Shown piece by piece: positions 1 through 57,080 of a DNA stretch of 57,080 bases. Both the position numbers and the translations under genes were made by a program. A model generated the notes under the pieces. That model worked only from the letters and a program-made list of their open reading frames with translations. It was not told the DNA's origin and ran no database searches. Origin of the DNA: an uncultured Candidatus Bathyarchaeia archaeon (GTDB lineage: Archaea > Thermoproteota > Bathyarchaeia > 40CM-2-53-6 > CAVXDP01); the NCBI GenBank assembly GCA_964562925.1, contig CAZLVF010000002.1, positions 29,181 to 86,260 of the forward strand. The letters run 5' to 3'. Numbering within the stretch: position 1 is the first letter of the stretch; each line of letters starts with the position of its first letter.

Positions 1-365
1 AAGATGTAGTATTCGAGTGAACCGTGCAAGACCGAGTGACCCACTTCATGCCTTACGGTTCCTCTTAAGACAGACTCGTCTTGCCGGCTCAGCCTATCCA
101 TACTTAGGCTGATCCTCGGTAAACCGCGCCACGCTTCATGTATCGCAGAAAACTCGTTGCCAAGGTTTTCAGACACTTTGAAAAGTGTCTTTTCGCGCGA
201 AAAGAAACCTTGTAGAATTGAATAGTTTTCAAAGAAGAGCACATCGACCAATTCTACATTATGAGGTTGCAATCGTGCGTAGGCTTCGCTCATGATATCA
301 AGAATCGATTTAATCTCATCTCTGTTGACGTTGCCAAACTTCGAGACTATTATGCGTGTCATCAT
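1..365 (-). CDS. N-terminal part of a putative zinc metallopeptidase (HExxH motif 'VRHEVGHSVLHG'); the ORF runs off the 5' edge of the window
   Basis: Manual minus-strand translation from ATGATG at ~365-360 stays open to position 1 (MMTRIIVSKFGNVNRDEIKSILDIMSEAYARLQPH...TVRHEVGHSVLHGSLEYYI). An HExxH motif is present. It is absent from the ORF track because no stop lies inside the window. Confidence 0.3.
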   Translation of the reverse strand, partial: MMTRIIVSKFGNVNRDEIKSILDIMSEAYARLQPHNVELVDVLFFENYSILQGFFSREKTLFKVSENLGNEFSAIHEAWRGLPRISLSMDRLSRQDESVLRGTVRHEVGHSVLHGSLEYYI

Positions 366-568
366 CAAGTAGAGATCTTTACACCCTCGCCTCGAAATAA
401 GTATCAACCCCATCTCTCAGTATTTGTTTTGTGAAATCCTTGGACATAGCTCCCTTCGTGACTAGGGCCCAAGTGACCGATTTTTCATTTAGAAACTAGA
501 ACCGTCCAACGAAAGAGGCATGGCATAGCCTTATTCTGAAAGAAAGAGTTGAGGGCACACGATCGTGC

Positions 569-1174
569 CTATTCGATTTTGATCGTGTGTCCCTTGGCCT
601 TAGGCTTAACCTTTCTCAAACTGACTTCGAGAACGCCGTTGTTGTAGGTCGCCTTTGAGGATTCTGGCTCAACATCCGATGGTAGATCAATGACCTTGTG
701 ATACTTGCGGTTTGGTGTCTCAACGTTTATCGTGAGGCTATTCGTGGTTGCATCCATCTTGACGTCGGACTTGTCGACACCCGGCAGCTCTGCAACGACC
801 TTTACGATTTCTCCTTCATCTAATACGTCAACTAGGGGTTCACGTGCCTCGGCCGGTTCGAGTTTGGGAACGGGTATGCCGAAGGCTCCAGGTCGCTTTG
901 AAGGTCTAACGTTTCCGAATTCACGTATCACTGGTTTGCCGTCTGGGCCTACGCTCATCGAGTACCCGTAGACGAAGGGTCCCCACTGTCGCATGGTGCT
1001 TCCGTCGGGGAGTTTTCGTTCGGCCACGAACTCTTTGGGAAGGTTCTTGGTCATCTCTGAGAGCATTCTCTCGAACATGGCGTCGAAATCCTCAAAGAAG
1101 CTTGAGAAATATGGAAACTTTCGTCTTCTGCCCATGCCGAACCAAGAGGGGAAATCTTCATCCCACCATGACAT
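569..1174 (-). CDS. hsp20: Small heat-shock protein, Hsp20/alpha-crystallin family
   Basis: 201 aa. The C-terminal alpha-crystallin domain is recognisable (PLVDVLDEGEIVKVVAELPGV...NGVLEVSLRK). Confidence 0.85.
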   Translation of the reverse strand: MSWWDEDFPSWFGMGRRRKFPYFSSFFEDFDAMFERMLSEMTKNLPKEFVAERKLPDGSTMRQWGPFVYGYSMSVGPDGKPVIREFGNVRPSKRPGAFGIPVPKLEPAEAREPLVDVLDEGEIVKVVAELPGVDKSDVKMDATTNSLTINVETPNRKYHKVIDLPSDVEPESSKATYNNGVLEVSLRKVKPKAKGHTIKIE

Positions 1175-1190
1175 TTGTTCTTTTCACCTC

Positions 1191-1619
1191 CTATTCCGCC
1201 TCTAGCTCGTCCACAACCCGACGTATCGCCGCCATAGTTAAGAGACTTGCGAATCCCAGCTTGGACGCTGTATAATGTACCTCGCGGGGGTTCTTTTCAT
1301 ATCGGTTGATTAGACGAAGGTTTCTCAGCCTCTCCAGGTTCTCGTTCACTATCTTCTGGTTTACCTCAAGCTCGTCCATAAGTTCGCTAAATCGGACATC
1401 GATATTTCGAATGATGTTGTTCAACATGCGGATACGTGTCTCGCTTGACAGCATCTCATGGATCGCACATATTCTTCTCATTTCATGCTCTACAAGCTTC
1501 AGCTCCTTTTCTATCTGTTTCCTGTTCCAATTGTTCATCTCGAGTGGCAACTCGAAGACGACGCTGTCGTCCTTTAGGAGTTGTAGCTTGAGGGTCATGG
1601 ACGTGCACGTTGTTACCAA
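1191..1619 (-). CDS. Winged-helix (ArsR-like) transcriptional regulator immediately upstream of hsp20; candidate heat-shock regulator
   Basis: 142 aa with an HTH-like segment (IRMLNNIIRNIDVRFSELMDELEVNQKIVNENLERLRNLRLI). It is co-directional with the Hsp20 gene and separated from it by 17 nt. Confidence 0.45.
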   Translation of the reverse strand: MVTTCTSMTLKLQLLKDDSVVFELPLEMNNWNRKQIEKELKLVEHEMRRICAIHEMLSSETRIRMLNNIIRNIDVRFSELMDELEVNQKIVNENLERLRNLRLINRYEKNPREVHYTASKLGFASLLTMAAIRRVVDELEAE

Positions 1620-1994
1620 TTAGTAACAATTTGCTTAAAAACTTTGTTACCATTCGGTAACCAAGTTTCCGACGCCTCGTTTTCTCTGTTGTCAATTTTC
1701 CACAAAGGTCGCTTAACTTTCGATCTATCTTCAGGTGTCTACTTCTGCAGGTGTCAAAGTGAGTGTTCTTGCCTTGGAGATTATTTCACAGCCGCTAAAA
1801 TTTTTTGGGTCTTGGAAGACCCCCCTCCTCGACAGGAACGAAACATGCGCTCATTTAGAGTGTCGATAAAGACATCTGCAAACCTGAACCCTTCAGGTTT
1901 TGAGGTCACTTGAACCTGATATTTAACGAAGAAAGATCCAAGCAGCTAGTGGCGGTTTCGATTCGAACCTTTAAAGCAGATGTTTTCGGCGCTT

Positions 1995-3311
1995 CTATAT
2001 GACGAACTCTTCGGGTTCTACCTGTCGTGTCTCGATACCTAACCTCGCCACCTTGAAGTGTCTGCCTCCGTATAGGATCGCGATGTTCTCTTTTGCTTGA
2101 GCAGCTGATACAATTCTTCCTATTGCGTCCGCCTTCATAATTCCGCTGCCGCTGGTTCCAACCGCTACGATAAGGCCTGAGTCTTCGAAGACGTAGGGGT
2201 TGGCATCGATAGTATTCATGTCGTAGTGGCCAGCCCACTTGTTGAAAGGCTTGACGTTCTCGAAATATGGAAAGTAATGGGATACAACGGGATAGATGCT
2301 GTAGGTGTAGAAGTCGTCCTCGGCCGTCGGTTCCTCCTCGAAAGTGAAAGGTCTCCCAAGTTTGTCGGAAACTCCAACCCAGAAGCTCTCATCAACGCGA
2401 TTAGGTTTTAGGTAGATGGAGTTCGGCGGTATGAGTGTCAAAGGCAGAACCCCCTGCTCGTTGAAGCCCTTCGAGTAGAGAAGTGCAGATAGGTTTGAGC
2501 CTTTAACCGCAAACACTTGGCGCTTTTTGGTTCTAACATGAGAGTCCATGCCGATCGTGTTGAGTAGCTGCGTACTCCAACCACCAGTCGCGACGACAGT
2601 CTGCTCTGCTCGAATCTCTCCTCGATCAGTGAAAACTCCTTGTACTTTTGTGTCTTGCCAAACATGGGGTTCCTTTGGAACCCCTAGCTTCTGTTGCGGC
2701 TCTAGGATTATGGATACAACTCGCTCACCGTAGCGAGTCAGTCCCCCCATCCTACGGATTTCCTTCTCATAGAACTCGACGAGCTTCTCAGGCGCCATAG
2801 TTCCGCATTTCAGGCCTTGCAACCCCTCGACTATATTTGTGAGCCCCATGATCTTGGCCTCCTCGTCGCTCAGATCAAACCTCAGCTGCGCTCGTGTTAA
2901 CATCTCGGATAGCTCGTCAACCTCCCAGAGTCGTAGGGCTACGCCTTCCTTCCTCATGCGACTAATAGTAGGCTCGAATTGCTCATAGAGTCGAGTTGTG
3001 AGTAGCCAGAGGTAACCCACAAAATCCAAGCGTAGGTCAAACAGAAGGTCCTCTTGTACATGTGTGTAGAAGTCGATCGAGGTCTCAGAGAGAAGTCGGT
3101 TGACTTCTGATGTGAACGTGTTCCTTACTCCGCCAACGCTCTTCGCCGTGTCCCCCTGTCCAGCGGAAGGAGCTTTCTCAAGAATTGCGACACTGCAGGA
3201 AGGATCTTGAGAAAGTATATGATATGCACAAGCTAACCCTACAATCCCAGCGCCAACTATTACGACGTCAAACCTTCTCTTTTCAGAGCCACCAAGATCC
3301 GTTGATGTCAA
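1995..3311 (-). CDS. FAD-dependent oxidoreductase (DAO/sarcosine-oxidase-beta-like family)
   Basis: 438 aa. The N-terminal Rossmann dinucleotide motif DVVIVGAGIVGLACAY is present, and length and organisation fit the DAO family. Confidence 0.8.
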   Translation of the reverse strand: MTSTDLGGSEKRRFDVVIVGAGIVGLACAYHILSQDPSCSVAILEKAPSAGQGDTAKSVGGVRNTFTSEVNRLLSETSIDFYTHVQEDLLFDLRLDFVGYLWLLTTRLYEQFEPTISRMRKEGVALRLWEVDELSEMLTRAQLRFDLSDEEAKIMGLTNIVEGLQGLKCGTMAPEKLVEFYEKEIRRMGGLTRYGERVVSIILEPQQKLGVPKEPHVWQDTKVQGVFTDRGEIRAEQTVVATGGWSTQLLNTIGMDSHVRTKKRQVFAVKGSNLSALLYSKGFNEQGVLPLTLIPPNSIYLKPNRVDESFWVGVSDKLGRPFTFEEEPTAEDDFYTYSIYPVVSHYFPYFENVKPFNKWAGHYDMNTIDANPYVFEDSGLIVAVGTSGSGIMKADAIGRIVSAAQAKENIAILYGGRHFKVARLGIETRQVEPEEFVI

Positions 3312-3335
3312 AATTACTTCCCAGATCTAGTCTCT

Positions 3336-4367
3336 TCAGAACTTGACAACTGTCCCTTTGCCCTGTTCCAAGGCCCTTCTATAGGCTAGTTGCGCAGTGG
3401 ACATGTCCTGAAGTGCAATTCCCACAGATTTGAAGAGCGTTATCTCTTGGTCTGATGTTCGACCCTTCTTCGTACCCAAGATAATATCGCCCAGTTCGGC
3501 CCAGATATGGTCTGACGAGATAGCGTTCTCGGCTATGGGAATAAGCAAGTCACCCGCTTCCTTCAGGGCCGCATCTCTAGAATCCACAACCACTTTGCTT
3601 CTTCGCACAGTAGTAGTATCGAGTTCTCGCGTGTCGAGGGTGTGGGAGCCGATTCCATTGATGTGCATACCTGGCTGTAGCCAGTCTCCACTGAATACAG
3701 GTGTTCGAGATGTCGACGCGCAGATGATGATGTCCGCGTCGCGAAGAGTCTCTTGAGGGCTTATGCCGACTTTGACATCTATCCCAAGCTTCTTTGACAT
3801 GCGCTCGCAATACTCACTCGCACGTTGTGTCACCGGATCAAATACCCTAGCGAGCTCTATCCTTCTGACCTTTGACACGGCCTCAAGCTGTTTCTCTGCC
3901 TGGGCCCCTGCACCAAATAGTGCGACGCACGTGGAGTTGCTCTTGGCCAGATATTTTGTGGCAATACCGCTGGCGGCGCCTGTTCTTATCGCGGTGAGGA
4001 ACGTGCCGTCCATAAGGGCCAAGCAATCTCCAGTCTCCGGATCGAACAGTTGCACGGTGGCGAGGATTGTTGGAAGTTTGTGTCTCTCTATGTTCTCCGG
4101 ATAGACCGTTACGACTTTTTGTCCCAGAGCATTGAGCTTTCCTCCGATATAGGCAGGCATAGTCAGCATCAAGCCCTTATACTGTTCTAACGCGATAGAG
4201 GCCCTGACTGGCATCTCAACATTTCCAAGCGCGAACTGCTTGAAAGCTTCCTCCACAACATCAATCGCATCCTTCATGGTCAATACGGACTGAACGTCGT
4301 CTCCGGATAGTATCAGCATACGACCTCTCATCCGATCCCTTGTACCCAGTTGAATATGTAGATTCAT
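3336..4367 (-). CDS. Ornithine cyclodeaminase / mu-crystallin family protein (archaeal alanine-dehydrogenase-like)
   Basis: 343 aa with OCD/mu-crystallin family architecture and an NAD-binding GAGAQA motif (ALFGAGAQAEKQLEA). It forms a likely operon with the FAD oxidoreductase directly downstream. Confidence 0.75.
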   Translation of the reverse strand: MNLHIQLGTRDRMRGRMLILSGDDVQSVLTMKDAIDVVEEAFKQFALGNVEMPVRASIALEQYKGLMLTMPAYIGGKLNALGQKVVTVYPENIERHKLPTILATVQLFDPETGDCLALMDGTFLTAIRTGAASGIATKYLAKSNSTCVALFGAGAQAEKQLEAVSKVRRIELARVFDPVTQRASEYCERMSKKLGIDVKVGISPQETLRDADIIICASTSRTPVFSGDWLQPGMHINGIGSHTLDTRELDTTTVRRSKVVVDSRDAALKEAGDLLIPIAENAISSDHIWAELGDIILGTKKGRTSDQEITLFKSVGIALQDMSTAQLAYRRALEQGKGTVVKF

Positions 4368-4621
4368 CTTTTGTTATGAAAGCAACCCATCGAAGATAAA
4401 ACGTGACCGCTTGCTCCTTGGCTGTGCTCAGCATGTAAACGCGGTACGATTTGAGACCTAGATGGGCAAGGATTATTATCTTCTTAGGCGCAGCGGCTCA
4501 GCAAAACCTGTGCCTCGATATCGAGATAAGTCCACGCGGAAATTTTGAAGACCAAAGCGAATCGAAAAAAGAGCAAAAACAAATGCAACTGAAGGCAGAC
4601 TAAGTCATCCGTCCCGAATGG

Positions 4622-4741
4622 CGCCGGGGGTGGGATTTGAACCCACGAGACCCAGAGGGTCATCGGCTGTTAGCCGAATGGTTAGCAAGCCGACGCCTTA
4701 CCGAGTTGCCCGATCCGGCGAGATCTCTAGGCAACCCCGGC
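4622..4741 (-). tRNA. tRNA-Ser(GCU) carrying two introns, one in the D-arm region and one at the canonical 37/38 position
   Basis: The reverse complement reads GCCGGGG-TT-GCCT[AGAGATCTCGCCGGATCGGGCA]ACTCGGTAAGGC-G-TCGGC-TTGCTA[ACCATTCGGCTAAC]A-GCCGA-TGACCCTCTGGGTCTC-GTGGGTTCAAATCCCAC-CCCCGGC-G-CCA. The acceptor stem is a perfect 7 bp and the T-arm is GTGGG/CCCAC. A long variable arm fits class II Ser, and the anticodon loop is TTGCTAA (GCU). Removing about 22 + 14 nt leaves an 85-86 nt mature tRNA. A CCA is encoded at 4619-4621. Confidence 0.7.
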
Positions 4742-5543
4742 AGCCAGAATATTCTTTTCGGGTGTGCCAATAAAAGATAACGCCTCCGAGAATCTTGGGG
4801 CTCATATCACGATATTCTTCAGTTTCAGGAGCGTTCGTTTGTCGAGAATGTCTAGAGCCGACGTAAGATGGTCTGGTTCTGAAGAAACATACTAGATAGG
4901 GCTAAAGATGTTCTTGAACATCGTACCGCAACGGGAATCTATCCCATCTAACCACATTTGGTACGAGTTGAAACTCATGATAGCCATAAGCCGCGTGTTT
5001 CAGGCTCAGCTGCTAGCAACCATTATCGTCTCTAGCTTAGTCGCCACGTCGTACGGTTAACCGATCTCGCAAAAGCTAGTTTTCGTTGAAGATATAGTGA
5101 GAGTTCATTCCATCTATGGAAGTGCCAGGCATTGAGCAACAGATGATCAATCCAGACTAAACATGTCCATAGTACTGGAGGGAAGGATCACTGAGATCAA
5201 CCACTCACGTGTAAGGATTCAGATCGTGGCTGGCACCATCAAGATCGATGAAGAAATCTTCACGATCAGGACCGGACATGTCTACGTGTTGTTTAAGAAA
5301 TTTGATGGTTGGTCGTTGTGGGAAACGCGACGGGTTCAGATGGTTCTATATTCCGCTTTCACCTTGAAGGCATGCTTCATGTAGAGGGGCCAAGGCATGT
5401 CGTTGCAGGCCTAGCAGGACCATTTACCAGCGGTGCTGACCACTATATGCTCAGATTCATCGCACAAGTCGAAAAGGTAACTTAATCTACCAGGTCAAAA
5501 GAGCCTTCCGTCAAGTCTGGATCTATCTCTGAATGAATAGACA

Positions 5544-5927
5544 CTAGTAGAATATTTGAAAGAACTGGTCCAAATAGAGTATGAACAGGAACAGGCTGGA
5601 ACCAACTATCAGCGGGATTAGACTTGACAGTACTTCACTTTTGATTCCCCATCTAGCGAGTATGAACTTCAGGTTGATGGTGAAGTGCATTGAAAATAGC
5701 ATCATAATAGGAATGTCTAGTTTCGTGTGCAGCACAAGTCCATAATATCTATGTATGAATCCCCTAGTCACCATATATCCGCTTATCATGAAGATTAGAA
5801 ATAATACGAGAAGTGCCCAGACTATTATTCTGTCGATCTTTTTCAATAATGTGTCCGAATTCAAACTACAACTCCAGAGAAACTCAGTTATTACCATTGC
5901 TACATGCTGTGCCGATCTTCGGTCCAT
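5544..5927 (-). CDS. Small polytopic membrane protein, possibly an MsrQ/YedZ-like partner of the adjacent Mo-oxidoreductase
   Basis: 127 aa with about 4 predicted TM helices and conserved His residues. It overlaps the 3' end of the MsrP-like gene on the same strand. Confidence 0.3.
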   Translation of the reverse strand: MDRRSAQHVAMVITEFLWSCSLNSDTLLKKIDRIIVWALLVLFLIFMISGYMVTRGFIHRYYGLVLHTKLDIPIMMLFSMHFTINLKFILARWGIKSEVLSSLIPLIVGSSLFLFILYLDQFFQIFY

Positions 5928-6607
5928 GGATCAGCAGTATTGCTGTAACCTCTTAGCTCCCAGTATCCAAGTTCCTGTTGCTCGGTGAACTTCACCTTTC
6001 TAACCCATTTGGCGCTCTTGTAAGCATATCTCTTGGGCACAACAAGTCTAAGTGGTCCTCCAAAGCAAGGCTCCAATATAGCTCCATCCAGTTCATATGC
6101 AAATATGACATCATCATCTAGGAGCTCCCTAAGAGGAAGAGATGTCGTGTAGCCGCCGTCGCATATTATTGTGGCGTACTCTGCGCTACCTCTTGGTTGA
6201 GCCATATGACCTACTGTTTTGAACTGTACTCCGCTCCACCTGTTGTCGAGTTTACTCCATCCCGTGACGCAGTGGAAGTCAGACATCGACTCGACTTTGG
6301 TCAAGGCCAGAAACTCATGCCAAGTTAGTTTGAACGGTCTATCGACAACGCCGAAAACTTCAAAGGTCCAAGACTGAGGATCGAATCTGGGAATATCGCC
6401 GACGTGCAAAACTCGGAGCTGTTTCACCTCATATTGCCCGGGTGGTATTCTTCCCAGCGCCGTCGTTGACTCTTCCACAGTTAACATCTCTTTCTTGAAC
6501 AGTTCCCCTCTGAATTTCAGGTAGGCTGAGGCCAAGCCTCCGATTGAAACCGCAATTCCCAACAAGTATCTTAGATATCTTCTTCTATTACTTTGCTTTC
6601 TTGTCAT
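5900..6607 (-). CDS. Molybdopterin-dependent oxidoreductase of the sulfite-oxidase fold (MsrP/YedY-like)
   Basis: 235 aa with an N-terminal TM/signal segment. The motifs FHCVTGWS, GGPLRLVVP and KSAKWV are typical of YedY/MsrP Moco domains. Confidence 0.75.
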   Translation of the reverse strand: MTRKQSNRRRYLRYLLGIAVSIGGLASAYLKFRGELFKKEMLTVEESTTALGRIPPGQYEVKQLRVLHVGDIPRFDPQSWTFEVFGVVDRPFKLTWHEFLALTKVESMSDFHCVTGWSKLDNRWSGVQFKTVGHMAQPRGSAEYATIICDGGYTTSLPLRELLDDDVIFAYELDGAILEPCFGGPLRLVVPKRYAYKSAKWVRKVKFTEQQELGYWELRGYSNTADPWTEDRHSM

Positions 6608-6890
6608 GGACAGACATCGTTAGCGAAGGGTTTCTCACTACTCTGCCCAGAAACCTGCTCATAACTATGCCGCACCATGTCAGAAGAGATTCTCGAACAT
6701 CGTCATATGGCTCACGTGGACGAATCGAGTTGTGAATGTGCGGATCCCTAACAAGGTTGTTGTGTTAGTTAATTTGATACTTGCAATCTTGAATCCGGAT
6801 AGCTAGAAGCGGTCAGAACATTACGGTAGCCGCTCATAGGATTGCGATGAGAACCTTGGGAGGCTGTGAGCTCTTATCAAGATGATATGG

Positions 6891-7003
6891 AGCCCCGGGC
6901 GGGGTTTGAACCCGCGACCTTCGGCTATTCGTTCAACTGACCTGTACCAAGCCGACGCCCATGACCAGGCTAGGCTGTCCCGCTTCTTAGAGAGTACCGG
7001 GGC
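6891..7003 (-). tRNA. tRNA-Thr(GGU) carrying two introns, one after position ~9 in the D-arm region and one at the canonical 37/38 position
   Basis: The reverse complement reads GCCCCGG-TA[CTCTCTAAGAAGCGGGACA]GCCTAGCCTGGTCATGGGC-G-TCGGC-TTGGTA[CAGGTCAGTTGAACGAAT]A-GCCGA-AGGTC-GCGGGTTCAAACCCCGC-CCGGGGC-T-CCA. The acceptor stem is a perfect 7 bp, the discriminator is U73 and the anticodon is GGU. The mature length is 76 nt after removing 19 + 18 nt. A CCA is encoded at 6888-6890. Confidence 0.7.
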
Positions 7004-7142
7004 CAACCGGAGCCGTTTGTTGGAGCTGGCTTCTGATTATAATAAGTTTCGGTGAAGCTCTTCAAACTGATAATCTTGGCATGACTATGTGGGAAGAGGA
7101 CGCAGTCTAATGTCTAGTCTCCAAGAATCTGTTTGATTATGT

Positions 7143-7152
7143 CTAAAAACAC
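7143..7152 (+). promoter_or_regulatory. Candidate archaeal TATA box (TCTAAAAACA) for the ubiquitin-like operon
   Basis: An A/T-rich octamer lies about 55-65 nt upstream of the ATG at 7207. A second TTAAAAATA lies at 7194-7202 but is too close to the ATG unless transcripts are leaderless or translation starts further downstream. Confidence 0.2.
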
Positions 7153-7206
7153 AGAATTCTTGTCCGGATCTGATGGGAAGTATTAGGAAAGGCTTAAAAA
7201 TACAGT

Positions 7207-8022
7207 ATGAGACATAACTATAATCGTTTAAAAGAAATCAGGGAGGAAAAAAGAAAATTGGTAAGAAAGTGTTCTACCTGCGGTGCAAACAACAGGGATG
7301 ATGCCAGCTTCTGCTCAGCGTGCGGTACATCACTCGTCGCTCCGCCTTCCGTCAAGCCGGTGCCCACCGTGAGAGTGGTTTCTCCGGTCACTCCCGTCGG
7401 CGCGCCTGTCAGGGTTCCGCCGCCAGGCATGTGCTTCTACCATCCGAACCTTCCAGCCATCTACGTTTGCAATAGATGCGGACGACCGATCTGCAGAGAC
7501 GATTCGAAAGCCTACCAGGATCTGGTTATGTGTCCGCAATGCTACCAGAGCGTGGTACCGATCGTAGCAGCCCCTGCATATTACCCAACAGCACCTGTCT
7601 ACCCGGCTCCACCCCCGATGCCCGAAGTCGGATTCGCTCCCCCTCCTGTAGGAGTTCCACCTGTAGCGGTATTCCCACCTGCAAGATCAACTTGGGGTTT
7701 CACCATATCTCTAATCGGAGGAATCCTAATCATAATCAACGCAGCCGCTCTGCTCTCCGCTAGCTTCTACGCCTTGTGGGCAGCCATCTTTCCATGGATA
7801 ACCTATTTTGGCCCGTTCCCGCCTTGGGTGCTCGTGGCGATCGGACTGATCCTCGGCATCATAGCCACGATAGGGAGCATTCTGATGATCCTGGGCTACG
7901 GAACGATTGGAGCCGTAGTAGTGTTCCCAGCGGCTGTGATCAGCCTAATCCTCGGTGGAGGCTTCATAGCCGGGTTCGTCCTAGGAGTCGTTGGCGGAAT
8001 CCTAGGAATGCTTGGAAGGTAA
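7207..8022 (+). CDS. Membrane-anchored zinc-finger protein and candidate RING/B-box-like E3 of the operon: N-terminal zinc ribbon plus a C-x2-H-x8-C-x2-C-x4-C-x12-C-x2-C module, a Pro-rich linker and about 4 C-terminal TM helices
   Basis: 271 aa. The zinc ribbon is CSTCGANNRDDASFCSACG and the second module is CFYHPNLPAIYVCNRCGRPICRDDSKAYQDLVMCPQC. The C-terminal 110 aa are Gly/Ile/Leu-rich hydrophobic helices. It is the first gene of the Ub/E2/E1 operon. Confidence 0.55.
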   Translation: MRHNYNRLKEIREEKRKLVRKCSTCGANNRDDASFCSACGTSLVAPPSVKPVPTVRVVSPVTPVGAPVRVPPPGMCFYHPNLPAIYVCNRCGRPICRDDSKAYQDLVMCPQCYQSVVPIVAAPAYYPTAPVYPAPPPMPEVGFAPPPVGVPPVAVFPPARSTWGFTISLIGGILIIINAAALLSASFYALWAAIFPWITYFGPFPPWVLVAIGLILGIIATIGSILMILGYGTIGAVVVFPAAVISLILGGGFIAGFVLGVVGGILGMLGR

Positions 8023-8079
8023 CGCATCCAACCTTCTCCCCCTTTTTCCCCACTTTCAGGGACGCAAGGGCGGCATAAA

Positions 8080-9633
8080 GTGTTCTACGTCAGTATGTCT
8101 AAAGACGCTATGTCTAAAGTTATCGATCACGCAAAAAGCACGCCCGAGAAAGAGGTAATAGGAGTTTTGACGGGGAGGATGGATAATCAGACCTTGATCG
8201 TTGAAGACGCTGTGAGTGGCGAGACGGTAAGGAGCGAGAAAAATGTGGTAATGCCAGGAGAAACTCTGGCAAAGATCGCGGACGATATCATAAATAGGAG
8301 GACTAAGGGAAACATAATCGGCTGGTATCATTCACATCCGGGTTATGGAGTATTCATGTCCGAAGTGGACAAGGAGACACAGTCCAAGTTGCAGCAGTTC
8401 TCTCCATATATTGTTGCACTTGTATCCGATCCGTCAACTGGAGAGTTCAAGTTTTTTACTCACGATGAAAAGTCCAAGTCTACCGAGACCCTAACCCACG
8501 ACCGAGTTCACTTCTACGGCCCTGGAGAAAAATCTGTGCCAGAAAGTTTCAGGAAGACAAAGACTGCGCCAAGGTTACCAGCGACACCTCCACCTTCAAT
8601 AGCTCCGCCTCAAAGGCCACCACTAACGAGAAGACAGGTCTACGCCTTGGTCACAGCGATGGTTCTTATTGCAGCAATAGTGACAGGTGCCCTACTCATG
8701 GTGACTATTTCTGGCCCTATCTCGCCGCTAAGAATGGATCACGGGCCTGTCACAAGCGGGACCATCGGCAATGATATCAAACTGATAGCTAATGTGAGCG
8801 GACCGGTTATGGAGGTTCTAGTCTACTACAAGCTTTCGAAAGACGCTACGTGGAAAAGTGATAATATGCTCCTGATCTCCGGCATGCGTGACACATATTC
8901 CTATACGATTCGTGGAAATGATGTAACCGGGAATCTAGACTACTATATAACAGCATCCGACAGCGCGGGCAATGAGATTTCAATTCCCACCAGTACGATC
9001 GTAATCCGGGACTTTGACGTTGACATATCTGAAAGCCAACTAACGATATATGTTGGACAGACGAAGACTACCACCGTGACAGTGAAATCAATAAACGACT
9101 TCGGTTTGCCTGTCTCTCTTAGCGCTCCTAACAGACCGCCCGGAGTCGCAAGCGTATCATTCACCCCCCCGCAGGTTGCGCCTCCGAAAAGCGGCGAAGC
9201 CACATCCACGATGAAGGTGACGCTAGTCCCGTCAGCCGAGACAGGCGAATATGAGATGGAGGTTCAAGCGAAGTATGGTCAGGTAACAAGAACTATATCC
9301 GTAACCATTCTTGTATCAGGCTTCGAGATATCAGTGTCGCCATTGTCTGTAACGATCCAGAAAGGAAAGACGGCCACATACACGGTTACGTTGGACATAA
9401 AGAAGGGTTTCACAGATACAGTCTCACTCGATGTTACAGGGCTTCCATCAAAAGGAATTGAACAAACAAGGATTCTCGTTATTAACAAGAAGATAGCTGC
9501 GCAGGGAACTACGACGCTTACAATGGAGATAGTAACAAGATCCGACGTACCCGCGGGGACTTATAACCTCAAGATAGTTGCATCCGGCGGAGAGTTGACA
9601 CAGGAGGAAAGAGTTACTTTAATTATTCAATAG
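8080..9633 (+). CDS. JAMM/MPN+ metalloisopeptidase (Rpn11-like deubiquitinase/Ub-precursor protease) fused to a TM helix and a ~300-aa extracellular beta-sandwich (Ig/CARDB-like) region
   Basis: 517 aa. The N-terminus carries EVIGVLTGR...GWYHSHPGYGVFMSEVD, which contains the JAMM motif E-x(n)-HxH-x7-S-xxD. A Pro-rich linker and a positive-inside TM helix (VYALVTAMVLIAAIVTGALLMVTI) follow. Repeated Thr/Val-rich beta-strand modules make up the rest (TYTVTLDI, TTTLTMEIV, YNLKIVASG). Confidence 0.8.
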   Translation: MFYVSMSKDAMSKVIDHAKSTPEKEVIGVLTGRMDNQTLIVEDAVSGETVRSEKNVVMPGETLAKIADDIINRRTKGNIIGWYHSHPGYGVFMSEVDKETQSKLQQFSPYIVALVSDPSTGEFKFFTHDEKSKSTETLTHDRVHFYGPGEKSVPESFRKTKTAPRLPATPPPSIAPPQRPPLTRRQVYALVTAMVLIAAIVTGALLMVTISGPISPLRMDHGPVTSGTIGNDIKLIANVSGPVMEVLVYYKLSKDATWKSDNMLLISGMRDTYSYTIRGNDVTGNLDYYITASDSAGNEISIPTSTIVIRDFDVDISESQLTIYVGQTKTTTVTVKSINDFGLPVSLSAPNRPPGVASVSFTPPQVAPPKSGEATSTMKVTLVPSAETGEYEMEVQAKYGQVTRTISVTILVSGFEISVSPLSVTIQKGKTATYTVTLDIKKGFTDTVSLDVTGLPSKGIEQTRILVINKKIAAQGTTTLTMEIVTRSDVPAGTYNLKIVASGGELTQEERVTLIIQ

Positions 9634-9668
9634 ATAGTTAACTAGGCCAATGGAGGTTGTCGAAAGAG

Positions 9669-9920
9669 ATGAAACTCTTTGTACAGGCGCCCGTAGGTCC
9701 ACAGACAGGGTTGGCTGAGATAGAGGTCATACCAGATCATACGATCGGCGAAGTGAAACAGCAGGTCTGCACTTCATTCGGCGTTGATCCAACGACGGTA
9801 TCCCTGATGTATGGTGGAGTCGTCCTCGACGAGAGTATGACAATTTCAAGAGCAGGCATACCGGAGAACGCGCAGCTTGCACTCATGCCATACAATATCA
9901 TCGGCGGTCAGATGGTGTGA
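9669..9920 (+). CDS. Ubiquitin-like beta-grasp modifier precursor (GG followed by a 3-residue C-terminal extension)
   Basis: 83 aa from the ATG at 9669; the ORF track starts at a TTG at 9657. The sequence MKLFVQAPVGPQTGLAEIEVIPDHTIGEVKQQV...NIIGGQMV aligns with ubiquitin (MQIFVKTLTGKTITLEV...LRLRGG). GGAGG lies 12 nt upstream. Confidence 0.75.
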   Translation: MKLFVQAPVGPQTGLAEIEVIPDHTIGEVKQQVCTSFGVDPTTVSLMYGGVVLDESMTISRAGIPENAQLALMPYNIIGGQMV

Positions 9921-10507
9921 ATCTACCGCTCCTCTATGAAGAAAGAAGATTTGTAAACCACCAGTTCCCGATGGTTACCCCCCTCGCCGACCCTCCAACC
10001 CTATATGAGGGACTCCTCCGCTGCGAGAAAGGCCGAGTGAAAGACCTAGCTGAGAAGAAGATCTGGCCGTTCACTGAATATGTGAACTGGCACCGTTTCA
10101 GGCTTGAACTTTTGAATGAGTATCCGCTGAAACCGCCGGCCGTTACTTGGCTCACCGAGGTCTCTCATCCGAACATCGTTCCAAATATTCCTGGAGCTGT
10201 ATGCGTCTCGGTTCTGGGAGAGGCTTGGCGCCCGGATCTGAAGCTTATCTCGGTCATAAACTCACTCTACTATCTTCTATCGGACCCAAACCCCGACAAC
10301 GTCTTCGACCATCCGAAGTGTATAGAAGCTGCAAAGGTCTGTAGAAGTCACGGCTTCCCAGATAGAGGGATGCGAAAGAAGACTCCGGAGCCCGAGGATA
10401 TAATGAGGTTCAACATTATCCCGATCCCTGGTTCAGCTGCTGCCTCACCAGATACTCTCCTCACTTTTAGGATACCCGGTCGAATGCGCCAAGAGGCAAC
10501 TCGATGA
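9917..10507 (+). CDS. Ubiquitin-conjugating enzyme E2 (UBC fold)
   Basis: 196 aa. The HPN motif and catalytic Cys are present (VSHPNIVPNIPGAVCVSVLGEAWRPDLKLISVINSLYYLLSDPNPDN). The GTG start overlaps the Ub stop by 4 nt. Confidence 0.75.
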   Translation: MNLPLLYEERRFVNHQFPMVTPLADPPTLYEGLLRCEKGRVKDLAEKKIWPFTEYVNWHRFRLELLNEYPLKPPAVTWLTEVSHPNIVPNIPGAVCVSVLGEAWRPDLKLISVINSLYYLLSDPNPDNVFDHPKCIEAAKVCRSHGFPDRGMRKKTPEPEDIMRFNIIPIPGSAAASPDTLLTFRIPGRMRQEATR

Positions 10508-11757
10508 AGGTTACGGCGGAGATCCCGCAGTATAAAGAAGTTGAAGTCAAAGCCTCCAAGAATATGAAGGTGCGGAACCTAAAGAGAGAGATATGTAAAA
10601 AGCTCGGGATCAATGAACAGCTTACGTCTCTGCTTCTACAGGGCAGGCCACTTCGAGAGAACAGCACTATCAAAGAGATCGGTCTTCAATCTAGAAAGCT
10701 AACTGTAGACTATATGTGGGCTAGGCAGCTGCTCCTTTGGGGTAGCAATGGCCAGACAGCGATCGAGAACGCGCAGGTCTTTCTTGCGGGCGCAGGCGCT
10801 ATAGGAAACGAGGTTGCAAAGAACCTTGCCATGCTAGGTGTTCAAAGACTTGTGATCGTTGATTATGATCTTGTTGAAACCTCAAACCTCAGCCGAACCG
10901 TTTTTTATGAGAAGAGCGATGTTGGGAAAGCGAAGGCGGAGGTTCTGTCAAGAAAGCTGAAGAGGAACTATCCGTACGTTCATCCAACTTTCCACCGCTG
11001 TAGAGTCGAGGGCGTCCCAGCTCAAGTGTATTTGAACTCTGATGTTATTGTATCAGGTCTTGACAACGTTCCATCAAGGATGCATCTCGCCTCAATCTCC
11101 CGGAGATATCAGATCCCCATGGTAGACGCTGGAGCAATAGGCTACGAGGCCAGAGTCCAAGCGTATGTTCCACCTGAGGATCCCTGTCCGATATGTCCTC
11201 TCCCTCCGGGAAACTATGGGCAGATGGCAGGTCTCAGAAACCCCTGTACCGCACCCCTAGAAGAGATGAGGATCCCTTCTCTGCCTACATCGATGTCTCT
11301 GGTATCGTCGATACAGACTCAGGAGGTAGTGAAGATAATATTGGGATACAAGACCTTCCTAAAGGAGAAGAGGTGGCCATCAGAAATAGGAGAGCCTCTA
11401 AAGGGGGCGCTTCTAGTTGATCTAAGGTTCAACAGATACTCTAGGGTTGAACTGAATAGGAATCCAAGATGTATGGTATGTGGAAAAGACGGCGTTGCAA
11501 AGAATATTGTAAGCCGATATGAAGTTTCACTTTCAAAGACTGGAAACTCGACGTCTAGACTCCAGAAAAGAGTTAGCGAACTCTTAGATGCCAAACCGAC
11601 AGAGATGCTAATGTTCAAGGAGGACAAAAAGAAACTCGTACCAGTTGAGGTTGGGAAAGAATTAACTGAGTATGATCTAGAGAAAGGAAAATTTGTTCAC
11701 ATAGTGATGAAGACGGCTGACGACAAGTATTCTGAGGCTGTTGTCAAACTCAAGTGA
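10504..11757 (+). CDS. Ubiquitin-activating enzyme E1-like (ThiF/MoeB/UBA fold) with an N-terminal ubiquitin-like domain and a C-terminal ubiquitin-fold domain
   Basis: 417 aa. The Rossmann GxGxxG motif is FLAGAGAIGNEVAKNLAMLGV. Zn-binding pairs are CPICP and CMVCG. The N-terminal 70 aa and C-terminal 90 aa have a beta-grasp-like pattern. The ATGA start overlaps the E2 stop. Confidence 0.8.
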   Translation: MKVTAEIPQYKEVEVKASKNMKVRNLKREICKKLGINEQLTSLLLQGRPLRENSTIKEIGLQSRKLTVDYMWARQLLLWGSNGQTAIENAQVFLAGAGAIGNEVAKNLAMLGVQRLVIVDYDLVETSNLSRTVFYEKSDVGKAKAEVLSRKLKRNYPYVHPTFHRCRVEGVPAQVYLNSDVIVSGLDNVPSRMHLASISRRYQIPMVDAGAIGYEARVQAYVPPEDPCPICPLPPGNYGQMAGLRNPCTAPLEEMRIPSLPTSMSLVSSIQTQEVVKIILGYKTFLKEKRWPSEIGEPLKGALLVDLRFNRYSRVELNRNPRCMVCGKDGVAKNIVSRYEVSLSKTGNSTSRLQKRVSELLDAKPTEMLMFKEDKKKLVPVEVGKELTEYDLEKGKFVHIVMKTADDKYSEAVVKLK

Positions 11758-11825
11758 CCTACTGTTCCAAAAGTCGATCATACCAATTCTCAGATACGAC
11801 TTCTCGAAGGCTTGATAATCTCAGG

Positions 11826-13937
11826 CTATTCAAGCCTTCCCGCTTTTTTCAACCTCTCAGTGGATGCCTTAACCTCTTCAGGCGTAATCCCTAGTTCGCT
11901 TGCGGCCTTTTTCAGAGATATCACGCCAGAATGTTCAAGTATGTAGGAGTAGACTCTTTCGTCCAAATCCGATGCCTCTGGCGATCTTCTTGAGCCGCAT
12001 CTCTGACAGAAGTTCTCAGATTCAGAGATCGGCGCACCGCAGCTTGCGCATCGGCCAACGTGGTCTATCACAACTTCCCCGACTACCGGTTTGGTTCGTG
12101 GCGGGCGGGAAACTCGGCGTCTAAGTCTTGTGCTAAACCATGCAAAAGGATCAAGCCCGAGCTTAAACTTCATAAGACCAATGATGCTCAGAAGAGATAT
12201 TCCAATAATAGTTGCTACGATGCCACCTAGGAAAAGTGGACTGAGAACCGTCACGGTGGCATTTGCACGGTCTTCTTCGTAACGTAGATCGCCAGAGTAG
12301 ACAACCTCAACTTTCACCGTGTCAGCAGAAATTACTTCGAATGAGATTGACGCTATCCCTTCGTTATCTGTCACGAGTTCTTGATTTATCCTTCTGCTGC
12401 CGGCTGCTACTGTGAAGTCCAATGTTGCGCTTTCAATCGGGTTCCCGGACAAGTCTTTAAGCATGGCTTTGACCACAAGGTTGTCTCCTTGAATGACAAA
12501 GCCTTGCGCGAAGAGCGTCAATGTTGTGCGAATGCCTTCGATAGGAAGTGTTCCAGACCATTCGGCACCTTCAAAATTTCTTTCTCCTACATACGTGATC
12601 CTCAGTTGAACTGATCCCTTTCTTCCCGGCACGTATTGCATAGAGGCAAAACCGTCCTCGTTTGTCAAGGAGCTTCCGAGCTTCTCATTGTCAGCATAGA
12701 ACTCGACCACTTGTCCCGGCACGGGGTTGCCCATCTCATCAGATAGTTGAGCCGTGATGTTCAGACTTTGCCCAACAACGGTTGTTTCTGGGATACTTGA
12801 TGAAAGCTTAGTCGGGATAGGGAGGATTCTGATTCTCGTCGTTGTGGTTGCGGAATCATAGGTAGCAGACCCTTCGTAAAGGGCTTTCACTTGATATTCG
12901 CCCACATTCAAGGTTCCAGAATATGCCAGCTTTGCTTGGCCCGACGAGTCAGTCAAGCCTGTTCCGATCTCTGTTTGCTCAGATCCGGCTAGGATGTAAA
13001 ACCTTACAGGTTGGTCTGGTAGAGGGTCTCCGTTCGCATCAACCAGCGTCACAGCCGCCTCGATAGGATATCTGTACTTTACTGTTTCTGGAACGTCGAG
13101 TTTGAGGTTGGCCCCAAGCTTGGTGACAGTAAGGGTTATAGAAGCTTTCTCTACGTGAGAGGTTCCCCTGAAATCTGAATATGATATTTCAAACGTGAGT
13201 ACATGCGGCCCCATAGAAGCAGTTGAAGGAACAGACACAGAGAAATCTGTTCGTGCGGTCTCGCTTGGGGATACATCGCCAATAGTCTGCGTCCACGGGT
13301 TAACAATCAATCCGGAAGAGTCTACTAGTGAGACAGAAGCTGAATACATTCTGTCGTTTCCACCATTCTGGAATGAGATAGTGAGCGTCGAAGGTTTCCT
13401 TGCGCCGAGTTGAACGGTTGAGATCGACTGATACCAGCCTGCAACGTACAATTTTACGACGAGAACCCTGAACTCCCTAACATCCTCTAGAACCACTGTC
13501 GTCTGATTCTTCCAGTACAGCTCGGCGCGCATGAGATACTCGTCCGGCCCCCTCAAGTTCGCAACGACGATCTCGTGCCAGGTCGAACGTCCAGGCCTAC
13601 ACTCCCACGGCGAAGAGAACTCGTCGACAACGATAACTCCGTCGCCGTACACCTTGAAGAAGAAGAGTGACGCGCCCGACGGATCTCTCCGCTCTAGGTT
13701 CAACACCGTGAAATTGAGGTTTTCCGTATCTCCGTCATAGATCTTCGCGACATAAATCGTCTCTAGAATTCTAGCTCCCAATGCTCCCTGGGCTTCGATA
13801 TGAAGCGGGTTGGTAAAAAAGAACGGTCCCGCCATGAGAGCTAATAGAAAGCAGAATATGAGGCAGTCACGCCCTATCTTCGTAGACTTTCCCTCTACTC
13901 CACAAGTTAACGTATGACTCACTCTTGAAGTCGGCAT
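11826..13937 (-). CDS. Receptor-like single-pass (type I-like) membrane protein: signal anchor, ~520-aa extracellular Ig-like/CARDB-like repeats, a TM helix and a cytoplasmic zinc ribbon plus winged-helix domain
   Basis: 703 aa. The N-terminal hydrophobic anchor is LIFCFLLALMAGPFFF. The second TM is LFLGGIVATIIGISLLSIIGLMKF, followed by RLRRRVSRPPRTK, CASCGAPISESENFCQRCG and a wHTH-like tail (YSYILEHSGVISLKKAASELGITPEEVKASTERLKKAGRLE). It is convergent with the E1 gene. Confidence 0.6.
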   Translation of the reverse strand: MPTSRVSHTLTCGVEGKSTKIGRDCLIFCFLLALMAGPFFFTNPLHIEAQGALGARILETIYVAKIYDGDTENLNFTVLNLERRDPSGASLFFFKVYGDGVIVVDEFSSPWECRPGRSTWHEIVVANLRGPDEYLMRAELYWKNQTTVVLEDVREFRVLVVKLYVAGWYQSISTVQLGARKPSTLTISFQNGGNDRMYSASVSLVDSSGLIVNPWTQTIGDVSPSETARTDFSVSVPSTASMGPHVLTFEISYSDFRGTSHVEKASITLTVTKLGANLKLDVPETVKYRYPIEAAVTLVDANGDPLPDQPVRFYILAGSEQTEIGTGLTDSSGQAKLAYSGTLNVGEYQVKALYEGSATYDSATTTTRIRILPIPTKLSSSIPETTVVGQSLNITAQLSDEMGNPVPGQVVEFYADNEKLGSSLTNEDGFASMQYVPGRKGSVQLRITYVGERNFEGAEWSGTLPIEGIRTTLTLFAQGFVIQGDNLVVKAMLKDLSGNPIESATLDFTVAAGSRRINQELVTDNEGIASISFEVISADTVKVEVVYSGDLRYEEDRANATVTVLSPLFLGGIVATIIGISLLSIIGLMKFKLGLDPFAWFSTRLRRRVSRPPRTKPVVGEVVIDHVGRCASCGAPISESENFCQRCGSRRSPEASDLDERVYSYILEHSGVISLKKAASELGITPEEVKASTERLKKAGRLE

Positions 13938-14404
13938 CTCGAAATATATTGCTATCTCCTACAATAATCATGTCAGAACTGTCATGTCGAAACTATGGAA
14001 GCCAACCGTCAGAAACTGAAATGTACTATGTGAAACGTTTCTGGTCAAGAAATTCACATTATTCAATAGTGAGATGGACTTAGAGTTGGGCTGGCATCAG
14101 CCTATAAACCAACAGGATCTCATACGTCTCTGACTCTAATGGAACATCTCCAAGACGATAAATGAGTCGTTAGTGATCGAGGCCATGGAGATCTTAGTTC
14201 ACCGCACTTTGGCGAAATGAAAACTCTCATTTATTCCATCTATTTACAGCGGACACAAGCTACCGAGTGTGCTTATGATCAAAGCTCCCAGAGGGACATG
14301 ACTTAAAGGGCTGCGACATGGATAGAAGGATATTCTACGGCGATGCGAACAGGGAAAGCGGTTTCCTCAGGTATGATTCTTTATTGCGTCAAGAGTGAAC
14401 GATT

Positions 14405-14692
14405 ATGGGAATGACCAGTTACTACAAGGGAAGAGCCCGAGAGTATCGTGTCCTCCAGGCGCTTCGCCGCGATGGTTGGTTCTGCACTAGAAGCGCCGCC
14501 TCACATGGCCCTGTCGACATATTTGCGGGAAAAGATGGTCGAACCTTAATGATACAGGTGAAGAGCGGCAGGGGTAGAATCGCTGAGGAGGATAGAAAAA
14601 CGCTAATTGAATGGGCGAAAGCGTTCAATGGAATAGCTCAAGTATGGTGGTTTAGAAAGGGACGAATGCCCGAGATAGAAACCATCGCCTAG
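14405..14692 (+). CDS. hjc: Holliday-junction resolvase Hjc-like PD-(D/E)xK nuclease, short form
   Basis: 95 aa. It aligns with Pyrococcus Hjc ([47 protein letters not shown]) through EYRVLQALRRDGWFCTRSAASHGPVDIFAGKDGRTLMIQVKS. The catalytic E, D and EVK-equivalent (QVK) positions are present. Confidence 0.65.
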   Translation: MGMTSYYKGRAREYRVLQALRRDGWFCTRSAASHGPVDIFAGKDGRTLMIQVKSGRGRIAEEDRKTLIEWAKAFNGIAQVWWFRKGRMPEIETIA

Positions 14693-15080
14693 TGTGACGG
14701 AGCTCGAAAACGTGTTAGGAAAAACTTATGCCTCATGAGCATGATTCTGTGCACTTGTGAGAAGAGAGCTACATCTTCTGTTGCAAGCAGCAAGATAACC
14801 CCTCGCTTCTTAGCCACGGTTAGTATGAGACATTGTTGATGGTGGTATCACTGCAAAAGAAGACAACTTTGCTTGAACCACTTGAAGTCAAGCATGCGAT
14901 CCGAAACAGTCGGAGCGTACGGACCCGGGATCGGTATCAAGAGCTACAGAATAGTCAGAGAACCTGCGAACGTTCAAATCTACTTGAGATTTGATCTGAC
15001 TGGGATAGATTGCTAGCTTTTGGTATCATCTAGTATCGTTTACTTTCATTATTCTCTGTTGCTTATGGCCGCAGCTTCAC

Positions 15081-15293
15081 ATGATATTCTACCTGATGTC
15101 TTGTACGGTGACATGTGTGATGTTAGAAGGGAAGACCAGAATCATACTTCCGCCCAGGGGTGGAAAAACAGGTATCTTGTATATTCCTGCTGACATCGTG
15201 AAAGACTCCTCTTTTCCATTTCAAGCTAACGAAAGGGTGCTTGTTCGAATAGTGGGGAAGAAGCTAGTAGTGGAGAGGGAGGGTGAGGGTTGA
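15081..15293 (+). CDS. Small hypothetical protein upstream of the crenactin cluster (possibly an AbrB/swapped-hairpin-like fold)
   Basis: 70 aa from the ORF track only; the call rests on its position. The sequence includes TRIILPPRGGKTGILYIPADIV. Confidence 0.2.
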   Translation: MIFYLMSCTVTCVMLEGKTRIILPPRGGKTGILYIPADIVKDSSFPFQANERVLVRIVGKKLVVEREGEG

Positions 15294-15832
15294 AGAGGAT
15301 AAGAAGAATTTCAGGGCAGGTAGCGTGGCGAGCGAGAAAAGTTGGAAATCTCCGTCAGGACTATTGGAAGAGGCTCCTTGCGGATATCGGCAAGCTGGCA
15401 GTCTTTCGTGGGACGAAAGGAGGTTATTACCGTTTCTCGGGCGGCAGGTTGTATCTGATAGGAAACCCGATCGATAATGATGGCTATACCACGTTTACGG
15501 TGGGGTTTAAGGGGTCAAAACCCTCTTTTGTTGACCTCCTCCTTCAGGCGTCAACTGGAGACTTTGAGATATGTGACATCTCATTCTTCTTGAGAGATCA
15601 GATGATTGACTTCGAGAACCTACTGAAGAATCTAAGATTCCGTTGTAACGATCTTAGGGAAGAGGCTAATGGAAATTTCTCCGCAAAAATAGCAGACGAC
15701 CTCAAAGTAGCTCGACTCTCCGGCTATCCAAACATGAATATCATCAAAATATCAAGATCGTTTACGAGGAGAGGCTTGGAACCAAGTCGATTCCTTGATA
15801 GATTTATCGAGATGAACTTGAATGGGAAATGA
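15290..15832 (+). CDS. Hypothetical protein immediately upstream of and overlapping the crenactin start (occupies the arcadin-1 position)
   Basis: 180 aa. It has an ATGA overlap with the upstream ORF and an 11-nt overlap with crenactin, which suggests translational coupling. No recognisable motif was found. Confidence 0.4.
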   Translation: MKRIRRISGQVAWRARKVGNLRQDYWKRLLADIGKLAVFRGTKGGYYRFSGGRLYLIGNPIDNDGYTTFTVGFKGSKPSFVDLLLQASTGDFEICDISFFLRDQMIDFENLLKNLRFRCNDLREEANGNFSAKIADDLKVARLSGYPNMNIIKISRSFTRRGLEPSRFLDRFIEMNLNGK

Positions 15833-17108
15833 AGCAAGAAGATCATCGTACAAGCAGGAATACACTTTTGGAATGGACTATGGAACGGGGGACTTCAAGT
15901 ATGGACCGATATCATGCGGCGAGAAACCGGAGATCATAGAGAATCGAGGATACTTTCCCGACAGAGAATCGATCATGTACACCACATTCGAGAATCCTAG
16001 GGAGATAATAGTTGGTAGAGATGTTCCGCTCTATCTTCAAGCCAGCGATGACCTTTCAACTAGACTAGTGTACCCGATGAAGAATGGAGTCATCGGTAAG
16101 AATGATCTCCAGGCTTGGAGCGTCGTCCGAGAGATATCGAAGTATGGGATAGAGACATTCAAACCTGCAGACTCGGATTTCCAAGGTTTCTACCTAGTTT
16201 CCTCGCTTTCATCGGTCTCCCCAAGGTACATGTATGAAAAACTCTTCGAGGCTTATGGAGAGATCAACAGAGAACAGAAGCTGATCAAAGCTGCAACCGT
16301 GATACAGCAACCTCTCGCGGTTGCGATCGCGCATAAAACGACAACCTGCGTCGTTATCGAGTCAGGCCACGGAAACACCCAGATCTGCCCAATCTCAAGG
16401 TACCCTGTCCGAAACGCCATCGTAGCAATAAATCGAGGAGGCGGAGACTCAAACGCATTGACCGCCGAGATTCTTAAGGACCAGGGCTACGGGGACCTCG
16501 CCAGAGAAGAAGCGATCGTCAGGAAGGTGAAGGAGAGCATCGGCCTAGTTCCCATAGACTTGGAGAAGGCTGTGGCTTCTGCCAAGAGGAACCCGAAAAA
16601 GTTCAGGGCTAGGTTCAAAGTGCCTGGAACACGCGTTTCGATAGAGTTTGAGGATAACTCTTGGACGCGTTTCCTAATTGGAGAATACGTCTTCAACCCG
16701 AACCATGAGCTGTTCCAAAGCTACTTCTCCAGAGGTATGGGAAGACCTAAAGACGTTAAGGTCGGTGATACAACCTTCAAGGGCACCTTGGATTTTGGCG
16801 ACGCAGTTGTCGAAGCTGTTGAACGCTGTCCCATAGAGCTCCAGCCACACCTCTACAGGCAGATCCTACTTTCAGGAGGCAACTTCAGCTGGAAACCGCC
16901 AGAACAGCTGAAGGACGTGGCAACCGACTCCGCAAACAAGATGCGGATACTTCTGAGGAAGAAGGGTGTAACAAACGTCAAGAGCCTCATGACAGAATCG
17001 CCTCAGTTCTCAGTCTGGCGTGGATGTATAATCTATGGCTACGCGGTGCCAGAGGACTATGAATGGAGCTGGGACCGTATGGAAGGTTGGAACATGCTTG
17101 GCGACTGA
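15822..17108 (+). CDS. Crenactin (archaeal actin homologue; actin/Hsp70 ATPase fold)
   Basis: 428 aa. The phosphate-1 motif is YTFGMDYGTGDFKYGP. Blocks matching Pyrobaculum crenactin as I recall it: VIQQPLAVAIA, VVIESGHGNTQICPIS, AINRGGG, LTAEILKDQGYGDLAREE, IGLVP, WTRFLIGEYVFNPNHE, LLSGGNFSWKPP and FSVWRGCIIYGYAVP. Confidence 0.85.
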   Translation: MGNEARRSSYKQEYTFGMDYGTGDFKYGPISCGEKPEIIENRGYFPDRESIMYTTFENPREIIVGRDVPLYLQASDDLSTRLVYPMKNGVIGKNDLQAWSVVREISKYGIETFKPADSDFQGFYLVSSLSSVSPRYMYEKLFEAYGEINREQKLIKAATVIQQPLAVAIAHKTTTCVVIESGHGNTQICPISRYPVRNAIVAINRGGGDSNALTAEILKDQGYGDLAREEAIVRKVKESIGLVPIDLEKAVASAKRNPKKFRARFKVPGTRVSIEFEDNSWTRFLIGEYVFNPNHELFQSYFSRGMGRPKDVKVGDTTFKGTLDFGDAVVEAVERCPIELQPHLYRQILLSGGNFSWKPPEQLKDVATDSANKMRILLRKKGVTNVKSLMTESPQFSVWRGCIIYGYAVPEDYEWSWDRMEGWNMLGD

Positions 17109-17154
17109 AAGTTCTCTTATAGAACGAGTGAAAGGATACTTCATCACAAAAGGG

Positions 17155-17751
17155 ATGCAGGACGCTGGAACCCTCAGCAAAAACCACTCTGAGAGCAACT
17201 GCCTCATATTCTCGGGGACAGGAGTTCTGTCCGCAGTAAGAGTTCTCAGAGAAGAAGAGTTATCCACCAGAAACTCGGTTTTGGAAGCAGTCCTATCATC
17301 AGCCACCCTGATTAACCGTGTTAACCAAGTCTACCTAGCCTTACCAAGGCTGGTTTCGTCAACCATCGAAAGCAAAATCATGGAAGAGTATGGAATCGGG
17401 CTCATCGTCTACGATCAGAAGAACGTGGAGGAAGTTGTGGCGCCAAGGTACTTCCAAACTGCAAGCCAACATACAATTGTTGCCTCGGAGAACGAAGACT
17501 CTCATAGAGTCTTGGTCGAAGAGATAGACACGTTGAGAGGCAGGTTAAGATCTCTAGAAGAGGCTGTAGAATCGTTGAGGTCAGAAGTCGAATATCTTAG
17601 ATCTTGGAAGCCTCAAGCCCCGCGCGAAGAGACAGTGACATCCTCATCGGTTTCGCCGAGGTTTGAGGGAGCGCCCTCATTTCTCAGAGACAACCCTTGG
17701 ATAGAGGTGCTCTCAAGAAGAGGCCGCGAGGGTGAGAGGCTTGTCAGCTGA
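17155..17751 (+). CDS. Hypothetical coiled-coil protein directly downstream of crenactin (arcadin-2 position). The start is uncertain: the ORF track extends to a TTG at 17035 and an ATG lies at 17155
   Basis: A heptad coiled coil (IDTLRGRLRSLEEAVESLRSEVEYLRS) is followed by an acidic/Ser-rich tail. Its position and size fit an actin-binding arcadin-like partner. Confidence 0.35.
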   Translation: MQDAGTLSKNHSESNCLIFSGTGVLSAVRVLREEELSTRNSVLEAVLSSATLINRVNQVYLALPRLVSSTIESKIMEEYGIGLIVYDQKNVEEVVAPRYFQTASQHTIVASENEDSHRVLVEEIDTLRGRLRSLEEAVESLRSEVEYLRSWKPQAPREETVTSSSVSPRFEGAPSFLRDNPWIEVLSRRGREGERLVS

Positions 17752-18028
17752 GAAGGTGAGCAACCTATTTCACATTGAGATAAGATCCTTCAATATAGTG
17801 ATCGATCTAGAAGATCTTTTCACACCGGAGGCGACTATTGAACAGTTCATAAAACTTCACGGTTTCAGCCCCAAGCCCCCGCGCTATAGAGTTGTGAACG
17901 TCGAGACCGTTGCATGCTCCGAAGATGGACAACCTGTCCTAGTTACGGAATGTGGAAGATGCTCGAGGTTCGTTCGAAGGTACCAGGGAAGTATATGCTG
18001 TCGTCGCACACGATACATAGAAAAGTAG
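17732..18028 (+). CDS. Small hypothetical Cys-rich protein
   Basis: 98 aa. It overlaps the end of the preceding gene by 20 nt. The C-terminus is CGRCSRF...CCRRTRY. Confidence 0.25.
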   Translation: MRGLSAEKVSNLFHIEIRSFNIVIDLEDLFTPEATIEQFIKLHGFSPKPPRYRVVNVETVACSEDGQPVLVTECGRCSRFVRRYQGSICCRRTRYIEK

Positions 18029-18113
18029 TAATCTAACATTGTCTAATTTCTATTGAACAGTGCGCAACGCTTCTTTGGCCATCACTTCAGGTCGTTGAAG
18101 CTTCCGTTCACGG

Positions 18114-18968
18114 TTGAGGGTGACAAAGTTGAAGGTTGGAGCGCATATGTCGATCTCGGGCTCCATCGATCTATCGGTTGACAGAGCAAAAGAGAGGGCT
18201 TGTGATACCTTCCAGATATTCACACGAAACCCAAGAGGATGGAAGTTCAAGAAACTCACTAGGGAGGATGTTAAGAAGTTCAAGGAAAAACTCTCGAACT
18301 CCGGGATTAGCCCGGTTGTTGCACATATGCCGTATCTTCCCAACTTGGCCTCCCCTACCAAACCGATCCATAAGAGATCCGTCAGGACGCTTATCTCAGA
18401 AGTTGAGAGGTGCCAACTACTCGGCATTCCATATCTCGTAACTCACCTAGGAAGCCACATGGGAAAAGGATTTGAGATTGGCCAAGAGAGGATAGTCGAA
18501 GCGCTAAACGCAGCTCTACCTATTCCAGTCGAGAATGTAATGATACTATTGGAGAACACGGCGGGAACAAGAAACAGCATGGGAACATTCTTTGAAGACA
18601 TAGCAAAAATCCTTGATGGAGTCATCGCAAAAGAGAAAGTTGGCGTCTGTTTCGACACAAGCCATGCTTTCGCTGCTGGTTATGAACTGAGAACAGAGAG
18701 CTCGCTGAACGAGACCTTCGAGCGTTTCGAAAGCGTTGTGGGAGTTGACCGACTGAAGGTCATACACCTCAACGACTCCAAGGCTGGCGTTGGATCGCAC
18801 ATCGACAGACATGAACATATTGGAATGGGATATATCGGCGAAAAAGGGTTCAAGGTCATCTTGAAACATCACCTCTTCCAGGGACTTCCTTTGATCTTGG
18901 AGACGCCGATAGATAGCCGCCGAGACGATCTTGGAAACGTCAGAAAAGTCAGAGAACTAGCTTCTTAA
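18114..18968 (+). CDS. nfo: Endonuclease IV (AP endonuclease, TIM-barrel family)
   Basis: 284 aa. The motifs VGAHMSISG, AHMPYLPNLASP, THLGSH, LENTAG and a HID-x-H metal site are present. Confidence 0.85.
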   Translation: MRVTKLKVGAHMSISGSIDLSVDRAKERACDTFQIFTRNPRGWKFKKLTREDVKKFKEKLSNSGISPVVAHMPYLPNLASPTKPIHKRSVRTLISEVERCQLLGIPYLVTHLGSHMGKGFEIGQERIVEALNAALPIPVENVMILLENTAGTRNSMGTFFEDIAKILDGVIAKEKVGVCFDTSHAFAAGYELRTESSLNETFERFESVVGVDRLKVIHLNDSKAGVGSHIDRHEHIGMGYIGEKGFKVILKHHLFQGLPLILETPIDSRRDDLGNVRKVRELAS

Positions 18969-19098
18969 CAGGATGGAAAGTTCGTGCCAGCGACTCTAGA
19001 CTACTGCTACCTGCTCGAGAAGGTGAGAAAAGAGGAAAAGCCTCCTCCGCTAGCGTCTCCGAGGTTTTTCGCATACGTCATGAATGAAAAGAGCCGAA

Positions 19099-19110
19099 GC
19101 TTTTTTTTTG
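19099..19110 (+). terminator. Oligo-T tract (T9-10) downstream of nfo; typical archaeal intrinsic terminator
   Basis: gaagcTTTTTTTTTgggg lies 130 nt after the nfo stop. Confidence 0.35.
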
Positions 19111-19146
19111 GGGATCATGAGATAAATCCAAGTTGGGGCATGTGAA

Positions 19147-19359
19147 ATGCCTTTAGTAGAAATATGGGATAGACCTTTCACGCCTGAGGAAAGAGTAAGA
19201 CTTCAGAAAGCTATTGCCGATGTCTTCAAGGAAGTAAGGCCGTTCTTAAGAGAACACGAGGAGTTTCTCTGGATCTTATTCCATGAGATTTCTCCTGAGA
19301 ATTGGATGGTCGGCCCCATGACCGTCAAGGAACTGAGGCAAAAGCTCACAGGGCAGTAA
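19147..19359 (+). CDS. Tautomerase-superfamily (4-oxalocrotonate tautomerase-like) small protein
   Basis: 70 aa beginning MPLVEI (Pro1 after Met). The size and beta-alpha-beta pattern are typical of 4-OT. Confidence 0.55.
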   Translation: MPLVEIWDRPFTPEERVRLQKAIADVFKEVRPFLREHEEFLWILFHEISPENWMVGPMTVKELRQKLTGQ

Positions 19360-19508
19360 GATCGCCGTCAATGCATCAAACGCCCCTCTTCTTTTTTGAC
19401 TTTGATTTTCAGTTGATCCCTGAGGACTCGATCAGCTTCTCGCCCTTGGTCTAATTCTATGCGCATCCAAATTTGCGCTCGGTGCGGCAAGATAACGAAA
19501 GCCAACTA

Positions 19509-19817
19509 TTAGATGAGTTCGATCTCAATAAATACGTCGTCAGGGGTCTTTATTCTCATAAGTCTCTTCAAGAACCTTTCATTCGGATCCACGTCGATCA
19601 ACCGTTTGTGAATCCTCATCTCCCATTTGTCCCAGGTATGGGTTCCTTCGCCGCAGGGACTCTTCCTCGTTGGGACAACAAGCCTCTTTGTAGGCAACGG
19701 AACCGGGCCGCGAAGCCTCACTCCAGCTTTATCAGCTATCTTCGTAATCTCATCGCAGATCGAGTTCAGATCCCTGGTATCTATGCTTGAAAGTTTTATC
19801 CGTGCTCTGTTGACCAT
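19509..19817 (-). CDS. rps10: Ribosomal protein S10 (uS10)
   Basis: 102 aa. The sequence [20 protein letters not shown]...[20 protein letters not shown] is a classical uS10. It lies immediately downstream of EF-1alpha, as in archaeal str-like clusters. Confidence 0.9.
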
Positions 19818-19900
19818 CCAAGTTTACTCTCCACGCTAGGGCGGCGAAGCAGACACTAGGAAGAGGGGGATGCTTAAAAGCCTTGGGAAAGGAGGCTGAG

Positions 19901-21202
19901 TTATGCTTTCTCTGTTATCTGCTTGACGACACCCACAGCAACGGTCATGCCCATATCTCTTATCGCGAATCTCCCGAGTTGCGGAATCTCGGAGAAAGGT
20001 TCGACAACCAAGGGGGCGATTGGCCTGATCTTAACTACTGCGCTGTCCCCAGTCTTGAGGAAGGCAGGTTTCTCCTCGATAACCTGGCCTGTTCTGGAAT
20101 CGATCTTCTGTGTCAGCTCGGTGAAGGTTGCTGCTACCGTTGCGGTGTGAGCGTGCATGACCGGGGTGTAACCTTGGGCGATGGCTGTCGGGTGGTATAT
20201 CACGATCACCTGGCCGATGAACTCCTTTGCAACCGTCGCTGGCGAGTCGGGGTGACCTACAACGTCGCCTCTATGAACATCGGTCTTCGTTACCCCTCTG
20301 ACGTTGAATCCTATGTTGTCTCCGGGGACCGCCTGCGGGATTCTCACGTGATGAGTTTCAATCGATTTGCATTCTGCTTCGATCTTTGAGGGCATGAAGA
20401 TGATCTTGTCCCCTTCCTTGAGGATACCTGTCTCAACTCTGCCAACTGGGACCGTCCCAACACCAGTTATCGAATACACATCCTGGACCGGAAGCCTCAA
20501 GGGTTTCTCAGTGGGCTTCGGTGGGAGTACGAAGCTGTCGAGGACCTCGTAGAGGGTAGGCCCCTTATACCATGTTGTCTTGTCGCTCTTGTTGTAGAGG
20601 TTGTCTCCGGTCCATCCTGAGACCGGGATGAAGTTTATCTTTGAAGGATCGTAGCCCACAACCTTAAGCAGTTCCTCAAGTTCTTTCTTGCATTCTTGGA
20701 ATCGTTCTTGAGAGAAGTTGACGGTTGCATCATCCATCTTCGTTATGGCGACTGCGATCTGCCCTACACCCAGCGTCCTCGCTAGGTAGGCGTGTTCCCT
20801 AGCCTGTCCACCAGGCCCTACAGCCACCTCAAACTCCCCCTTCTTCGCCGATACGACGAGCACAGCACAGTCTGCCTGACTCGTGCCTGTTATCATGTTC
20901 TTTATGAAGTCTCTATGTCCTGGAGCGTCAATTATCGTGTAGAAGATCTTTGGCGTCTCAAACTTCTGGAAGGACAGGTCTATGGTGACGCCTCTTTCTC
21001 TCTCTTCCTTTAGACTATCGAGGACCCATGCAAACTTGAACGTGTCTCCAGCACCAGTCTTCTCGGACTCTTTGGCATACTCGTCAATCGTCTTCTTATC
21101 CACAAAACCCGCGTCTAGCATCAGGTGACCGGTCATCGTGCTTTTTCCATGGTCAACGTGTCCGATTACTATGAGGTTGAGATGAGGTTTCTGTGAACTC
21201 AT
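19901..21202 (-). CDS. tuf: Translation elongation factor 1-alpha (aEF-1A)
   Basis: 433 aa. The G1-G4 motifs are GHVDHGKST, DAPGH and NKMD. The sequence is unmistakable. Confidence 0.95.
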   Translation of the reverse strand: MSSQKPHLNLIVIGHVDHGKSTMTGHLMLDAGFVDKKTIDEYAKESEKTGAGDTFKFAWVLDSLKEERERGVTIDLSFQKFETPKIFYTIIDAPGHRDFIKNMITGTSQADCAVLVVSAKKGEFEVAVGPGGQAREHAYLARTLGVGQIAVAITKMDDATVNFSQERFQECKKELEELLKVVGYDPSKINFIPVSGWTGDNLYNKSDKTTWYKGPTLYEVLDSFVLPPKPTEKPLRLPVQDVYSITGVGTVPVGRVETGILKEGDKIIFMPSKIEAECKSIETHHVRIPQAVPGDNIGFNVRGVTKTDVHRGDVVGHPDSPATVAKEFIGQVIVIYHPTAIAQGYTPVMHAHTATVAATFTELTQKIDSRTGQVIEEKPAFLKTGDSAVVKIRPIAPLVVEPFSEIPQLGRFAIRDMGMTVAVGVVKQITEKA

Positions 21203-21341
21203 TCTTTTTCATTCCCAATTTGATGGTTCGTACTTCTAAAAGACAACCCATATTTAAGTTCCACGATGATCTGCCCCGCTTGAAGATCGGATCGATAAGC
21301 GTGGAGGGAATCTTGTCGTCGTCTTCGGTTAAGGAAAGGCC

Positions 21342-21944
21342 TTAACGAGAGGCCAGAGCGATTCTTTCCATCTCATCTCGCTTTCTTATGGCGAAGCTTC
21401 TACTATCTCTAGATGCGCAGAGTATTATCTCATCAGCCAGGCATTCATCTATGGTCTTAGGATTGCCAACTGAGGCCTGCCTCGCTCCATCGGCGATAAA
21501 CCGCAACGTGAGATCTACTCTCCGCTGTGGTGAGATATCCACTGAGATTGGATAAACGACTCCACCGTAGGCTATCCGCGTAACCTCCTCGCAGGGCGCC
21601 GAGTTCTCTATCGCTTTCACCAGCACCTCAAGAGGGTTTTTTCCAGTTTTCAAACTGATTATCTCAAGAGCGTTCCTAACGACGCTGATCACCTTCGCCT
21701 TCTTCCCGCCAGATCTTCCATGCCGCATCATGTTGTTTGCTAGTCTTTCAACAATGTTCACAGCAGACTTCCTAAACCTCTGATGCTCATGCCTTCCTCC
21801 GCTATGAGGTATCAGGGCGGGCTTGAGAGAGATGTACTGCTTTATCCCAGCATCTTCGACAGTAATTCCATCACAACGCCATTTTCCAAAGATCTTAACG
21901 TCTATGGGCTTCTTCGATTCTCTGCTCATCGGTCTCTGCCTCAT
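21342..21944 (-). CDS. rps7: Ribosomal protein S7 (uS7)
   Basis: 200 aa. The segment NNMMRHGRSGGKKAKVISVVRNALEII...YGGVVYPISVDISPQRRVDLTLR is present. Confidence 0.9.
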   Translation of the reverse strand: MRQRPMSRESKKPIDVKIFGKWRCDGITVEDAGIKQYISLKPALIPHSGGRHEHQRFRKSAVNIVERLANNMMRHGRSGGKKAKVISVVRNALEIISLKTGKNPLEVLVKAIENSAPCEEVTRIAYGGVVYPISVDISPQRRVDLTLRFIADGARQASVGNPKTIDECLADEIILCASRDSRSFAIRKRDEMERIALASR

Positions 21945-21973
21945 CGAATCATGGCGCGGTATGTTAGGATCAG

Positions 21974-21988
21974 ATTTTAATATATGTT
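21974..21988 (-). promoter_or_regulatory. Candidate TATA box (minus strand reads AAAACATATATTAAAAT) for the S7-EF1alpha-S10 transcription unit
   Basis: An A/T box lies about 30-44 nt upstream of the S7 ATG (21944). Confidence 0.25.
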
Positions 21989-22035
21989 TTGAATCGAACA
22001 GCGTTCTGGGCTATCCACGGTCCGTAGCCAGTGAG

Positions 22036-22364
22036 GGTAGCGGTGGCGACATCCCCAGATGATTGACATCCCTCTCGGCCGCGGTGTCCCGACCGCTTTC
22101 TCCTACCTGTGATCCCGCCAGCGCCTTGGCGTTCACCTTACGACCGCTCTCTTCCGAGCCTCGTCGGGTTCAGTGACAGGGAAGTAACTTTCTCCCTTCG
22201 AAGAAAGTTCTTCTTCCGCTGGCCCGACGGGGCAGGAATTCACTGTCGGCAGTCGAGGCCTTCGGCCGTTTGGAAATGCCGCTCATCCAGGTTAGCGGAT
22301 CCCCGCATGTAGCCGATTTCGGGTTTAGGGAACGGCTGGCTCCCCGACCCCTCGCCACCGCCAA
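22036..22364 (-). ncRNA. ffs: Signal recognition particle RNA (7S/SRP RNA, about 330 nt)
   Basis: The 5' GGCGGTGGCGA pairs with the 3' TCGCCACCGC(U), closing helix 5. A conserved helix-8 (domain IV) signature is present: GAGGCUCGGAAGAGAGCGGUCGUAAGGUGAAC, compared with bacterial CAGGUCCGGAAGGAAGCAGCCAAGG. There is no ORF on either strand. The region is GC-rich and strongly self-complementary. Confidence 0.7.
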
Positions 22365-22384
22365 GTCAAACTCAGAGGTGGTTT

Positions 22385-22397
22385 CAATATATACTTT
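22385..22397 (-). promoter_or_regulatory. TATA box (AAAGTATATATTG) centred about 28 nt upstream of the predicted SRP RNA 5' end
   Basis: The spacing matches archaeal promoter geometry (TATA at about -26/-27). Confidence 0.35.
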
Positions 22398-22650
22398 CCT
22401 AGCGAAAATCGAGTCTTTCTAAGATGCGCAATTCGTAGTAGGTCGTCGTCCTGTCTCGTTATGATCGTGGCCTCCAAGAATAGAGAGTTTTACTTCTATC
22501 TAGGGTGACGGTTCTGAGCCTTATCGAGGAGGGGGGTAGGGGGGGGTTCTAAGGCAGGCCAAGAAACGAGCCTCGCAATAATCTTTGAAGCCGAAAGTTG
22601 GAAGCCTTAGAATAAGTTGGTTGTGTAAAGGGGATATCCACCTTGAGAGG

Positions 22651-23649
22651 CTAGTTGCCGACGCCTCTAAGCATCTCACAGGCTTCGCATAAATCTGAGG
22701 TTGTGGGTTCACTGCAAGAACTGCATCTGCGCAGTGTTACAGCAGATCTATGAGTTTTGAGTAGCTCGCGAAGGTGTTCTGCCGATCTGTAGATGGTGAA
22801 CTTTATTCCAGCATGCTTCTCTTCTAACCTATTCAACATCGTTCTGATATCGTTTCTTAATGCTGTGGATGCATAGGGGCAGGGAGCGGTTTGAAAATCG
22901 AGTCCAGTCACATACGCGTAGAGGACTATTTCCTTTTCAGGGCACTCAGCTAGAGGTTTGATCCGTGGCAGGAACATGCCTGATTGGTCTTCTAGAAAAG
23001 GTTCTGAACGAGCTATGCGTGGAACGTCTCCATGAAACATGTTCAAGATAAATGTTTGAATCTCATCATCCATGTTATGTGCGGTTGCGATCTTGTTCGC
23101 TTCAACTTTTCTTGCGATTACGTTGATCGCTTTTCGTCTCAGAACTCCACAGTACGAGCACGGAAAGCTTAGCTTTCTTTCCGTAACCAGCTCATCCAAG
23201 CTCTGACCGTAGAGCTCCTTGAAGGATATGATTCTGTGATCTACTCCAAGCTTGATGCATTGATCCCTTGCGATTCTGACCGCTTCGCCTCTATATCCCT
23301 CGATTCCCTCATCGACCGTTACAGCTGTCAGCCGAGACCGCGGGAACCTCTTCTCTATCTTGTTAAGAACCTTCAGAAGTGTCAGGCTGTCTTTTCCTCC
23401 GGACAAAGCAACGGTCACATGATCATCCGTTTCGAGCATATGATACTTTGAGATTGATCTTCGAACCCTTGTTTCGAAGTTCTCCCTGAAACATCCACGA
23501 CAGAAGGCTACACCCTCATGTTCTCTGAAGTAGAACGTTCCCGTTGACTTGCAGACGCCGCACTTCAAGTTCAGGAATGCCTCTAGAATCTCCCCAGTCC
23601 AAACCTGAGGAATGAGAGAACAATGTTCAGTCCAAGTATCATGATGCAT
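22651..23649 (-). CDS. ncs6: tRNA thiolation PP-loop ATPase of the Ncs6/Ctu1/TtuA family
   Basis: 332 aa. The PP-loop motif is SGGKDS. The N-terminal Zn finger is CGVCKS...CRGC and the C-terminal one is CSSCSE...CEAC. Confidence 0.8.
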   Translation of the reverse strand: MHHDTWTEHCSLIPQVWTGEILEAFLNLKCGVCKSTGTFYFREHEGVAFCRGCFRENFETRVRRSISKYHMLETDDHVTVALSGGKDSLTLLKVLNKIEKRFPRSRLTAVTVDEGIEGYRGEAVRIARDQCIKLGVDHRIISFKELYGQSLDELVTERKLSFPCSYCGVLRRKAINVIARKVEANKIATAHNMDDEIQTFILNMFHGDVPRIARSEPFLEDQSGMFLPRIKPLAECPEKEIVLYAYVTGLDFQTAPCPYASTALRNDIRTMLNRLEEKHAGIKFTIYRSAEHLRELLKTHRSAVTLRRCSSCSEPTTSDLCEACEMLRGVGN

Positions 23650-24740
23650 ACCCCTGTAATCGCGGCTCCAATCTCCTTTGATCTCTTTGTCTTCGTAATC
23701 TTGAGAACCGTATCAGCAAACTTGCCGCCGTCAAGTGGGCCTATCGGAAGCATGTTAAGCAATGCTACACTCACCAGAATCATATGCATCCAGTTCTCCG
23801 TCAGATACAACTGGTACGGAAGCTCATTGGGCAGTGAACGAACCCTTGGAGGATAGTAATTGAACGGTACGATACCTATCAAGGCTCTTCCAGGGTTTTG
23901 TGGACTGGTTTGCGTTGTTACTATAAAGTCTCCTCTCCCTGTAGTGACCTTAAGCGTACTGTTAGGTTTTACCTTGGCCATATACTCTCTAAGTTCGTCA
24001 ACACCCTTTACAGGCGTCGCATTCAAGGAAAGGATCATATCCCACTTTTTGATTCCCACGTTCTCAGCTGCTCCCTCCTCAACGAGTCCTGTGATCAGAA
24101 CTCCCGAGGAGTCTGGGGAGTAGAACGGGCTGATGGTTAGAGTGAAATTTGCAATTGACAGAAGAACGAGCATCCCCACAGCTATGTTCGCAGACGACCC
24201 GGCCGAGAAGATTCTCAACTTCGTTGGTAGCCCAGCCTTCTCAAGCCTCTCTTCATCGATCTCGACAAAGCCTCCAGGAAGCACCACGGCGAGGAAGATC
24301 CCAGCTGATTTCAAAGGAACCTTCTCTGCAAGGCTTGCGATTCCATGTGCGAACTCATGAGTTACAACGACAACAGCCAGTGAGATGAGTACGTACGGTA
24401 GGCTTTCTAGACTAACCGTTAGGCCGGGGACTATGAGCGTTACCTGAGCAGCCTCTTCAGGTCTCTGGAAGAAAAGATACGCATTCTTTACCAGGCTGTA
24501 GAATATGAACAAAATCTGTCCGACAGCCAGAGCTGCTGATACATTCCACGCAACCAGCCATGCGAACCTCCTTCTCTGAGCTATTCTCTCCATAAACCTG
24601 TTTAGAGCAGCAGTCCTGTAGATCAGATAGAATGGTTTGGCGGTAAGTCCCCAGCGTTCGGTCCTGAAGCTTCTCAAGACCACGTAGAGACCAAGCCAGA
24701 TGGCTATGAAGAGCGCTAGGCTGATGAAGGCGTCCATCAT
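23583..24740 (-). CDS. Site-2 protease (M50 family, RseP-like) intramembrane zinc metalloprotease with a PDZ domain
   Basis: 385 aa. The HExxH motif is VTHEFAHGI, embedded in TM helices. The LDG motif is PIGPLDGGKF. A central PDZ-like segment is present (GLVEEGAAENVGIKKWDMILSLNATPVKG). Confidence 0.8.
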   Translation of the reverse strand: MMDAFISLALFIAIWLGLYVVLRSFRTERWGLTAKPFYLIYRTAALNRFMERIAQRRRFAWLVAWNVSAALAVGQILFIFYSLVKNAYLFFQRPEEAAQVTLIVPGLTVSLESLPYVLISLAVVVVTHEFAHGIASLAEKVPLKSAGIFLAVVLPGGFVEIDEERLEKAGLPTKLRIFSAGSSANIAVGMLVLLSIANFTLTISPFYSPDSSGVLITGLVEEGAAENVGIKKWDMILSLNATPVKGVDELREYMAKVKPNSTLKVTTGRGDFIVTTQTSPQNPGRALIGIVPFNYYPPRVRSLPNELPYQLYLTENWMHMILVSVALLNMLPIGPLDGGKFADTVLKITKTKRSKEIGAAITGVCIMILGLNIVLSFLRFGLGRF

Positions 24741-24841
24741 CTTCCCTTCGACTGAGAGGTTCGCCTAGCCGATTAAAACGTTTCCAAATCTGTTACGAAA
24801 CTGGGTGATTCCTTCTCTCAATTAAGAAGCCAAGGTAATGT

Positions 24842-25576
24842 TCAATTGACTCTGGATAGGTAGATCCTTCTCACAGCCGGGTTCGTATCTACTAGTCTCT
24901 TCAACGCTCTTTCAAATGTCTCATCTTTCTTGAGCTCTGTTAACTGGAAGATTCCAGTTCTTCCGATCTTGTCTCTTCGAGTCAGGACCCTGGTCCTTTC
25001 CTTTACTATGTCCACGCTTACACCAACTTTCTCAGCCACCTCAGTCTCATGTCCAATGACCGGAGATTCAATGTGGCCCTGCAGGGTCGGCTCAATCAAG
25101 GTCAGCCTCTTCGTACATCCAGGTACTCGAGCTTCGTTCTTCAATAGACCGATATCGATGAGTCCGCCAAACTTGAAAAACTCAAGTTCGAGCGAACGGA
25201 GATTCAGAAGTGGAAATGTTACAGACACTCTTTCCTGCGAGTCCAAGTAAATATGCGCCTTTGGAGCGTGGCTTGGTGTCGCCTGCGCTATCCTTCTCGA
25301 GTACAGGTCGAATCCTCTTATCCCAAGAGAGACCTCGACCCTGTGGGACGGCACCACGTACGGAATTACAACATCAACATCACTGTAAGAGTCAACGTCA
25401 CCCCGTGCAACGCTCCCATGAACCATTGATGAGATCTGTTCTTCCACCAGCGCCCTCATAACCGCATGGGCCTTGACTCTCAGGGTTCGAAAGAGTTCCC
25501 AATGTGAGTTATCATATACGCGCTCGACCCTATCCCAGACCCTTGTTGGCTTTTCAGCCCCACGTTTCCCAGCCAA
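24842..25576 (-). CDS. Nucleotidyltransferase-fold (Pol-beta superfamily) protein
   Basis: 244 aa. The GS-x(n)-DxD signature is HGSVARGDVDSYSDVDVVI. Confidence 0.5.
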   Translation of the reverse strand: MAGKRGAEKPTRVWDRVERVYDNSHWELFRTLRVKAHAVMRALVEEQISSMVHGSVARGDVDSYSDVDVVIPYVVPSHRVEVSLGIRGFDLYSRRIAQATPSHAPKAHIYLDSQERVSVTFPLLNLRSLELEFFKFGGLIDIGLLKNEARVPGCTKRLTLIEPTLQGHIESPVIGHETEVAEKVGVSVDIVKERTRVLTRRDKIGRTGIFQLTELKKDETFERALKRLVDTNPAVRRIYLSRVN

Positions 25577-25617
25577 AGACCAAACACCCGCACAGTCTTT
25601 CGACAGTTCCGTTCTTC

Positions 25618-26697
25618 CTATGGGACCAAGTGTTTGGAGTAGCGCAACAAAGCGGCCAACCCGCCAATCGAAACCAGTTTCTTACCGCCCTCATGTTCTC
25701 CGCTTATCAGGTGAACCGTGCCGTTTCTGTTTTCAACAGTTCTCATAACATCTTCAATTCTCTTCCTCTCTTCGTCGTCTGCGTCTCTCAGCCTCTGATG
25801 TGCGACTATAAGAGTCGCGACGACACCCGAAGCAGCGTCACTATCGACTTCTTGGAGCCCGTATGATACGTCTCCCCTTGAGGCTCCCAGTCTCGCAAGA
25901 ACCTCCTCTACTAGCGCTGTCTCCCTCGCCACCCTAGCATGTTTAACAACACTTCCAACGAGGCCACATCGGATCGCTTCGTATACTCCTGAAACCCCTC
26001 CTGAACTAACACTCTTGACAGAGACTACGTTCTTTGCGGTCTCGGGGAAATTGTTGCTCAGATGCTTCCAGAAACTCTCCTTTGTAAATGCGGGTCCAAC
26101 GATAACGATTCTGCCAGCTTTTCCGCTCCGAGTTCTCTCAAGCGCCTTTGAGATCTCAGCGTAGTACCGTCGGAGCGCCTCTTCTCTCTTCTCATATTCA
26201 CGTTTTCCAGGTAACCTAGATTTGATCTCGGCCCTAACGTCTACACCATATGTTCTAACGGTCGCTATACAACCCTCATCCGCGTCGATTGCAAGGACGG
26301 TTATCGGCTCCTCCTCGACCTGCGCCTTCTCCAACCTCTCAAGTTGATAGTCGTACCAGTGTTCCTTTGATATTGTTAGCTGATCATCTGGTTGAATGCT
26401 GACAGTATGGTACGACCCTTGTATGTTCAAGTCTTCAGGAGCTTCCTTTACCTTTCCAAGAATTCTTAGACGGCTCATCTCTTTGTCGAAGTGAACTTTC
26501 TCGACCGAAAGCCGCATGGATACGGGTAGCCTTTTGCTTGAGGGTCGTCCAACTCCCTCGGTCTTAACCTCACGGGTCGTTCTAGCGTGAACAAGGTCGC
26601 CTTTGTCGAGCACGTTATACAATACCCAGAGATCGTCGAGAGAATTAGTTACGAGTCTTATCGAGCCATGCTTCAAGTCTTTGTAAACTATTCTCAA
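25618..26697 (-). CDS. pelA: Pelota (Dom34 homologue; no-go decay / ribosome rescue factor)
   Basis: 359 aa with a TTG start. The N-terminus MRIVYKDLKHGSIRLVTNSLDDLWVLYNVLDKGDLV is typical of Pelota, and the central and C-terminal eRF1-like domains are present. Confidence 0.85.
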   Translation of the reverse strand: MRIVYKDLKHGSIRLVTNSLDDLWVLYNVLDKGDLVHARTTREVKTEGVGRPSSKRLPVSMRLSVEKVHFDKEMSRLRILGKVKEAPEDLNIQGSYHTVSIQPDDQLTISKEHWYDYQLERLEKAQVEEEPITVLAIDADEGCIATVRTYGVDVRAEIKSRLPGKREYEKREEALRRYYAEISKALERTRSGKAGRIVIVGPAFTKESFWKHLSNNFPETAKNVVSVKSVSSGGVSGVYEAIRCGLVGSVVKHARVARETALVEEVLARLGASRGDVSYGLQEVDSDAASGVVATLIVAHQRLRDADDEERKRIEDVMRTVENRNGTVHLISGEHEGGKKLVSIGGLAALLRYSKHLVP

Positions 26698-27013
26698 ACG
26701 TCTCCACGGCTCCCTGATGCCATCGTGCGCGATTGTTACGCTTAATCATTGAGGTCGGCATGTATCAAACTTTTATAAGCACCTCTAATAACGTGTCGCA
26801 CGTTTGGCGACGTGTTGATGAACGCGGAAGAAGAAGACAAGATAGTCGAAGCGCTTGAACAGTTGAGGCTGAGCTACAACCTACGCCAGTATAGGGTTTG
26901 CTCGTTGATCTGTGATTCGCTCGCGGAGAAGTTCAAGGCGATCGCACAGAATAGGGCAGAAACGCCCACTCAGGTTGGACATAAAACATAAACGCCGACT
27001 TATCGACCTTATC

Positions 27014-27292
27014 TCACAGTTTTTGAAGCTTCTCGTAGAAATCAATGAGCAGTCTGGCTTTTGGATCTTCCTCGTTCAGGCAGAAGATCTTCATCCCTCT
27101 GTCATATCGGTCGAATAGAACGATCCCCTTGTCGATCAAGGAATCCATAACGCGGGCAACAGTGGTGGGGGATACCCCTAGGAAGTCTGCAAGGCTGGAC
27201 TGGTTGAAAACTCTGCCTTTATTCGAAAGGAGGTACTCGAGAAGCCTCGACTGCGCCTTTGATCGGAAGAGCTCGCTCAGCCGCGTAGCGCC
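27014..27292 (-). CDS. Possible small winged-helix (MarR/TrmB-like) ORF lacking an ATG/GTG/TTG start; overlaps the 3' end of pyrH in another frame
   Basis: Manual translation of the minus strand gives ...LEYLLSNKGRVFNQSSLADFLGVSPTTVARVMDSLIDKGIVLFDRYDRGMKIFCLNEEDPKARLLIDFYEKLQKL*. The frame is open from a TGA just upstream of the pyrH stop region. No canonical start codon occurs before the HTH. Confidence 0.3.
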   Translation of the reverse strand, partial: GATRLSELFRSKAQSRLLEYLLSNKGRVFNQSSLADFLGVSPTTVARVMDSLIDKGIVLFDRYDRGMKIFCLNEEDPKARLLIDFYEKLQKL

Positions 27293-27304
27293 TCACTTCT
27301 CAGC

Positions 27305-27991
27305 CTAACTAGTTATCTTTGTGCCTACATGTTCGCCTCTTAGGACTTTTAGAATGTTCTCAGGCTCTTCTCCAGAGACTATCCAAGTTGGGATATGTGA
27401 CCTCTCAATTATCATAACCGACAATGGGTCCATCAGTTCATAGCTCCCAGCGGCGAGCGATTCTCTTGAAGCGAGGCCGAGAAGCTCTTCAGCAGCGATC
27501 TCATCGATCTTTCTAGCCTCTGGATCCCTCTTTGGATCCGCTGTGTAGACTCCTTCAACATCTGTCACATTGACTAGAACGGAAGCGCCAATGGTTTCTG
27601 CCGCGAGAGCTGCAACAGCATTTGTTGAATGGCCTGGTTGAAGCCCTCCCATTACAACAATCCTTCCGAGTTGAAAGAAGCGCTTCAACTCTTCAAGGTT
27701 TTCAGGTACTTCGGGGTAGGCATCCTCGTCTAATGATGTTATGAGAAGTCTCGCGTTGAGCCTTGCAACTTCAATACCGATCTCGTCGCAGAAGGCTTCG
27801 TTGGCCCCAAGCCTTCTGGACGCTTCTATGTACTTTCTCGCATTCTTTCCTCCACCGGTGACTATGACGAGACGATTGCCATCATTTTGAAGTCTAGAGA
27901 ACAGTTCTGCGTACGTTCTGATCTTTTCGACATCTAAGTCGGCGGGAAATGAGAATCCACCGAGTTTTATCGCAATCTTCACCAGCGGCAC
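27305..27991 (-). CDS. pyrH: Uridylate (UMP) kinase, archaeal type (amino-acid-kinase fold)
   Basis: 228 aa. The segments KLGG, VIVTGGG, GGLQPGHSTNAVAALAAE and VTDVEGVYTADP are present. Confidence 0.85.
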   Translation of the reverse strand: MPLVKIAIKLGGFSFPADLDVEKIRTYAELFSRLQNDGNRLVIVTGGGKNARKYIEASRRLGANEAFCDEIGIEVARLNARLLITSLDEDAYPEVPENLEELKRFFQLGRIVVMGGLQPGHSTNAVAALAAETIGASVLVNVTDVEGVYTADPKRDPEARKIDEIAAEELLGLASRESLAAGSYELMDPLSVMIIERSHIPTWIVSGEEPENILKVLRGEHVGTKITS

Positions 27992-28070
27992 CTGAAACTT
28001 CTATCACTTGGCAGTGAGCTTATATAACTCGCTCTTTCGTTAGCCCATTGCTTCAGGAGAACAACCTCCA

Positions 28071-29324
28071 GTGTCGTCATCGGATTCCGTCGTGAGGTTC
28101 AAACTTAAACGTACCCTCGACCTCCTCTCATCGAAAGAAGGGCGGGGCACCGAGCTTATTTCACTCTATGTCCCCCCGAACAAGAGAATCCATGAGGTTA
28201 TGAACAACCTCCGCCAAGAGTACGGCACCGCGTCCAACATAAAATCCCGCTCAACTCGAAAGAACGTTCAGGACTCTATCGAAAGGGTAAGCCAGAGGCT
28301 CAAACTCTTCAAAGCTCCCCCTCCCAATGGTTTGGTAATCTTCTGCGGTGCGATTCCTCAGAACGGCCCGGGCAGCGAGCGGATGGAGATATATGCCCTT
28401 GAACCTCCAGAACCGATACACGTCTACTTTTACCGTTGCGACAACAGGTTCCACACAGAACCGCTCCTAGAGATTATGAGAGAGAAGGACACATACGGCA
28501 TACTTGTTATCGACTCGAACGACGCGGTTGTGGCAACCCTCCGAGGAAGACGGATGGAGGTTTTGAAAGAGTATCATTCAGGGCTCGGAGGAAAGCATAA
28601 GACAGGAGGCCAATCAGCTAGACGTTTCGAGAGGATCAGGGAACAAGAACTTAACGAATATTTCAAACGTGTCGGAGCTCATGTTGATGAAATCTTCGGC
28701 CAGATACCTGATCTTCGCGGCTTAATCATAGGGGGTCCGGGTCCTACGAAGTACGATTTCGCTGAGGGAGAGTCCCTCAACTACGTTCTGAAAGAGAAGG
28801 TTATTGGAATTGTAGATACCTCATACGTAGGAGCGAACGGTGTCGAAGAAGTCGTTGCGAAGAGCCCCGAAATCCTACGCGGCGTACGCTACAGTGATGA
28901 GAAGAGAGCCGTTCAACGTTTCCTCTATGAGATTGGGCATGAGACCGGACTGGGCGTATACGGAGAAACAGAGGTTAGAAAATACTTGGGCCTTGGAACC
29001 GTGGACACTCTCCTACTTTCTGAGAAGGTAAACGTCATTCACGTTGAAACCAAGTGTACCACTTGCGACTATAAAGAGGACAAGCTGATGGCTGCCCATG
29101 AGCTTATGCAGTACGAACAGAACCTGTCGAACACACGATGCCCAAAATGTTCCAATAATACTTTGATGATTGAAAAGAGAGAAGACCTCTTGGATGAGTT
29201 GGTGGGTCTAGCCGATAAGGCTGGAGCCAGAGTGGAAATGGTCTCGACAGAAACGGAAGAAGGCGTTATGCTCAAAGAGTCATTTGGCGGAATTGCAGCA
29301 GTCCTCAGATATAGGCCGAGCTAG
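28071..29324 (+). CDS. prf1: Peptide chain release factor aRF1 (eRF1 homologue)
   Basis: 417 aa. The NIKS-like motif is NIKSRSTRKNVQ and the GGQ motif is GGQSARRFERIR. The C-terminal domain carries Zn-ribbon cysteines. Confidence 0.9.
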   Translation: MSSSDSVVRFKLKRTLDLLSSKEGRGTELISLYVPPNKRIHEVMNNLRQEYGTASNIKSRSTRKNVQDSIERVSQRLKLFKAPPPNGLVIFCGAIPQNGPGSERMEIYALEPPEPIHVYFYRCDNRFHTEPLLEIMREKDTYGILVIDSNDAVVATLRGRRMEVLKEYHSGLGGKHKTGGQSARRFERIREQELNEYFKRVGAHVDEIFGQIPDLRGLIIGGPGPTKYDFAEGESLNYVLKEKVIGIVDTSYVGANGVEEVVAKSPEILRGVRYSDEKRAVQRFLYEIGHETGLGVYGETEVRKYLGLGTVDTLLLSEKVNVIHVETKCTTCDYKEDKLMAAHELMQYEQNLSNTRCPKCSNNTLMIEKREDLLDELVGLADKAGARVEMVSTETEEGVMLKESFGGIAAVLRYRPS

Positions 29325-29934
29325 CGATGTGATTCAATGGAGCTGCAGATCAGGTATAGGCAGATTGGAAGGTAAATCGGAAAGAAATCGACGATCCAGA
29401 CCTTATCTCAAGCTCTGACTTGGAGTTGACTTGGCACCGTGGTTCCTGTGAGAGCGGCATAGCGCTCGGCTACAAACGTGAGCAGAATCCTCAAGTTCGG
29501 TGCCGTGGACGGCCCGGTCAATAGGATGAGTAGGGCGGTGGCGAGAAGAGTTGATCTGGCTCTACTGGACGCAATTGACGCCCCGCCGCAACGTGTCACG
29601 AACGAAATCATCAACCGAAACATAGCTCTCCGCTAGCCTATCTTCCAAAACGCCTCGTACATTGGTCTTGGAATATTAAGAGTAGTCCGATCCATCTTTC
29701 CCTCGGCCTCATAGTTCTCGACATGCCAATCACCTAACAAAGGAAACGCCACGGTCGATGATCATCTTTCATGTTATGTCGCCCACAGAATTAGAAAATC
29801 TACCTCGTAGAACAAGGCCGCTCCGATGACCTTTCTGAAGCAAAGATCGGATTCGTCTATATCAGTCGCATAGAAAATGTTCGTGTACTTTTTTTCTCAA
29901 AATCCTAAAACCATATTGCAACATCACTGATAAG

Positions 29935-30954
29935 TCAAGGCTTCAACAGAACTTTCATCGCCTTCCGACTGAGAACTAGGTCAAAGGCTTCTTTGAAATC
30001 GTTCAGGGAGTGTCTGTGAGTGATTATTGGCTTGACTTTGACCTTGCGGGACGAGATCAGGTCCATGGCTCTTTTGAAGGTTAGCCAAGTGTAATCGTAG
30101 CTTCCTGAGATAGACAGTTCTTTGTAGACTACGTCTAAAGCGTTTATGCTCGCTGGCTCATGATACACACTTATCAGAACTATCTGTCCGTCTTTTTTAA
30201 CGATGCTCAATGCAGAGTTGATCGCTTTAGTGCTGCCAGTCGCCTCTAGAACCACATCAACGCCATTCTCGGTTACAGAAGAGATCCTCTCTTGCAGGTT
30301 CTCATTCTGTACGTTTATGATCTCATCTGCTCCTAGTTCTTTAGCGACCCTTAATCGGTCGTCTCTGGTTCCAACCATTATCACCTTCTTGGCGCCGATT
30401 GTTCTTGCACACTGCAGAGCCAATAGCCCTATGGGTCCAGGCCCCAAGACGGCAAACGTGTCGCATATTCCTAGATGCAATCTTTCGATAGGATGTAGTG
30501 CGCTCGCCAGTGGATCGAGCATCGCCCCCTCTTCGAAATCCATGTTATTCGGCAACAGAAGTATGTTTCTTGCTGGAAAAGAAACGTATTCTGCAAAAGA
30601 ACCGTTTATATCGAAACCCAGCTCCTTGGAATGCTTACAAATGTGGGAACGACCTGTCCTACAATAGTAACACGCGCCGCAGCTCACCACGATATGAGCA
30701 GAGACTCTGTCTCCAGTTTTCAGGTGTTCAACATCATTTCCAACATCCACTATACTACCTGAAAATTCATGACCAGGAATGTACGGAACAGGAAGCTTCA
30801 CTGGATACATTCCTTTGTACAGGGGTATGTCGGAGCCACATATTCCTGTAGCTTCTACCCTGATCAACACCTCATCGGCTTTCAGCTTGGGTTTGTCGAC
30901 TTCGAGGAGATCAAATCCGTATGCATCTTGTCTAACTTTAATCAACGCCTTCAT
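29935..30954 (-). CDS. Zinc-dependent medium-chain dehydrogenase (threonine/sorbitol dehydrogenase-like)
   Basis: Motifs GICGSDIPLY, the structural-Zn Cys cluster CGACYYCRTGRSHIC and GPGPIGLLA are present. The start is taken at MKALIKV (30954) rather than the longer track ORF (31053). Confidence 0.8.
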   Translation of the reverse strand: MKALIKVRQDAYGFDLLEVDKPKLKADEVLIRVEATGICGSDIPLYKGMYPVKLPVPYIPGHEFSGSIVDVGNDVEHLKTGDRVSAHIVVSCGACYYCRTGRSHICKHSKELGFDINGSFAEYVSFPARNILLLPNNMDFEEGAMLDPLASALHPIERLHLGICDTFAVLGPGPIGLLALQCARTIGAKKVIMVGTRDDRLRVAKELGADEIINVQNENLQERISSVTENGVDVVLEATGSTKAINSALSIVKKDGQIVLISVYHEPASINALDVVYKELSISGSYDYTWLTFKRAMDLISSRKVKVKPIITHRHSLNDFKEAFDLVLSRKAMKVLLKP

Positions 30955-31444
30955 GGATTGTTCCTTCTTCAGTTCTTGATTCAAGATTAGTTTGAGATTA
31001 AAAACTGCTCTGGCTCGTGGAGAAAAAAGCGCGAATGGAGGTTTAAGCTTCATGCAGGAGGAATCTGTCTGTATGCAAGATCAATGTCGATGCCCTGTCC
31101 CGATCTGTACAATCTTGCCACGTAGAATCAAATCACTAGGCCTATGTACGGGCCGATTATCGCAGCCACGGAAGGTAGGATCGCCAGTTCTTCACCTATT
31201 GCGAACATCAGAGCAGCACAGATCGGAGAAGTGAACTTTGCATATGCCCTTGCCAAAGCTGATGGGCAACGAATTTGAACAGATTTTAGATGTTCGCCTG
31301 AGCCAATCCATCCATCCAAGCCTGCCAATGATTACGATAGACGATAGCAGTCCTCTCGGAACTGAGCTGGTTCAACCAAAACTCAACGAGGTCAGTCAAT
31401 ACTTCTTCAGAACGATAGGTAACAGGATATGTTTGAGGTTAATC

Positions 31445-32521
31445 TCAGACATGTTTGTATATGTCAGCGGACGTGTAAGTGCCAGTTCTCATCTCCTCTC
31501 CTATCTGTCGAAGGAGTAGAATCCTTCGATAGGTTGGGGGGTGCGTCGAGAAAGCTGCATTGACGTTTGTCCATGTAGACTTGGCTTCTTTCTCCATGGC
31601 CAACTGCAGTTCACGTTCATCCAAAACGCCGTCCCGATCGAGGTCGTACTCATGTCGTTTCTCAATTATCGTACCAACTTCCTGCCTAGCCAACGCTGGA
31701 TCGGATATGAACAGCGCACGTGCGCCATGTGGTTCTTCTGGCTGTAACGAGAGGCCGTACGCAATCTTTGTCAACGCGCTCTCTAGGCTTCTAGGTGAAC
31801 CGGTAAGGTATGCTGAGTAGGCGTCTGAGAAATGCTCTCTCAATCGGCTAAGTTTCATTACTAGAAGCTGAGCGACAAAGTAAACGACCAGCGCGATTAC
31901 ACCTGCGAGAACTATGTAGCCCCCGCCCCCCTTCCTCTCGTCTCTTCTGCCTACGTATCCGAACCCAAACGCCATCCGAGCGATGATATACGCGATCAAG
32001 GGAATTGCGGAAAGGAAGGTCATGATTATTGAGTCCTTGTGCTTAATATGTCCTAGTTCATGACCGATAACTCCCCCCACCTCATCTTGGTTGAGTTGCC
32101 TCAAGAGGCCCTCATGGACAGCAAGTGTCATCCTCGAAGTAGAGTTTCCAAAGACGAAGGCGTTAGGAGTTGGACTTGGAACCATTGCAAGTCTAGGCAT
32201 AGGTACGTTGCTTTTTGACGCGAGCTCTCTCACAGTGCTCTCTAGCCATGGGAACGAACCCTCCTCGAGATACTTCAACTTCATCGAAGCAGATACTATG
32301 TAGGGACTTATCGCAAACTGTATAAGCATGAAAATCAACGCCAACACGAAAGCCATCACCAGTGTTGAGGTCGGTGAGATGCTCATCTCAGCGGCTGCGC
32401 TGAAGAGAATCGAAACTGCGGCGAGAAACGCGACGAAGACGCCGAAGGTTATTATCATCGTCAGCAGTATCGTACTTTTTAGTTGAGCTATCCCAACCAT
32501 AGTGGAACCGCCGAAGTTCAA
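31445..32521 (-). CDS. htpX: HtpX-like M48 family membrane metalloprotease
   Basis: 358 aa. HELGHIKH is the HExxH motif, flanked by TM helices. The architecture is typical of M48. Confidence 0.8.
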   Translation of the reverse strand: MNFGGSTMVGIAQLKSTILLTMIITFGVFVAFLAAVSILFSAAAEMSISPTSTLVMAFVLALIFMLIQFAISPYIVSASMKLKYLEEGSFPWLESTVRELASKSNVPMPRLAMVPSPTPNAFVFGNSTSRMTLAVHEGLLRQLNQDEVGGVIGHELGHIKHKDSIIMTFLSAIPLIAYIIARMAFGFGYVGRRDERKGGGGYIVLAGVIALVVYFVAQLLVMKLSRLREHFSDAYSAYLTGSPRSLESALTKIAYGLSLQPEEPHGARALFISDPALARQEVGTIIEKRHEYDLDRDGVLDERELQLAMEKEAKSTWTNVNAAFSTHPPTYRRILLLRQIGEEMRTGTYTSADIYKHV

Positions 32522-32684
32522 AATTTGGTTTAAGAGTTGAACATAGCCGACGGTATAAACGTGGCGTTGTGGGTGCCATTGGGAATAGCTAACTGATCGA
32601 GACAGGTAAAGCCAAACCTTTTGAAGCTTCTATAAGCCATTTGAACTGGTTCGAGGGAATAGCATTCACAAGGTCGAGAGCTAC

Positions 32685-33437
32685 TTGGCGGAAATCATAG
32701 AACAGATCGAGTGTTCTCATTGCGGGGCTCCGATCTCTGTTCAGCCTGGGGAGATAGTGGCAACCTGCAAGTACTGTGGGTTCACTGGCGTTATAGAGAC
32801 AGGCAAAGCCTTTGAATTCGAGCATTCCCTGATCCTGAACAAACTGGAAGCCGGCCAAGCAGCTGAGACCCTGAAAAGTTGGATGGAGAGGAGCTTCATG
32901 GCTCCAAGAGACCTGTCAAGAAACGCGGAGATAAAGGAGACAAGCCTAGTCTATACCCCGTTCTGGATAGTCTCTCTGAGAGCCTCAAGCCATTACAAAG
33001 GAATCTTTGAGAGGATAAGCCCTTCAGTCACAAAAGAGGGACAGATAGAGAACGACTATGCTTGGCTTGTCCTCGCTAGAAAAGCGTCCTATTTTCCAAC
33101 CAGTTCATACAAGACTCCGCTCGAAGCGAAGGTTCCCTTCGATTTTACCAAGATTCAGCGAGACGCGAAGGTTCTCAACAGTGAGATCGAAGCGGGTGAG
33201 GCCGTTAGCATCGCAAAAGAAGAGATAGAAAACCTGCACTCTTTCCTGTTAAAGAAAGATGTTGACAGACTGATCGAGTTCTCAACTAGTTTCGAGATCA
33301 AAAGCACGACCTACATCCACGCGCCGATCTGGTCGATCACGTACGAGTACAAGACAACAGAGTACCACGCCTACGTCGACGGGGCGACAGGAGAAGTGGT
33401 CAAGTGTGATCTCCCAGTCACCGGAGGATATCTCTAA
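32685..33437 (+). CDS. Hypothetical protein with an N-terminal zinc ribbon (CSHCGAPISV...CKYCGF)
   Basis: 250 aa. Only the zinc ribbon is recognisable. Confidence 0.4.
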   Translation: MAEIIEQIECSHCGAPISVQPGEIVATCKYCGFTGVIETGKAFEFEHSLILNKLEAGQAAETLKSWMERSFMAPRDLSRNAEIKETSLVYTPFWIVSLRASSHYKGIFERISPSVTKEGQIENDYAWLVLARKASYFPTSSYKTPLEAKVPFDFTKIQRDAKVLNSEIEAGEAVSIAKEEIENLHSFLLKKDVDRLIEFSTSFEIKSTTYIHAPIWSITYEYKTTEYHAYVDGATGEVVKCDLPVTGGYL

Positions 33438-33936
33438 ACGTTAACAAGAGGCTAAGAAACGCATCTGGTGTGGCGACTCTGCAAGAATGACGAGGAAAAA
33501 TAGCGAGAATCTCTGCACTCACCACACTAGTTGCACTCGGGTAAAGGGCGTTCAGCGACTGGCCCCTCAAACAATAAGGCTACTTTTTCTTTTTCTTCTT
33601 CTTAGGTGTTCCACACTTACCGCAGGTCATTAGTTTCCCCTACAAGATAATTCAGACCTTCCAATAAATATCTTTCGTCATGATGGAACTCTTTGAAGAG
33701 AGCTTGATTGACTGTTTGTCGAGCTGCTAAATGCTATGTACAGCATTCTTGTCCGCTGAACGAGATGTGTAAGTTCGTCAGCCCTTTCTTCGTACCTGAA
33801 AGATTCGCTACCGATTAGAATAGGAAATACAGCATCCAGTACTAATCAGGTTTCATGTCTTTCTCGAATAGGTGGTTGCTTTCCTATTTGATATGCATTC
33901 TGATTAGTCTTAAATCCTCTAACCTACTCTGTAGCA

Positions 33937-34437
33937 TTGATGAAGATGTGGTCCAAGTCATTTGGCGATGGTGTGGGTAGCGACAGGCTGCATCTCTGCT
34001 ACAAGATTCACGGCTTCCATCAGGGGTTGCACTGTTATGTGAGTAGGTCACAGGGCTTCGACCAGAATGAAATTACAAAATATGCGTGGCTTGCCAATCA
34101 CTGGGTTTTGGAAGACCTGTTCGTAAGGGTCAAGACATCTCCATGGGATCTGGTAGACTATGACCCGAAATCTTATGAGAAATTGTTGCGGGGAAGAGGC
34201 TGCAGGCCAAAGAGGGTTCATCATATAGTCTACAAAGGTCCGTACTATAGCCTCAGTTGGGGATCGCATATCCTAACCGTTTCGAGGGAAATCATACCCG
34301 GACCTGTGGGTATTGGTTCCAAACGGAGAACCGCTTGGGCTCATGAAAGTAGACAATTTGGCGAGTACTGTTACAGTGCAAGCGACGGCGCCCTAGGGAT
34401 CAGAGTCCTAAGATACGCCGTCATGCTACAGACTTGA
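33937..34437 (+). CDS. Hypothetical protein (Trp/His-rich, no recognisable motif)
   Basis: 166 aa from the ORF track. No competing ORF lies on the other strand and the composition is unusual. The call is weak. Confidence 0.25.
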   Translation: MMKMWSKSFGDGVGSDRLHLCYKIHGFHQGLHCYVSRSQGFDQNEITKYAWLANHWVLEDLFVRVKTSPWDLVDYDPKSYEKLLRGRGCRPKRVHHIVYKGPYYSLSWGSHILTVSREIIPGPVGIGSKRRTAWAHESRQFGEYCYSASDGALGIRVLRYAVMLQT

Positions 34438-35086
34438 CCGCTCCTCCTCTACTATACATTATCATCGAGGTTGCTCTACTCGGCATCTCAGCAAATAGAA
34501 TGAATGATAAGAGAACTCTAGCGAGCGTAAGAGAAAGCCTCGTTGAATGGGTCAGGAGTCTTTCCGAGAAAGGGTTTGGTGCGAGATGGCAAGGAGGTTC
34601 TTCTAGAGCCCGAGAGTCTAGAGGGAAGATGTGATCTTGTCTCTTTCGTGTGAATCGCTTCTAGAGCGTTACAGTAGTCGTTAATCTTAAGTTCAAGTCG
34701 AGCTGCCCGAAGTTTCTAGGTTTTGGTCTCGTGCGGATCGCGTATTGTGAGCGTATGACTGTATCCGTCCAAGTACTTTTCGATCTTTTCAAGATATTCT
34801 TCTAAGGACTGAGCAGACAAATCGGCTTGCTTTCTAAGGCGGTTTCGCAAGTGGTTTTCAAGGTTGCCTGGAAGCATTACGATGCTTGTCCAGCCCAGCT
34901 CAGCGAGCATTCACTACTCTTTGGTTCAAGACTTCTGTTCTATATTTAGTAAATTCATGGCCACAACCAAAGGTTTTTGCTGAGGATCTCTTCGCAGAAC
35001 CAATTCCCGAAGGCTTTAAAGTCTTGGAATGATGCATCTCAAAAGGTAGCCGGCATAATGTGCAGCTTGGCTCTTGGGATTAGATC

Positions 35087-35626
35087 TTGAGCGACAAGAG
35101 TCCTCTGGAAAAAATTGAGAGCGAGACTAGACTTCTAGAAAAGATCATGCTGTTCGTACCCGGTTTTAAAGGGTACAAACAGAAGGAAATGAGGAGAGAA
35201 GCGGACAAGCTGATCAGAGATCATTTTGGAAGAATACTGGAAAAGAACAGGAACTATCTCCGAGAGATCTATGGCACCTTGGTTACAAACCATTTTGACG
35301 AAGCCGCCGGAGGTCTCGAGAGGGTCGTTACTAGGCTCGATAGAATTGTAGCTAAAATTGAGCATGCTTCCTACGGTTACTCAGGCTTCTTTGATGCTGT
35401 GAAGATCTCTGAAGACGACCTGGACAGAATGCTGGGATTCGATGTCAAACTTCTCAACGAATTCAGGAGCATGGGCGACCTAGTTGAAGCCTTCAAGTTG
35501 GAAGTTGACGATCGCAAGTTTGAGAAAGTCCTAGCGCACGGGAATGAACTCTCCAAGATACTTGACCGTTTAGAAGAAACCTTTGAACACCGAGTTGATA
35601 CCATAAGAGGATTGGAGGCAAGATAA
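35087..35626 (+). CDS. Hypothetical alpha-helical/coiled-coil protein, co-transcribed with the SPFH-like gene
   Basis: 179 aa. It ends 4 nt before the downstream gene and is charged and helical throughout. Confidence 0.4.
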   Translation: MSDKSPLEKIESETRLLEKIMLFVPGFKGYKQKEMRREADKLIRDHFGRILEKNRNYLREIYGTLVTNHFDEAAGGLERVVTRLDRIVAKIEHASYGYSGFFDAVKISEDDLDRMLGFDVKLLNEFRSMGDLVEAFKLEVDDRKFEKVLAHGNELSKILDRLEETFEHRVDTIRGLEAR

Positions 35627-35629
35627 GTC

Positions 35630-36613
35630 ATGCCACAGATCATTGAATGGTTAAACCCAAGGGCTGAAGATCTTGTCTGGAGATACCCCGTCGGCGAAAT
35701 CACGTGGGGCGCTCAACTGATAGTTCACGAGTACGAGATCGCCGTTTTCTTTAGGGATGGAAAGAGCTATGACACGTTCAGCCCTGGGAGACATGTTCTC
35801 ACAACCCTTAACCTCCCCTTGATTACAGGCGTCCTGTCGAAAGTTGCAGGGTACGAACGTACACCCTTCAAGAGCACGGTCATATTCGTTTCTACGAAAC
35901 AGTTTGCAGGAAAGTTTGGAACGAGAGCCCAAACTACAGAGCTTGCACCCCTAATGACCTATGGGTCATTCTGGTTTAAGATAGAAGACTCGTCAATCTT
36001 CGTAAACGAGGTTGTAGGTGGACAGAACGCATACAGCACATCAGACGTGAACAACTTCCTCAGAGGCTTTGTAAATGAGAAGATGATCGATGAACTCTCA
36101 AGGTACGATCTTGTCACAGTATTTACCAAACTCGACGAGACCTCAACCCACGTCAAAGCCGCCATAATAGACTATTTCAGGAGACTTGGAATCCAGCTCG
36201 TCGACCTCAAATTCGAAGGCGTCGACACAACCCCCGAATATAGGGACAGACTGTTCTGGCTGAAGGCTGGAAAGATCACGCCTGAAGAGGTTCTAAGGAT
36301 GCAGACGGTTAAAGAAGCGGCAAAAGAACTCGGAAAATCACCCTCCGCCGCCTTGGGAACCGGGATGGTGCTTGTACCTCCTCTCTTCCAGACTATGGGG
36401 GCTCCTCCCAGCGCGCCTTCTGTAGCTTTGGTTATCTGTCCAAGCTGCAACGCGCAGATCCCATCAACATCAAGATTCTGCGCTAACTGCGGAAAGAGTT
36501 TGGCTCCATCAACTCCGCCAGCTCAAGTTCCTGTGGAGAAGTGCAAAAGCTGTGGAGAAGTCATTGCTGTAGGCGCAAAGTTCTGTTCAAACTGTGGAAC
36601 AAAGCTGACGTAA
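35630..36613 (+). CDS. SPFH/band-7-like protein (YdjI/'virion core protein'-like) with two C-terminal zinc ribbons
   Basis: 327 aa with an N-terminal SPFH-like beta/alpha region. The C-terminus carries CPSCNAQIPSTSRFCANCGKSL and CKSCGEVIAVGAKFCSNCGTKL. Confidence 0.55.
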   Translation: MPQIIEWLNPRAEDLVWRYPVGEITWGAQLIVHEYEIAVFFRDGKSYDTFSPGRHVLTTLNLPLITGVLSKVAGYERTPFKSTVIFVSTKQFAGKFGTRAQTTELAPLMTYGSFWFKIEDSSIFVNEVVGGQNAYSTSDVNNFLRGFVNEKMIDELSRYDLVTVFTKLDETSTHVKAAIIDYFRRLGIQLVDLKFEGVDTTPEYRDRLFWLKAGKITPEEVLRMQTVKEAAKELGKSPSAALGTGMVLVPPLFQTMGAPPSAPSVALVICPSCNAQIPSTSRFCANCGKSLAPSTPPAQVPVEKCKSCGEVIAVGAKFCSNCGTKLT

Positions 36614-36978
36614 GCATATCGTTTGAGGGTCATGTAGGCAGATCGGTTAGCTCTCTCGGCTGGTTTCGTCACATACAGCTGAACGGTCGTGACGCAGAGA
36701 GGTGTATTCTCAGCTATGTTCCTAGGATAGTGTGAAAAAGCCTGCTTTGGACAATCAATCACTAGTAGAGTTCTCTATCCGTCTTGACCAGTTACACATT
36801 CAGGATTTTCATGAGTGAGAGATATGCACTATCGTGGAACGCCATGTTCCTTTCGAAAGCAACTTTTGCTGCAGCTCGATCGTAGGATCGTTCAACTCGA
36901 AAACTTTGCTTCCAACCGACGGTGTTCACGTAGCGGGAGTCGGGCTTTTGGTCTACCTCAGCTTAACGACTTAAAAAA

Positions 36979-37851
36979 ATGCGTAGGGACAATAATTTGA
37001 GATGTCGAAACTGGCTCCTATTCCTCTTGGTAATATTTCTTTGGGGATCGAACTGGTCAGTAATGAAGCTAGGGCTGAGATTCGTTTCTCCGTCAAATTT
37101 TCTGCTGCAACGATTGTTACTATCTGCTGCCGTTTTGTCTCCAATCCTTTTTGTCTCACTTGAGAAGATCCCAAGGAAAAGTAGCGTTATTTGCAGGCTT
37201 CTGCTTCTCTCTCTAATCTTTGCGTCAAGTATACTTGCAACATTGACGGGACTAGTTGAGGAAGGTTCTGGATTAGGAGCGGTGCTTACTTACACCCAGC
37301 CACTCTTCGTTTTCTGCTTGGCAGTTCCGTTTCTAAGAGAAAGAGTTACGCCAATTAGACTTTTTGGTGCGATAGTTGGGTTTGTGGGGATCATTACACT
37401 CTTTTTGGGCAGCTTATCCTCTTTTTCGGTTGACTCCACGATCATCCTGCTACTCGGCGCTCTCTTGTGGGCTGTGGCATTAGTCTACTACAAGAGATCT
37501 CTTATTCACGTGGATCCATTGGTTACAAATTTCTTCCAACTATCTTTGGGGGCTATACCACTTTGCATGTTTAGCCTGTTTGCAGATGGTTTTGTTTTTC
37601 CAGGAGACGCGGCATATGTTTGGATTATCCTGTATACTTCAGTTGGAGCCTTCACCATAGGATCAACGGTCTGGCTCTTCATAGTCAAAGAGGAAGATGT
37701 CACGGTCGTTGCGGGTTCGAGCTTTCTCGTTCCCTTAGTTGCATTACTCTTCGGGTGGATCTTTCTTGGCGAAACCGTTCGAATAGAATCTATGATTGGC
37801 TCGGCACTCATCTTGGCAGGAGTCTACCTAGTGAACACGAAAAGCCTGTAG
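36979..37851 (+). CDS. EamA/DMT-superfamily transporter (10 TM)
   Basis: 290 aa with two 5-TM EamA-like halves and a hydrophobic periodicity. Confidence 0.75.
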   Translation: MRRDNNLRCRNWLLFLLVIFLWGSNWSVMKLGLRFVSPSNFLLQRLLLSAAVLSPILFVSLEKIPRKSSVICRLLLLSLIFASSILATLTGLVEEGSGLGAVLTYTQPLFVFCLAVPFLRERVTPIRLFGAIVGFVGIITLFLGSLSSFSVDSTIILLLGALLWAVALVYYKRSLIHVDPLVTNFFQLSLGAIPLCMFSLFADGFVFPGDAAYVWIILYTSVGAFTIGSTVWLFIVKEEDVTVVAGSSFLVPLVALLFGWIFLGETVRIESMIGSALILAGVYLVNTKSL

Positions 37852-37933
37852 GAAAAATGTGATGCATAGGACACCAGTTCAACTAGGGTGTTCGTGCTCA
37901 CGAATCAAGCCGTGAATTATCGAAGGCTCCTAG

Positions 37934-39838
37934 TCACTTCTTCTTGAAGAAGATTATATCTTCCATTGGTATCGCTCCTCTCTCCGATGCCTTTTGAAGT
38001 GTGACATCGACAGAAGTGATATGCTCGAGATTTGCAGGTTCTTTCTTACCGAGCTCTTCCATAGCGGTTCCAAGCTGTATGGCGATCACACCGTCTTCTA
38101 GGGTAACAGACTGCTCCTTGCCTATTATCATCACTAACTGCTTTCCGGACTTGAGCGCTTCTGACATTTCTTCGAACGCGTCGCGCATATCAACAAAATA
38201 TTTGTAAAACGCAGATGCCTTCTGTTCACGACCTCGTTTCGCCATTTCTAGTAGAGGTCCTTGAGCGACTTCTGGCAGAGATTGAAAGCCTTCGCTCTTT
38301 TCCAAAATCTCATTCAGAAGAGATTCTTTTGAACGTCGCGAGCCGATGTGGAATTCCTCATCGAGTTTCAAGTGATCCTCTGCTAGGCCTAGCAAGTAAA
38401 GCGCCCATACATGATCGTGAACGTAGTCGATGGCGGTTCCGTAGGGAGGAGAAGTGATTATTCCATCAATCTCTCCTCGAAGTCTTGAGTCATCTAGCTG
38501 TCTCAGCTTTCTAACATCCCAAGTATATACATCAACATTAGAGGTCTCTAGGCTACATATCTCCCTCCTGAACTTGTGTAGATAATAGATTGAGTAGAAC
38601 ATCTTCCAGAGATACTCTCTATACGTTTGAAAGATCTTGGCAGGGTCCTGTTTTTTCAGCATGCTTCTCATCCAATAGGCCAGAGGTAGCTTGCAGAAGT
38701 CTTGAAGGTCTTTCTCTGTTGTTTCATCTAGGCTCGATCTCATGTCCTCGATGCAGCTCTTGATTCTTTCAACAAATTCCAATGAGTCTTTTCGAATACT
38801 TTTCATCAAGGACCTAGGAAGAATCTGGTCGCTTGCACTGTTCCTTGTAGTACGCTTTCCTAGTTGGTGTAGGTTATTCGATTTGAGGATTGTCTGGATG
38901 TTTTGCAGGAGTTGTTCGATGCGCTCTTTCAGCCATTGACTTTCCCAGTACATCGATCTTACTTTTAGACGGGTAATCATGGTGAAGAGCGGATGCATAT
39001 CTACGCCAATGCTGCTAATCCCATGGATAGCTGCCTCAACGTTCATAGTCCCACACCCGCAGAATGGGTCGAGAGCGCAGTCGCCCTTGGAGAAGTTCAT
39101 CGTATTCATTATGGCTCCAATCATTCTTGGAAAGAATTTTCCACGAATTCCAAAGATGTAATGTGTCAGGTACAGCTGGGGGGCTTCCCTGCTGTCAATG
39201 AAATCCTCAATACCTTTGAACCATCTTGCTGAGGATGGCGAATAGGGTCTGCGGACTTGGGTCTGCAGATGTCGAATACTCTGTCCTAGCATTCTGTCAA
39301 CATGTTCTACTTTCTGTGCTAGGCGGCAAACAAAATCTGAAGGCTCGTACAACGTGTGAAGGGGAATTACCCTCAGCAGTATCTTGGGTTCGGTCTTTTG
39401 GACTGTGAATATCTGGACGTAGGGAAGCATGTTGTACATTCGCACGTTGCCATCGAATTCTATTTTTTCTAGAGGGGTTCCTGGAAGAAGTTGCGTTAAG
39501 GTTGAGTCGCTGGGCTCCGCGAGAACAAAGAACTCTCTAAAATATGCGAGTCGTTTTGACACGGCAATGCAATCTGTCGCCACATCTTCAGCATGATAGC
39601 CTTGGACTACTCCGGGATACGGAAGTCGAGTTATGAAATCCTGGGGTCTTATCTGAGTATCTGAGACAAAATCGAGAAGAGGTTGACGTGAAAGAACATC
39701 TACAAAATTGGCTATATCATCAAGGTGTTTTGTTATCAGCGTCTCCAGTTCCAGTCTAGACAGCGCGAGCTCAGAATCGTTCTGTACGTTATGCTTGAGT
39801 CTGAAATAGTAGTGCACATTTGCTTGATCGCATATCAT
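37934..39838 (-). CDS. DNA methyltransferase (amino-methyltransferase class, N6-A or N4-C) with a large N-terminal extension; apparently orphan
   Basis: 634 aa. Motif I is LDPFCGCGTMNVEAA and motif IV is ITSPPYGTAIDY. No restriction endonuclease or specificity gene is adjacent. Confidence 0.6.
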   Translation of the reverse strand: MICDQANVHYYFRLKHNVQNDSELALSRLELETLITKHLDDIANFVDVLSRQPLLDFVSDTQIRPQDFITRLPYPGVVQGYHAEDVATDCIAVSKRLAYFREFFVLAEPSDSTLTQLLPGTPLEKIEFDGNVRMYNMLPYVQIFTVQKTEPKILLRVIPLHTLYEPSDFVCRLAQKVEHVDRMLGQSIRHLQTQVRRPYSPSSARWFKGIEDFIDSREAPQLYLTHYIFGIRGKFFPRMIGAIMNTMNFSKGDCALDPFCGCGTMNVEAAIHGISSIGVDMHPLFTMITRLKVRSMYWESQWLKERIEQLLQNIQTILKSNNLHQLGKRTTRNSASDQILPRSLMKSIRKDSLEFVERIKSCIEDMRSSLDETTEKDLQDFCKLPLAYWMRSMLKKQDPAKIFQTYREYLWKMFYSIYYLHKFRREICSLETSNVDVYTWDVRKLRQLDDSRLRGEIDGIITSPPYGTAIDYVHDHVWALYLLGLAEDHLKLDEEFHIGSRRSKESLLNEILEKSEGFQSLPEVAQGPLLEMAKRGREQKASAFYKYFVDMRDAFEEMSEALKSGKQLVMIIGKEQSVTLEDGVIAIQLGTAMEELGKKEPANLEHITSVDVTLQKASERGAIPMEDIIFFKKK

Positions 39839-40064
39839 GTCCCATCGGCCTCGAGAAAACTTATGCTATATCAGGCTTTTTGTCAGTTGCATTATCCAAC
39901 TTGTTGGGACCGACATCTGACCTGTTTATCTTGATGATGCTTGGGCAGTAGTTTCAACTGCGAGTCACCGTGCCAAGAGGCCGCTAGGTACATCGAGACG
40001 CGCCATCCACAATCAAGGGCGGTTGGGCTTTAGAGCGTCCTTGAACCGTGGATGCATAAGATTT

Positions 40065-40496
40065 CTATACTCTTCTTCCGCGTCTTCCACCGGGTCTTCT
40101 AGTTCCATCATGCGGTACAGGTGTGATGTCCTCTATCCTTCCAATTCTGAATCCAGCTCGAGCAAGCATCCTGATTGCTGCTTGCGCTCCAGGTCCAGGA
40201 GTTCTTGCACCATGTCCACCCGGGGCTCGAACCCTAATATGAAGCGCGCTGATGCCCCTGTCTTTTGCTGTTCTGGCGGCGGCTGCGGCTGATTGCATGG
40301 CTGCGTACGGCGAGCCTTGAAGCCTGTCCGCTTTCACGTGCTGGCCGCCTGAGCTTCGCGAGACCGTCTCGGCTCCGCTCATATCGGTTATATGAACTAT
40401 CGTGTTGTTGAATGAACTGTAGATGTTGGCTATTCCCCATTTGTCCGTTTTCTTCTCAGTCACATCAATTCCAGCCATGCATCGAATTGCCTGCAA
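40065..40496 (-). CDS. rps11: Ribosomal protein S11 (uS11)
   Basis: 143 aa. The motifs [18 protein letters not shown] and [19 protein letters not shown] are present. Confidence 0.85.
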
Positions 40497-40627
40497 CGAT
40501 ACGGATTGACAGTTTTAAACTTTCTTTCGAAACAAGGCACCGTCGAACGATGATTCAATCTCGAACTGCTCGTCTCTAAGTATTAATGAGGCAACCCCTA
40601 TTGTTTCTCTAGGCTCTGGTTGCCAAA

Positions 40628-41080
40628 TTGACGATTCTGGAAGACTATGTCATATCGTCTTTCAACTCGCGTTTCTTTTCCCAGATAGTGGCAATCGAGA
40701 GATCTTCTTTTCAGAATCCCTACTCGTCAGATTATCTCAGACTGCTGACGACCTGGCATCCGGAACTGTTTCTTGTAGCCGTCTTTGACGAACTTGTATT
40801 GGGGTATGTGGTGGCGTCTGCGAAAGGGAAACAGGGTCGCATAATCTCATTAGCCGTAAGGCCCGAGTACAGGAAACGAGGGATCGGAACAGATCTGCTG
40901 CGAAGGCTACTGGAGCGTTTACAATCGATTGGGGTCGTAGAGGTATCACTAGAGGTTCGAGAGGACAATTTGGCGGCTATAACCCTCTACGATAAGTTGG
41001 GTTTCAAGTTGACTGGAAGGATTGATCGGTACTATGAGGATGGTTGCGCGGCTCTTGTCTTTGAAAGATCTATACCCTAG
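40628..41080 (+). CDS. rimI: GNAT N-acetyltransferase, RimI-like (ribosomal-protein/N-terminal acetyltransferase)
   Basis: 150 aa. The acetyl-CoA motif is RPEYRKRGIGTDLL, and LYDKLGF is present. Confidence 0.8.
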   Translation: MTILEDYVISSFNSRFFSQIVAIERSSFQNPYSSDYLRLLTTWHPELFLVAVFDELVLGYVVASAKGKQGRIISLAVRPEYRKRGIGTDLLRRLLERLQSIGVVEVSLEVREDNLAAITLYDKLGFKLTGRIDRYYEDGCAALVFERSIP

Positions 41081-41136
41081 GGATAGCAGTACATCCAATA
41101 GCAATTAACGATCAACATTTGGGGCGAGTTTGAGGT

Positions 41137-43500
41137 ATGGAGTTTCCTCTATGGCTTTTAGATATCGGCCATGACGTTGCTGATGGTTTTTCAGAAATTA
41201 GGCTCTGGGGGATCGATGATCAAGGCCGCAGACTGATGCTTGTTGATCGAAACTTTCACCCTTACTTCTATCTGGTTCCAACCGACGAGAGAGGCGCTGA
41301 ACAACTGACTGCAGAGATCAAGGGTAAACGGCAAAGTCATCCCGGCATAGCTGACGTAGTCGTTCATGAGACACGCTTCTTCGGAAGACCTCTCTGCGTG
41401 GTGAGGATAGTATGTGAAGAAGCAGCAAATTTTTCAGAGTGCGTTGAGTCGATGGCGAAGGCTGAGGGCGTGAAGGAACATCTTGAGGATGACCTCCGGC
41501 CATCCTATCGATACCTCCTTGACAACGGCTTGGAACCCTGTGGCTGGCATCAAGTCAAAAATGGCAAAGAGGTCTCGAGGCCAGGGCTTAGAATTGATGG
41601 AATCTACGAGTTGGAGACTGCGCCCATTAGGGTTGAGAAGCATATTGCGCCATCGCTGAGGATGCTCTCCTTCACGACGGTTCGCCTCGGTGGAAAGGGT
41701 ACTCCGAAGCCCAAAACAGATCCTGTAGTTGTGATATCGATCGCTACTAACGAGGGAGAGAAGAAGCAGTTTGTTACAGAAAACCGCGACGACAGACAGA
41801 TAATCGAAGAATTTGGTTCTTACATTCAGTCTTTTGACCCGGATCTAGTTGTCGGTTACGGTTCAAATACGGTTGAGTGGCCCTACTTGGTCGAGAGAGC
41901 TAAGATTCACGGGTTGAAGCTTGCTGTAGGCAGGGCTGGAGCCGAACCTCACCGCAGCTTGTATGGCCACATATCTGTTGAGGGTAGAGCGAACATCGAC
42001 CTAGCTGACCTCGCCGAAGGGATGCCGGAGGTCAAAGTTAAAACTCTCTGGAATTTCCTAGGTTTTCTAGGAGTGTCGGTAAAGGAAGAAGTTAGACTAA
42101 TTGAAGATTTTGAGATACAAAAGTTCTGGGCATCTATCGAGGCGAGAGGTGAACTTCTTGAATTCGCTCAGGAATATGCCTCGAAGATCCTTGAAGCTGC
42201 TAAGGCGACGATGGATTTTGTGATGCAACTTTCTTCTCTAACGGGCATGCCCTTGGACTATGTAATAGCGGCCGCGGTCGGCTTCAGAGTCGACTCATAC
42301 CTGATGAGACAGGCCAAGAGACTGGGCGAGTTGATTCCCAGGAGGTTCGAGCAGCCATACATACCTTACCGTGGCGCGATCGTTCTTGAGCCTAAACCCG
42401 GGATCCACAAGAAGATAGCCGTTCTAGACTTCACATCGATGTACCCGAACCTCATGATTCTTCATAACATATCTCCAGACACCTTAATCCAGCCTGAATC
42501 GATTGATGTTGAGTATACAACGATTCCCGAGGTTGGACATAGATTTAGGAAAGAGCCGCCAGGATTCTACAAGGCCGTTCTCTCCAATCTGATCTCTGTG
42601 CGAGAAGATGTGAAGAAGAAAATGGCGGGACTAGATCCAAACAGCACAGAGTACGGGGTTTTGAAGGAACGTGAGAAGGCGATCAAGGTGATCACTAACG
42701 CGACATACGGCTACGCTGGTTGGGTTGGTGCAAGATGGTATGTTAGAGAGGTGGCCGAGTCCACAGCGGCTCTCGGAAGGGCTACGCTCTTGAAGGTCAT
42801 TGAGATGGCGAAAGATATGGGGATCGAGATAGTGTACGGCGACACAGACAGCATATTTGTCAAGTACGAACCCGAGGCGGTTGAGAAACTGCTCTTAAGA
42901 ATAAGACAAGGTCTGAGTATGGATGTGAAGATCGACAAGATCTATGAGCCTGTGATCTTTACCGAGGCGAAGAAACGCTATGCAGGTCTCCTTCCAAACG
43001 GGAAACTGGACGTCGTCGGACTGGAAGCCATCAGAGGAGACTGGGCCAACATTGCGAAAACGGTTCAGGAAAGCGTTTTGGAACTGGTTCTGAAAGATAG
43101 GAGCGAACGGAGAGCCCTAGAGTACGTTTGGAAAACGGCCTCCGACGTTAGAGCCAAGAAGGTGCCGCTCCGGGAGTTCATAATCTGGAAAACATTGACC
43201 AAACCTGTTGGAGAGTACGAGGCTCGATCAGCGCATGTCGAGGTCGCAAAGAAGCTTCTAAGCGAGGGCTGGGATCTCGCGGTTGGCGAGAAGGTTGGTT
43301 TCGTCATAACGAAAAAGCCTGGAAAACTGTTTGAGAAAGCCCAACCATACTCGTTGGTAACGCTTGACGATATAGACGCGGAGTACTATGTAAACAGCCA
43401 GATCGTTCCAGCCGCCATGAGGGTTCTAAGTGTTCTCGGCGTGAGTGACGCACAGCTCAACTCCAAAGAAAAACTCCCATCGCTATCAGACTTTGCCTAG
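41137..43500 (+). CDS. polB: Family B DNA polymerase
   Basis: 787 aa. Exo motifs, the motif A DFTSMYP (the family-B DxxSLYPS region) and the motif C YGDTDSIFV are present. Confidence 0.9.
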   Translation: MEFPLWLLDIGHDVADGFSEIRLWGIDDQGRRLMLVDRNFHPYFYLVPTDERGAEQLTAEIKGKRQSHPGIADVVVHETRFFGRPLCVVRIVCEEAANFSECVESMAKAEGVKEHLEDDLRPSYRYLLDNGLEPCGWHQVKNGKEVSRPGLRIDGIYELETAPIRVEKHIAPSLRMLSFTTVRLGGKGTPKPKTDPVVVISIATNEGEKKQFVTENRDDRQIIEEFGSYIQSFDPDLVVGYGSNTVEWPYLVERAKIHGLKLAVGRAGAEPHRSLYGHISVEGRANIDLADLAEGMPEVKVKTLWNFLGFLGVSVKEEVRLIEDFEIQKFWASIEARGELLEFAQEYASKILEAAKATMDFVMQLSSLTGMPLDYVIAAAVGFRVDSYLMRQAKRLGELIPRRFEQPYIPYRGAIVLEPKPGIHKKIAVLDFTSMYPNLMILHNISPDTLIQPESIDVEYTTIPEVGHRFRKEPPGFYKAVLSNLISVREDVKKKMAGLDPNSTEYGVLKEREKAIKVITNATYGYAGWVGARWYVREVAESTAALGRATLLKVIEMAKDMGIEIVYGDTDSIFVKYEPEAVEKLLLRIRQGLSMDVKIDKIYEPVIFTEAKKRYAGLLPNGKLDVVGLEAIRGDWANIAKTVQESVLELVLKDRSERRALEYVWKTASDVRAKKVPLREFIIWKTLTKPVGEYEARSAHVEVAKKLLSEGWDLAVGEKVGFVITKKPGKLFEKAQPYSLVTLDDIDAEYYVNSQIVPAAMRVLSVLGVSDAQLNSKEKLPSLSDFA

Positions 43501-43559
43501 AGAAGAGCTAGCTTCCTACTTTCGGTCTATTTGTAAGCTGTTCAAGTTGGACTTGGTTT

Positions 43560-44720
43560 TTATCCGCCTACTATGTCTGACATCCTCATGATCTTGATGT
43601 TGACCGGGCGCTTGACCACTTCGGAGATGCGGTCGCCTATCAGGAGTTTGAGGTTTCGTTCCTCGGCTAGATCTAGCAAACGTTGGGTTATTACGCCGTC
43701 AAACAGTAGCGTGTGAGCGCCTTCAATCTTCGGAAGCTTGTCGGCGAGTTCTCCAACTGGGATCCTTGAGATCTCCCTTGCGGTCTCATCGAATGCGATG
43801 GCTTCGAGGGTGCCTCGTAACTGACGCGCGACATCTATTATGTTGCTTGGGACGGTTACTGTCAGGGCCGTCGGGACGGGGGCTGGTCTCCCAGCCTTCA
43901 ACTGTTCTACGGCGCTTTTTTCTCGAAGGCATTTCATGATTTCTTTGGGTGTGAGTTCCTCAACCTCTCTGTTTGGTGGAGCTCTAGCAACATAGTCGAG
44001 TTCAACAACCTGAATAAGCTCTCTTAGGATAAGGTCTCCAGCCCTGTCACCGTCAAGAAAGGCCGTGACTTCTCTATTCTTAGACAGATCTATGATTGTC
44101 TGCGGTACCTTTGTTCCTTCAAGGGCTATAGCGTTCTTTATCCCACACTTTAAGAGAACGATCACGTCTGCCCGTCCTTCCACTATTATTATCGAACCGC
44201 TCTCTTGGACTTCTGGTCCGGCTGGAAGCTGCTCGGGGCCTATTGAAACCACTTCGGCGGATCTTATTGACTCTGAGACTTCTTTCACTACCTCCTCAGT
44301 GCTCGGGCTTGCCTCGATAACCCACTTCCTAAGGATATCCTTGGCCTTGCCCATTATGGCTCTTCTTTTGTCTTCTCTGACATCGCCAACACGTTCGAGA
44401 GTAATCTCTGATTCGCAAGGTCCGATCCTGTCCACGCTTTCAATAGCCGCCGCGATGATGGCTGTAGAGACCTTGTCAAGGCTGGAAGGGATGGTGATCG
44501 TTCCGCTCGTCTTGTCCTGTTTCGATTCGAGTTCTATCTCTATCCTACCTATCCGGCCGCTCTTCTGGAGTTCTCTCAGGTCCAAGTCTGGGCCGAAGAG
44601 GCCTTCAGTCTGTCCAAAGATTGCGCCTATAACATCCGGTTTTTCTACAACACCTTCAACATTATACTTCGCTTGGATAACATACTTTGCAGTAGAAGCA
44701 TACTTCTCATCGTTTCCCAA
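43560..44720 (-). CDS. dnaG: Archaeal DnaG-like primase/exosome subunit (Toprim domain)
   Basis: 386 aa. Toprim motifs are IIIVEGRADVIVLLKCG and FLDGDRAGD. Confidence 0.8.
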   Translation of the reverse strand: MGNDEKYASTAKYVIQAKYNVEGVVEKPDVIGAIFGQTEGLFGPDLDLRELQKSGRIGRIEIELESKQDKTSGTITIPSSLDKVSTAIIAAAIESVDRIGPCESEITLERVGDVREDKRRAIMGKAKDILRKWVIEASPSTEEVVKEVSESIRSAEVVSIGPEQLPAGPEVQESGSIIIVEGRADVIVLLKCGIKNAIALEGTKVPQTIIDLSKNREVTAFLDGDRAGDLILRELIQVVELDYVARAPPNREVEELTPKEIMKCLREKSAVEQLKAGRPAPVPTALTVTVPSNIIDVARQLRGTLEAIAFDETAREISRIPVGELADKLPKIEGAHTLLFDGVITQRLLDLAEERNLKLLIGDRISEVVKRPVNIKIMRMSDIVGG

Positions 44721-44931
44721 AGATAACAGTCCTCCTGATTCAATCTGTTCGAACTCCCAGTCTCGAGTTTGCAGGTTCTCCTAGGAGCCTCCAAACAAGA
44801 AAACCCGTTAGCTCTGTAAACCAGGTAATCCTGAATCGCGTTCCCTATCGCCGAGGTGCTTTTAAAGATTTAGCCGGCAACTCCCATCCGAAGGATGGGC
44901 GAAGACCTATTACTTGATCGTGCGTGAGGTC

Positions 44932-45339
44932 TCAGGGCTTAACGGTCTTTCGTAGCCTCTCGACATAGTCGGCTAGTTCCTCAACGCTCCTTATCTCTGA
45001 TCGTCCTAGGCTTCTCAGTTCTCTCCAGAATGAGTCATCCGTCTTGACCCGGACTCTTGAGAGTTCTCTCACGAGCTGCGAGGAGAGCTCTCTCCCCTCC
45101 CTATCAAAATCTGTGAGTATGATGACTTCTCTCCATAGCTTGATCTCTTCAAGAAAATCAAAGAACCCCATCGCGGATGACTTTAGGCATAGGATCTCTC
45201 CCTCGACGCCCAAGCGTCTTAACGAAAGTCTATCTTTTCTTCCTTCAACTATTATCGGGGTTCCAAGCTTGGATCTTGCTACTAGCTTTCGAGTAAGCCT
45301 ATCTATCCTTTCATATTTCCTTTCGTCTGCAGTTGGCAA
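44932..45339 (-). CDS. Small stand-alone Toprim-domain protein
   Basis: 135 aa. Motifs IIVEGRKDRLSLRRLG and ILTDFDREG are present. Confidence 0.55.
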   Translation of the reverse strand: MPTADERKYERIDRLTRKLVARSKLGTPIIVEGRKDRLSLRRLGVEGEILCLKSSAMGFFDFLEEIKLWREVIILTDFDREGRELSSQLVRELSRVRVKTDDSFWRELRSLGRSEIRSVEELADYVERLRKTVKP

Positions 45340-45344
45340 GGCGT

Positions 45345-46304
45345 CTATCTCGTAACTTCGATTTCCATCATCCTTGATAGAGTGTCCGGATATTTGGTGA
45401 AGTGGTTCCTGACTCCCTTCAGAACCGTTGAGAGGGCGTCGGCGACACTGTTCTTTAGGTCGAGCGGATGGATCTCTCCTCTAGAGTAGGCTTCTTCAAG
45501 TGTTTCATATTTTTCAAACGTTATGGGGCCACCGTACTTTGCAGGCCTGTCGAGCCCAAGTCTCCCGGCGATTGGAAAGACCGCATACCTCGCTATCTCT
45601 AGTACAGGGTTGGATGCGACATCTTTCGGTGGACAGAATGCCTCGCCCATTTTTCTTCTGATCTCCCCAGAACTATCGTGGACGAATACGCATTTTCCAG
45701 GAAGGCTCTTAGACATCTTCGATCTGATCTCCTTGTCCAGGTCCCTGTCCTCGTCAAATCGTCCTTCGCCCGCTCGTTCCGGTTCAGATAGCCCCATTAG
45801 AAGGTGGGTGTGGACACAGGTCGGCTTCTTCATGTTCAGCTTCTCGGCTGAATCTCTAGCCAACATGTGAGCTTTCCTCTGATCCATTCCACCGCACGCC
45901 ACATCCAGTTTCAACTGGAATATGTCCGCCGATTGCATGCATGGGTAGAGGATGGTTGCGGACTCCATGTCCGATGTATCCATGCTCCTGCCCATTATGG
46001 GGAGCGCACGCCAGATTCTCTGAATTGAGGTGTTCTTTCCTATCTTGACGACCTTCTCCCAGTATGATATGTCACCTGCAAGCTCCGACGCCCAGACATA
46101 GTTGACCCGTTGGCTTTCTACCCCAAGTCCTTCAAAACAGTGTTTGAAGTATTCTCCACACAATCTAATATTGTCCATTTTGCCGCCGAGTTTGTTATTG
46201 ATCCATGAGTGCCAGTCTGCAAGAAAGATTGTGAAATCAAAACCAGCCTCTAGCATATCCTTAATCTTGCTTCCACAGATCAACCCCATCCCGATATGCA
46301 TCAT
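45345..46304 (-). CDS. tyrS: Tyrosyl-tRNA synthetase, C-terminal 319 codons (from the HIGH-region variant MHIGMG onward), separated from its N-terminal 44 codons by an in-frame UGA and a +1 frame change
   Basis: The protein aligns with archaeal TyrRS from the HIGH region to the C-terminus (FDFTIFLADWHSW, GGMDQRKAHMLAR, KMSKS). The N-terminal about 45 residues that every TyrRS needs are absent from this frame but lie directly upstream in another frame. Confidence 0.85.
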   Translation of the reverse strand: MMHIGMGLICGSKIKDMLEAGFDFTIFLADWHSWINNKLGGKMDNIRLCGEYFKHCFEGLGVESQRVNYVWASELAGDISYWEKVVKIGKNTSIQRIWRALPIMGRSMDTSDMESATILYPCMQSADIFQLKLDVACGGMDQRKAHMLARDSAEKLNMKKPTCVHTHLLMGLSEPERAGEGRFDEDRDLDKEIRSKMSKSLPGKCVFVHDSSGEIRRKMGEAFCPPKDVASNPVLEIARYAVFPIAGRLGLDRPAKYGGPITFEKYETLEEAYSRGEIHPLDLKNSVADALSTVLKGVRNHFTKYPDTLSRMMEIEVTR

Positions 46305-46326
46305 TCTGGATGAGTCTGTTGGAGCT

Positions 46327-46461
46327 CATTGTCCAGAGCATTCGAAGCCCCAGTAGGCTCTCGGTCTGGAGGTTGTCTCAAGTGTCGAACGGAGTTCCTC
46401 TCGGGTGATCACCTCGTCGGCGTTGTGAACGACGAGGGACATCCTCTCCTCCAAGTCCATG
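46327..46461 (-). CDS. tyrS: Tyrosyl-tRNA synthetase N-terminal segment (44 codons ending in UGA), in a different frame from the body of tyrS
   Basis: Manual translation gives MDLEERMSLVVHNADEVITREELRSTLETTSRPRAYWGFECSGQ*. This aligns with the TyrRS N-terminus (...SAYIGFEPSGK), the tyrosine-binding GFEPSG region. Coordinates here may be off by 1 nt. Confidence 0.6.
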
Positions 46462-47081
46462 ATGTTCACATTGAATTGGAGATCGAAATCGGATGATCAA
46501 GAACTTAAGAGTTTGCTATCTTCGTCGAAAACCGAAGCGCAAAACTTCACTCAGGGATTCGGCTCTGTAGCCTACGACACTAACACCCAACCTCATTGAA
46601 AGTGGCGTCGCCACACTAGGATGGGCTCTCTCGGAGGTAGGCTTCTCTTGTACCGCCCATCTTCAAGATAACGGTGTGAGTCTGTCGAATTAACCGTTTT
46701 GGTTTCGTCATGTGTTAACGTCTGATTTGCCAGGGTTTGGCCGTGTAGGTTGCTAAGAGCTTCTCTAAGAGCTCTAAATCCGACCGGATAACCGGAAGGT
46801 GCCTCTTTTTATCGTGTTCCAGAGCGTCGGCGACGAAGTGGACCACGTTGCCAGGATTGACGAGTGCGAAGACAACCAGGCATACGACAAGATGACGAAG
46901 GCATTAGAAGATCCTGAAATTGTGAAGTTGAAGAGCAAATATCATTCCAAGTGGAACCCCCTAGTGGTTCCAGACTCCTTCAAACCAGAACTCTGGATCG
47001 TAAAGGTGAAAGTCGACTTGAAGAGACAAACTTAGAGGAAAAAGAGCCGTAGAAACAATGGTTGTAGTAACGTTCTTTCTA

Positions 47082-47315
47082 CTATGGGAGAAGGTATCCT
47101 GCTGGCCGGTTTGCTGGTAAGTAGTAGGGCACTTGGCAGTAATGGCCGGGCAAATAGTATAGTTGCGGAAAATATTGAACTGGTGCATAGTAGCGTGGAT
47201 AACGGGGCAAATAGTAAGGTGTATAGCCTCTTCCTGCGGCGTATCCAGCTGCGCCCCCGACTGCGCCTCCAGCTAAGGCTCCGACAGCTAACCCCAATAG
47301 TAGTTCAAGAACCAT
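47082..47315 (-). CDS. Small protein with an N-terminal Gly-zipper TM segment and Tyr/Pro-rich 'YYLP' repeats
   Basis: 77 aa (MVLELLLGLAVGALAGGAVGGAAGYAAG...PYYLPRYPRYYAPVQYFPQLYYLPGHYCQVPYYLPANRPAGYLLP). GAGG-type SD-like motifs lie upstream. The DNA is internally repetitive, and an ORF of similar length overlaps on the opposite strand. Confidence 0.3.
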   Translation of the reverse strand: MVLELLLGLAVGALAGGAVGGAAGYAAGRGYTPYYLPRYPRYYAPVQYFPQLYYLPGHYCQVPYYLPANRPAGYLLP

Positions 47316-47762
47316 GCCTCAAACCCTCAATTAGAAATCTGCGAAGTCAGCATATACACGTTCTGTAACCTCGCTGGCTTGCTCTGCGTGACTGCATCCA
47401 CAACCAAAGAGCAACAGAAGCCTTGTCCCACTTTAGATATCTTATCACCAATAGGCAAAGCAGTATCAGAGAAATCACGAAAATGATTGCCAAAGCATTG
47501 TACGAGTAGCTCGGAAAACTTCTGATCTCATTCCTTGTCTGTCGTATTTGTGACATACACATTCGATTCATTCGTTCTAGAAAAACCCTCTACAGGCGAG
47601 TTTCGTGTTGTTTAATGTGTGGGGATTCCGGCGTTGGAGGATGCATACCCGTTTAGAAACCGTTTGATAGCGTTTCTGATGGCAAAACTTAGACCGTAAG
47701 ACTTCGTTTCCTGGAACTCTAGAAGCCTCTTGTAATCCTCCTAGTGGAGCCACACCGTAACC

Positions 47763-49475
47763 TTACGCAATTAACCTTTGCACCTTTGTCTTTGTCGCCT
47801 GCAGGGTTTCTAGATCAGCCTCGAAAGCGGAGACGGGAACCTCGAGTTTCCACGACTCGAGGACTGATGGATGTAACTCGCCGATCACGCCCGTGTCTGT
47901 TCCTCTGAGGATGACCTTGCCAACTCTTCCCTCGATGAAGCTCGGATGGCTTGTTTCTTCAATCTCAGCTTCAAGTCCAAGGTTTGATGCGAATGACTTT
48001 AGGACAGACGCGATCCGAGAGAAACTAGTATTCGGGTCGGCCTCGACGCATGCAAGCTTAACGCGATCCACAGCATAGTTCTCAAGTTTCCGGTTCGGTT
48101 CAACACAACAGCCAACCTCAAAGATCCTCTGAGGATACTCCACATGTGTGTTAAAGCTTAAGAACTCCATGAGACTGGGAAGTAGCCAATTTCTCACGCA
48201 GGTGTGCGTGATCATCCTAGGGTTTGATAGCTCTACAACACCCTTCGCCGGCATATTCATCTTTGTGAAGATCTTCTCAGGGTTGCTTAGGTCGTACGTC
48301 AACACTTCTTGGAATCCAAATCCTATCATCAGCTCTCTAACCAGGCTGGAGAGTTCGGTCTGCTCAGATACGCCTCCCACCGTAGCCTCCTCAGGCCACA
48401 TGGGCTTGATCTTGTTGTAATCGTATGCGATCGCAACATCTTCAACTACGTCTACCGGATGCATTATGTCAAGGCGGTAGCATGGGATCGCTACGTTTAG
48501 CTTATCTTCATCCGCTGAAGTCGCGCAGTAACGCGCCCTTTCAAGCAACTCTATGACCTGACTCTTAGGCAGGTCTATGCCAAGAACCTCGCGAAGATAG
48601 TTCATAGACAAAGAGATCTTGCCGGGTTTCATAATAGGAGTTATGACGGTTCTCTTTTCTCCGTATGGGTAGTTCACGAGGCTTGAGTGGACGGTGCCAC
48701 CTCTGTCAGCTAGAGATGTAACTAGAACAGTCAGCGTCTCAGTAACTGTTTCCTCGACTGTTCCTGTGATTTCTATGAGGACGTTTCTTGTCTCGCTTGT
48801 AATCTTTCCGAGATCGTTCGAGTTGATGATCGGGGGGAAAGATAGGACCTTGTGACGTGAGTCCATTAAGATCGGCCATAGATGATGCTTCTGAACTATG
48901 TGGCCGTACTCTTGGCCTTTCGGATGTTCCTCGAGTATCTCGTCCAATGTCATCTCTTTGTCGAATCCTAGAGGAGTGAATGAGACCTCGTTTGGTTTCG
49001 AAACGCTGTAGCGAAGTGGTGGGGTGATCAGGTCGAAGTCGTACAGACCTATCGAGGTTCTTCTCCTTCTTCGACCGTAAGTTTGATCCAGTTTATCTTG
49101 AAGATGCATCATTCCTCTGATGATTGTATCATTCAATTGGACGTTCTTTACGACGGCGCATGCTATGAATGGGCGGATGTTCTCCAAGCGTTTATCCACG
49201 TTGACCGCTACGCCTGAAGGAGAGGCTGGGCTGTAACTCTTGAGGCCATTCTCGATTCCCAGATGACCTCTTAAGGCTCTTGCGATTCCTTCTGTACTCC
49301 AAATGTCAGGGTGGTTGCTGTCTTTTATCTCGATACTCAGGTTATCGCCGAGAAACTGTTTCACTTCACCTTTCACATAGGCGAGGAGCTCGTTTAGCTC
49401 ATCAACCGGTCTCGGTAGGTTTCTTCCCACAAGGGATTGGAGGTCTAAAAAGTCTGTTTCTATCGTTGGCATCAC
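47763..49475 (-). CDS. pheT: Phenylalanyl-tRNA synthetase beta subunit (archaeal type)
   Basis: 570 aa with archaeal PheT architecture (B3/4 and B5 domains). It follows pheS with a 4-nt overlap. Confidence 0.9.
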   Translation of the reverse strand: MMPTIETDFLDLQSLVGRNLPRPVDELNELLAYVKGEVKQFLGDNLSIEIKDSNHPDIWSTEGIARALRGHLGIENGLKSYSPASPSGVAVNVDKRLENIRPFIACAVVKNVQLNDTIIRGMMHLQDKLDQTYGRRRRRTSIGLYDFDLITPPLRYSVSKPNEVSFTPLGFDKEMTLDEILEEHPKGQEYGHIVQKHHLWPILMDSRHKVLSFPPIINSNDLGKITSETRNVLIEITGTVEETVTETLTVLVTSLADRGGTVHSSLVNYPYGEKRTVITPIMKPGKISLSMNYLREVLGIDLPKSQVIELLERARYCATSADEDKLNVAIPCYRLDIMHPVDVVEDVAIAYDYNKIKPMWPEEATVGGVSEQTELSSLVRELMIGFGFQEVLTYDLSNPEKIFTKMNMPAKGVVELSNPRMITHTCVRNWLLPSLMEFLSFNTHVEYPQRIFEVGCCVEPNRKLENYAVDRVKLACVEADPNTSFSRIASVLKSFASNLGLEAEIEETSHPSFIEGRVGKVILRGTDTGVIGELHPSVLESWKLEVPVSAFEADLETLQATKTKVQRLIA

Positions 49476-50989
49476 TTTACCTCCTTTCGTCGTATCCAGT
49501 CCAGGTCTTGTGTGAAGAGGTCACGTATGTCATCGATCTGGTTCTTCATCATGTAGAGTCTGTCAACGCCTAGGCCCCAAGCCAGAACCGGAACCTTGAC
49601 TCCCAGTGGAAGTGTCAGTTCTGGTCTGAAGATTCCTGATCCGCCAAACTCCAGCCAGCCGTAGCCTTCTTTGTAAGCGGACAGTTCAACGCTAGGTTCT
49701 GTGAAGGGAAAATAGTCGGGTCGGAACCTGACCTTGTCTGCTCCAGCGAGCTCGATTGCAAACCTCTCGAGTACGCCAAGAAGGTTGCGTAGAGTCAGGT
49801 TTTCACCGACGACTATCCCCTCAACCTGGTTGAATTCTGTCAGGTGAGTCTTATCCGTCACTTCCGGTCTGAAGCATCGTGCGATTGAAAAATACTTGCC
49901 TGGCACCCGGAGATTCTTGCTTATCAGAGTTCTCGCACTTATGGAGGTTCCATGGCTTCTGAGGATGAGACGTGCAGACTCCTTTTTTGAGAACTTATAC
50001 TTCCAACCTGAAGAACCCGTCTTCCAACCATTCTCATGCGCTTCTCCCACGTTCTCCAGATACTCCCGGTACGCGTCCAAGTTTCCATGCTGCGGGTCTT
50101 TGACGAAGTAAATGTCATGAATCTCTCGGGCAGGGTGGTCTTGAGGCATGAAGAGGCTGTCACAGTTGAAGAACATCATCTCAACGATCGGGCCTATCAT
50201 CTCTTGGAAGCCTAAACCGACGAGTCTCGAGCGAAGTTCGTCGAGAAACCTGTTGTAGGGCTGTCTCTTTCCAGGCCAAACCTCTGCAGCCGCAGCCGTT
50301 ATATTATACCTTCTCAGTCTTGTCTCTCGCCACTTCCCGCTTGTTATCAATTGAGGCGTTAGAACGCTGACCTCGGATACAACTTGAACTCCCTTCTTGA
50401 TGCTCTTCCAACCCTCAGCGGTCAGCTCAACCCATCTATCGTTTCTTCTAGTTTCCTCTACAAGTTTTCTCCTTTTGAGCTCGGCTACGGTGGTCTTCTC
50501 TTCTTGCGATAGACTTTCTGCGACTAACTCTTTCTTTTCTCGTAACAGACGCAACAATAGATTTGCTTGAGATTCGACGGGTTTTCTTTCAACTTCGAGA
50601 TATAGCTCCTTTTCGCGTTTTACGATCTTCCCAAGGTTTTTCCGTTGAGCCCATCCAATGATTATGGGAATCATAGCCTTTGGTATGCTCAATTTCCGAG
50701 ATGCTTCTGGAATTGACACTCTTCCTTCAGTATCAAAAGAGAGATTTGCGATCCTCTCCTCTGGGAGGCCCAGTTCCGCGTAGGTCGCGCCCTCCTTCGA
50801 CAGCTTCAAAACGTGAACGGTTCTCTCCTTGAGTCTTAAGAGAGTTCGTTCTGATAGTGACAGTATTGCCTTTGTAATCGCTGATTCGTCGAGTTCAGTT
50901 GATTTGACGAGTTCATCCACCTTTCGGCCTCCCTTAAGCCTCTGCAATGTAAGCAGCACTTTCGCCTCGCTCTCTCTGAATTCAGCCAA
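49472..50989 (-). CDS. pheS: Phenylalanyl-tRNA synthetase alpha subunit
   Basis: 505 aa. The C-terminal half carries class II aaRS motifs 2 and 3 (FRPDYFPFTEPS, GWGLGVDRL). Confidence 0.9.
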   Translation of the reverse strand: MAEFRESEAKVLLTLQRLKGGRKVDELVKSTELDESAITKAILSLSERTLLRLKERTVHVLKLSKEGATYAELGLPEERIANLSFDTEGRVSIPEASRKLSIPKAMIPIIIGWAQRKNLGKIVKREKELYLEVERKPVESQANLLLRLLREKKELVAESLSQEEKTTVAELKRRKLVEETRRNDRWVELTAEGWKSIKKGVQVVSEVSVLTPQLITSGKWRETRLRRYNITAAAAEVWPGKRQPYNRFLDELRSRLVGLGFQEMIGPIVEMMFFNCDSLFMPQDHPAREIHDIYFVKDPQHGNLDAYREYLENVGEAHENGWKTGSSGWKYKFSKKESARLILRSHGTSISARTLISKNLRVPGKYFSIARCFRPEVTDKTHLTEFNQVEGIVVGENLTLRNLLGVLERFAIELAGADKVRFRPDYFPFTEPSVELSAYKEGYGWLEFGGSGIFRPELTLPLGVKVPVLAWGLGVDRLYMMKNQIDDIRDLFTQDLDWIRRKEVK

Positions 50990-51280
50990 AGGTACCGCCG
51001 CACTTCACCCTAGAGGGCTATGCCTACTGGCCTGCCTTATTTAATCAAAATTATGTTTTGGATGCTGATCAAAAGTCTAATCGAACCTGTGCAGATTGTG
51101 ATACCTAGCGGCCTGTGAGTAGAGGTGGAGGGAACCCAGAAGATTTGGTCAAACTCGGACGGAAGATGCACTGATCGCGCTTGTTACTCCAAGCGCTTTT
51201 AAGTTCGAGCATAAAGTATCTTAGATCTGGAGTCGAACCAACCTGTGGCCGAACTGGCCTAGTACCGGGTCAGATGGCAG

Positions 51281-51943
51281 TTGCCCGCAAGAAGCTGGAT
51301 CAAGGACCCGTTCTCATTACTCTTTAAGAGACGTAAGATACCGAAAGATCTTCGTGAGCTGATCGATGCGATATGTATCATAGATGCTGCACGATCGGGG
51401 CGTTTCAAGAGACTGCGTGAACTGAGAAAATATGTTGACCGTAGCGATCTGACAAAGGGCACGGGTTTCACTTGGAAATCGGTTCGAGGAGACATTAGCA
51501 CTATCCTCGATCTTCCGAGGAAGGATGCTACCATCGCACGTTACGCTAGTCTAATTCCTGCGATCACTATTCTGATAATCTTAGGGTTTCTATCCATGGT
51601 CATAATGTTCACGCTCAAGATCTACAACCTGTATGTGAGATTCGATCTTCCCAACTCGGTTCTTGTAGCTCTCTTCGTAACCGGAGGTTTGCTTGTCGCC
51701 AGATGGTATATGGAGGAAAAGATAGGTGAGTTCTATGACAAGAACCCGACGAAAAGTCAGAGGCTGGGACGATTTAACCAGGTTCTGATAGACCATCTCA
51801 TAGAAAAGTTGTCACGTAGCAAGACATCGACTGATTTTCAGATGAGGTTCTTCAACACGGATTACAAGGGAATTACTGTGCTGAAAGGTCCTGGTTTCTT
51901 TAGAGACTGGTACGTTGTCAAAATTCAATCGAAAAAAATCTAG
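51281..51943 (+). CDS. Hypothetical membrane protein (2 TM)
   Basis: 220 aa from the ORF track. There is a central hydrophobic hairpin and no motif. Confidence 0.35.
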   Translation: MPARSWIKDPFSLLFKRRKIPKDLRELIDAICIIDAARSGRFKRLRELRKYVDRSDLTKGTGFTWKSVRGDISTILDLPRKDATIARYASLIPAITILIILGFLSMVIMFTLKIYNLYVRFDLPNSVLVALFVTGGLLVARWYMEEKIGEFYDKNPTKSQRLGRFNQVLIDHLIEKLSRSKTSTDFQMRFFNTDYKGITVLKGPGFFRDWYVVKIQSKKI

Positions 51944-51955
51944 CCGGGGCGGTTG

Positions 51956-52768
51956 CTAGACCTCTTTTTGCTCGTAGCCTTTTAGTCCTCCCTCGGTCAG
52001 GTCGCGGCTTACCTCTTCTATGGCGTCTCGGTACCATTTTCTGCTTGGGCCGACTTTCCCTCTCATCTTCCAACCCATCGATTTAGGCTGATTCTCAATC
52101 TTCTCTAGGAGCGAATTGATCTTCCCCGCGATGTTTGTTTTGTCCTCTTCTGAGAGCGCCTTGTAGCCGGGTAGAAACTCGTCCTTTACCCTCTTTAGAT
52201 TCGTCGTGGCTGTGTAATAGAATCCCCAATCTTCGGAAAGCAACTTGACAATTCGATCTGCATTGATCGTCTCCTTATCAGAACTTCCAATCTCATGTTC
52301 TCTGATAAGCATTATACTGTCGATTATGTCCTTCTCATTTATCTTAACTATCTGGAGTTTCTCCAAGAGAAGCTCGGCTAGTGGAAGAGTCGGATAGTCC
52401 GCTTCCAATCTTCCTTGGAAGGGAATGTCATGGCAGAACTCCAGCTTGTCGAAGAAAATATCACTGTGCAAACTTTCATCCTTCGGATCCATGAAGATTA
52501 GGCGGAAAACAACCGCCATTAAATACGCCGCCGGCTCCCTCCATCCGAAACTCTTAACAAAGAGCTCTCGGATCAGCTTCCATTGTTTTCGATACGCAAC
52601 AAAGTCGATATCGGTCAACTTTCGTCCGAGAGCTTCCTGATACTTAGGACAGTGAATAGCGAAGGCGGTGGCCCCAAGAACCCTCATTGTGAGGCCTTTC
52701 TCTTGAGCCTTGGCGACTATGTCGACAGCCTTGTCGATCATCTCCCTCGTGCGGGATTGCAATGCCAC
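51956..52768 (-). CDS. Putative nucleotidyltransferase-fold protein
   Basis: 270 aa. A GS-like motif is followed by DxD (LGATAFAIHC...LTDIDFVAY). Confidence 0.35.
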   Translation of the reverse strand: MALQSRTREMIDKAVDIVAKAQEKGLTMRVLGATAFAIHCPKYQEALGRKLTDIDFVAYRKQWKLIRELFVKSFGWREPAAYLMAVVFRLIFMDPKDESLHSDIFFDKLEFCHDIPFQGRLEADYPTLPLAELLLEKLQIVKINEKDIIDSIMLIREHEIGSSDKETINADRIVKLLSEDWGFYYTATTNLKRVKDEFLPGYKALSEEDKTNIAGKINSLLEKIENQPKSMGWKMRGKVGPSRKWYRDAIEEVSRDLTEGGLKGYEQKEV

Positions 52769-53093
52769 CTGACCTCATCGGCAGACGCAGTCGCTTCTCC
52801 CTACTTATAATCATTGCTAGCTATAGAGTTCAGCGTCAACTGTCAAGCAGAGCTTGCATCTGGTCTCCATTTGTCCAGATGCAGAACGTCCACTTAAGAC
52901 TACGAGCCAAAAGAAAGGGGCGAGATAGGTTAGCTGCAGATCTGCTAAGGGCCAAGGAATACTGCAACTATGGCATAGAATACTACGAGCATGGCTACGA
53001 AGATTATTAGCGACCAATGGAACCAATTCATTCTTCATCACTTCTTGTCATTTTGATTCGGGATCTTTCAGAAAAATTGGGGGTTAGGACGAC

Positions 53094-54749
53094 CTAGGCA
53101 GGTGGAATCGCCTTAAAGGTGTCCATCAGGTCGAACCCTTCTTTCTTGAGCCTATAGAGCCTAGAGCCGTGGAATATCACGAAACCTATGATGATCAGCC
53201 CAGCCATATAGTAGAGCATTGCAGGAGTTACCATTAGCGCTCCGGCCGTTGGCGGCAGGAACACCCAGATTCCCAGCAGGTTCCACAGCATGAGTATCAA
53301 CGTCATTACGCCGATGATCTCCAACGAGTACCACTTTTTGATCCACCACGGTGCAGCATCGTACAGCGGCCTGTTCCTCCAGCGTAGGACTATCGTGCAC
53401 GCAGAGGCCAGTAGCCAAACCAAGCACGCCGAGTAGATGAACGCCATTGGAAACGCAACGACCATAGCTTGCATGTATACGCCGACGAAGCTGATCAAGA
53501 GCATGACGGTCATAGCGCCTACCGGGCTTCTCAACGTTGGATGGAGATATGCGATCTTCTCTGGCAGTATCCGGTCGAAAGCCATCGCAAAGAAAAGTCT
53601 GCTCGAATAGAACCAGTAGCATGCCGGCAACGCAATCTCCAAAAGCAGTTCATTGACGTTTATGAATATGGCCTGCCAAGCGATTATGTCCCTAGACCAG
53701 CCCAAACCCTTCATTCCAGCCAATGCATACAAGGCTGGCCATGCTCCAACGAGCATTCCGCCAGGCCCAGTTCCCACTCCACCTATCACGACCGTTGAGG
53801 AGAGGTATGCCTGCGCCGCAACCCATTCAATCGATGTTAGATAGTTCATCGCCCAAACTTCAGCGCCGAACCAGAAGTTCGTATTAAAGATCGTTCCCCA
53901 AGCCGCTATGATCAGCGACTTCTCTACCTCTTTCACTTCGCCCGAGAATATCACCGGTATGTGCCAGCCATAGTAGATCCAGAACGTAGCGAGGCCCGCA
54001 CCTACAAATGTCTCTAACAGAATGTCTTGGTACGTCGTGAAGTAGACCATTCCCGACTCTACTGCCGCGGGAACGACCATCTCATAGTTTCCTGCGCCCA
54101 TAATGGCGTTCCAGCCAGCCTGCCACTGGGCGGGCGTACTGAGCGCCAGGGGAACCATTATGAAGACGTACATGAGGTTGCCCAGTATCAGTGTCACGTT
54201 CATGTAGTTGACAACCACCTTTGTAGGCATTATCATCAACGCGAACAGGCCGAATGCCGTTATCAGGCCCACCGTCCAGTACCCAGGGGCGCTTACGAAC
54301 CACGTTGCCAGATCTAGCCAATCAGGTCTGTTGTAGAGCCTTCCGAGCGCTTGGAACATACTTTGGAACCACCACGAGTTCATGCCGCACTCGGTTCCCG
54401 ATACGATAGCGCTGTAGAGCACATAGACGAAGCTCAACGCGAATGAAAGGTCAGGCCTCCAGATTCGAGAGTTGAAGACGTAATCGGCTCCTGCTCTCGG
54501 CATCAAGGTTCCAATCTGAGCGTAGTTAGTACCTTGAATCGCGCACCAGATACCTCCAATCAACAGAACCCAGTATGCGTTGACGCCTGGAAAGAGCGCG
54601 GGAATCCAGCTCAGCGTTATCGTTCCGCTATATGACAAACTCGTGTTATGAACCCCGAATGCGAGTGCAGAAAAGGGTCCGATGACTCTGACAAGTCCTG
54701 AGGCTCTCCTTGCAAACAGCTTCTTTTCTCCAGTTGCTTCAACAGCCAT
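53094..54749 (-). CDS. APC-superfamily (amino acid/polyamine permease-like) transporter, about 12 or more TM
   Basis: 551 aa, highly hydrophobic with many predicted helices. The N-terminal region (FSALAFGVHNTSLSYSGTITLSW) is typical of APC-fold permeases. Confidence 0.6.
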   Translation of the reverse strand: MAVEATGEKKLFARRASGLVRVIGPFSALAFGVHNTSLSYSGTITLSWIPALFPGVNAYWVLLIGGIWCAIQGTNYAQIGTLMPRAGADYVFNSRIWRPDLSFALSFVYVLYSAIVSGTECGMNSWWFQSMFQALGRLYNRPDWLDLATWFVSAPGYWTVGLITAFGLFALMIMPTKVVVNYMNVTLILGNLMYVFIMVPLALSTPAQWQAGWNAIMGAGNYEMVVPAAVESGMVYFTTYQDILLETFVGAGLATFWIYYGWHIPVIFSGEVKEVEKSLIIAAWGTIFNTNFWFGAEVWAMNYLTSIEWVAAQAYLSSTVVIGGVGTGPGGMLVGAWPALYALAGMKGLGWSRDIIAWQAIFINVNELLLEIALPACYWFYSSRLFFAMAFDRILPEKIAYLHPTLRSPVGAMTVMLLISFVGVYMQAMVVAFPMAFIYSACLVWLLASACTIVLRWRNRPLYDAAPWWIKKWYSLEIIGVMTLILMLWNLLGIWVFLPPTAGALMVTPAMLYYMAGLIIIGFVIFHGSRLYRLKKEGFDLMDTFKAIPPA

Positions 54750-55029
54750 AACTTTCCACCGAACTTTTCAATCCAGAAGTTGCTGTTGGAAATGTATTTA
54801 TGACTTGCGGAAGGTGCCTCGCTCGTTTCACTGCGAGGGCAACCTTTAAAAACTATAGCACCGCGCAGCAATAGTGGTGGCCTACATGACAGGTGGACAA
54901 AAGGGAGGTATCGTGGCGGTTATCATCATCTACATATTGGCTTTCGCTGCATACGCGCTCCTCGGACCGAGGGGTTTCCCCTAGGCCGGCCAAAGAACAA
55001 CCTCTTTTTTATCTGGTCTAGACAGCTCT

Positions 55030-55554
55030 GTGAAGGATTTGCAGCTTTCAAAATTTGCTGCCTACGATATCGAGACTCAGTACCCAAGCGAGTGGGAAGT
55101 GAGACTTAAGCAGGGTTCTAAGAAGCATGATGGAAGTGTGATCTTCTGTCCATCAAAAACGCCTCGATGCATCTACATAGGATGGGGAGAGCTAGAGAAG
55201 GCAAGATCGAGGTTTCCCACTTACCGAGAACAGGCCGAGGATAGCCTCAAGAGAATGAAAAAGGAAAAGAAGCACAGTCGCATGGGCGTAAAGTTGCTCG
55301 ATCAGAGAAACGTCAAGGTCAACGGCCATGAAGCCTTTGAGAATCATGTAAGAGCCGTAACCGGCGATTATCATATGATACTCCCATTCTTCGCCGGCGG
55401 CGTCGAACATGAGGTTCGATCGGTCTTTCTCCATTGTGAAGACTCGGGCAGATTCTTTGTGCTGGTTGCTGACGGCCCGCCAGAAGATGCCGGAGAGCTG
55501 AATAGTACATTTCAGCAAGTTCTCCAATCGTTAAAGTGTCATCGTGAAACTTAG
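55030..55554 (+). CDS. Hypothetical protein
   Basis: 174 aa from the ORF track only. Confidence 0.3.
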   Translation: MKDLQLSKFAAYDIETQYPSEWEVRLKQGSKKHDGSVIFCPSKTPRCIYIGWGELEKARSRFPTYREQAEDSLKRMKKEKKHSRMGVKLLDQRNVKVNGHEAFENHVRAVTGDYHMILPFFAGGVEHEVRSVFLHCEDSGRFFVLVADGPPEDAGELNSTFQQVLQSLKCHRET

Positions 55555-55623
55555 ATTTGGGGCATATGCCCGCTCGAAAGCCATTTAAGCTCGCCGATAA
55601 AGCTGTATGACCGGTAGTTTACT

Positions 55624-56589
55624 ATGGCGATGACGAGAATGATCTTCGCCTCCGACGTCCATGGGTCGGATATCTGTTTTAGAAAACTCATTACAGCCTG
55701 CACCATGTACAAGGTCGATGTTGCTCTCGTCAGCGAGTTAACTGGCAAGTTCATAGTTCCAATCGTGAAGCACCCGGACGGAACTCAGGAAGCTATTCTA
55801 CCCGATACAACGGCCAAGATAAAATCCGACGCCGACTTGAAGAAGGTCGAAGACAACGCGAAGGCTGTTGGAATGTACACTTTCTACACGACCCTCGAAC
55901 AATACGAGAGTTACAAGGAAAAGGGCGGCTACAAGGACACCGAAGAAGTGAACAAAATATTTCATGAGAAGATTCGAGAGAGAGTTACCGAATGGGCTAA
56001 GCTTGCAGAAGAGAAGCTTGGAAACACAAACATCAAGTTCTTCATGATGCCTGGAAACGACGATTACTTCTATGTCGACGATATCATTAACAACTCATCA
56101 TACGTTAAGAATCTGGAAGGTGAAGTATTCGATATAGACGATACCCATCAATTGGGAGGAACAGGATACTCGAATATGACGCCTTGGAAGTGTCCAAGAG
56201 ACATTACTGAAGAGGAGCTTGCGAAAAAGCTAGAGAGCATCGCTAGTCAAGTCCGAGATATGAAGAACTTCATTCTTCACACTCACCCGCCTCCATATGA
56301 TACAAAACTGGACTCTGCACCGCAGCTCGACGAGAACCTGAAGATAGTCTACAAAGGAGGAGGCACTATGCTTGCTCCAGTGGGCAGCAAGGCTGTAAGG
56401 ACATTTATCGAAAAGTATCAGCCTTTGCTAGGCCTACATGGACATATCCATGAATGTAAGGGGGTTGATAAGATAGGTAAGACGCCGATAATTAACCCTG
56501 GAAGCGAGTACATAACTGGAACGTTAAGCGCTCTTCTTGTCAACATCGACGAAAAGGGAGTAAAAGGTCATAGGTTCATAATGGGGTAG
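55624..56589 (+). CDS. Calcineurin-like metallophosphoesterase
   Basis: 321 aa. Motifs DVHGS, GNDDY, GHIHE and the ILHTHPP region are present. Confidence 0.75.
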   Translation: MAMTRMIFASDVHGSDICFRKLITACTMYKVDVALVSELTGKFIVPIVKHPDGTQEAILPDTTAKIKSDADLKKVEDNAKAVGMYTFYTTLEQYESYKEKGGYKDTEEVNKIFHEKIRERVTEWAKLAEEKLGNTNIKFFMMPGNDDYFYVDDIINNSSYVKNLEGEVFDIDDTHQLGGTGYSNMTPWKCPRDITEEELAKKLESIASQVRDMKNFILHTHPPPYDTKLDSAPQLDENLKIVYKGGGTMLAPVGSKAVRTFIEKYQPLLGLHGHIHECKGVDKIGKTPIINPGSEYITGTLSALLVNIDEKGVKGHRFIMG

Positions 56590-56684
56590 AGACACTCACA
56601 CACTGGAACCTTTCCTCAAGCTAGCTCTAGGAACTTTTGCTTGCAGATCTGTAGGGCTCGCCTGCATGTGTCTAGTGGGGATCA

Positions 56685-56936
56685 TCACTCATCGTAGAGT
56701 CTAGCTCTCCAAAGAGCCCTTAAGGCAAATATTGATATCACCACGCCGACGAGTCCGGCAACTACGAATAGGACGATTAGGAATGGATACGCCTCGACTA
56801 AGCTCGGTTTTTCATCAATATTCTGGGCTTGATTCTCTTGGTATGGTGTTAGAGTTTCCGCAGACGTTACAACGCTACCATACGTTAGCCAAAGTAATAG
56901 ACTAACTACGGTCCAGATAGCAGATTGTCTGGTCAA
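56685..56936 (-). CDS. Small membrane protein (2 TM), hypothetical
   Basis: 83 aa from the ORF track, with two hydrophobic segments. Confidence 0.2.
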   Translation of the reverse strand: MTRQSAIWTVVSLLLWLTYGSVVTSAETLTPYQENQAQNIDEKPSLVEAYPFLIVLFVVAGLVGVVISIFALRALWRARLYDE

Positions 56937-57080
56937 CTCTCACACCGTGTTGATTGTTATCGATTTTGGAGTAAACTCGTTTGTCTGTATTGCGGAAAGT
57001 CTTGAAGTTCGAACTATCAGCTGGCCTGAGGTTTTTCTCCGCAGAGTTCTAAGAGCCTATTCCAGTTCTCTGTGGTCTGT

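Follow-up and report, generated by a model that had tools for sequence, protein, structure and literature searches.

A membrane-anchored, eukaryote-type ubiquitin operon in a Bathyarchaeia genome

The stretch of DNA analysed here (57,080 nucleotides from an uncultured Candidatus Bathyarchaeia archaeon, hereafter the window) carries a five-gene ubiquitin (Ub) operon on its + strand (7207-11757), in which a zinc-finger membrane protein (ZnF-TM), a JAMM isopeptidase, a Ub precursor, an E2 and an E1 are encoded in that order. Domains, motifs and solved relatives agree on the core of what an earlier sequence-only reading had proposed, namely a eukaryote-type operon whose JAMM and zinc-finger proteins sit in the membrane. 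In our judgement these genes probably form a working system for attaching and removing Ub, of the type known from eukaryotes and Caldiarchaeum; it would represent a distinct Bathyarchaeia lineage whose reversible steps are tied to the cytoplasmic side of the membrane. Domain identities, catalytic residues, membrane anchors and conserved synteny were established by sequence analysis or structure prediction; transmembrane (TM) calls come from 19-residue Kyte-Doolittle (KD) hydropathy windows and AlphaFold2 (AF2) helices.

The locus and its conservation

The five open reading frames are co-directional and tightly packed, as had been described. The 4-nt overlaps reported at the Ub/E2 and E2/E1 junctions are genuine (GTGA and ATGA, respectively), and the remaining gaps between operon genes measure 57 nt and 23-35 nt. 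Profile searches with the five proteins, which the same reading had called for, returned Pfam JAB, ubiquitin, UQ_con, ThiF and Zn_Ribbon_1, all above curated cut-offs. The conserved cluster contains these five genes but also extends beyond the limits first assigned to it, continuing to 13937. Its flanks are housekeeping genes (EF-1alpha, S10, S7, Hjc, DNA polymerase B) and not an island.

The order ZnF-TM, JAMM-TM, Ub, E2, E1, in most lineages a small B-box gene, and then an oppositely oriented Big_1 gene is shared, along with the membrane anchors, by 16 or more species-level Bathyarchaeia genomes whose JAMM proteins are only 30-45% identical. One cluster per genome was found in all MAGs but CAVPLU01 (two copies, L018 and L047). 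Thermoplasmata loci likewise pair TM-bearing JAMMs with TM-bearing B-box proteins.

Two statements about neighbouring genes need qualification. The operon had been placed just downstream of a tRNA-Thr, and GGU (Thr) is indeed the most consistent anticodon for a tRNA-like element at about 6886-7003; however, this element lies on the minus strand, so that it and the operon point away from each other rather than in one direction. Its Rfam score (27.3 bits) is below the gathering score of 29, its folding requires an anticodon-loop intron plus a second insertion, and ARAGORN calls no tRNA there. Crenactin (Pfam Actin 59.9 bits) does follow at the distance of 4 kb given earlier, with a start at 15822 (4.07 kb past the E1 stop), an adjacency that locus comparison finds only in the window's own lineage. 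The Ub system together with crenactin had been read as a rare co-occurrence; the combination is not new for Bathyarchaeota/MCG, because Saw et al. 2015 (PMC4571567) reported both, along with CdvABC and FtsZ, in thermophilic single-cell genomes of this group, which is the same as that of the window at the phylum level. The portion of that paper available to us records presence alone and is silent on gene order, on domain architecture and on anchoring in the membrane.

Membrane-anchored components

The ZnF-TM protein (7207..8022, + strand; 271 aa) matches Pfam Zn_Ribbon_1/DZR above cut-off (32 bits for Zn_Ribbon_1) and is 50-81% identical across Bathyarchaeia. Homologues and gene callers prefer a TTG at 7258, likely the true start, which yields 254 aa. 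Its N-terminal zinc ribbon (7270..7323; C22-x2-C25-x3-N-x6-C36-x2-C39) includes an NRDDA that is invariant in alignment A1, and its profile matches the zinc finger of Sulfolobus ArnA (5a8i, 6e-7). The same ribbon recurs in the tail of the Big_1 protein, in small ZnF genes at other loci and in a JAMM fusion in P0007, so that it is common to four cluster components. The Gly-rich, 4-helix TM domain at the other end (7687..8019, aa 161-271; KD maximum 2.7) is the best-conserved part, with a near-invariant GYGTIG...GGGF.AGF.LG..GGILGMLGR; AF2 predicts helices at 162-268 (pLDDT 80-90), and Foldseek detected no homology between this domain and eukaryotic membrane-embedded Ub machinery (best E 0.4).

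Between the two lies a binuclear zinc module (7432..7542; C76-x2-H79-x8-C88-x2-C91-x4-C96-x2-[D/C]99-x9-C109-x2-C112) with ligands invariant in alignments A1 and A3, position 99 being Cys in several homologues. By its sequence the module appears B-box-like rather than RING. Specifically, zf-B_box scores 20.6 bits on the window protein, under the gathering score of 24.1, it is matched at E<=0.01 by 30/30 ZnF-TM homologues (best E 1.5e-5), and a Thermoplasmata homologue clears the gathering score. AF2 leaves the fold of this region unmodelled (pLDDT <50) and PDB profile matches are weak. To our knowledge, B-boxes are not established as E3 domains in prokaryotes. Of the earlier description of an ‘E3-like’ protein, the zinc-finger membrane protein stands, whereas the E3 label derives from the sub-threshold B-box match and from elimination; the protein is treated here as a candidate E3-like adaptor.

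The same E1-E2-JAMM chemistry could also operate with the ZnF-TM protein serving as a docking platform or receptor for Ub/Ubl, in which the zinc ribbon would bind Ub or the Ubl of E1, or else as the main substrate, with E2 acting either without an E3 or, in other lineages, with a soluble B-box paralogue. A zinc ribbon on four cluster components would fit a common binding partner, the non-conjugatable N-terminal Ubl of E1 needs a partner, and the B-box assignment is sub-threshold. Nevertheless, we consider a receptor or substrate role unlikely, given that the B-box-like module is the sole RING-like cross-brace domain within the cluster, that all eight of its ligands are invariant, and that the gene of the soluble B-box paralogue directly follows E1 in most lineages (the window lineage lacks it), a position more in line with an enzyme cofactor than with a substrate.

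The second anchored protein is the Rpn11-like JAMM/MPN+ isopeptidase (8080..9633, + strand; 517 aa; Pfam JAB 59.5 bits, 3.5e-16), which has more than 100 full-length homologue clusters. Its best PDB match is Caldiarchaeum Rpn11 (CsRpn11; 6fjv, 1.9e-19), its nearest solved relative, followed by CSN5 and Rpn11. The catalytic motif (8149..8370) comprises E25 (KEVIG) and H84-S-H86-x7-S94-x2-D97, where H84, H86, S94 and D97 are invariant (alignment A2) and E25 aligns with the CsRpn11 Glu. Many orthologous membrane JAMMs have Gln or Arg in place of the canonical general-base Glu; these may serve to bind Ub and not to cleave it. A Pro-rich linker and then RR precede the single TM helix (aa 187-210, 8638..8709; KD 2.64), all Bathyarchaeia orthologues have a TM helix, and the predicted extracellular part (8722..9630) is an Ig-like/DUF5980 repeat region (Pfam DUF5980 34.5 bits, I-set 26.5 bits). 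This ectodomain is exchanged for a 6-TM polytopic region in L024/25/27/28, with membrane anchoring retained. The TM segments first noticed on both the JAMM and the ZnF-TM protein are thus borne out (KD maxima 2.6 and 2.7, with AF2 helices for the latter). A separate, small soluble JAMM is encoded elsewhere in Bathyarchaeia genomes.

The seventh cluster member, convergent with the operon (11826..13937, minus strand; Pfam Big_1 99.9 bits), is a type-I membrane protein whose gene holds this position in every Bathyarchaeia locus of sufficient length. It consists of a signal anchor, Big_1 Ig repeats, a TM helix seen in hydropathy (12168-12245), a cytoplasmic zinc ribbon (11988-12056; Zn_Ribbon_1 23.9 bits) and a possible winged helix-turn-helix (wHTH; 11835-11969), a weak match to HTH_24 (E=0.024) for which the PDB gave no support. 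We regard it as a conserved partner of the Ub system or a candidate for its substrate.

These architectures also allow for a transmembrane signalling device, in which the JAMM, the Big_1 protein or both would sense the outside through their Ig-like ectodomains and the Ub state of the Big_1 tail would be switched, e.g. releasing or inactivating a membrane-tethered regulator. Both proteins join extracellular Ig-like repeats to modules on the cytoplasmic side that are Ub-related or zinc ribbons, L008/L009 conserve the sequence of the Big_1 tail, and the Big_1 protein is always present. On the other hand, the JAMM ectodomain is replaced in some lineages and therefore a sensor on it is not essential, the wHTH is as weak as described, and comparison of the JAMM and Big_1 ectodomains detected no relationship; a signalling device of this kind seems improbable.

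The modifier and its enzymes

The Ub precursor (9657..9920, + strand; 87 aa, or 83 aa from an alternative ATG at 9669) matches Pfam ubiquitin (37 bits) and TUG-UBL1 (37.8 bits) and, in the PDB, ubiquitin plus the Caldiarchaeum Ubl entries 2mqj/6fnn. It ends as first read, in IIGG (GG at 9903-9908) with a QMV tail (9909-9917). The segment LALMPYNIIGG is invariant among its relatives, in which 0-6 aa follow the GG. Identity is 79-88% among Bathyarchaeia and 59% to Thermoplasmata (alignment A7), and the modifier is, to judge from such alignments, under extreme purifying selection.

The predicted UBC-fold E2 (9917..10507, + strand; 196 aa; Pfam UQ_con 62.3 bits) has HPN84-86 (10166-10174) and the catalytic Cys96 (10202-10204), both invariant across 20 orthologues, and a duplicated RFNIIP/FRIP motif in its C-terminal tail. 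It matches 261 PDB E2 chains at E<=1e-3, the best being Rad6/Ubc2 (7e-13), and its closest solved relatives are eukaryotic E2s.

The E1 (10504..11757, + strand; 417 aa; Pfam ThiF 156 bits) is composed of an N-terminal Ubl (10504-10713; Pfam ubiquitin 39.8 bits at aa 9-64), a ThiF adenylation domain (10720-11493) and a C-terminal beta-grasp domain (11512-11751) that is predicted to be UFD-like from its AF2 model (pLDDT about 90; 88.7 for the E1 model); hhalign found no UFD sequence signal in this C-terminus (probability 0.3%). A Zn tetrad (C228/C231/C323/C326) and C248 are invariant, and the Gly loop is intact; C248 and Cys96 of E2 are the putative thioester sites. Against the possibility of a plain MoeB/ThiF, raised earlier as a challenge to the operon, stand a best PDB match to the active adenylation domain of UBA1 (5e-29, vs 1e-16 for MoeB), top Foldseek matches to UBA3/SAE2 over about 424 columns (about 260 for MoeB) and the extra Ubl and UFD-like domains; the enzyme is more like canonical E1s than like MoeB/ThiF, with UBA1/UBA3 as its closest solved relatives.

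Some PADLOC matches, of the E1 adenylation domain at the domain level to E1-E2 and BilD models (E from 1e-8 to 1e-17) and of the JAMM to JAB models (E 6e-7), speak for a defence operon against viruses, of the kind known in bacteria as Bil, CBASS-Cap2-Cap3 or 6E, here in an archaeon. Such an operon is nevertheless highly improbable: PADLOC gives no match for E2, Ub or the ZnF protein, no NCBIfam equivalog clears its cut-off, and the single cluster per genome (CAVPLU01 excepted), the same arrangement across Bathyarchaeia, the housekeeping flanks and the selection on Ub all argue against it. Even less credible is a sulfur-carrier system or one of SAMP type, in which a MoeB-type E1 would serve a MoaD/ThiS-like protein with no true Ub conjugation, since the best NCBIfam E1 matches by E-value (MoeB, ThiF and SAMP-E1) are far under curated cut-offs (e.g. 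SAMP E1 96.5 bits vs 450), the translationally coupled E2 possesses both HPN and Cys, Pfam assigns the modifier to ubiquitin and not to ThiS/MoaD, the E1 carries its additional domains, and the small soluble JAMM is distinct.

Relation to known systems

The operon of Caldiarchaeum subterraneum (Aigarchaeota) encodes Ub, E1-like, E2-like, a small RING finger protein and an Rpn11-like JAMM (Nunoura 2011, PMC3082918; Hennell James 2017, PMC5654768; Fuchs 2018, PMC6043591), and JAMM-dependent pro-Ub processing and E1-E2-E3 transfer have been demonstrated for these homologues (PMC5654768, PMC6043591). It clusters the same five functional roles as the window and likewise has a Ub precursor with a short tail past GG, an E2 with HPN and Cys, and a single-chain ThiF-type E1 with a beta-grasp C-terminal domain. 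The contrast drawn earlier with soluble published systems holds for the JAMM in our own comparison of loci, and the differences are that (i) the JAMM of the window runs in the direction of the other operon genes and is anchored in the membrane, with an ectodomain of 300 aa, whereas those of 22 Aigarchaeota/Nitrososphaeria loci follow the published pattern and are divergent, soluble and 200-245 aa long, with no TM helix, (ii) its zinc protein combines a zinc ribbon, a B-box-like module and 4 TM helices instead of a small RING, (iii) its E1 has an N-terminal Ubl that Aigarchaeota E1s lack and (iv) its cluster has a further conserved member, the Big_1 membrane protein. At the sequence level the systems are very far apart (52-58 bits between the E2 and Aigarchaeota E2s, and 48 bits to human UBE2D2). 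In the literature searched, no description of a membrane-anchored Ub operon layout was found.

Bacterial Bil, CBASS Cap2-Cap3 and ‘6E’ Ubl operons (PMC10557695) likewise bring E1, E2, a Ubl and a peptidase of the JAB type together within a single operon, but are defence-island systems with E1 and E2 often fused, whereas the window has a conserved housekeeping context. Separately, some bacterial loci (L080-L090) have a TM-bearing JAB adjoining E1. Asgard Ub systems are linked to ESCRT genes (PMC10936438). They too are archaeal E1/E2/Ub/MPN sets for which a connection with membrane biology has been proposed, but by way of ESCRT-I/II neighbours and UEV domains, whereas the window cluster has no ESCRT genes and bears TM helices directly on the deubiquitinase (DUB) and the zinc-finger protein. 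Eukaryotes have membrane Ub machinery of their own (the ERAD ligases Hrd1/Doa10, MARCH ligases and endosomal AMSH), in which a cytosol-facing cross-brace zinc domain is similarly carried on a multi-pass protein and a JAMM DUB acts at the membrane; that zinc domain is RING-H2/RING-CH rather than B-box-like, however, and the JAMM is recruited, not itself an integral membrane protein.

Proposed mechanism and its implications

In the conjugation and deconjugation cycle that we favour, the cytoplasmic JAMM domain would trim QMV from the 83-aa precursor and expose Gly-Gly, after which E1 would adenylate Ub and take it up as a thioester on Cys248, in a flexible crossover loop. The UFD-like domain of E1 would recruit E2, and Ub would pass to Cys96. 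The zinc-ribbon/B-box membrane protein could then act as a RING-like, non-catalytic adaptor that guides E2~Ub towards lysines near the membrane. As target or scaffold, the leading candidate is the cytoplasmic tail of the convergent Ig-repeat surface protein. The membrane JAMM would take Ub off again. The earlier suggestion that the whole Ub cycle is organised at the membrane goes beyond the anchors of the JAMM and ZnF-TM proteins: the other three, Ub, E2 and E1, are soluble proteins, and conjugation need not be restricted to the membrane. With the topology of the membrane proteins and the identity of the targets as we infer them, the likely role of the system in these archaea would be the turnover or signalling control of cell-surface proteins.

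The ubiquitin gene cluster

The window encodes a real and intact ubiquitin system that is widely conserved; its kind is known, and its particular architecture appears to be undescribed. As had been read from the sequence alone, there are five co-directional, closely packed genes. They occupy the + strand at 7207-11757, and in Pfam searches the five proteins matched all of the expected families (Zn_Ribbon_1, JAB, ubiquitin, UQ_con and ThiF). Specifically, they encode a zinc-ribbon membrane protein, ZnF-TM (7207-8022, 271 aa), a JAMM/MPN+ isopeptidase (8080-9633, 517 aa), a ubiquitin-like protein, Ub (9657-9920, 87 aa, or 83 aa from an ATG at 9669), a ubiquitin-conjugating enzyme, E2 (9917-10507, 196 aa), and an activating enzyme, E1 (10504-11757, 417 aa). 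The 4-nt overlaps noted earlier at the Ub/E2 and E2/E1 junctions are present in the sequence as GTGA and ATGA, and elsewhere the genes are spaced by 57 nt and 23-35 nt. Homologues of ZnF-TM begin with MVKKC, which corresponds in the window to a TTG at 7258, also the start picked by gene callers on sister contigs.

The carrier protein matches the Pfam ubiquitin family (37.0 bits against a gathering score of 25.4, 2.9e-9) as well as ubiquitin and Caldiarchaeum Ubl structures in the PDB, and is therefore predicted from its sequence to be of the beta-grasp family. Its C-terminus reads IIGG-QMV, with the GG at aa 83-84 followed by the QMV proposed by the sequence-only reading, and all of 26 related loci keep this GG unchanged. 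Ub identity is 79-88% between Bathyarchaeia lineages and 59% to the Thermoplasmata copies; the JAMMs of these Bathyarchaeia lineages share 30-45%.

The E2 (UQ_con 62.3 bits, gathering score 27, 4.8e-17) matches 261 PDB E2 chains, the best being Rad6/Ubc2 at 7e-13. The HPN/Cys motif expected of a UBC-family enzyme lies in register with these chains (HPN84-86 and Cys96), and both elements are invariant in 20 orthologues. The window E2 scores 258-320 bits against other Bathyarchaeia E2s, 52-58 against those of Aigarchaeota and 48 against human UBE2D2; being far from both of the latter, it places the system on a separate deep branch. The C-terminal tail of the E2 (10315-10504, aa 134-196), about 50 aa long, holds a duplicated motif, D[IV]VRFN[IV]VP[VI]P ... 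D[IV][IV]RF[RD]I, which is kept in Bathyarchaeia and missing from Thermoplasmata E2s, and which may be a docking peptide.

The activating enzyme

The E1 matches ThiF (156 bits, 1.2e-45) and carries a Pfam ubiquitin domain at its N-terminus (aa 9-64, 3.9e-10). The earlier assignment to an E1-like activator, rather than a plain MoeB/ThiF, is upheld: the best PDB match is the active adenylation domain of UBA1 at 5e-29, against 1e-16 for MoeB/ThiF, and a Foldseek search with the AlphaFold2 (AF2) model returned UBA3 (the NEDD8 E1) and SAE2, both of which bear a ubiquitin-fold domain, first, over some 424 columns, against about 260 for MoeB/ThiF. Invariant in 34 sequences are the Gly-rich loop GAGAIGNE, a zinc site formed by C228, C231, C323 and C326, and, within an NPC motif, C248. 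The AF2 model, built from a 34-homologue alignment (pLDDT 88.7, pTM 0.87), comprises an N-terminal beta-grasp at 1-70, a Rossmann domain, a disordered crossover loop near C248 and a C-terminal domain at 337-416 with b-a-b-b-a-b-b topology (pLDDT about 90). Comparison of this last domain with Ub by sequence gave no usable signal (hhalign probability 0.3%, with only summed weak polyUb matches), and because of this want of sequence similarity it is on the predicted structure alone that we describe it as resembling a ubiquitin-fold domain (UFD), the part of an E1 by which the E2 is recruited.

A sulfur-carrier (SAMP, MoaD-ThiS) system is excluded, since the SAMP E1 and MoeB models of NCBIfam score only 96.5 bits against a cut-off of 450 and 107.5 against 449, a translationally coupled E2 is present, and in Pfam the carrier matches ubiquitin rather than ThiS/MoaD. 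Homology gives the chemistry of the system good support. Both a thioester cascade and the making of isopeptide bonds have been demonstrated for the homologues from Caldiarchaeum alone (PMC5654768).

The isopeptidase and its catalytic site

The second gene encodes, in keeping with its first assignment, a JAMM/MPN+ enzyme (JAB, 59.5 bits, 3.5e-16), with DUF5980 and I-set Ig-like domains in addition. The motif E...HxHx7Sx2D is complete (E25, H84, H86, S94 and D97). Its best solved relative is the Caldiarchaeum Rpn11-like enzyme 6fjv (1.9e-19), followed by CSN5, Rpn11, BRCC36 and AMSH.

The canonical general-base Glu is replaced by Gln or Arg in many Bathyarchaeia orthologues, from homologous loci of other genomes (L007-L011, L015, L018, L019, L023 and L047, JAMM near locus positions 8000-9600), which keep the zinc ligands and the Ser; in the soluble enzymes of Aigarchaeota it is Glu in 22 of 22. 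These Bathyarchaeia membrane JAMMs may be Ub-binding pseudo-enzymes, or may rely on a Glu in a shifted position ('EQ' variants). In the window the JAMM retains the Glu, and the Ub carries a tail that has to be removed. Lineages with a tail-bearing Ub all have the JAMM Glu at or beside the canonical position, and all three Glu-less lineages have a tail-less Ub; a link between Glu and tail is not significant, at p of about 0.1 by hand count over lineages that are themselves related. Separately, Bathyarchaeia genomes carry another JAMM (L026 and L029-L046, at about 8000-8430), which is small (143-150 aa), soluble and located away from the Ub cluster; it probably corresponds to the SAMP-specific CsJAMM of Caldiarchaeum.

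Membrane anchoring

The transmembrane (TM) segments claimed for the JAMM and the zinc-finger protein are predicted in both. Hydropathy places about four TM helices in aa 161-271 of ZnF-TM, where AF2 models helices at pLDDT 80-90, and one TM helix at aa 187-210 of the JAMM. The JAMM anchor is in some cases one TM helix with an ectodomain and in others a 6-TM region; attachment to the membrane is constant. No signal peptide precedes the JAMM domain or the zinc domains, which begin at residue 1, so that both should face the cytoplasm, and if the JAMM domain does so, its C-terminal 300 aa of Ig-like repeats would lie outside the cell.

The adjoining Big_1 Ig-repeat protein (11826-13937, - strand, 703 aa) has, by hydropathy, a signal anchor and one TM helix. 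Its cytoplasmic tail carries a zinc ribbon like the others of the cluster and a weakly supported winged helix, for which a phmmer search of the PDB gave nothing significant. No homology was found between the JAMM and Big_1 ectodomains.

The zinc-finger membrane protein as a candidate ligase

In Pfam, ZnF-TM matches a double zinc ribbon/Zn_Ribbon_1 and, below threshold, a B-box. The second of its zinc modules has B-box-spaced ligands (C76, H79, C88, C91, C96, D/C99, C109 and C112), seven of the eight strictly invariant in 30 homologues, with position 99 an Asp (as in the window) or a Cys. The zf-B_box model (PF00643) scores 20.6 bits on the window protein against a gathering score of 24.1, matches 30 of the 30 homologues at E<=0.01 (best 1.5e-5), and passes its gathering score on a Thermoplasmata relative (25.3 bits). 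A PDB profile search with this module gave weak matches, among them the TIF1-beta B-box at E=0.29. The AF2 model of the zinc half (aa 45-134) has a pLDDT below 50 and is unusable for assigning the cross-brace binuclear treble-clef fold of a B-box; a Foldseek search of the PDB with the ZnF-TM model found nothing under E=0.4. No cluster protein has a RING domain in Pfam, the nearest being a weak Prok-RING_1 match of the zinc ribbon (E 0.009). Given a sub-threshold B-box, no fold model, weak PDB matches and no RING, it is by elimination and analogy that ZnF-TM may be regarded as a candidate E3-like factor.

The spacing of the N-terminal zinc ribbon, C-x2-C-x3-N-x6-C-x2-C, fits the NZF/RanBP2 consensus. 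Such an identity was rejected, Zn_ribbon_RanBP being weak and found in 2 of 30 homologues and the PDB profile favouring an ArnA-type ribbon. One paper (PMC4506424), summarising Burroughs et al. 2011, links the B-boxes of prokaryotes to membrane-protein folding, stability and proteolysis.

Conservation of the locus

Identical proteins in the same order are found on nine metagenome contigs. Full-length homologues of the membrane JAMM form more than 100 clusters, the named ones all from Bathyarchaeia, and ZnF-TM identity across this group is 50-81%. Loci were compared through distant-homologue lookups and a scan of species-representative genomes, using an ORF/phmmer script. In at least 16 species-level Bathyarchaeia genomes the order is ZnF-TM, membrane JAMM, Ub, E2, E1 and a small soluble zinc-ribbon/B-box protein (103-144 aa), followed by a convergent Big_1 gene. 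The conserved system thereby extends past the five genes first read. The window lineage is unusual in having no small soluble B-box gene; a mere 68 nt separate E1 from the stop of Big_1.

Beyond the class, two Thermoplasmata MAGs (L020 and L021) encode a TM-JAMM, Ub, E2 and a shorter E1; L020 also has TM B-box proteins, and the contig of L021 stops at E1. In L048 (8674-9381, + strand, and neighbours), from a MAG labelled as a Thermoleophilia bacterium, the E2 carries Ub as an in-frame N-terminal fusion, and its neighbours are a TM-JAMM, an E1 and a membrane protein with zinc-ribbon, B-box and DUF4190 domains; either horizontal transfer or mis-binning would account for this cluster. Within Bathyarchaeota, MAG CAVPLU01 holds two whole-cluster copies on different contigs (L018 and L047), the JAMM of L047 being split into two ORFs.

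The distribution bears on a further alternative, namely that these genes form a bacterial-type Ubl defence operon (Bil, CBASS Cap2/Cap3). PADLOC does give domain-level matches for E1 and JAB, but none for E2, Ub or ZnF-TM; the arrangement is the same across the class, every genome except a single MAG having just one cluster, and the neighbours, a conserved core-gene context, are housekeeping genes (EF-1alpha, S10, S7, eRF1, DNA polymerase B, primase and aminoacyl-tRNA synthetases), all of which makes a defence function unlikely.

The genomic neighbourhood

The tRNA-Thr placed beside the operon by the sequence-only reading is retained in part. The tRNA-like gene (about 6886-7003) lies on the - strand, was missed by ARAGORN and falls below the Rfam threshold (27.3 bits, gathering score 29). 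It has an encoded CCA, a U as discriminator base (U73) and a GGU anticodon, seemingly with an intron of some 18-20 nt in the anticodon loop and a further insertion that separates the 5′ acceptor strand from the D arm; two alternative 5′ acceptor strands, GCUCCGG or GCCCCGG, are able to pair with the 3′ strand. After brute-force removal of the second intron, ARAGORN calls were split between Pro and Thr. The best reading, from the Rfam alignment, A37 and U73, is Thr(GGU).

Crenactin (15822-17108, within 15290-17751, + strand) does lie 4.07 kb downstream, as claimed, but this adjacency is confined to the window's own lineage, and crenactin was accordingly rejected as a member of the module. Translational coupling ties it to a 180-aa ORF upstream, and a 217-238-aa ORF comes after it; neither has a Pfam match, and both may be arcadin-like partners. 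Just past Big_1, and divergent from it, is a 95-aa Hjc-like (PD-(D/E)xK) gene (14405-14692, +), kept beside Big_1 in at least 12 Bathyarchaeia loci, for which a link to the Ub cluster and mere synteny are both possible. Further along, an SPFH/Band-7 protein (35630-36613, +) whose C-terminal part bears two zinc ribbons, of the Zn_Ribbon_1 type found in the Ub cluster, is another membrane-associated carrier of this module. Two membrane metalloproteases, both candidate membrane-protein processors, are a site-2-protease-like M50 enzyme with a PDZ domain (23583-24740, -) and an M48/HtpX-like enzyme (31445-32521, -).

Comparison with known systems

The contrast drawn earlier with the soluble JAMM of Aigarchaeota-type operons is borne out. 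The same scan covered 22 Aigarchaeota/Nitrososphaeria loci; their JAMM, 200-245 aa long, is a soluble protein and its gene runs divergently from Ub-E2-E1, the arrangement published for Caldiarchaeum (PMC5654768), whose JAMM Fuchs et al. call a "primordial soluble Rpn11" (PMC6043591). The E1s differ as well: those of Aigarchaeota have no N-terminal Ubl and a C-terminal Ubl detectable by Pfam.

A Ub system in Bathyarchaeota and its co-occurrence with crenactin were already known, since Saw et al. 2015 listed a "ubiquitin protein modifier system" plus crenactin in thermophilic MCG/Bathyarchaeota single-cell genomes (PMC4571567). Searches of the Bathyarchaeota literature outside subscription papers turned up no account of the gene order, membrane anchors, B-box protein, N-terminal Ubl of E1 or Big_1 partner. 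The main and supplementary text of Hennell James 2017, figure images apart, makes no mention of transmembrane features or of Bathyarchaeota.

Possible function and significance

A function localised at the membrane, and the targets of the system, are inferred. For the roles of the membrane proteins there are live alternatives: they may serve as receptor, scaffold or substrate rather than as an E3, or may form a transmembrane signalling device. The most far-reaching proposal, which we hold to be improbable as it stands, is a self-contained membrane ubiquitylation machine in which a B-box ligase and an integral-membrane Rpn11-like deubiquitinase act on the tail of an Ig-repeat receptor. More specifically, the multi-pass ligase would write Ub on the cytoplasmic tail of a dedicated surface receptor and the deubiquitinase would erase it, coupling events outside the cell to Ub-dependent receptor turnover or to release of the zinc-ribbon/winged-helix tail. 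If the machine were real, it would be a prokaryotic counterpart of ERAD or of plasma-membrane protein sorting, and Ub control of membrane proteins would predate eukaryotes and be independent of ESCRT.

How the eukaryotic ubiquitin system arose is best modelled by the archaeal operons, which have hitherto been studied just as soluble proteins of Aigarchaeota or Asgard. Bathyarchaeia, which rank among the most abundant sediment archaea, add a third deep branch of E1, E2 and Ub sequences for origin phylogenies, the window E2 being about equally far from Aigarchaeota and human. The known range of architectures is also widened by an E1 that has a Ubl at its N-terminus as well as a UFD-like domain, and by a B-box that would replace RING. 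For Caldiarchaeum no physiological targets are known, and the Big_1 surface protein is a concrete candidate substrate or scaffold. A conserved lineage whose deubiquitinase and RING-like factor are both integral to the membrane, and which pairs them with a surface protein of their own, would connect ubiquitin in a testable way with the control of membrane proteins outside eukaryotes.

Follow-up and report, generated by a model that had tools for sequence, protein, structure and literature searches.

Eukaryote-like ubiquitin (Ub) operons of archaea offer the main view of the origin of the E1-E2-E3 cascade, and in the descriptions so far their E3 slot is taken by a small soluble RING finger. In eukaryotes, membrane RING E3s (the MARCH family, Hrd1, and Doa10) carry a cytosolic cross-brace finger on a transmembrane (TM) bundle and work with a UBC-type E2. 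The operon of Candidatus Caldiarchaeum subterraneum (rpn11l / ubl-e2l-e1l-srfp; Nunoura 2011, PMC3082918; Hennell James 2017, PMC5654768) encodes a eukaryote-like Ub precursor, a UBC-type E2, an E1, and a JAB/Rpn11 protease, and the small RING finger gene (srfp) is its last gene, located after E1 (PMC3082918). Substrate ubiquitylation in Caldiarchaeum needed the RING protein (PMC5654768).

B-box-dependent ligase activity has been described in eukaryotes for TRIM16 (PMC3357404) and for Bbox1 of MID1 (PMC4162623); most eukaryotic B-boxes are not the ligase themselves but serve oligomerisation or the regulation of a RING next to them (PMC13591260). Prokaryotic B-boxes are tied to the folding, stability, and proteolysis of membrane proteins in the passage of PMC4506424 that cites Burroughs et al. 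(2011). A literature search on a Bathyarchaeial ubiquitin operon, or on an archaeal link between B-boxes and Ub, returned nothing relevant in open-access text.

The window (the whole stretch of 57,080 nucleotides that was analysed, from an uncultured Candidatus Bathyarchaeia archaeon) holds a variant of the known archaeal ubiquitin operon. The Caldiarchaeum-type core set, likewise comprising a Ub precursor with GG, a UBC E2 (HPN and Cys), a ThiF-type E1, and a JAMM protease, is present and clustered. At its head stands a gene for a membrane B-box protein, which had been proposed from the sequence alone as the first operon gene; the co-directional run of JAB, Ub, E2, and E1 downstream bears this out. 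The setting is a large, environmentally widespread archaeal class with a Ub/E2/E1/JAB core, no RING nearby, two B-box proteins (one of them membrane-embedded), and a putative membrane-anchored deubiquitinase. Our reading, held tentatively and with slightly less than even confidence, is that the first gene encodes a dedicated membrane-anchored zinc-finger component (an E3-like adaptor) of a eukaryote-like Bathyarchaeial ubiquitin system. The features of the locus are summarized in Table 1.

Table 1. Features of the membrane B-box gene and the adjoining ubiquitin operon (window coordinates).
Feature	Position	Strand	Remarks
ORF, 271 aa, ATG start	7207..8022	+	Zinc ribbon, B-box, Pro-rich linker, four-helix membrane domain
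Probable true CDS, 254 aa, TTG start	7258..8022	+	Start codon inferred from homologue N-termini
N-terminal zinc ribbon, aa 20-44 (C22, C25, C36, C39)	7264..7338	+	Pfam Zn_Ribbon_1 36.7 bits; DZR first half only
Linker motif K50-P-V-P-x-V-R-V-V-x-P60 between ribbon and B-box	7354..7386	+	Invariant alignment columns
B-box-type zinc finger, probably a binuclear cross-brace, aa 74-116	7426..7554	+	Ligands C76, H79, C88, C91, C96, D99, C109, C112
Pro/Ala/Val-rich flexible linker, aa 117-160	7555..7686	+	Length and sequence vary among homologues
Gly-rich tetraspan four-helix membrane bundle, aa 161-271	7687..8019	+	Without Pfam or NCBIfam family
JAB/MPN+ metalloprotease (HSHP...S..D), one TM helix (aa about 186-212), extracellular Ig-like/DUF5980 domains	8080..9633	+	Putative membrane-anchored deubiquitinase and pro-Ub processing enzyme
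Ubiquitin-like protein precursor ending ...IIGG-QMV, 3-residue tail	9657..9920	+	
UBC-type E2: HPN motif, catalytic Cys in AVCVS, loop 4 YPLKPP, loop 7 WRPDL	9917..10507	+	4-nt overlap with Ub gene
E1-like ThiF-family enzyme, N-terminal fused ubiquitin-like domain	10504..11757	+	4-nt overlap with E2 gene
Conserved convergent neighbour	11826..13937	-	N-terminal hydrophobic segment, Big_1/Ig-like repeats, TM helix, cytoplasmic zinc ribbon, winged helix

The operon E2 can be aligned with Rad6 and UbcH5. The gap that separates the E1 stop (11757) from the convergent gene (11826) holds no ORF, and no srfp was found there. Known anti-phage systems (Bil, CBASS Cap2/Cap3, and 6A-MBL) were rejected as an explanation for the cluster: a search with PADLOC and NCBIfam for anti-phage Ub-like systems gave only generic matches to the E1 adenylation domain and to JAB, while the E2, Ub, and the membrane B-box protein had no match. 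A KPV...VV motif common to the membrane B-box gene and the tail of the convergent gene was present in the window's clade, and the idea of a shared motif was dropped because it is not conserved across 93 loci.

The ORF of 271 aa reported in the sequence-only reading is real, but the product is probably a protein of 254 aa that starts at TTG 7258. Nearly all homologues begin with M/L-V-K-K-C (mostly MVKKC), aligned to residue 18 and hence to this TTG codon, and GGGAGG is located ahead of it at 7241-7246. A/T-rich TATA-like stretches were read by eye at 7194-7202 and 7227-7233. Further upstream, a tRNA was detected by a permissive Rfam search; none was found with ARAGORN or with Rfam at the gathering threshold. 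The small ORFs 6821-7006(-) and 6882-7055(+) both overlap this tRNA and were dismissed as spurious.

The ligands of the N-terminal zinc ribbon (C22-x2-C25-x10-C36-x2-C39) agree with the CxxC-x10-CxxC motif named in the sequence-only reading. Their spacing, C-x2-C-x3-N-x6-C-x2-C, is of the RanBP2/NZF type, and in Foldseek the ribbon resembled those of ArnA and Nup153/Trabid, below significance. A function as a ubiquitin-binding NZF was dropped because the T-F signature is absent (G-A here, G-Y in homologues). Motifs related to KPVPSVRVVxP, which follows the ribbon, also occur in the small paralogues described below, and in kinase and other fusions.

The ribbon also bears on the question whether the gene encodes a generic membrane protein of the double zinc ribbon (DZR) type, merely adjacent to the operon and with no specific link to ubiquitin. 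Its database name is only 'zinc ribbon domain-containing protein', DZR and Zn_Ribbon_1 are the top Pfam matches for the whole protein, membrane proteins very often carry N-terminal ribbons, and copies also stand alone outside the operon (L022 and L041, of which L041 looks frameshifted). However, although the whole protein scored 33.1 bits against DZR (PF12773), above the cut-off, its best stretch (aa 22-44) extends over profile positions 1-23 out of 45, which amounts to one ribbon, and the second module is a B-box. The paralogue in the same operon and the synteny counts given below argue strongly against this explanation, which we consider highly improbable.

The second module has the spacing C76-x2-H79-x8-C88-x2-C91-x4-C96-x12-C109-x2-C112. 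It had been described as a seven-ligand module; this spacing and the seven ligands were confirmed, but the number of ligand positions is eight. The added position is 99 (C96-x2-D99): 86% of the membrane-type homologues have Asp there and 14% have Cys, 99% of the small paralogues have Cys, and all core sequences except one have D or C. Ribbon and module ligands together account for all 10 Cys of the protein and for H79; the one other His, H3, precedes the probable true start. All 11 Cys/His ligands are invariant in 31 homologues (mean column identity 57%), and 40 relatives with a mean column identity of 19% still share the seven B-box ligands without exception. Cys/Cys takes the place of His/His in the last ligand pair. 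The module conforms to the pattern C-x2-H-x7-8-C-x2-C-x4-C-x2-[C/D/H]-xn-[C/H]-x2-4-[C/H], and the B-box pattern was found once across all six-frame ORFs of the 57-kb window.

Profile comparisons agreed with the B-box/RING-like spacing noted in the sequence-only reading, on the B-box side. The isolated 55-aa segment scored 27.1 bits (E 4.6e-6) against zf-B_box (PF00643), passing the gathering cut-off of 24.1, whereas the whole window protein reached 20.6 bits and remained under it. Relatives with Cys at position 99 passed the cut-off as whole proteins (25.9-35.0 bits), and zf-B_box was matched at E <= 0.1 by 45/45 diverse family members. In the full-length AlphaFold model, the pLDDT of the B-box was just 53-57; refolding of aa 18-124 with a more diverse alignment yielded a high-confidence model that matches cross-brace fingers. 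Foldseek against the PDB gave no match at E <= 0.001, and PDB sequence searches with two profiles gave only the ArnA ribbon plus insignificant TraR, LIM, and TRIM matches. The refolded model supports a single cross-brace domain of the B-box family, and not the two independent zinc ribbons that had been considered as an alternative, with the ligand pairing taken from fold matches only. Two bound zinc ions are predicted for the B-box. A FYVE or rabphilin-type finger was rejected, as the phosphoinositide-binding motifs WxxD, R(R/K)HHCR, and RVC are absent and the first pair, C-x2-H, is followed by a spacer of 8 residues.

The Pro-rich linker and the four Gly-rich TM helices that had been read from the sequence were seen both in the composition (34% Pro in aa 114-160; 17% Gly in aa 161-271, where the C-terminal Arg is the sole charged residue) and in the AlphaFold model, which contains four long membrane helices with a pLDDT of about 90. 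The fold matches of the TM domain are generic tetraspan bundles. Both protein ends are cytoplasmic, and the four-helix bundle is the membrane anchor.

Across Bathyarchaeia, the membrane B-box gene was found upstream in 36/37 E2-anchored metagenome loci. Conversely, JAB and E2 were located downstream in 36 of the 40 loci anchored on the membrane B-box gene. Orthologous operons thus carry the gene, contrary to one outcome for which the sequence-only reading had allowed. That reading had also argued from position that the first gene occupies the slot of the small RING E3; this argument fails because in Caldiarchaeum srfp lies last, after E1 (PMC3082918). In Bathyarchaeia, the slot after E1 is filled in 48/50 loci by a small soluble paralogue consisting of a zinc ribbon and a B-box. 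This paralogue is the true positional equivalent of srfp. The window's clade has lost it, and only the membrane form remains.

No RING motif was detected in the window or in about 140 related loci; the strict RING pattern had no match in the 57-kb window or in loci L001-L060, and the single match to a relaxed pattern, located elsewhere, is probably due to chance. The place of the gene at the head of the operon is near-invariant and the operon is without a RING finger; its product is therefore a good, though unproven, candidate for a ubiquitin ligase or adaptor bound to the membrane.

The module itself departs from canonical RING spacing in its first pair (C-x2-H), in the spacer between ligands 2 and 3 (8 residues), and in that between ligands 4 and 5 (4 residues). 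Against Prok-RING_1, the window protein scored 15.6-16.3 bits (cut-off 29.1), and across the family the matches to RING profiles were all weak (zf-RING_5 in 12/45 members, zf-C3HC4_3 in 8/45). The RING linchpin position (ligand 8+1; R69 in srfp) is occupied by Y113 and not by Arg or Lys, with Tyr in 97% of the membrane-type and 81% of the small-type sequences. Three further residues are kept in both paralogue families: Y78 at ligand 1+2 (the I30 equivalent of srfp), Y103 at ligand 6+4 (the W58 equivalent), and P110 at ligand 7+1, with all three equivalences drawn by ligand counting only. When mapped onto c-Cbl, these residues would occupy the positions at which RINGs touch the E2, and they were counted as support. 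On the E2 side, the loops used for E3 binding (Y69-P70-L71-x-P73-P74 and W104-x-P106-x-L108) do not vary within the family.

For an E3-like component we counted the near-obligate synteny in both directions, the tight gene packing with 4-nt overlaps between Ub and E2 and between E2 and E1, the B-box profile and fold matches of the module, the second B-box paralogue at the srfp position, the lack of a RING in the window and the related loci, the invariant E3-binding loops of the E2, and the eukaryotic precedents TRIM16 and MID1. Counted against it were the Tyr linchpin, the weak RING profile matches in a minority of members, the stand-alone copies outside the operon, and the predominantly non-ligase functions of eukaryotic B-boxes (PMC13591260), along with the role of prokaryotic ones in membrane-protein folding and proteolysis (PMC4506424).

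In the mechanism that we propose, the adjacent membrane JAB protease would trim the GG-QMV Ub precursor, and the E1 would activate the trimmed Ub and hand it to the UBC-type E2. The flexible Pro-rich tether would present the B-box at the membrane, and the B-box may bind E2~Ub via the surface that a RING would use. Ubiquitin transfer would be brought to the membrane in this way, either onto membrane or membrane-proximal clients or onto the B-box protein itself, and the JAB enzyme could remove the mark again. In most relatives, the small soluble paralogue may take on this task in the cytosol or form a pair with the membrane protein. A bolder version, possible in our view though doubtful, is that B-box fingers and not RINGs are the E3 ligases of this widespread Bathyarchaeial system. 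The 7258-8022 product would then be a true membrane-embedded E3 which, together with the UBC-type E2 and the membrane deubiquitinase, ubiquitylates membrane proteins as a prokaryotic counterpart of MARCH- or ERAD-type ligases, and the link between B-box and ubiquitin known from TRIM proteins would predate eukaryotes and not be a recruitment made by them.

Instead of being a ligase, the protein could pair with or regulate the membrane JAB peptidase encoded next to it. Its B-box (perhaps with the KPVPSVRVV strand) would bind the tail of the Ub precursor, ubiquitylated clients, or the JAB domain, and would present the peptide or gate the protease at the membrane. In nearly all loci, the JAB-TM gene is directly downstream of the membrane B-box gene; both products are membrane-anchored, and the B-box does not have the basic linchpin seen in active RINGs. 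Burroughs et al. are said to have reported in 2011 that prokaryotic B-boxes partner membrane-associated peptidases. A JAB partner would fit what has been proposed for prokaryotic fingers of the B-box, AN1, and LIM types beside membrane peptidases, and it agrees with the comparative genomics behind the assignment of prokaryotic B-boxes to membrane-protein folding, stability, and proteolysis, as relayed in that passage of PMC4506424 (citing Burroughs et al. 2011). However, the second B-box paralogue is soluble and is encoded after E1, at the operon end far from JAB, in the slot of the Caldiarchaeum E3. Fusions of the module to a receptor Ser/Thr kinase were found, as were other non-protease contexts, and a UBC-type E2 with invariant E3-binding loops would be left without an E3-like partner. 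We judge this role rather unlikely.

A further explanation concerns the Lys residues. The cytoplasmic part past the probable start contains just K21, K50, and K101, of which K50 is invariant and K101 nearly so. The protein might be a membrane target that is ubiquitylated, for example on K50 or K101, or a passive anchor that recruits the Ub machinery via its ribbon without stimulating transfer. The RanBP2/NZF spacing of the ribbon is that of a finger type with some ubiquitin-binding members, but the ribbon does not have the T-F signature. An eight-ligand cross-brace finger kept invariant to about 40% identity, and a soluble duplicate in the same operon, are not what one would expect of a protein that is only a substrate, and we regard this explanation as improbable. 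Substrate and ligase roles are compatible, since RING-type E3s commonly auto-ubiquitylate.

If the B-box is a ligase, membrane ubiquitylation existed in archaea, E3 function is not bound to the RING branch of the cross-brace fold, and the published view of prokaryotic B-boxes as acting outside ubiquitin systems needs revising. If it serves the JAB enzyme, the protein would form a bridge between the prokaryotic role of B-boxes as partners of membrane peptidases and their eukaryotic role in ubiquitin systems. The system is small and reconstitutable, with five proteins and a soluble cytoplasmic domain of about 105 aa.

Compared with the MARCH, Hrd1, and Doa10 ligases, the window protein is alike in architecture only; their fingers are RING-CH or RING-H2 and not B-box, and its TM domain represents an undescribed family. 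With the B-boxes of TRIM proteins (PF00643) it has in common the Pfam match, the C-x2-H-x7/8-C-x2-C-x4-C-x2-[C/D] ligands with Asp allowed, and probably the binuclear cross-brace fold group. The last pair differs, being C-x2-C after 9 residues in the window and H-x2-4-H after 3-6 in TRIM, and the window protein, membrane-anchored and from a prokaryotic host, is without an adjoining RING or coiled coil. The prokaryotic B-box proteins of Burroughs, Iyer and Aravind (2011), as they are cited in PMC4506424, likewise place a B-box on a membrane protein beside a membrane-associated peptidase, which in the window is JAB. They have been argued to act outside ubiquitin systems, whereas the window family is tied to an operon of Ub, E1, and E2.

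The gene order Ub-E2-E1 is identical in Caldiarchaeum and the window, and both operons encode a zinc-finger protein, small and of the cross-brace type in Caldiarchaeum and probably with a cross-brace in the window. The ligand spacings are similar (2-11-2-4-2-10-2 in srfp, compared by its published spacing and residue numbers, and 2-8-2-4-2-9-2 in the window). In contrast to srfp, the window finger is a B-box by Pfam and not a RING-H2, shares its chain with a four-helix membrane anchor and an N-terminal ribbon, has Tyr at the linchpin position, and is encoded by the first gene of the operon instead of the last. The JAB enzyme of the window differs from that of Caldiarchaeum in being membrane-anchored, in its extracellular Ig-like domains, and in its co-directional gene, and the window E1 carries its Ubl at the N-terminus, whereas a C-terminal Ubl has been reported for Clusters I and II.

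The gene that opens the ubiquitin operon encodes, as the sequence-only reading had described, a 271-aa protein with a zinc ribbon (C22-x2-C25-x10-C36-x2-C39) and a second Cys/His motif (C76-x2-H79-x8-C88-x2-C91-x4-C96-x12-C109-x2-C112), which together take up all ten Cys residues and H79. Among about 5.8 billion proteins searched, 228 were homologues; the few named by their source bear the sole label 'zinc ribbon domain-containing protein' and come mostly from Candidatus Bathyarchaeia MAGs. All eleven ligands were invariant in an alignment of 31 homologues with a mean column identity of 57%, and the seven of the second motif were still invariant among 40 more distant relatives at 19%. Since the latter pattern, in addition, occurred only once among the six-frame ORFs of the window, the ligand set reflects selection rather than chance. 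In nearly all homologues, the sequence opens with M/L-V-K-K-C, which aligns with residue 18 of the window protein. As the window also has a TTG codon at 7258 with GGGAGG upstream (7241-7246), the true product is probably a 254-aa protein starting at this TTG.

Only seven ligands had been counted in the second motif. An eighth position was found at residue 99 (C96-x2-D99): among 59 distinct sequences of the window gene's membrane-type family, 86% have Asp there and 14% Cys, and 99% of 72 small soluble paralogues have Cys. Because of this alternation, we read the module as an eight-ligand, B-box-like C-x2-H-x8-C-x2-C-x4-C-x2-[D/C]-x9-C-x2-C. A B-box was supported by Pfam zf-B_box, which scored 27.1 bits on the isolated 55-residue segment (20.6 bits on the whole protein, below the 24.1-bit cut-off) and matched 45 of 45 diverse family members. 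ANCHR-like_BBOX matched 32 and the Trim66 B-box 16 of these, and RING models gave weak matches to at most 12. Relatives with Cys at position 99 exceeded the zf-B_box cut-off as whole proteins (25.9-35.0 bits). The DZR profile was only half covered, its matching part being the N-terminal ribbon. The full-length AlphaFold model was poor across the module (pLDDT 53-57); when residues 18-124 were refolded from a more varied alignment, pLDDT reached about 96 over it, and a Foldseek search with the model yielded no significant match.

At the N-terminus lies a Zn_Ribbon_1 of the ordinary kind, spaced like RanBP2/NZF fingers and without the T-F ubiquitin-binding signature. Between ribbon and B-box, the homologue alignment revealed an invariant K-P-V-P-x-V-R-V-V-x-P motif. 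Residues 114-160 are 34% Pro and variable among homologues. Residues 161-271 are 17% Gly, uncharged up to the terminal Arg, and modelled by AlphaFold as four long helices and a short interfacial segment (pLDDT about 90); no family in Pfam or NCBIfam covers them. We regard the B-box family assignment and this domain architecture as established.

When 1.84 billion representatives were searched, relatives of the cytoplasmic domain numbered 3335. Among them, the 'PVPSVRV linker plus B-box' unit was found by itself in different settings, fused to a WD40-TM-Ser/Thr kinase and other architectures, which suggests a portable interaction module. Examples are P0146 (983 aa), P0128, P0124, and P0137; the module is placed in the juxtamembrane region of the WD40 beta-propeller/TM/Ser-Thr kinase, and other carriers are proteins with an extra C-terminal ribbon.

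Features of the window and of related loci (L numbers; coordinates of each locus)
Feature	Position	Strand	Remarks
Membrane-type B-box gene	7207-8022	+	ATG 7207, stop 8022
JAB/MPN+ protease	8080-9633	+	intact HSHP...S..D; one TM helix; Ig-like/DUF5980 domains
Ubiquitin-like protein	9657-9920	+	C-terminus GG-QMV
UBC-type E2	9917-10507	+	HPN, catalytic Cys, loop 4 YPLKPP; aligns to Rad6, UbcH5
ThiF-type E1	10504-11757	+	N-terminal Ubl domain
Ubl domain of E1	10504-10710	+	Pfam ubiquitin, aa 9-64
Convergent gene	11826-13937	-	Big_1/Ig-like repeats, TM helix, cytoplasmic zinc ribbon, winged helix
Molybdopterin oxidoreductase domain protein, overlapping a 127-aa polytopic membrane protein	5544-6607	-	Oxidored_molyb, E 4.7e-36
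Intron-containing tRNA	about 6890-7003	-	Rfam 27.3 bits (gathering 29), E 0.0014
Small ORF	6821-7006	-	spurious
Small ORF	6882-7055	+	spurious
Archaeal SRP RNA	22041-22360	-	RF01857, 159.9 bits
Small paralogue, L006	14437-14871		directly after E1; similar in most of L006-L140
Small paralogue, L034	4868-5194		directly after E1
Stand-alone membrane-type copy, L022	1329-2060
Stand-alone membrane-type copy, L041	10004-10761

The ubiquitin-like protein and E2 genes, and likewise the E2 and E1 genes, overlap by 4 nt. The JAB protein, deubiquitinase-like, has a single TM helix at aa about 186-212 and about 300 aa of Ig-like/fn3-like/DUF5980 domains predicted to be extracellular, a membrane-anchored layout unusual for an Rpn11-like enzyme. 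The Ubl domain of archaeal Cluster I and II E1s has been published as C-terminal. The C-terminal winged helix of the convergent gene (LDEKVYxYI...RLKKxGRL) is kept beside the operon in 93 loci, its outer part being variable; the product could be a membrane-tethered regulator or client of the ubiquitin system. Upstream, the oxidoreductase and the 127-aa protein, for which Pfam gave no match, look like an MsrP/MsrQ pair, kept there in the closest relatives only (L001-L004). The tRNA was undetected by ARAGORN. Its acceptor strands (GCCCCGG / CCGGGGC) pair by eye, CCA is encoded, the anticodon loop carries an 18-20-nt insert, and the anticodon appears to be GGU (Thr); about 20 surplus nt that part the acceptor from the D arm would represent another, non-canonical intron. 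The two small ORFs overlap this tRNA and were rejected. The SRP RNA is consistent with archaeal origin.

A scan of one genome per species yielded 60 loci, nearly all from Bathyarchaeia. Of the 40 loci that had the membrane-type gene and 4 kb or more of sequence downstream, 36 showed JAB and E2 genes after it; among the other four, one ends before the E2, one (L023) has about 9 kb inserted between the B-box and JAB genes, and two are stand-alone copies distant from any ubiquitin genes (L022, sharing a MAG with the operon copy L030, and L041, which appears frameshifted). For an unbiased converse, the E2 served as anchor in metagenome contigs (80 loci), and the membrane-type gene lay upstream of it in 36 of the 37 loci whose upstream sequence reached 3.6 kb or more. 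Given this count, orthologous operons lacking the gene, which would speak against the E3 candidate of the sequence-only reading, are not the pattern within the lineage. Operon membership of the membrane-type gene is near-obligate, and its product is very probably a dedicated component of the Bathyarchaeia ubiquitin system. The synteny counts contradict the view of an unrelated generic zinc-ribbon membrane protein, which we consider highly improbable.

The first operon position had also been equated with that of a RING E3. This did not hold: in Ca. Caldiarchaeum subterraneum, rpn11l, on the opposite strand, is followed by ubl, e2l, e1l, and srfp, the small RING finger protein gene, which comes last (PMC3082918). 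In Bathyarchaeia, the srfp slot directly after E1 is filled by a second gene (87-163 aa), the small paralogue. Its product is soluble and combines a zinc ribbon at the N-terminus with a related linker (V-K-V/V-R-V) and a B-box whose ligands are all Cys or His. Of the 50 E2-anchored loci that extend far enough downstream, 48 carry this paralogue, the exceptions being L107, with merely a longer ORF (206 aa), and the window's closest relative, L061. It is likewise absent from L001-L004 and from the window, where the convergent gene lies only 68 nt away from the E1 stop. Hence, the window gene is a membrane-anchored paralogue of the srfp-slot protein, and this form is the sole remaining B-box protein in the window's clade. 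The operon neighbourhood holds no RING: except for one probable chance match to a relaxed pattern, no RING pattern was found in the window or the loci.

The window B-box may be an E3-like element of the ubiquitin system, with chances slightly short of even. It would bind the E2, with the tetraspan anchor tethering it to the membrane, and the JAB encoded next to it, likewise a membrane protein, would both process pro-Ub and strip Ub. This reading is supported by the placement of B-boxes among RING-like binuclear treble clefs (PMC4506424), by ligase activity reported for B-boxes of TRIM16 (PMC3357404) and MID1 (PMC4162623), and by the Caldiarchaeum cascade, in which substrate modification depends on its zinc-finger protein (PMC5654768). 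Loop 4 and loop 7 residues of the E2 are invariant across its family. Furthermore, Y78 (ligand 1+2, srfp I30), Y103 (ligand 6+4, srfp W58), and P110 (ligand 7+1) are conserved in both paralogue families and correspond, by ligand counting only and with srfp residues from published numbering, to RING E2-contact positions. Their c-Cbl counterparts are I383, W408, and P417. The Tyr at the linchpin position in the window family, the weakness of the RING HMM matches, and the fact that eukaryotic B-boxes mostly oligomerise or regulate a RING (PMC13591260) count against an E3-like role.

Alternatively, the window protein could be a partner of the JAB peptidase, in agreement with the adjacency of the two genes and with the literature view of prokaryotic B-boxes (PMC4506424), which ties them to membrane-protein folding, stability, and proteolysis; this leaves the soluble paralogue after E1 unexplained, and we consider it unlikely. 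Less probable still is a substrate or passive docking platform, e.g., via the invariant K50. A Bil- or CBASS-like defence system received no specific support: PADLOC matched only generic E1 and JAB, and gave no match for the window's E2, Ub, or B-box protein.

The archaeal eukaryote-like ubiquitin operon as such is already known. No description of a B-box-type one was found in the open-access literature, and new here are the B-box, not RING, as zinc-finger component, its occurrence as two paralogues, of which one is membrane-embedded, and the membrane-anchored JAB.

Follow-up and report, generated by a model that had tools for sequence, protein, structure and literature searches.

A variant arcade cluster in a Bathyarchaeon: a crenactin-arcadin-2 core accompanied by three unstudied candidate partners

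We have found a variant of the arcade cluster in an uncultured Bathyarchaeon, in which a known core of crenactin and arcadin-2 is accompanied by three unstudied candidate partner genes, here called orf57, orf180 and orf98. The five tightly overlapping genes probably constitute a single operon and a version of the 'arcade' module of the actin cytoskeleton that is specific to the lineage. With both crenactin and its known regulator arcadin-2 present, the cluster represents a variant of an already known cytoskeleton cluster rather than a new system. The crenactin-arcadin-2 pair, together with the predicted groove-binding tail of arcadin-2, forms a conserved core in Bathyarchaeia, Brockarchaeota, Culexarchaeia, Caldarchaeales and Thermoproteales, and arcadin-1, -3 and -4 fall outside that core. 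These findings refine a known system and provide targets for biochemistry; current views stand.

Outside the Asgard archaea, eukaryotic actin has no closer relative than crenactin, and to our knowledge almost nothing is known about how crenactin is regulated beyond one cultured genus. The Thermoproteales arcade cluster consists of arcadin-1, crenactin, arcadin-2, arcadin-3 and arcadin-4 (Ettema et al. 2011; Izoré et al. 2016).

Layout of the cluster and the crenactin gene

The cluster lies on the plus strand of a 57,080-nt stretch of contig CAZLVF010000002.1, all of which was analysed and which is referred to as the window. The gene order is orf57, orf180, crenactin, arcadin-2 and orf98, with successive overlaps of 4, 11, 11 and 20 nt. 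In the original ORF list, the corresponding plus-strand frames were read as 70 aa (15081-15293), 180 aa (15290-15832), 428 aa (15822-17108), 238 aa (17035-17751, the longest frame) and 98 aa with seven cysteines (17732-18028). The initial annotation described small overlapping ORFs around the 428-aa gene, a 180-aa ORF overlapping its start and a further Cys-rich ORF behind a coiled-coil ORF, and likened the arrangement to the arcade cluster. All of these ORFs are present as described and on the same strand, and the likeness holds in that crenactin is followed by arcadin-2 in a tight same-strand cluster. The conserved core of the first gene begins at ATG 15120 ('MLEG...') and gives the 57-aa product of orf57 (15120..15293), whose stop overlaps the start of orf180 (15290..15832) by 4 nt; orf180 then overlaps the start of crenactin (15822..17108) by 11 nt.

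Each of the five ORFs keeps its position in many other genomes. In pairwise comparisons with the closest relatives (52-87% amino acid identity), in which dS was at or near saturation, all five gave dN/dS values of 0.03-0.17, and these values mark them as real genes. No tRNA, Rfam RNA or centromere-like repeats were found in the 430-nt gap 5' of the operon. The locus is adjoined by genes for EF-1α and ribosomal proteins and belongs to a chromosomal stretch.

The 428-aa protein is, by sequence comparison, crenactin, as was proposed at the outset. In a PDB search it matched Pyrobaculum calidifontis crenactin (4cj7/5ly3/5mw1) with an E-value of 8.3e-109 (residues 9-424 vs 7-428 for 4cj7_A), and other actins came next at about 1e-10. 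The Pfam Actin match had an E-value of 2e-16, and the NCBIfam crenactin model (NF053560) was matched at 3.4e-169 with 563.2 bits over profile positions 1-421 of 422, short of the curated equivalog cut-off of 630 bits. This cut-off and that of the arcadin-2 model NF053561 seem to have been set for sequences close to the characterised Thermoproteales proteins. Alignment to P. calidifontis crenactin revealed that the equivalents of Q164 (QQPLAVAIA in the window vs PQPLAVAIA) and of V339/E340 (PIELQ in the window vs SVEIQ) are conserved; these are the catalytic Gln and two polymerisation-interface residues of crenactin, respectively (PMC5173319). Related crenactin loci, 75 in number, were found at 45-87% identity, and the dN/dS of crenactin was 0.03-0.05. 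The occurrence of crenactin and a ubiquitin system on one stretch was initially considered notable in its own right; this combination had already been published for Bathyarchaeota/MCG in 2015 (PMC4571567).

The arcadin-2 orthologue and its C-terminal tail

The ORF downstream of crenactin was first taken for a coiled-coil protein without recognisable similarity and a possible new partner. Its coiled-coil character is borne out by a long helix at residues 132-169 of the structural model; its novelty is not, as the protein is a clear arcadin-2 orthologue by its profile matches and tail motif. With hhalign, its family matched four Thermoproteales arcadin-2 proteins along its entire length at 99.4% probability (E 3.3e-21, 188 columns) and P. 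calidifontis arcadin-2 alone at 96% (E 4.7e-9). The NCBIfam Rkd2/arcadin-2 model (NF053561) was matched by 19 of 33 relatives (best E 6.7e-11) and by the window protein itself with an E-value of 5.5e-5 and 22.9 bits, far short of the curated equivalog cut-off of 290 bits. In a tblastn search, Vulcanisaeta arcadin-2 matched positions 17254-17724 (E 3.7e-10). Judged by these scores, the window protein is a distant orthologue of arcadin-2 and not a close equivalog. A database search from the arcadin-2 alignment returned 11 proteins, none of them a named Thermoproteales sequence, the candidates probably having been saturated by coiled-coil words. The reference arcade clusters were instead obtained by rebuilding P. 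calidifontis crenactin from its PDB alignment, searching with it and taking the contigs that encode it. Arcadin-2 adjoins crenactin in four of the five Thermoproteales reference loci and in 73 of the 75 related loci.

The conserved arcadin-2 gene (17098..17751, 217 aa) starts at TTG 17098, which leaves an 11-nt overlap with the crenactin stop; the 74-nt overlap given earlier is true of the longest frame but not of the conserved gene. ATG 17035 was rejected as the start, since many relatives have no open frame upstream of the crenactin stop; in the 238-aa frame, the N-terminal extension of 24 codons has both its ATG and its bounding stop inside conserved crenactin codons. The internal ATG 17155 was likewise rejected, as a start there would leave out the near-invariant G19 and the first helix, which is conserved. 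A database protein (P0001) of 217 aa is 100% identical to the window arcadin-2. The flanking proteins had also been described as much smaller than their Thermoproteales counterparts and lacking similarity to them, which does not apply to arcadin-2 (217 aa vs 203 aa in P. calidifontis) but does hold for orf57, orf180 and orf98 to the extent that none of them matches arcadin-1, -3 or -4.

As modelled, arcadin-2 begins with a nuclease-fold N-domain, which is followed by a long helix in the centre and, after a flexible linker, by a conserved C-terminal helix that contains Trp. The globular N-domain (aa 1-115; 17098..17442) adopts a PD-(D/E)XK nuclease-like fold in the model, and no conserved active-site, catalytic or basic motif was found in it across 33 diverse sequences. 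The central helix (aa 132-169; 17491..17604) is a predicted coiled coil with pLDDT up to 93, and coiled-coil proteins were its sole Pfam and PDB matches. Low-confidence linkers lie on either side (segments 121-132 and 173-190, pLDDT <50), and the second is followed by helices at 194-197 and 200-216, the C-terminal helix being modelled at moderate confidence (pLDDT 51-67).

The tail motif APSFLRDNPWIEVLSRRG (aa 192-209; 17671..17724) is predicted to be the helix that binds the hydrophobic groove of crenactin. The groove-binding segment reads DNPWIEVLSRRG in the window and ENEWVKILRSKR in the crystallised peptide, and the tail aligns with P. calidifontis residues 187-203, RGGIGENEWVKILRSKR, the peptide that was crystallised in the crenactin groove (PMC5173319). 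P193, N199, W201 and L205 are invariant in the 33 diverse sequences. The motif was also found in Vulcanisaeta (LPDFLSNNPWVDVLRKKG), twice in Thermofilum, and once in a six-frame translation of the entire window. The window tail departs from the crystallised peptide in several residues, such as NPW in place of NEW, so its affinity may differ; DNPW is shared with Vulcanisaeta and Thermofilum, whereas Pyrobaculum has ENEW.

The flanking genes orf57, orf180 and orf98

The cluster resembles the Thermoproteales arcade in its same-strand order of crenactin and then directly arcadin-2, two genes that in Thermoproteus tenax (L077) overlap as they do in the window. Crenactin is orthologous at about 50% identity, and the orthologous arcadin-2 proteins agree in their three-part architecture and in the tail motif. 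In both clusters one small gene lies on either side, with orf180 at the place of arcadin-1 and orf98 at that of arcadin-3. The clusters differ in that orf57, orf180 and orf98 are families unrelated to the arcadins whose positions they occupy.

Neither arcadin-1 (PF18653) nor arcadin-3 nor the SMC-like arcadin-4 was detectable anywhere in the window. Pfam gave no match at E<=0.1 for orf57 or orf180, PF18653 included, and a PDB profile search with these upstream ORFs did not recover the arcadin-1 structure 5LY5, which the orf180 fold does not match either. The hhalign probabilities against arcadin-1 were 1.9% for orf57 and 0.1% for orf180, and the arcadin-1 HMM gave no match in the window or in any of the 75 loci. 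For orf98, hhalign gave 0.3% against arcadin-3 and <1% against arcadin-1, and tblastn with four arcadin-3 proteins found nothing in the cluster; by eye, orf98 is β-rich and Cys-rich, whereas arcadin-3 is helical and Cys-poor (0-2 Cys). Three arcadin-4 proteins had no tblastn match with E<0.88 in the window, and only one of the 75 loci (L052) contains arcadin-4. The Pfam, NCBIfam, PDB-profile, hhalign and fold evidence thus rules out orf57, orf180 and orf98 as arcadin-1 or -3. Of the relationship to arcadin-1 and -2 that had been raised for the flanking ORFs, the arcadin-2 part stood for the downstream ORF, but no relation to arcadin-1 was detected for any of the ORFs.

The three genes are without a name or a Pfam family and may encode new crenactin partners; it is conserved gene order that ties them to crenactin. 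In 27 loci besides the window, orf57 lies immediately 5' of either crenactin or orf180, with 20 invariant columns among 16 aligned sequences and a dN/dS of 0.06-0.17. The window protein had no Pfam or NCBIfam match; seven of the 16 relatives weakly matched MazE_antitoxin, a SpoVT/AbrB-type family (best E 0.058), and orf57 is possibly SpoVT/AbrB-like. The orf180 family adjoins crenactin in up to 32 loci. Its confident AF2 model is a two-repeat α/β protein of TBP-like topology with no close structural relative, and the homologue in locus L008 has a weak RHH_1 match (E 0.0023). orf98 (17732..18028), Cys-rich in its C-terminal half, overlaps the arcadin-2 stop by 20 nt and occurs directly 3' of arcadin-2 in 37-38 loci (Bathyarchaeia, Culexmicrobium and some 'Nitrososphaerota' MAGs). 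The mean column identity of its alignment was 51%, with 10 invariant columns including a single invariant Cys, the remaining Cys being lost in one subgroup, and its dN/dS was 0.07-0.08. No credible Pfam match was obtained for orf98 (three were at chance level, E 0.017-0.021, below the cut-off), and neither NCBIfam nor the PDB gave a sequence match. Conservation of the flanking ORFs next to crenactin in related genomes, on which the idea of new partners had been made to depend, is therefore seen for all four.

The full five-gene form was found in the window and in six Bathyarchaeia loci only (L002, L003, L004, L010, L020 and L066). The crenactin-arcadin-2 core is shared with Caldarchaeales (Aigarchaeota), Culexarchaeia and Brockarchaeota; arcadin-2 outside Thermoproteales was previously noted for Caldarchaeales and Culexarchaeia from arCOG surveys. 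Two Culexmicrobium loci (L008 and L025) carry orf98, and L008 also carries orf180. Brockarchaeota have the orf180 family. In Caldarchaeales the order is inverted, with arcadin-2 5' of crenactin.

This patchiness (all three genes absent from Caldarchaeales, orf57 and orf180 from some Bathyarchaeia, orf98 from Brockarchaeota) would suit a functional module of crenactin and arcadin-2 by themselves, with orf57, orf180 and orf98 unrelated to it, co-inherited through the operon and making no contact with the filament. orf57 could alternatively be a mere AbrB-type transcription regulator of the operon, small AbrB-like proteins being transcription factors as a rule. Moreover, Pfam, NCBIfam, PDB-profile and fold searches revealed no similarity of the three to any known actin-binding protein. 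Nevertheless, the genes keep a strict position on the same strand, abutting or overlapping crenactin or arcadin-2, although the crenactins are only ~60% identical. They are under strong purifying selection, the tiny orf98 family (10 representative clusters among 1.84 billion proteins) is found nowhere but beside arcadin-2 in the 75 loci examined, and the overlaps of starts with stops suggest that translation is coupled and the stoichiometry therefore matched. We regard so reduced a module as a serious contender, but on balance a doubtful one.

Proposed function and relation to other actin systems

For the variant arcade module that we favour, experiments in P. calidifontis (Izoré et al. 2016) suggest that arcadin-2 would sequester crenactin monomers, or cap and depolymerise filaments. 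In vitro, arcadin-2 depolymerised filaments in bulk and formed a 1:1 complex with crenactin at 31 nM (PMC5173319). Its N-domain, dimerised by the coiled coil, may link the tail to another component of the cell. DNA is the likeliest candidate, the nuclease-like fold of this domain, sole basis for such a role, being a hint that actin filaments are linked to DNA. orf57, orf180 and orf98 could serve as lineage-specific accessory subunits or regulators at the genomic places of arcadin-1, -3 and -4, without homology to them. The monomer sequesterers and WH2-type groove binders of eukaryotic actin (thymosin β4, WH2 and cofilin) share with arcadin-2 the reported binding site on the actin fold and the effect on polymerisation (PMC5173319), but are unrelated to it in sequence and fold, and the arcadin-2 helix runs in the orientation opposite to that of thymosin β4 (PMC5173319).

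A parallel is offered by ParMRC, the type II plasmid partition system made up of the actin-like ATPase ParM, the adaptor ParR and parC. Here, too, the gene of an actin-fold filament former lies beside that of a small dimeric protein, which binds the hydrophobic groove of the actin through its C-terminal helix; the helix that ParR inserts into the groove of ParM has the orientation seen for arcadin-2 (PMC5173319). The crenactin cluster might accordingly be a DNA-segregation machine of this kind, with arcadin-2 mainly a ParR-type adaptor and not a monomer sequesterer. Its N-domain would hold DNA and its C-terminal helix would engage the groove at the growing filament end, and orf57 (AbrB-like) and orf180 (TBP-like, RHH-fused in some lineages) would also be DNA-associated. 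The PD-(D/E)XK fold is typical of DNA-binding enzymes, arcadin-2 has been located in the space between segregated nucleoids, and arcadin-4 resembles SMC/Rad50; the MazE_antitoxin and RHH_1 matches and the TBP-like topology of orf180 point the same way. All of these DNA-binding assignments, however, come from weak fold or profile evidence, and neither a basic nor a catalytic motif is conserved in the nuclease-like domain. Iterated centromere-like repeats are absent both 5' of the cluster and within it: positions 14600-15350 contain no repeat family, and positions 13900-18200 no tandem repeat except a 1.9-copy 14-mer. Bulk depolymerisation and the 1:1 complex fit a sequesterer. As further differences from ParMRC, ParR belongs to the RHH proteins and has no relation to arcadin-2, the window locus is chromosomal and without parC-like repeats, and its actin belongs to the crenactin/eukaryotic-actin branch and not to ParM. 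We consider a ParMRC-like machine unlikely.

[quoted passage not shown] If so, Bathyarchaeia and related TACK archaea would possess, in their crenactin module, an actin-driven machine for chromosome segregation or nucleoid positioning with lineage-specific DNA-associated accessory proteins. Short and well conserved, the three families are the ones to turn to next as candidate actin-binding proteins of archaea. A reading of the flanking ORFs as fortuitous frames, or as artefacts of annotation next to a solitary actin gene, is already refuted: the 24-codon extension of the 238-aa frame is truly an artefact, but the four flanking genes have dN/dS values of 0.06-0.17, their proteins are conserved in 27-73 other genomes, and orf180 yields a confident AF2 model.

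Gene order and conservation of the crenactin locus

Five ORFs follow one another on the + strand within 15081-18028 in the ORF list of the window: a 70-aa ORF (15081-15293) in which the conserved core of the 57-aa protein orf57 begins at ATG 15120, orf180 (180 aa; 15290-15832), crenactin (428 aa; 15822-17108), a coiled-coil ORF whose longest frame is 238 aa (17035-17751), and orf98 (98 aa; 17732-18028). The 428-aa protein aligns with P. calidifontis crenactin (PDB 4cj7, 5ly3 and 5mw1) over residues 9-424 with an E value of 8.3e-109, as opposed to only ~1e-10 for eukaryotic actins. It also matches Pfam Actin (E 2e-16) and the NCBIfam crenactin model (E 3.4e-169; 563 bits, slightly below the equivalog cut-off of 630), which upholds its initial annotation as crenactin. 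The catalytic Gln and interface positions V339/E340, whose roles are described in PMC5173319, are kept in the PDB-match alignment.

A crenactin query against one genome per GTDB species yielded 75 loci, which were used to determine whether the flanking ORFs are conserved beside crenactin. The closest are Bathyarchaeia MAGs (80-87% crenactin identity), which assigns the window to a Bathyarchaeon; the remainder (52-71%) are from other Bathyarchaeia, Brockarchaeota, Culexmicrobium, Wolframiiraptor-like, Geocrenenecus and Caldarchaeales/Terraquivivens MAGs, apart from a partial match at 45% identity (L075). This is a real cluster, and it is well conserved. Homologues of arcadin-2, the coiled-coil protein, adjoin crenactin in 73 of the 75 loci by tblastn; orf98 is directly 3' of arcadin-2 in 37-38, orf57 is directly 5' of crenactin or orf180 in 27, and orf180 is directly 5' of crenactin in every locus where it was found (9 with tblastn, 25 after two rounds of HMM searching, 32 with blastp clustering). 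Crenactin frames are split in five loci from "MFD" MAGs (L066, L068, L069, L073 and L074), where tblastn matches are partial; these are likely assembly indel errors and not pseudogenes.

With starts corrected, start-stop overlaps between successive genes are 4, 11, 11 and 20 nt, which fits a single translationally coupled transcription unit spanning ~15120-18028. The 430-nt gap 5' of the operon was searched for tRNAs, Rfam families and iterated repeats, and none were found. Beyond it, at 14405-14692 (+), lies a gene for a 95-aa Hjc-like (PD-(D/E)XK) protein (Pfam Hjc E 1e-8) that is kept near the cluster in the five closest loci only; no sequence relation between this protein and the arcadin-2 N-domain was found.

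The core of the cluster is the same module as the known arcade module, of which arcadin-1 and -2 have been listed outside Thermoproteales for Caldarchaeales and Culexarchaeia. P. calidifontis crenactin was rebuilt from the PDB alignment and then used to find relatives in the protein database. Reference contigs from P. calidifontis, T. tenax, V. moutnovskia, T. pendens and Thermocladium show the published order of arcadin-1 (PF18653), crenactin, arcadin-2, arcadin-3 and arcadin-4 (SMC_N). In V. moutnovskia (L079), arcadin-1 (PF18653) is located ~2.4 kb 5' of crenactin on the opposite strand (3295-3639, -), with an unrelated 110-aa ORF filling its position, and in Thermocladium (L081) no arcadin adjoins crenactin, so even Thermoproteales differ among themselves in their arcade clusters. 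Where it adjoins crenactin in the 75 loci, arcadin-2 is 3' of it except in Caldarchaeales. At the Caldarchaeales/Terraquivivens loci (L053-L059, L064 and L065) the order is inverted, with arcadin-2 directly 5' of crenactin, and the orf57, orf180 and orf98 families are absent.

The coiled-coil protein: identity, start and tail

The initial annotation had suggested that the coiled-coil ORF may encode a new crenactin partner. This fails, as its sequence and synteny identify the protein as arcadin-2 (Rkd2). The NCBIfam Rkd2/arcadin-2 model matches the window protein (E 5.5e-5) as well as 19 out of a diverse set of 33 relatives, with E values down to 6.7e-11. A 70-member family profile built from the loci aligns with four Thermoproteales arcadin-2 sequences at a probability of 99.4% (E 3.3e-21), the 188 aligned columns covering the whole protein. 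Vulcanisaeta arcadin-2 also matches window positions 17254-17724 by tblastn (E 3.7e-10).

The overlap of the longest frame with crenactin (74 nt) is an artefact. Many relatives have no open arcadin-2 frame until 3-12 nt around the crenactin stop, and the usual start lies -10 to +15 from the end of that stop codon. The true start in the window is TTG 17098, which shortens the overlap to 11 nt and gives a 217-aa protein; a public protein collection has an identical entry of that length (P0001). Two other starts were rejected: ATG 17155 would cut off the conserved first helix and a near-invariant G19, and ATG 17035 by inspection sits, together with its bounding stop, in conserved crenactin codons (the IIYGYA stretch).

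An AF2 model generated from the window protein together with 11 homologues from the database (mean pLDDT 74) has a confident N-terminal α/β domain (residues 1-115), a long helix (residues 132-169) between two disordered stretches, and a terminal helix after the second disordered linker. The modeled core fold is nuclease-like, for which we found no earlier description.

Window arcadin-2 ends in APSFLRDNPWIEVLSRRG, with P193, N199, W201 and L205 invariant among 33 diverse sequences. This tail aligns with those of P. calidifontis (RGGIGENEWVKILRSKR) and Vulcanisaeta (LPDFLSNNPWVDVLRKKG) and with two tandem copies in Thermofilum, and its motif occurs once in a six-frame translation of the whole window. 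Exactly RGGIGENEWVKILRSKR, as peptide 187-203, was crystallised by Izoré et al. in the hydrophobic groove of crenactin; the peptide alone depolymerises filaments, its binding needs a Trp, and full-length P. calidifontis arcadin-2 has a Kd of 31 nM for crenactin (PMC5173319). The Thermofilum pendens protein (L080 7333-8082) carries the crenactin-binding motifs DLPSFARDNPWLRILSSGG and ELPSFARDNPWLDFLSRRRGG in tandem, so one molecule could engage two crenactin subunits. A stretch of crenactin itself (aa ~283-293; window ~16668-16700) reads DNSWTRFLIGE and resembles the arcadin-2 tail segment DNPWIEVLSRR; the equivalent stretch of L055 crenactin fits the tail-motif pattern. This likeness may be coincidence.

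Three candidate accessory families beside crenactin

The proposal of new crenactin partners stands in a weaker form for orf57, orf180 and orf98. All three are under purifying selection (dN/dS 0.06-0.17 in comparisons with relatives of 52-84% identity). Pfam, NCBIfam and PDB profile searches, as well as tblastn with arcadin-1, -3 and -4 over the whole window, revealed no relation to those arcadins, nor did an arcadin-1 HMM reveal one to arcadin-1; hhalign probabilities against the arcadins were all <2%, and fold comparison of orf180 likewise showed no relation. As far as we found, neither the three conserved families nor their replacement of arcadin-1, -3 and -4 has been described in the literature.

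The orf57 alignment has 20 invariant columns, and 7 of 16 relatives have a weak match, at best E 0.058, to MazE_antitoxin, a Pfam family of the SpoVT/AbrB type, making an AbrB-like fold plausible. Brockarchaeota, Wolframiiraptor-like and Geocrenenecus MAGs are among those with orf180; every one of its 41 homologues in the database is labeled "hypothetical" and lacks a Pfam domain. The orf180 model (pLDDT 85.7, pTM 0.82) consists of two S1-H1-S2..S5-H2 repeats, the topology of TBP. Three homologues (L005 5288-6013, L007 5291-6013 and L008 5298-5993) bear a ribbon-helix-helix-like C-terminal extension of ~50 aa, that of L008 matching RHH_1 below cut-off (E 0.0023). Others from Brockarchaeota and Wolframiiraptor-like MAGs (L028, L031, L033, L038-L051 and L072) finish in a short, basic and amphipathic tail (e.g., LKKLLRWGK, SERLRSLLRP or ILSKIMGWRR) reminiscent of helices that target membranes or bind partners; no such tail is present in the window orf180. 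The orf98 family is very small, with 10 representative clusters in a set of 1.84 billion proteins, a mean column identity of 51% and a single invariant Cys, the others being gone from one subgroup.

Possible function and genomic surroundings

Homology to the experimentally studied P. calidifontis proteins suggests that crenactin makes F-actin-like filaments and that the arcadin-2 tail fills the D-loop groove, thereby blocking or reversing polymerisation. The nuclease-fold domain, dimerised via the coiled coil, could link that activity to some other structure, DNA being the likeliest, and we infer that orf57, orf180 and orf98 are lineage-specific accessory factors. A less likely, rival reading is a ParMRC-like segregation machine. 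In its favor, ParR engages the ParM groove in the same manner, arcadin-2 has been localised between nucleoids, and several cluster partners have DNA-binder-like folds. Against it, no centromere-like repeats were found at the cluster, and arcadin-2 acts as a sequesterer in vitro. Filament control by arcadin-2 is the preferred reading.

The cluster has housekeeping genes in its context, namely an AP endonuclease 2/xylose-isomerase-like TIM barrel (18114-18968, +), ribosomal protein S10, EF-1α and S7 (19509-21944, -; identified by eye from translations) and a family B DNA polymerase (41137-43500, +), which indicates a chromosomal locus and not a mobile element. The eukaryote-type ubiquitin module reported near crenactin does exist: on the + strand, 7207-11757 encodes a Zn-ribbon/B-box protein (7207-8022), then a JAB/MPN protease extended at its C-terminus (8080-9633), a UQ_con E2 (9917-10507) and, last, a fusion of ubiquitin with ThiF (E1) (10504-11757). 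Its pairing with crenactin is not new, having been described in MCG/Bathyarchaeota single-cell genomes in 2015 (PMC4571567). Between the module and the crenactin cluster sits a large, divergently oriented Ig-repeat gene (11826-13937, -), whose 703-aa product has an unusual combination of domains: Ig-like repeats (Big_1/Big_3), a zinc ribbon, a hydrophobic segment that is apparently transmembrane and, at the C-terminus, a weak match to a winged helix (HTH_24 E 0.024).

Follow-up and report, generated by a model that had tools for sequence, protein, structure and literature searches.

A predicted bulge-helix-bulge mini-intron interrupting the tyrosyl-tRNA synthetase gene of Bathyarchaeia

Introns of the tRNA type in messenger RNAs

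The closest described counterpart of the element reported here is the intron in the cbf5 pre-mRNA of Crenarchaeota, which Watanabe in 2002 and Yoshinari in 2006 are said to have described. Like the predicted intron in the tyrosyl-tRNA synthetase (TyrRS) gene, tyrS, that is the subject of this study, the cbf5 intron is of the bulge-helix-bulge (BHB) type and lies inside a coding sequence of an archaeon of the TACK lineage. It shares with tyrS a patchy distribution, implying gain and loss, a motif that is often relaxed and predicted cuts between the second and third bulge residues, and both host genes belong to the translation and RNA-maturation apparatus. The cbf5 intron, together with the rule that a BHB is cleaved between the second and third residues of each bulge, has been documented by Yokobori 2009 (PMC2738675). 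However, the cbf5 family resides in a pseudouridine synthase gene of Desulfurococcales or Sulfolobales, so that a tyrS intron in Bathyarchaeia falls outside this family though it would work alike, and cbf5 splicing has been shown by cDNA and in-vitro cleavage, whereas that of tyrS is predicted from comparative evidence. In the literature that we searched, the only other intron interrupting an archaeal ORF was that of cbf5 (Crenarchaeota, 2002), and nothing was found on tyrS or Bathyarchaeia; the tyrS insert would bring to two the kinds of intron known to break up an archaeal coding sequence for a protein.

Several other systems share part of this picture. The BHB introns of archaeal pre-tRNAs, including multiple introns and those at non-canonical positions, agree with the prediction for tyrS in having a helix of 4 bp, bulges of 3 nt and cleavage just 3' of the second bulge base. 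They are also of similar size, the predicted introns of a tRNA-Thr gene in the window (the whole 57,080-nt stretch of Bathyarchaeia DNA analysed here) being 19 and 18 nt long, and the machinery is presumed to be the same, but the substrate in tyrS is an mRNA without a tRNA body. Another mRNA substrate of the splicing endonuclease is found in Haloferax volcanii, where a BHB intron lies in the 5' UTR of the HVO_1309 mRNA (PMC7714728). In contrast to tyrS, this intron is located in an untranslated leader, leaves the reading frame uninterrupted and belongs to a euryarchaeal host. The splicing of HAC1/XBP1 by IRE1 with RtcB or Trl1 likewise involves a small mRNA intron, a protein endonuclease that cuts RNA loops and a tRNA ligase that joins the exons, and removal of the intron alters the reading frame and turns protein production on. 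It differs from tyrS in its nuclease, IRE1, in having twin stem-loops rather than a BHB, in its eukaryotic host and in its established regulatory role. The gaps in phage T4 gene 60 and the yeast-mitochondrial 'byp' elements resemble the tyrS insert in that an ORF gap of about 27-55 nt follows GGA and contains a stop codon and a hairpin. These elements need matched take-off and landing codons and stay in the RNA, whereas in tyrS most landing triplets mismatch and the covariation is of the BHB type.

The interrupted tyrS gene and its relatives

In the window, tyrS lies on the minus strand (45345..46460) and is interrupted by an in-frame TGA at 46326-46328. As the original prediction had recognized, the first codons (MDLEE...AYWGFECSGQ) run into this TGA, while the remainder of the enzyme (MMHIGMG...KMSKS...) lies downstream. 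The +1 frame change over 10 codons that had been proposed for this site is not there, however: the upstream and downstream ORFs share one frame, and only 21 nt (7 codons) separate the TGA from the ATG at 46304. TGA was correctly taken for a normal stop, as it terminates 9 of the 30 Pfam-supported ORFs in the window. The predicted exon 1 (46331..46460, minus strand) starts with the ATG at 46460, has an N-terminus (MDLEER...) that agrees with homologues and comprises 43 codons plus the first base (C46331) of a junction Leu codon. The predicted exon 2 (45345..46303, minus strand) supplies the last two bases of this Leu codon, followed by MHIGMG ... KMSKS ... and the stop codon. Exon 2 is 59-80% identical to 80 Bathyarchaeia TyrRS genes, the best 80 GTDB relatives. 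An exact-sequence look-up with the exon-2 protein gave no match, and neither did Rfam on the 1.3-kb region upstream of tyrS.

Among these 80 best GTDB relatives, 71 are uninterrupted at ...GFE[CS]SG-x-MH..., while nine resemble the window in having an insert precisely at the boundary of SG and xMH. With a metagenome scan and protein-guided look-ups added, the insert was found at exactly the same tyrS site in at least 89 distinct sequences, and intron-bearing tyrS genes occur in at least five separate clades of Bathyarchaeia. Identical or nearly identical contigs, such as Ga0315307_1009456, came from some of the sampled sites. The insert is 21-41 nt long, and its length is not a multiple of three in 64 of 80 tallied sequences, so that only excision restores the frame. 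When the insert was excised in silico from these 80 sequences, 54 gave complete ORFs that contain KMSKS and are 340 aa or longer, 24 were open but cut by a contig end and two failed the automatic criteria. In 69 of the 80, an in-frame stop occurs within two codons after the Gly codon. The spliced coding sequences have a median dN/dS of 0.127; for exon 1 alone, which is stop-free in 116 of 116 intron-bearing relatives, the median is 0.198. A dN/dS of about 0.13-0.2 argues that both exons are under purifying selection and that these genes are functional.

The predicted intron, its fold and its junction

We consider it very probable, given the comparison with relatives, that the tyrS element is a 27-nt BHB mRNA intron, AAUGAGCUCCAACAGACUCAUCCAGAA, at 46304..46330 on the minus strand, its ends being placed by the BHB cut rule and by comparison with intronless homologues. 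Removal of the 27 nt in silico yields a TyrRS of 362 aa that is gapless over the junction against PDB 2cya and 2cyc. The predicted spliced reading is ...ECSG-L-MHIGMG... with CUG (Leu) as the junction codon, and the junction itself would be GGCTTCGAATGCTCTGGAC joined to TGATGCATATCGGGATGG, as opposed to ...TCTGGACAATGAGC... in the unspliced RNA; the tryptic peptide predicted across the spliced junction is AYWGFECSGLMHIGMGLICGSK. In the abundant L023-type clade, the corresponding predicted junction joins GAGTGCTCTGGAC to TAATGCACATCGG. The idea of a BHB mini-intron cut by the tRNA-splicing endonuclease as in cbf5, which came from the original prediction, finds strong comparative support, but its details have to be revised. 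The excision had been given as 16 nt, while the segment 'AUGAGCUCCAACAGA' measures 15 nt and its removal leaves HSSR, which is absent from all homologues; neither this size nor the expected product ...ECSGHSSRMMHIGMG... agrees with the 27-nt intron.

In the predicted fold, all parts of which lie on the minus strand, the 5' strand of the central helix H, CUGG (46333..46336), is exonic, CU being bases 2 and 3 of Ser UCU and GG bases 1 and 2 of Gly GGA; its partner H', CCAG (46306..46309), is intronic. The 5' bulge B1 (ACA, 46330..46332), with a predicted cut between C46331 and A46330, is abutted by the inner helix h', the 5' strand of which, AUGAG (46325..46329), includes the in-frame stop UGA. 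The 3' strand of h', CUCAU (46310..46314), in turn abuts H' with zero unpaired bases between them, and the intervening intron loop CUCCAACAGA (46315..46324) is variable, conserved neither in sequence nor in length. In the 3' bulge B2 (AAU, 46303..46305) the predicted cut falls between A46304 and U46303. A candidate outer helix pairs AUGC (46338..46341) with GCAU (46296..46299), the latter lying within the Met-His codons; this helix is present in the MFE fold and leaves an enlarged 3' bulge. The RNA from which the original fold was drawn, UCUGGA-CAA-UGAG-CUCCAACAG-A-CUCA-UCCAGA, is present, and its MFE fold reproduces the helices then claimed. However, that register needs an A46332:U46310 pair which fails in 49 of 54 relatives, while an alternative partner covaries (G-C 49, A-U 5). 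The central helix CUGG:CCAG is part of what had been taken for an outer helix, the inner helix is AUGAG:CUCAU, and the bulges are ACA and AAU, each 3' of its central-helix strand; the former 5' placement is the mirror image of a real BHB.

The window hairpin alone is within chance (z = -1.49, with equally good folds in 16 of 200 shuffles). Scanning the whole window for generic hBHBh' motifs is uninformative, with 110 and 112 matches per strand compared with about 100 in shuffled sequence, and such a scan misses the tyrS intron, which lacks the two outer-helix pairs required. The significance of the tyrS feature arises only from the comparison with its relatives. In 54 distinct sequences, counted on an alignment anchored on the predicted intron boundaries, the central and inner helices are 99.1% paired, with changes on both sides at five of the eight pairs; none of 500 shuffles reached the observed percentage paired or the covariation score, and slid controls for these core helices were merely 25-47% paired. 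The first four pairs of the inner helix are 98.1% paired in the same 54 sequences and show changes on both sides at all four. The combinations of H and H' in the 89 distinct sequences, 70 of which were retrieved by a DNA pattern that prescribes the U of B2 and all but one of the four central-helix pairs, so that only the 19 protein-derived ones are unbiased at these positions, are CUGG:CCAG in 68, CCGG:CCGG in 13, CUGG:CCGG in two, CCGG:CUGG in one and CCGG:ACGG in five. The second central-helix pair shows covariation between U-A, C-G and U.G, and C x A is seen in none of the 89. All four standard central-helix pairs are present in 84 of the 89, and a G.A mismatch at pair 4 is found in five distinct sequences belonging to one soil clade. 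For this clade a shifted register (UCCG:CGGA, bulge GAA) would give a canonical fold, but by manual reading its rule-based cuts break the frame, and the standard register with the G.A pair was kept.

Unconstrained folding recovered the central helix in 72 of 86 sequences, and in 66 of the 86 MFE folds B1 was fully unpaired with H intact. B1 is always 3 nt long and of the form A-[C/U/A]-N, its third base being A in 79 of 79 sequences, whereas some of nine sequences retrieved by protein look-up have U or C there. B2 has the form A-N-U with a free middle base (A 61, U 9, G 7, C 2), and its strict 3-nt status depends on a weak outer helix. In the strict register this outer helix is 74.8% paired in relatives with zero covariation, and in the window it amounts to one U.G pair followed by C x A. 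The candidate outer helix AUGC:GCAU, which has the general form RUGY:GCAY, is 85.6% paired in relatives, implies a bulge of 5-6 nt and contains one covarying pair (G-C 26, A-U 14, G-U 9), which is mismatched in 9% of intron-bearing versus 24% of intronless genes. The tyrS motif is best described as relaxed on its 3' side and appears to match best the relaxed HBh' form defined in PMC6379350. The poor outer helix is probably due to the fact that the exon side must also encode Cys-Ser-Gly and Leu-Met-His.

The bases around the junction behave in the same family-wide manner. Applied in silico, the cut rule rebuilds a Leu codon (CUN or UUR, 69) or a Met codon (AUG, 10) in all 79 distinct sequences, and the bases flanking the insert are coupled: each of 10 cases of A is accompanied by G, and each of 26 cases of U by A or G. 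At the junction residue, intronless homologues carry L in 49 cases, F in 14, M in five, P in two and K in one. The Ser-Gly codons are TCTGGA or TCCGGA in 80 of 80 core-set intron-bearing sequences versus 2 of 58 intronless genes, and these 58 use 18 different Ser-Gly codon pairs. We read this fixation as an RNA-level constraint on exon bases.

We propose that the 4-bp central helix would form between the exonic CUGG and the CCAG close to the 3' terminus of the insert, the 3-nt bulge ACA on the 5' strand being closed by the inner hairpin AUGAG/CUCAU and the bulge AAU on the 3' strand being closed loosely by exon-exon pairing. The archaeal RNA-splicing endonuclease (EndA) would cleave each bulge just 3' of its second base (C46331 and A46304), and an RtcB-type ligase would join the exons, creating the CUG Leu codon in an mRNA for a normal 362-residue TyrRS (...AYWGFECSG-L-MHIGMG...). 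Translation of the unspliced RNA would terminate at the UGA two codons past the splice site and give no active enzyme. The conserved insert and structure, the covariation, the restored frame and junction codon and the selection on both exons are observed, whereas the part of EndA and RtcB, and splicing in vivo, are what we infer; a Pfam scan of 40 window ORFs, from a total of about 50 that are 120 aa or longer, detected no EndA or RtcB gene. This host probably has an active splicing endonuclease. The presence of multi-intron tRNAs in the window had been correctly predicted: a tRNA-Thr(GGU) is recognisable only after removing, in silico, a 19-nt BHB intron (position 8/9) and an 18-nt anticodon-loop intron, and a second candidate has been resolved provisionally. 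The raw window gave no tRNA with ARAGORN or with Rfam (at gathering thresholds), the tRNAs emerging only after manual intron removal. These two multi-intron tRNA genes suggest that the host probably processes mini-introns at non-canonical sites.

Alternative explanations and implications

Split genes exist in Nanoarchaeum, and tyrS could in principle be another: exon 1 would encode a free peptide of about 45 aa ending at the stop in the insert, exon 2 would start from the conserved AUG, the two chains would assemble non-covalently and the insert would be an intercistronic spacer. This would account for the stop at most two codons past the Gly codon in 69 of 80 sequences, for the AUG (the conserved Met of xMH) that always lies 3' of the insert and for purifying selection on both parts, and variation in spacer length and frame would not matter. 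We nevertheless regard it as very unlikely, because it leaves unexplained the fixed BHB geometry (exon 1 and the end of the spacer paired over 4 bp, then a bulge of 3 nt, directly followed by a covarying helix), the frozen Ser-Gly codons and the coupling of the flanking bases into a Leu or Met codon. It would also lose a Leu/Met residue position that is present in all 71 intronless homologues, it would split the enzyme at the active site, after the first beta-strand and before the HIGH motif, and in 11 of 80 sequences it would append 2-10 unrelated residues to the peptide. We attach equally little probability to programmed translational bypassing, in which ribosomes would take off at the Gly GGA, skip the hairpin and land on GGA or AGA just before the AUG. 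GGA is indeed followed by a hairpin and by a stop, which is UAG in 26 of 80 and, one codon further on, UGA in 43 of 80, and the CCGG and ACGG classes would land on GGA to give a product, SG-M-MH, identical to the spliced one. However, GGA/GGA match in 21 of the 89 sequences, the landing triplet being AGA, with a first-position mismatch, in the other 68 including the window. The Ser codon and the landing triplet covary, at the third position of the former and the first of the latter (UCU-AGA, UCC-GGA, never UCC-AGA); in a BHB these two bases pair, whereas for hopping the covariation would be meaningless. Bypassing would insert Ile (47), Met (14), Leu (11) or Val (7), while Ile or Val occurs in none of the 71 intronless homologues, and the pyrimidine that follows GGA would have no role. 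Translational bypassing is not known to have been reported in archaea.

Taken by itself, the gene in the window is intact but for one in-frame TGA, which is compatible with a point error or with readthrough. It is nonetheless extremely improbable that the element is a pseudogene, an assembly or sequencing error or, in in-frame cases such as the window, a stop readthrough or recoding site with a 9-residue insertion. The original prediction had kept a recoding site, a pseudogene and a 1-nt sequencing error as options, and all three can be dismissed. Many independent assemblies, with 89 distinct sequences in all, carry the insert, and its clade-wide retention and a dN/dS of about 0.13-0.2 on both exons (about 0.13 for the spliced gene) argue against decay. 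Readthrough or recoding requires a single frame, which the window has but only 16 of the 80 sequences share, the other 64 inserts shifting the frame; moreover, TGA is a normal stop in the window and solved TyrRS structures leave no space for an insertion between SG and the HIGH motif. Selenocysteine or Pyl recoding was rejected on these frame statistics and on dN/dS. Among the 80 best GTDB matches, no second tyrS copy was seen for any intron-bearing genome, including the closed chromosome CP070791.1, which speaks against a pseudogene to the extent that a second copy would not be divergent.

If the BHB intron is real, splicing of mRNA by the tRNA machinery would be no one-off, and the known substrates of EndA would be broadened by way of an essential aminoacyl-tRNA synthetase. 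The tyrS intron family is widespread and old within a major uncultivated archaeal class, and its approximately 90 natural variants constitute a data set on the tolerance of a relaxed BHB motif. We speculate, as a conceivable though rather unlikely role, that the intron may act as a checkpoint: active TyrRS would be made only after processing by EndA and RtcB, which would make its synthesis depend on how well the cell can splice tRNAs, and through that on how much mature tRNA from intron-containing genes is available, and the near-universal stop just inside the intron would silence unspliced RNA. In a wider version of this speculation, further unrecognised BHB introns in Bathyarchaeia protein genes may hide behind 'truncated' calls. 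For tyrS itself, three protein searches with in-silico spliced, intron-bearing queries returned well over a hundred clusters of close relatives called as N-terminally truncated. In a collection of 5.8 billion proteins there was no close full-length (spliced) TyrRS call for any of the three queries. Nearly all clusters at least about 80% identical to them are called at about 270-345 aa (76-94% query cover), and the nearest full-length TyrRS calls reach at most 66-77% identity. In the single truncated call inspected, P0193, the N-terminus is out of frame. These truncated calls and the out-of-frame N-terminus of P0193 indicate that the annotation of these TyrRS genes is wrong.

The interrupted tyrS frame and its relatives

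Our one-frame translation of the minus strand over 46469..45345 reads VNIMDLEE...AYWGFECSGQ*APTDSSRMMHIGMG...KMSKS...EVTR*, so that the tyrosyl-tRNA synthetase (TyrRS) gene has one in-frame TGA, at 46326-46328, and no frame change. The original prediction had placed a +1 frame change here, but both ORFs, at 46326..46469 and at 45345..46304, are read in one frame with 21 nt between them, and the segment it proposed to excise, given as 16 nt, is actually 15 nt long. The hairpin described at the junction is present, and the minimum free energy fold gives the same helices, with an unremarkable energy (z = -1.49; 16 of 200 shuffles fold equally well). The view that TGA is a normal stop is borne out: it terminates 9 of the 30 Pfam-supported ORFs in the window, and thus the genetic code is standard.

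The GTDB relatives of this tyrS are Bathyarchaeia without exception, and an archaeal SRP RNA is present in the window. Among the 80 best GTDB relatives, 71 have an uninterrupted ...AYWGFE[CS]SG-x-MH[IVL]G..., and extra DNA lies exactly between SG and xMH in the window and in the other nine (loci L001, L002, L023, L026, L034, L038, L043, L046 and L075). These ten inserts vary in length and contain stop codons, and exon 1 is in a different frame in six of them. A metagenome scan with one pattern anchored on the codons flanking the insert matched at least 120 stretches, 12 of which were discarded (11 that matched by chance, tRNA T-arms among them, and a single tyrS hit clipped by a contig end). 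Together with the window and GTDB cases, the scan gave at least 118 tyrS instances and at least 80 distinct core sequences; protein-guided look-ups, independent of the DNA pattern, added nine distinct intron-bearing sequences, for at least 89 from all sources. The pattern itself demanded three of the four central-helix pairs and the 3'-bulge U; unbiased evidence at those positions comes from the 19 protein-derived sequences alone, of which 14 have four standard pairs in the central helix and five have a G.A. A rough neighbour-joining tree places intron-bearing genes in at least five separate clades, and therefore the intron is either old with repeated loss or was gained repeatedly at one site.

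Bulge-helix-bulge anatomy and predicted splice sites

The bulge-helix-bulge (BHB) motif is defined as a 4-bp helix between two 3-nt bulges, with relaxed variants hBH and HBh' (PMC6379350). On the minus strand of the window, the central helix pairs CUGG (46336-46333) with CCAG (46309-46306), the 5' bulge is ACA (46332-46330), the inner helix pairs AUGAG (46329-46325) with CUCAU (46314-46310) around the intron loop CUCCAACAGA (46324-46315), and the 3' bulge is AAU (46305-46303). Both bulges lie 3' of their own central-helix strand, the correct handedness, and all listed sequences follow the plan ...UGY-U[C-U/C-G-G][A-Y/A-N] h'(5') ... loop ... h'(3') [C/A-C/U-A/G-G][A-N-U] N-AUG-CAY.... In a gap-free alignment of 54 distinct sequences over 36 columns, with the variable loop taken out, the central and inner helices are 99.1% paired, with changes on both sides at five of eight pairs. 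None of 500 shuffles matches the observed percentage paired or the covariation score, and sliding the partner columns as a control lowers pairing to 25-47%. The central helix is CUGG:CCAG in 68 of the 89 listed sequences, CCGG:CCGG in 13, CUGG:CCGG in two (U.G), CCGG:CUGG in one (G.U) and CCGG:ACGG in five (G.A), and a C x A combination occurs in none. Unconstrained single-sequence folding recovers this helix in 72 of 86 sequences, with the 5' bulge also wholly unpaired in 66. The fold register first proposed fails in this alignment: its A46332:U46310 pair is broken in 49 of the 54 sequences, because the equivalent of U46310 has the first inner-helix base as its covarying partner (G-C 49, A-U 5). 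An outer helix in strict register is 74.8% paired without covariation. The alternative helix RUGY:GCAY reaches 85.6% pairing but makes the 3' bulge larger; its one covarying pair is mismatched in 9% of intron-bearing versus 24% of intronless genes. Being built from codons, the outer helix is poor, and the motif would best be called relaxed (HBh').

The G.A lies at the fourth central-helix pair in a clade apparently from soil metagenomes (L201-L206, L211 and L212, at about locus position 470-560), whose ACGG faces CCGG. A shifted, fully canonical fold for this clade was rejected, since rule-based cuts would then disrupt the reading frame.

By the published rule, each bulge is cut between its second and third residues (PMC2738675). 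The cuts would thus fall after C46331 and after A46304, predicting an intron of 27 nt (46304..46330) and a junction codon C+UG, for Leu. Among 79 listed distinct sequences the rule gives CUA in 34, UUA in 19, AUG in 10, UUG in seven, CUG in five and CUC in four, that is, Leu or Met in all 79, and the bases flanking the intron are coupled, A occurring with G only and U with A or G only. The same residue in intronless homologues is L in 49, F in 14, M in five, P in two and K in one. Placing both cuts one base upstream would yield Ile in 47 sequences, Met in 14, Leu in 11 and Val in seven, and neither Ile nor Val is found there in intronless genes. Introns range from 21 to 41 nt among the listed sequences, and in 64 of 80 the length is not divisible by three. 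Of 80 listed sequences spliced in silico, 54 become complete ORFs that contain KMSKS and reach 340 aa or more, 24 give open ORFs clipped by a contig end, and two missed the automatic criteria. The spliced window TyrRS (362 aa) aligns without gaps over the junction to those of Aeropyrum (E = 2.5e-100) and Pyrococcus (E = 3.5e-88). The comparison of relatives strongly supports the mini-intron originally predicted as a BHB intron, but at 27 rather than 16 nt and in another register.

In 69 of 80 listed introns the 5' splice site is followed by an in-frame stop no more than two codons away, either UAG directly or UGA within the inner helix. This early stop might arise as a side effect of the motif sequence, or could be selected to block translation of unspliced RNA.

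Selection on the genes and competing readings

Across 185 pairs of spliced coding sequences, the median dN/dS is 0.127 and the highest value 0.257; exon 1 alone (40 codons) has a median of 0.198 and no stop codon in 116 instances. By these measures the intron-bearing genes are alive. The exon bases in the central helix and 5' bulge are TCTGGA or TCCGGA in all 80 core sequences listed, while 58 intronless genes encode this Ser-Gly in 18 different ways, with TCCGGA in just two.

That the insert is a BHB-type intron within a gene that encodes a protein is well supported by these patterns, from which we infer its splicing. Sequencing or assembly error, a pseudogene or readthrough is hardly credible as the cause of the interruption, being ruled out by the number of independent assemblies, dN/dS and the frame statistics. 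If TyrRS were instead made as two separate polypeptides, the stop codon, the AUG and selection on both parts would be accounted for, but the BHB geometry, the frozen codons and the base coupling that rebuilds the junction codon would not, and we consider such a split gene very improbable. We give an equally small chance to translational bypassing, in which the ribosome would hop over the insert to the triplet before the AUG. The layout is similar (a GGA codon, a stop, a hairpin), and the CCGG and ACGG classes would yield the same protein as splicing. However, the landing triplet is AGA in 68 of the 89 listed sequences, the UCU/AGA versus UCC/GGA covariation can be understood only as base pairing, and the predicted residues (Ile 47, Met 14, Leu 11, Val 7) include Ile and Val, which never occur at this residue in intronless genes.

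In the literature searched, cbf5 is described as having the sole intron within an archaeal coding sequence (PMC7714728, PMC2738675), and one more BHB intron is known, in a Haloferax 5' UTR (PMC7714728); this literature held nothing on tyrS introns or on mRNA introns of Bathyarchaeia. Protein searches with three in-silico spliced queries found no junction-spanning protein call or spliced transcript: nearly all relatives at or above about 76-80% identity are truncated calls of ~270-345 aa, and the closest full-length calls reach at most 66-77%. Public calls for intron-bearing tyrS are systematically short, mostly 311-332 aa (P0001-P0008, P0121-P0211, P0222-P0341), and in the 355-aa NCBI 'tyrosine--tRNA ligase' P0193 the N-terminus consists of exon 1 translated in the wrong frame.

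Hidden tRNA genes and the surroundings of tyrS

Multi-intron tRNAs had been predicted in the window, and our analysis agrees. A tRNA-Thr(GGU) gene on the minus strand (6888..7003), undetected by ARAGORN in the raw sequence and under the Rfam threshold, holds two introns. One, of the BHB type, is 19 nt long and sits at tRNA position 8/9 (6977-6995; by manual reading, central helix CCCG:CGGG, bulges GU|A and AC|A); the other, of 18 nt, is in the anticodon loop (6927-6944). Taking out both leaves a 79-nt tRNA whose acceptor stem is perfect and whose CCA is encoded. Mini-introns at non-canonical positions are handled by (alpha-beta)2 and epsilon2 endonucleases (PMC6379350). Given these multi-intron genes, the host probably has an endonuclease for such introns, although Pfam scanning found no genes for the splicing endonuclease EndA or the ligase RtcB among 40 window ORFs. 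A second, candidate gene (4619..4741, minus) looks like a tRNA-Ser(GCU) carrying two inserts; it has a T-arm, a long variable arm and an acceptor stem of 7 bp. ARAGORN's tRNA-Ser(GCU) call, which includes a 14-nt intron in the anticodon loop, requires that a further ~20-26-nt insert in the D-arm region first be deleted; certain deletions there give a tRNA-Val call instead, and the boundaries are approximate.

A Toprim-domain protein (135 aa; 44932..45339, minus) is encoded 5 nt downstream of the window tyrS. The same pairing is found in distant intron-bearing contigs (L201-L213), with the Toprim gene 3-110 nt after tyrS and often a ribosomal protein S19 gene upstream of the pair, which suggests a conserved operon. 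The ~1.3-kb gap between tyrS and pheT (46470..47760) contains nothing that Rfam matches, and apart from a Gly/Tyr/Pro-rich ORF of 77 aa with a hydrophobic N-terminal segment (47082-47315, minus) it has no convincing ORF. Elsewhere in the window, an actin-family protein of 428 aa (15822..17108, plus; Pfam Actin, E = 2e-16) is flanked by ORFs without a Pfam match at 15290-15832 and 17035-17751. A eukaryote-like ubiquitin gene cluster on the plus strand (7207..11757) comprises genes for a zinc-ribbon protein, for a JAB/MPN deubiquitinase (8080-9633), for an E2 UQ_con protein (9917-10507) and for a ThiF-type E1 to which a ubiquitin domain is fused (10504-11757).
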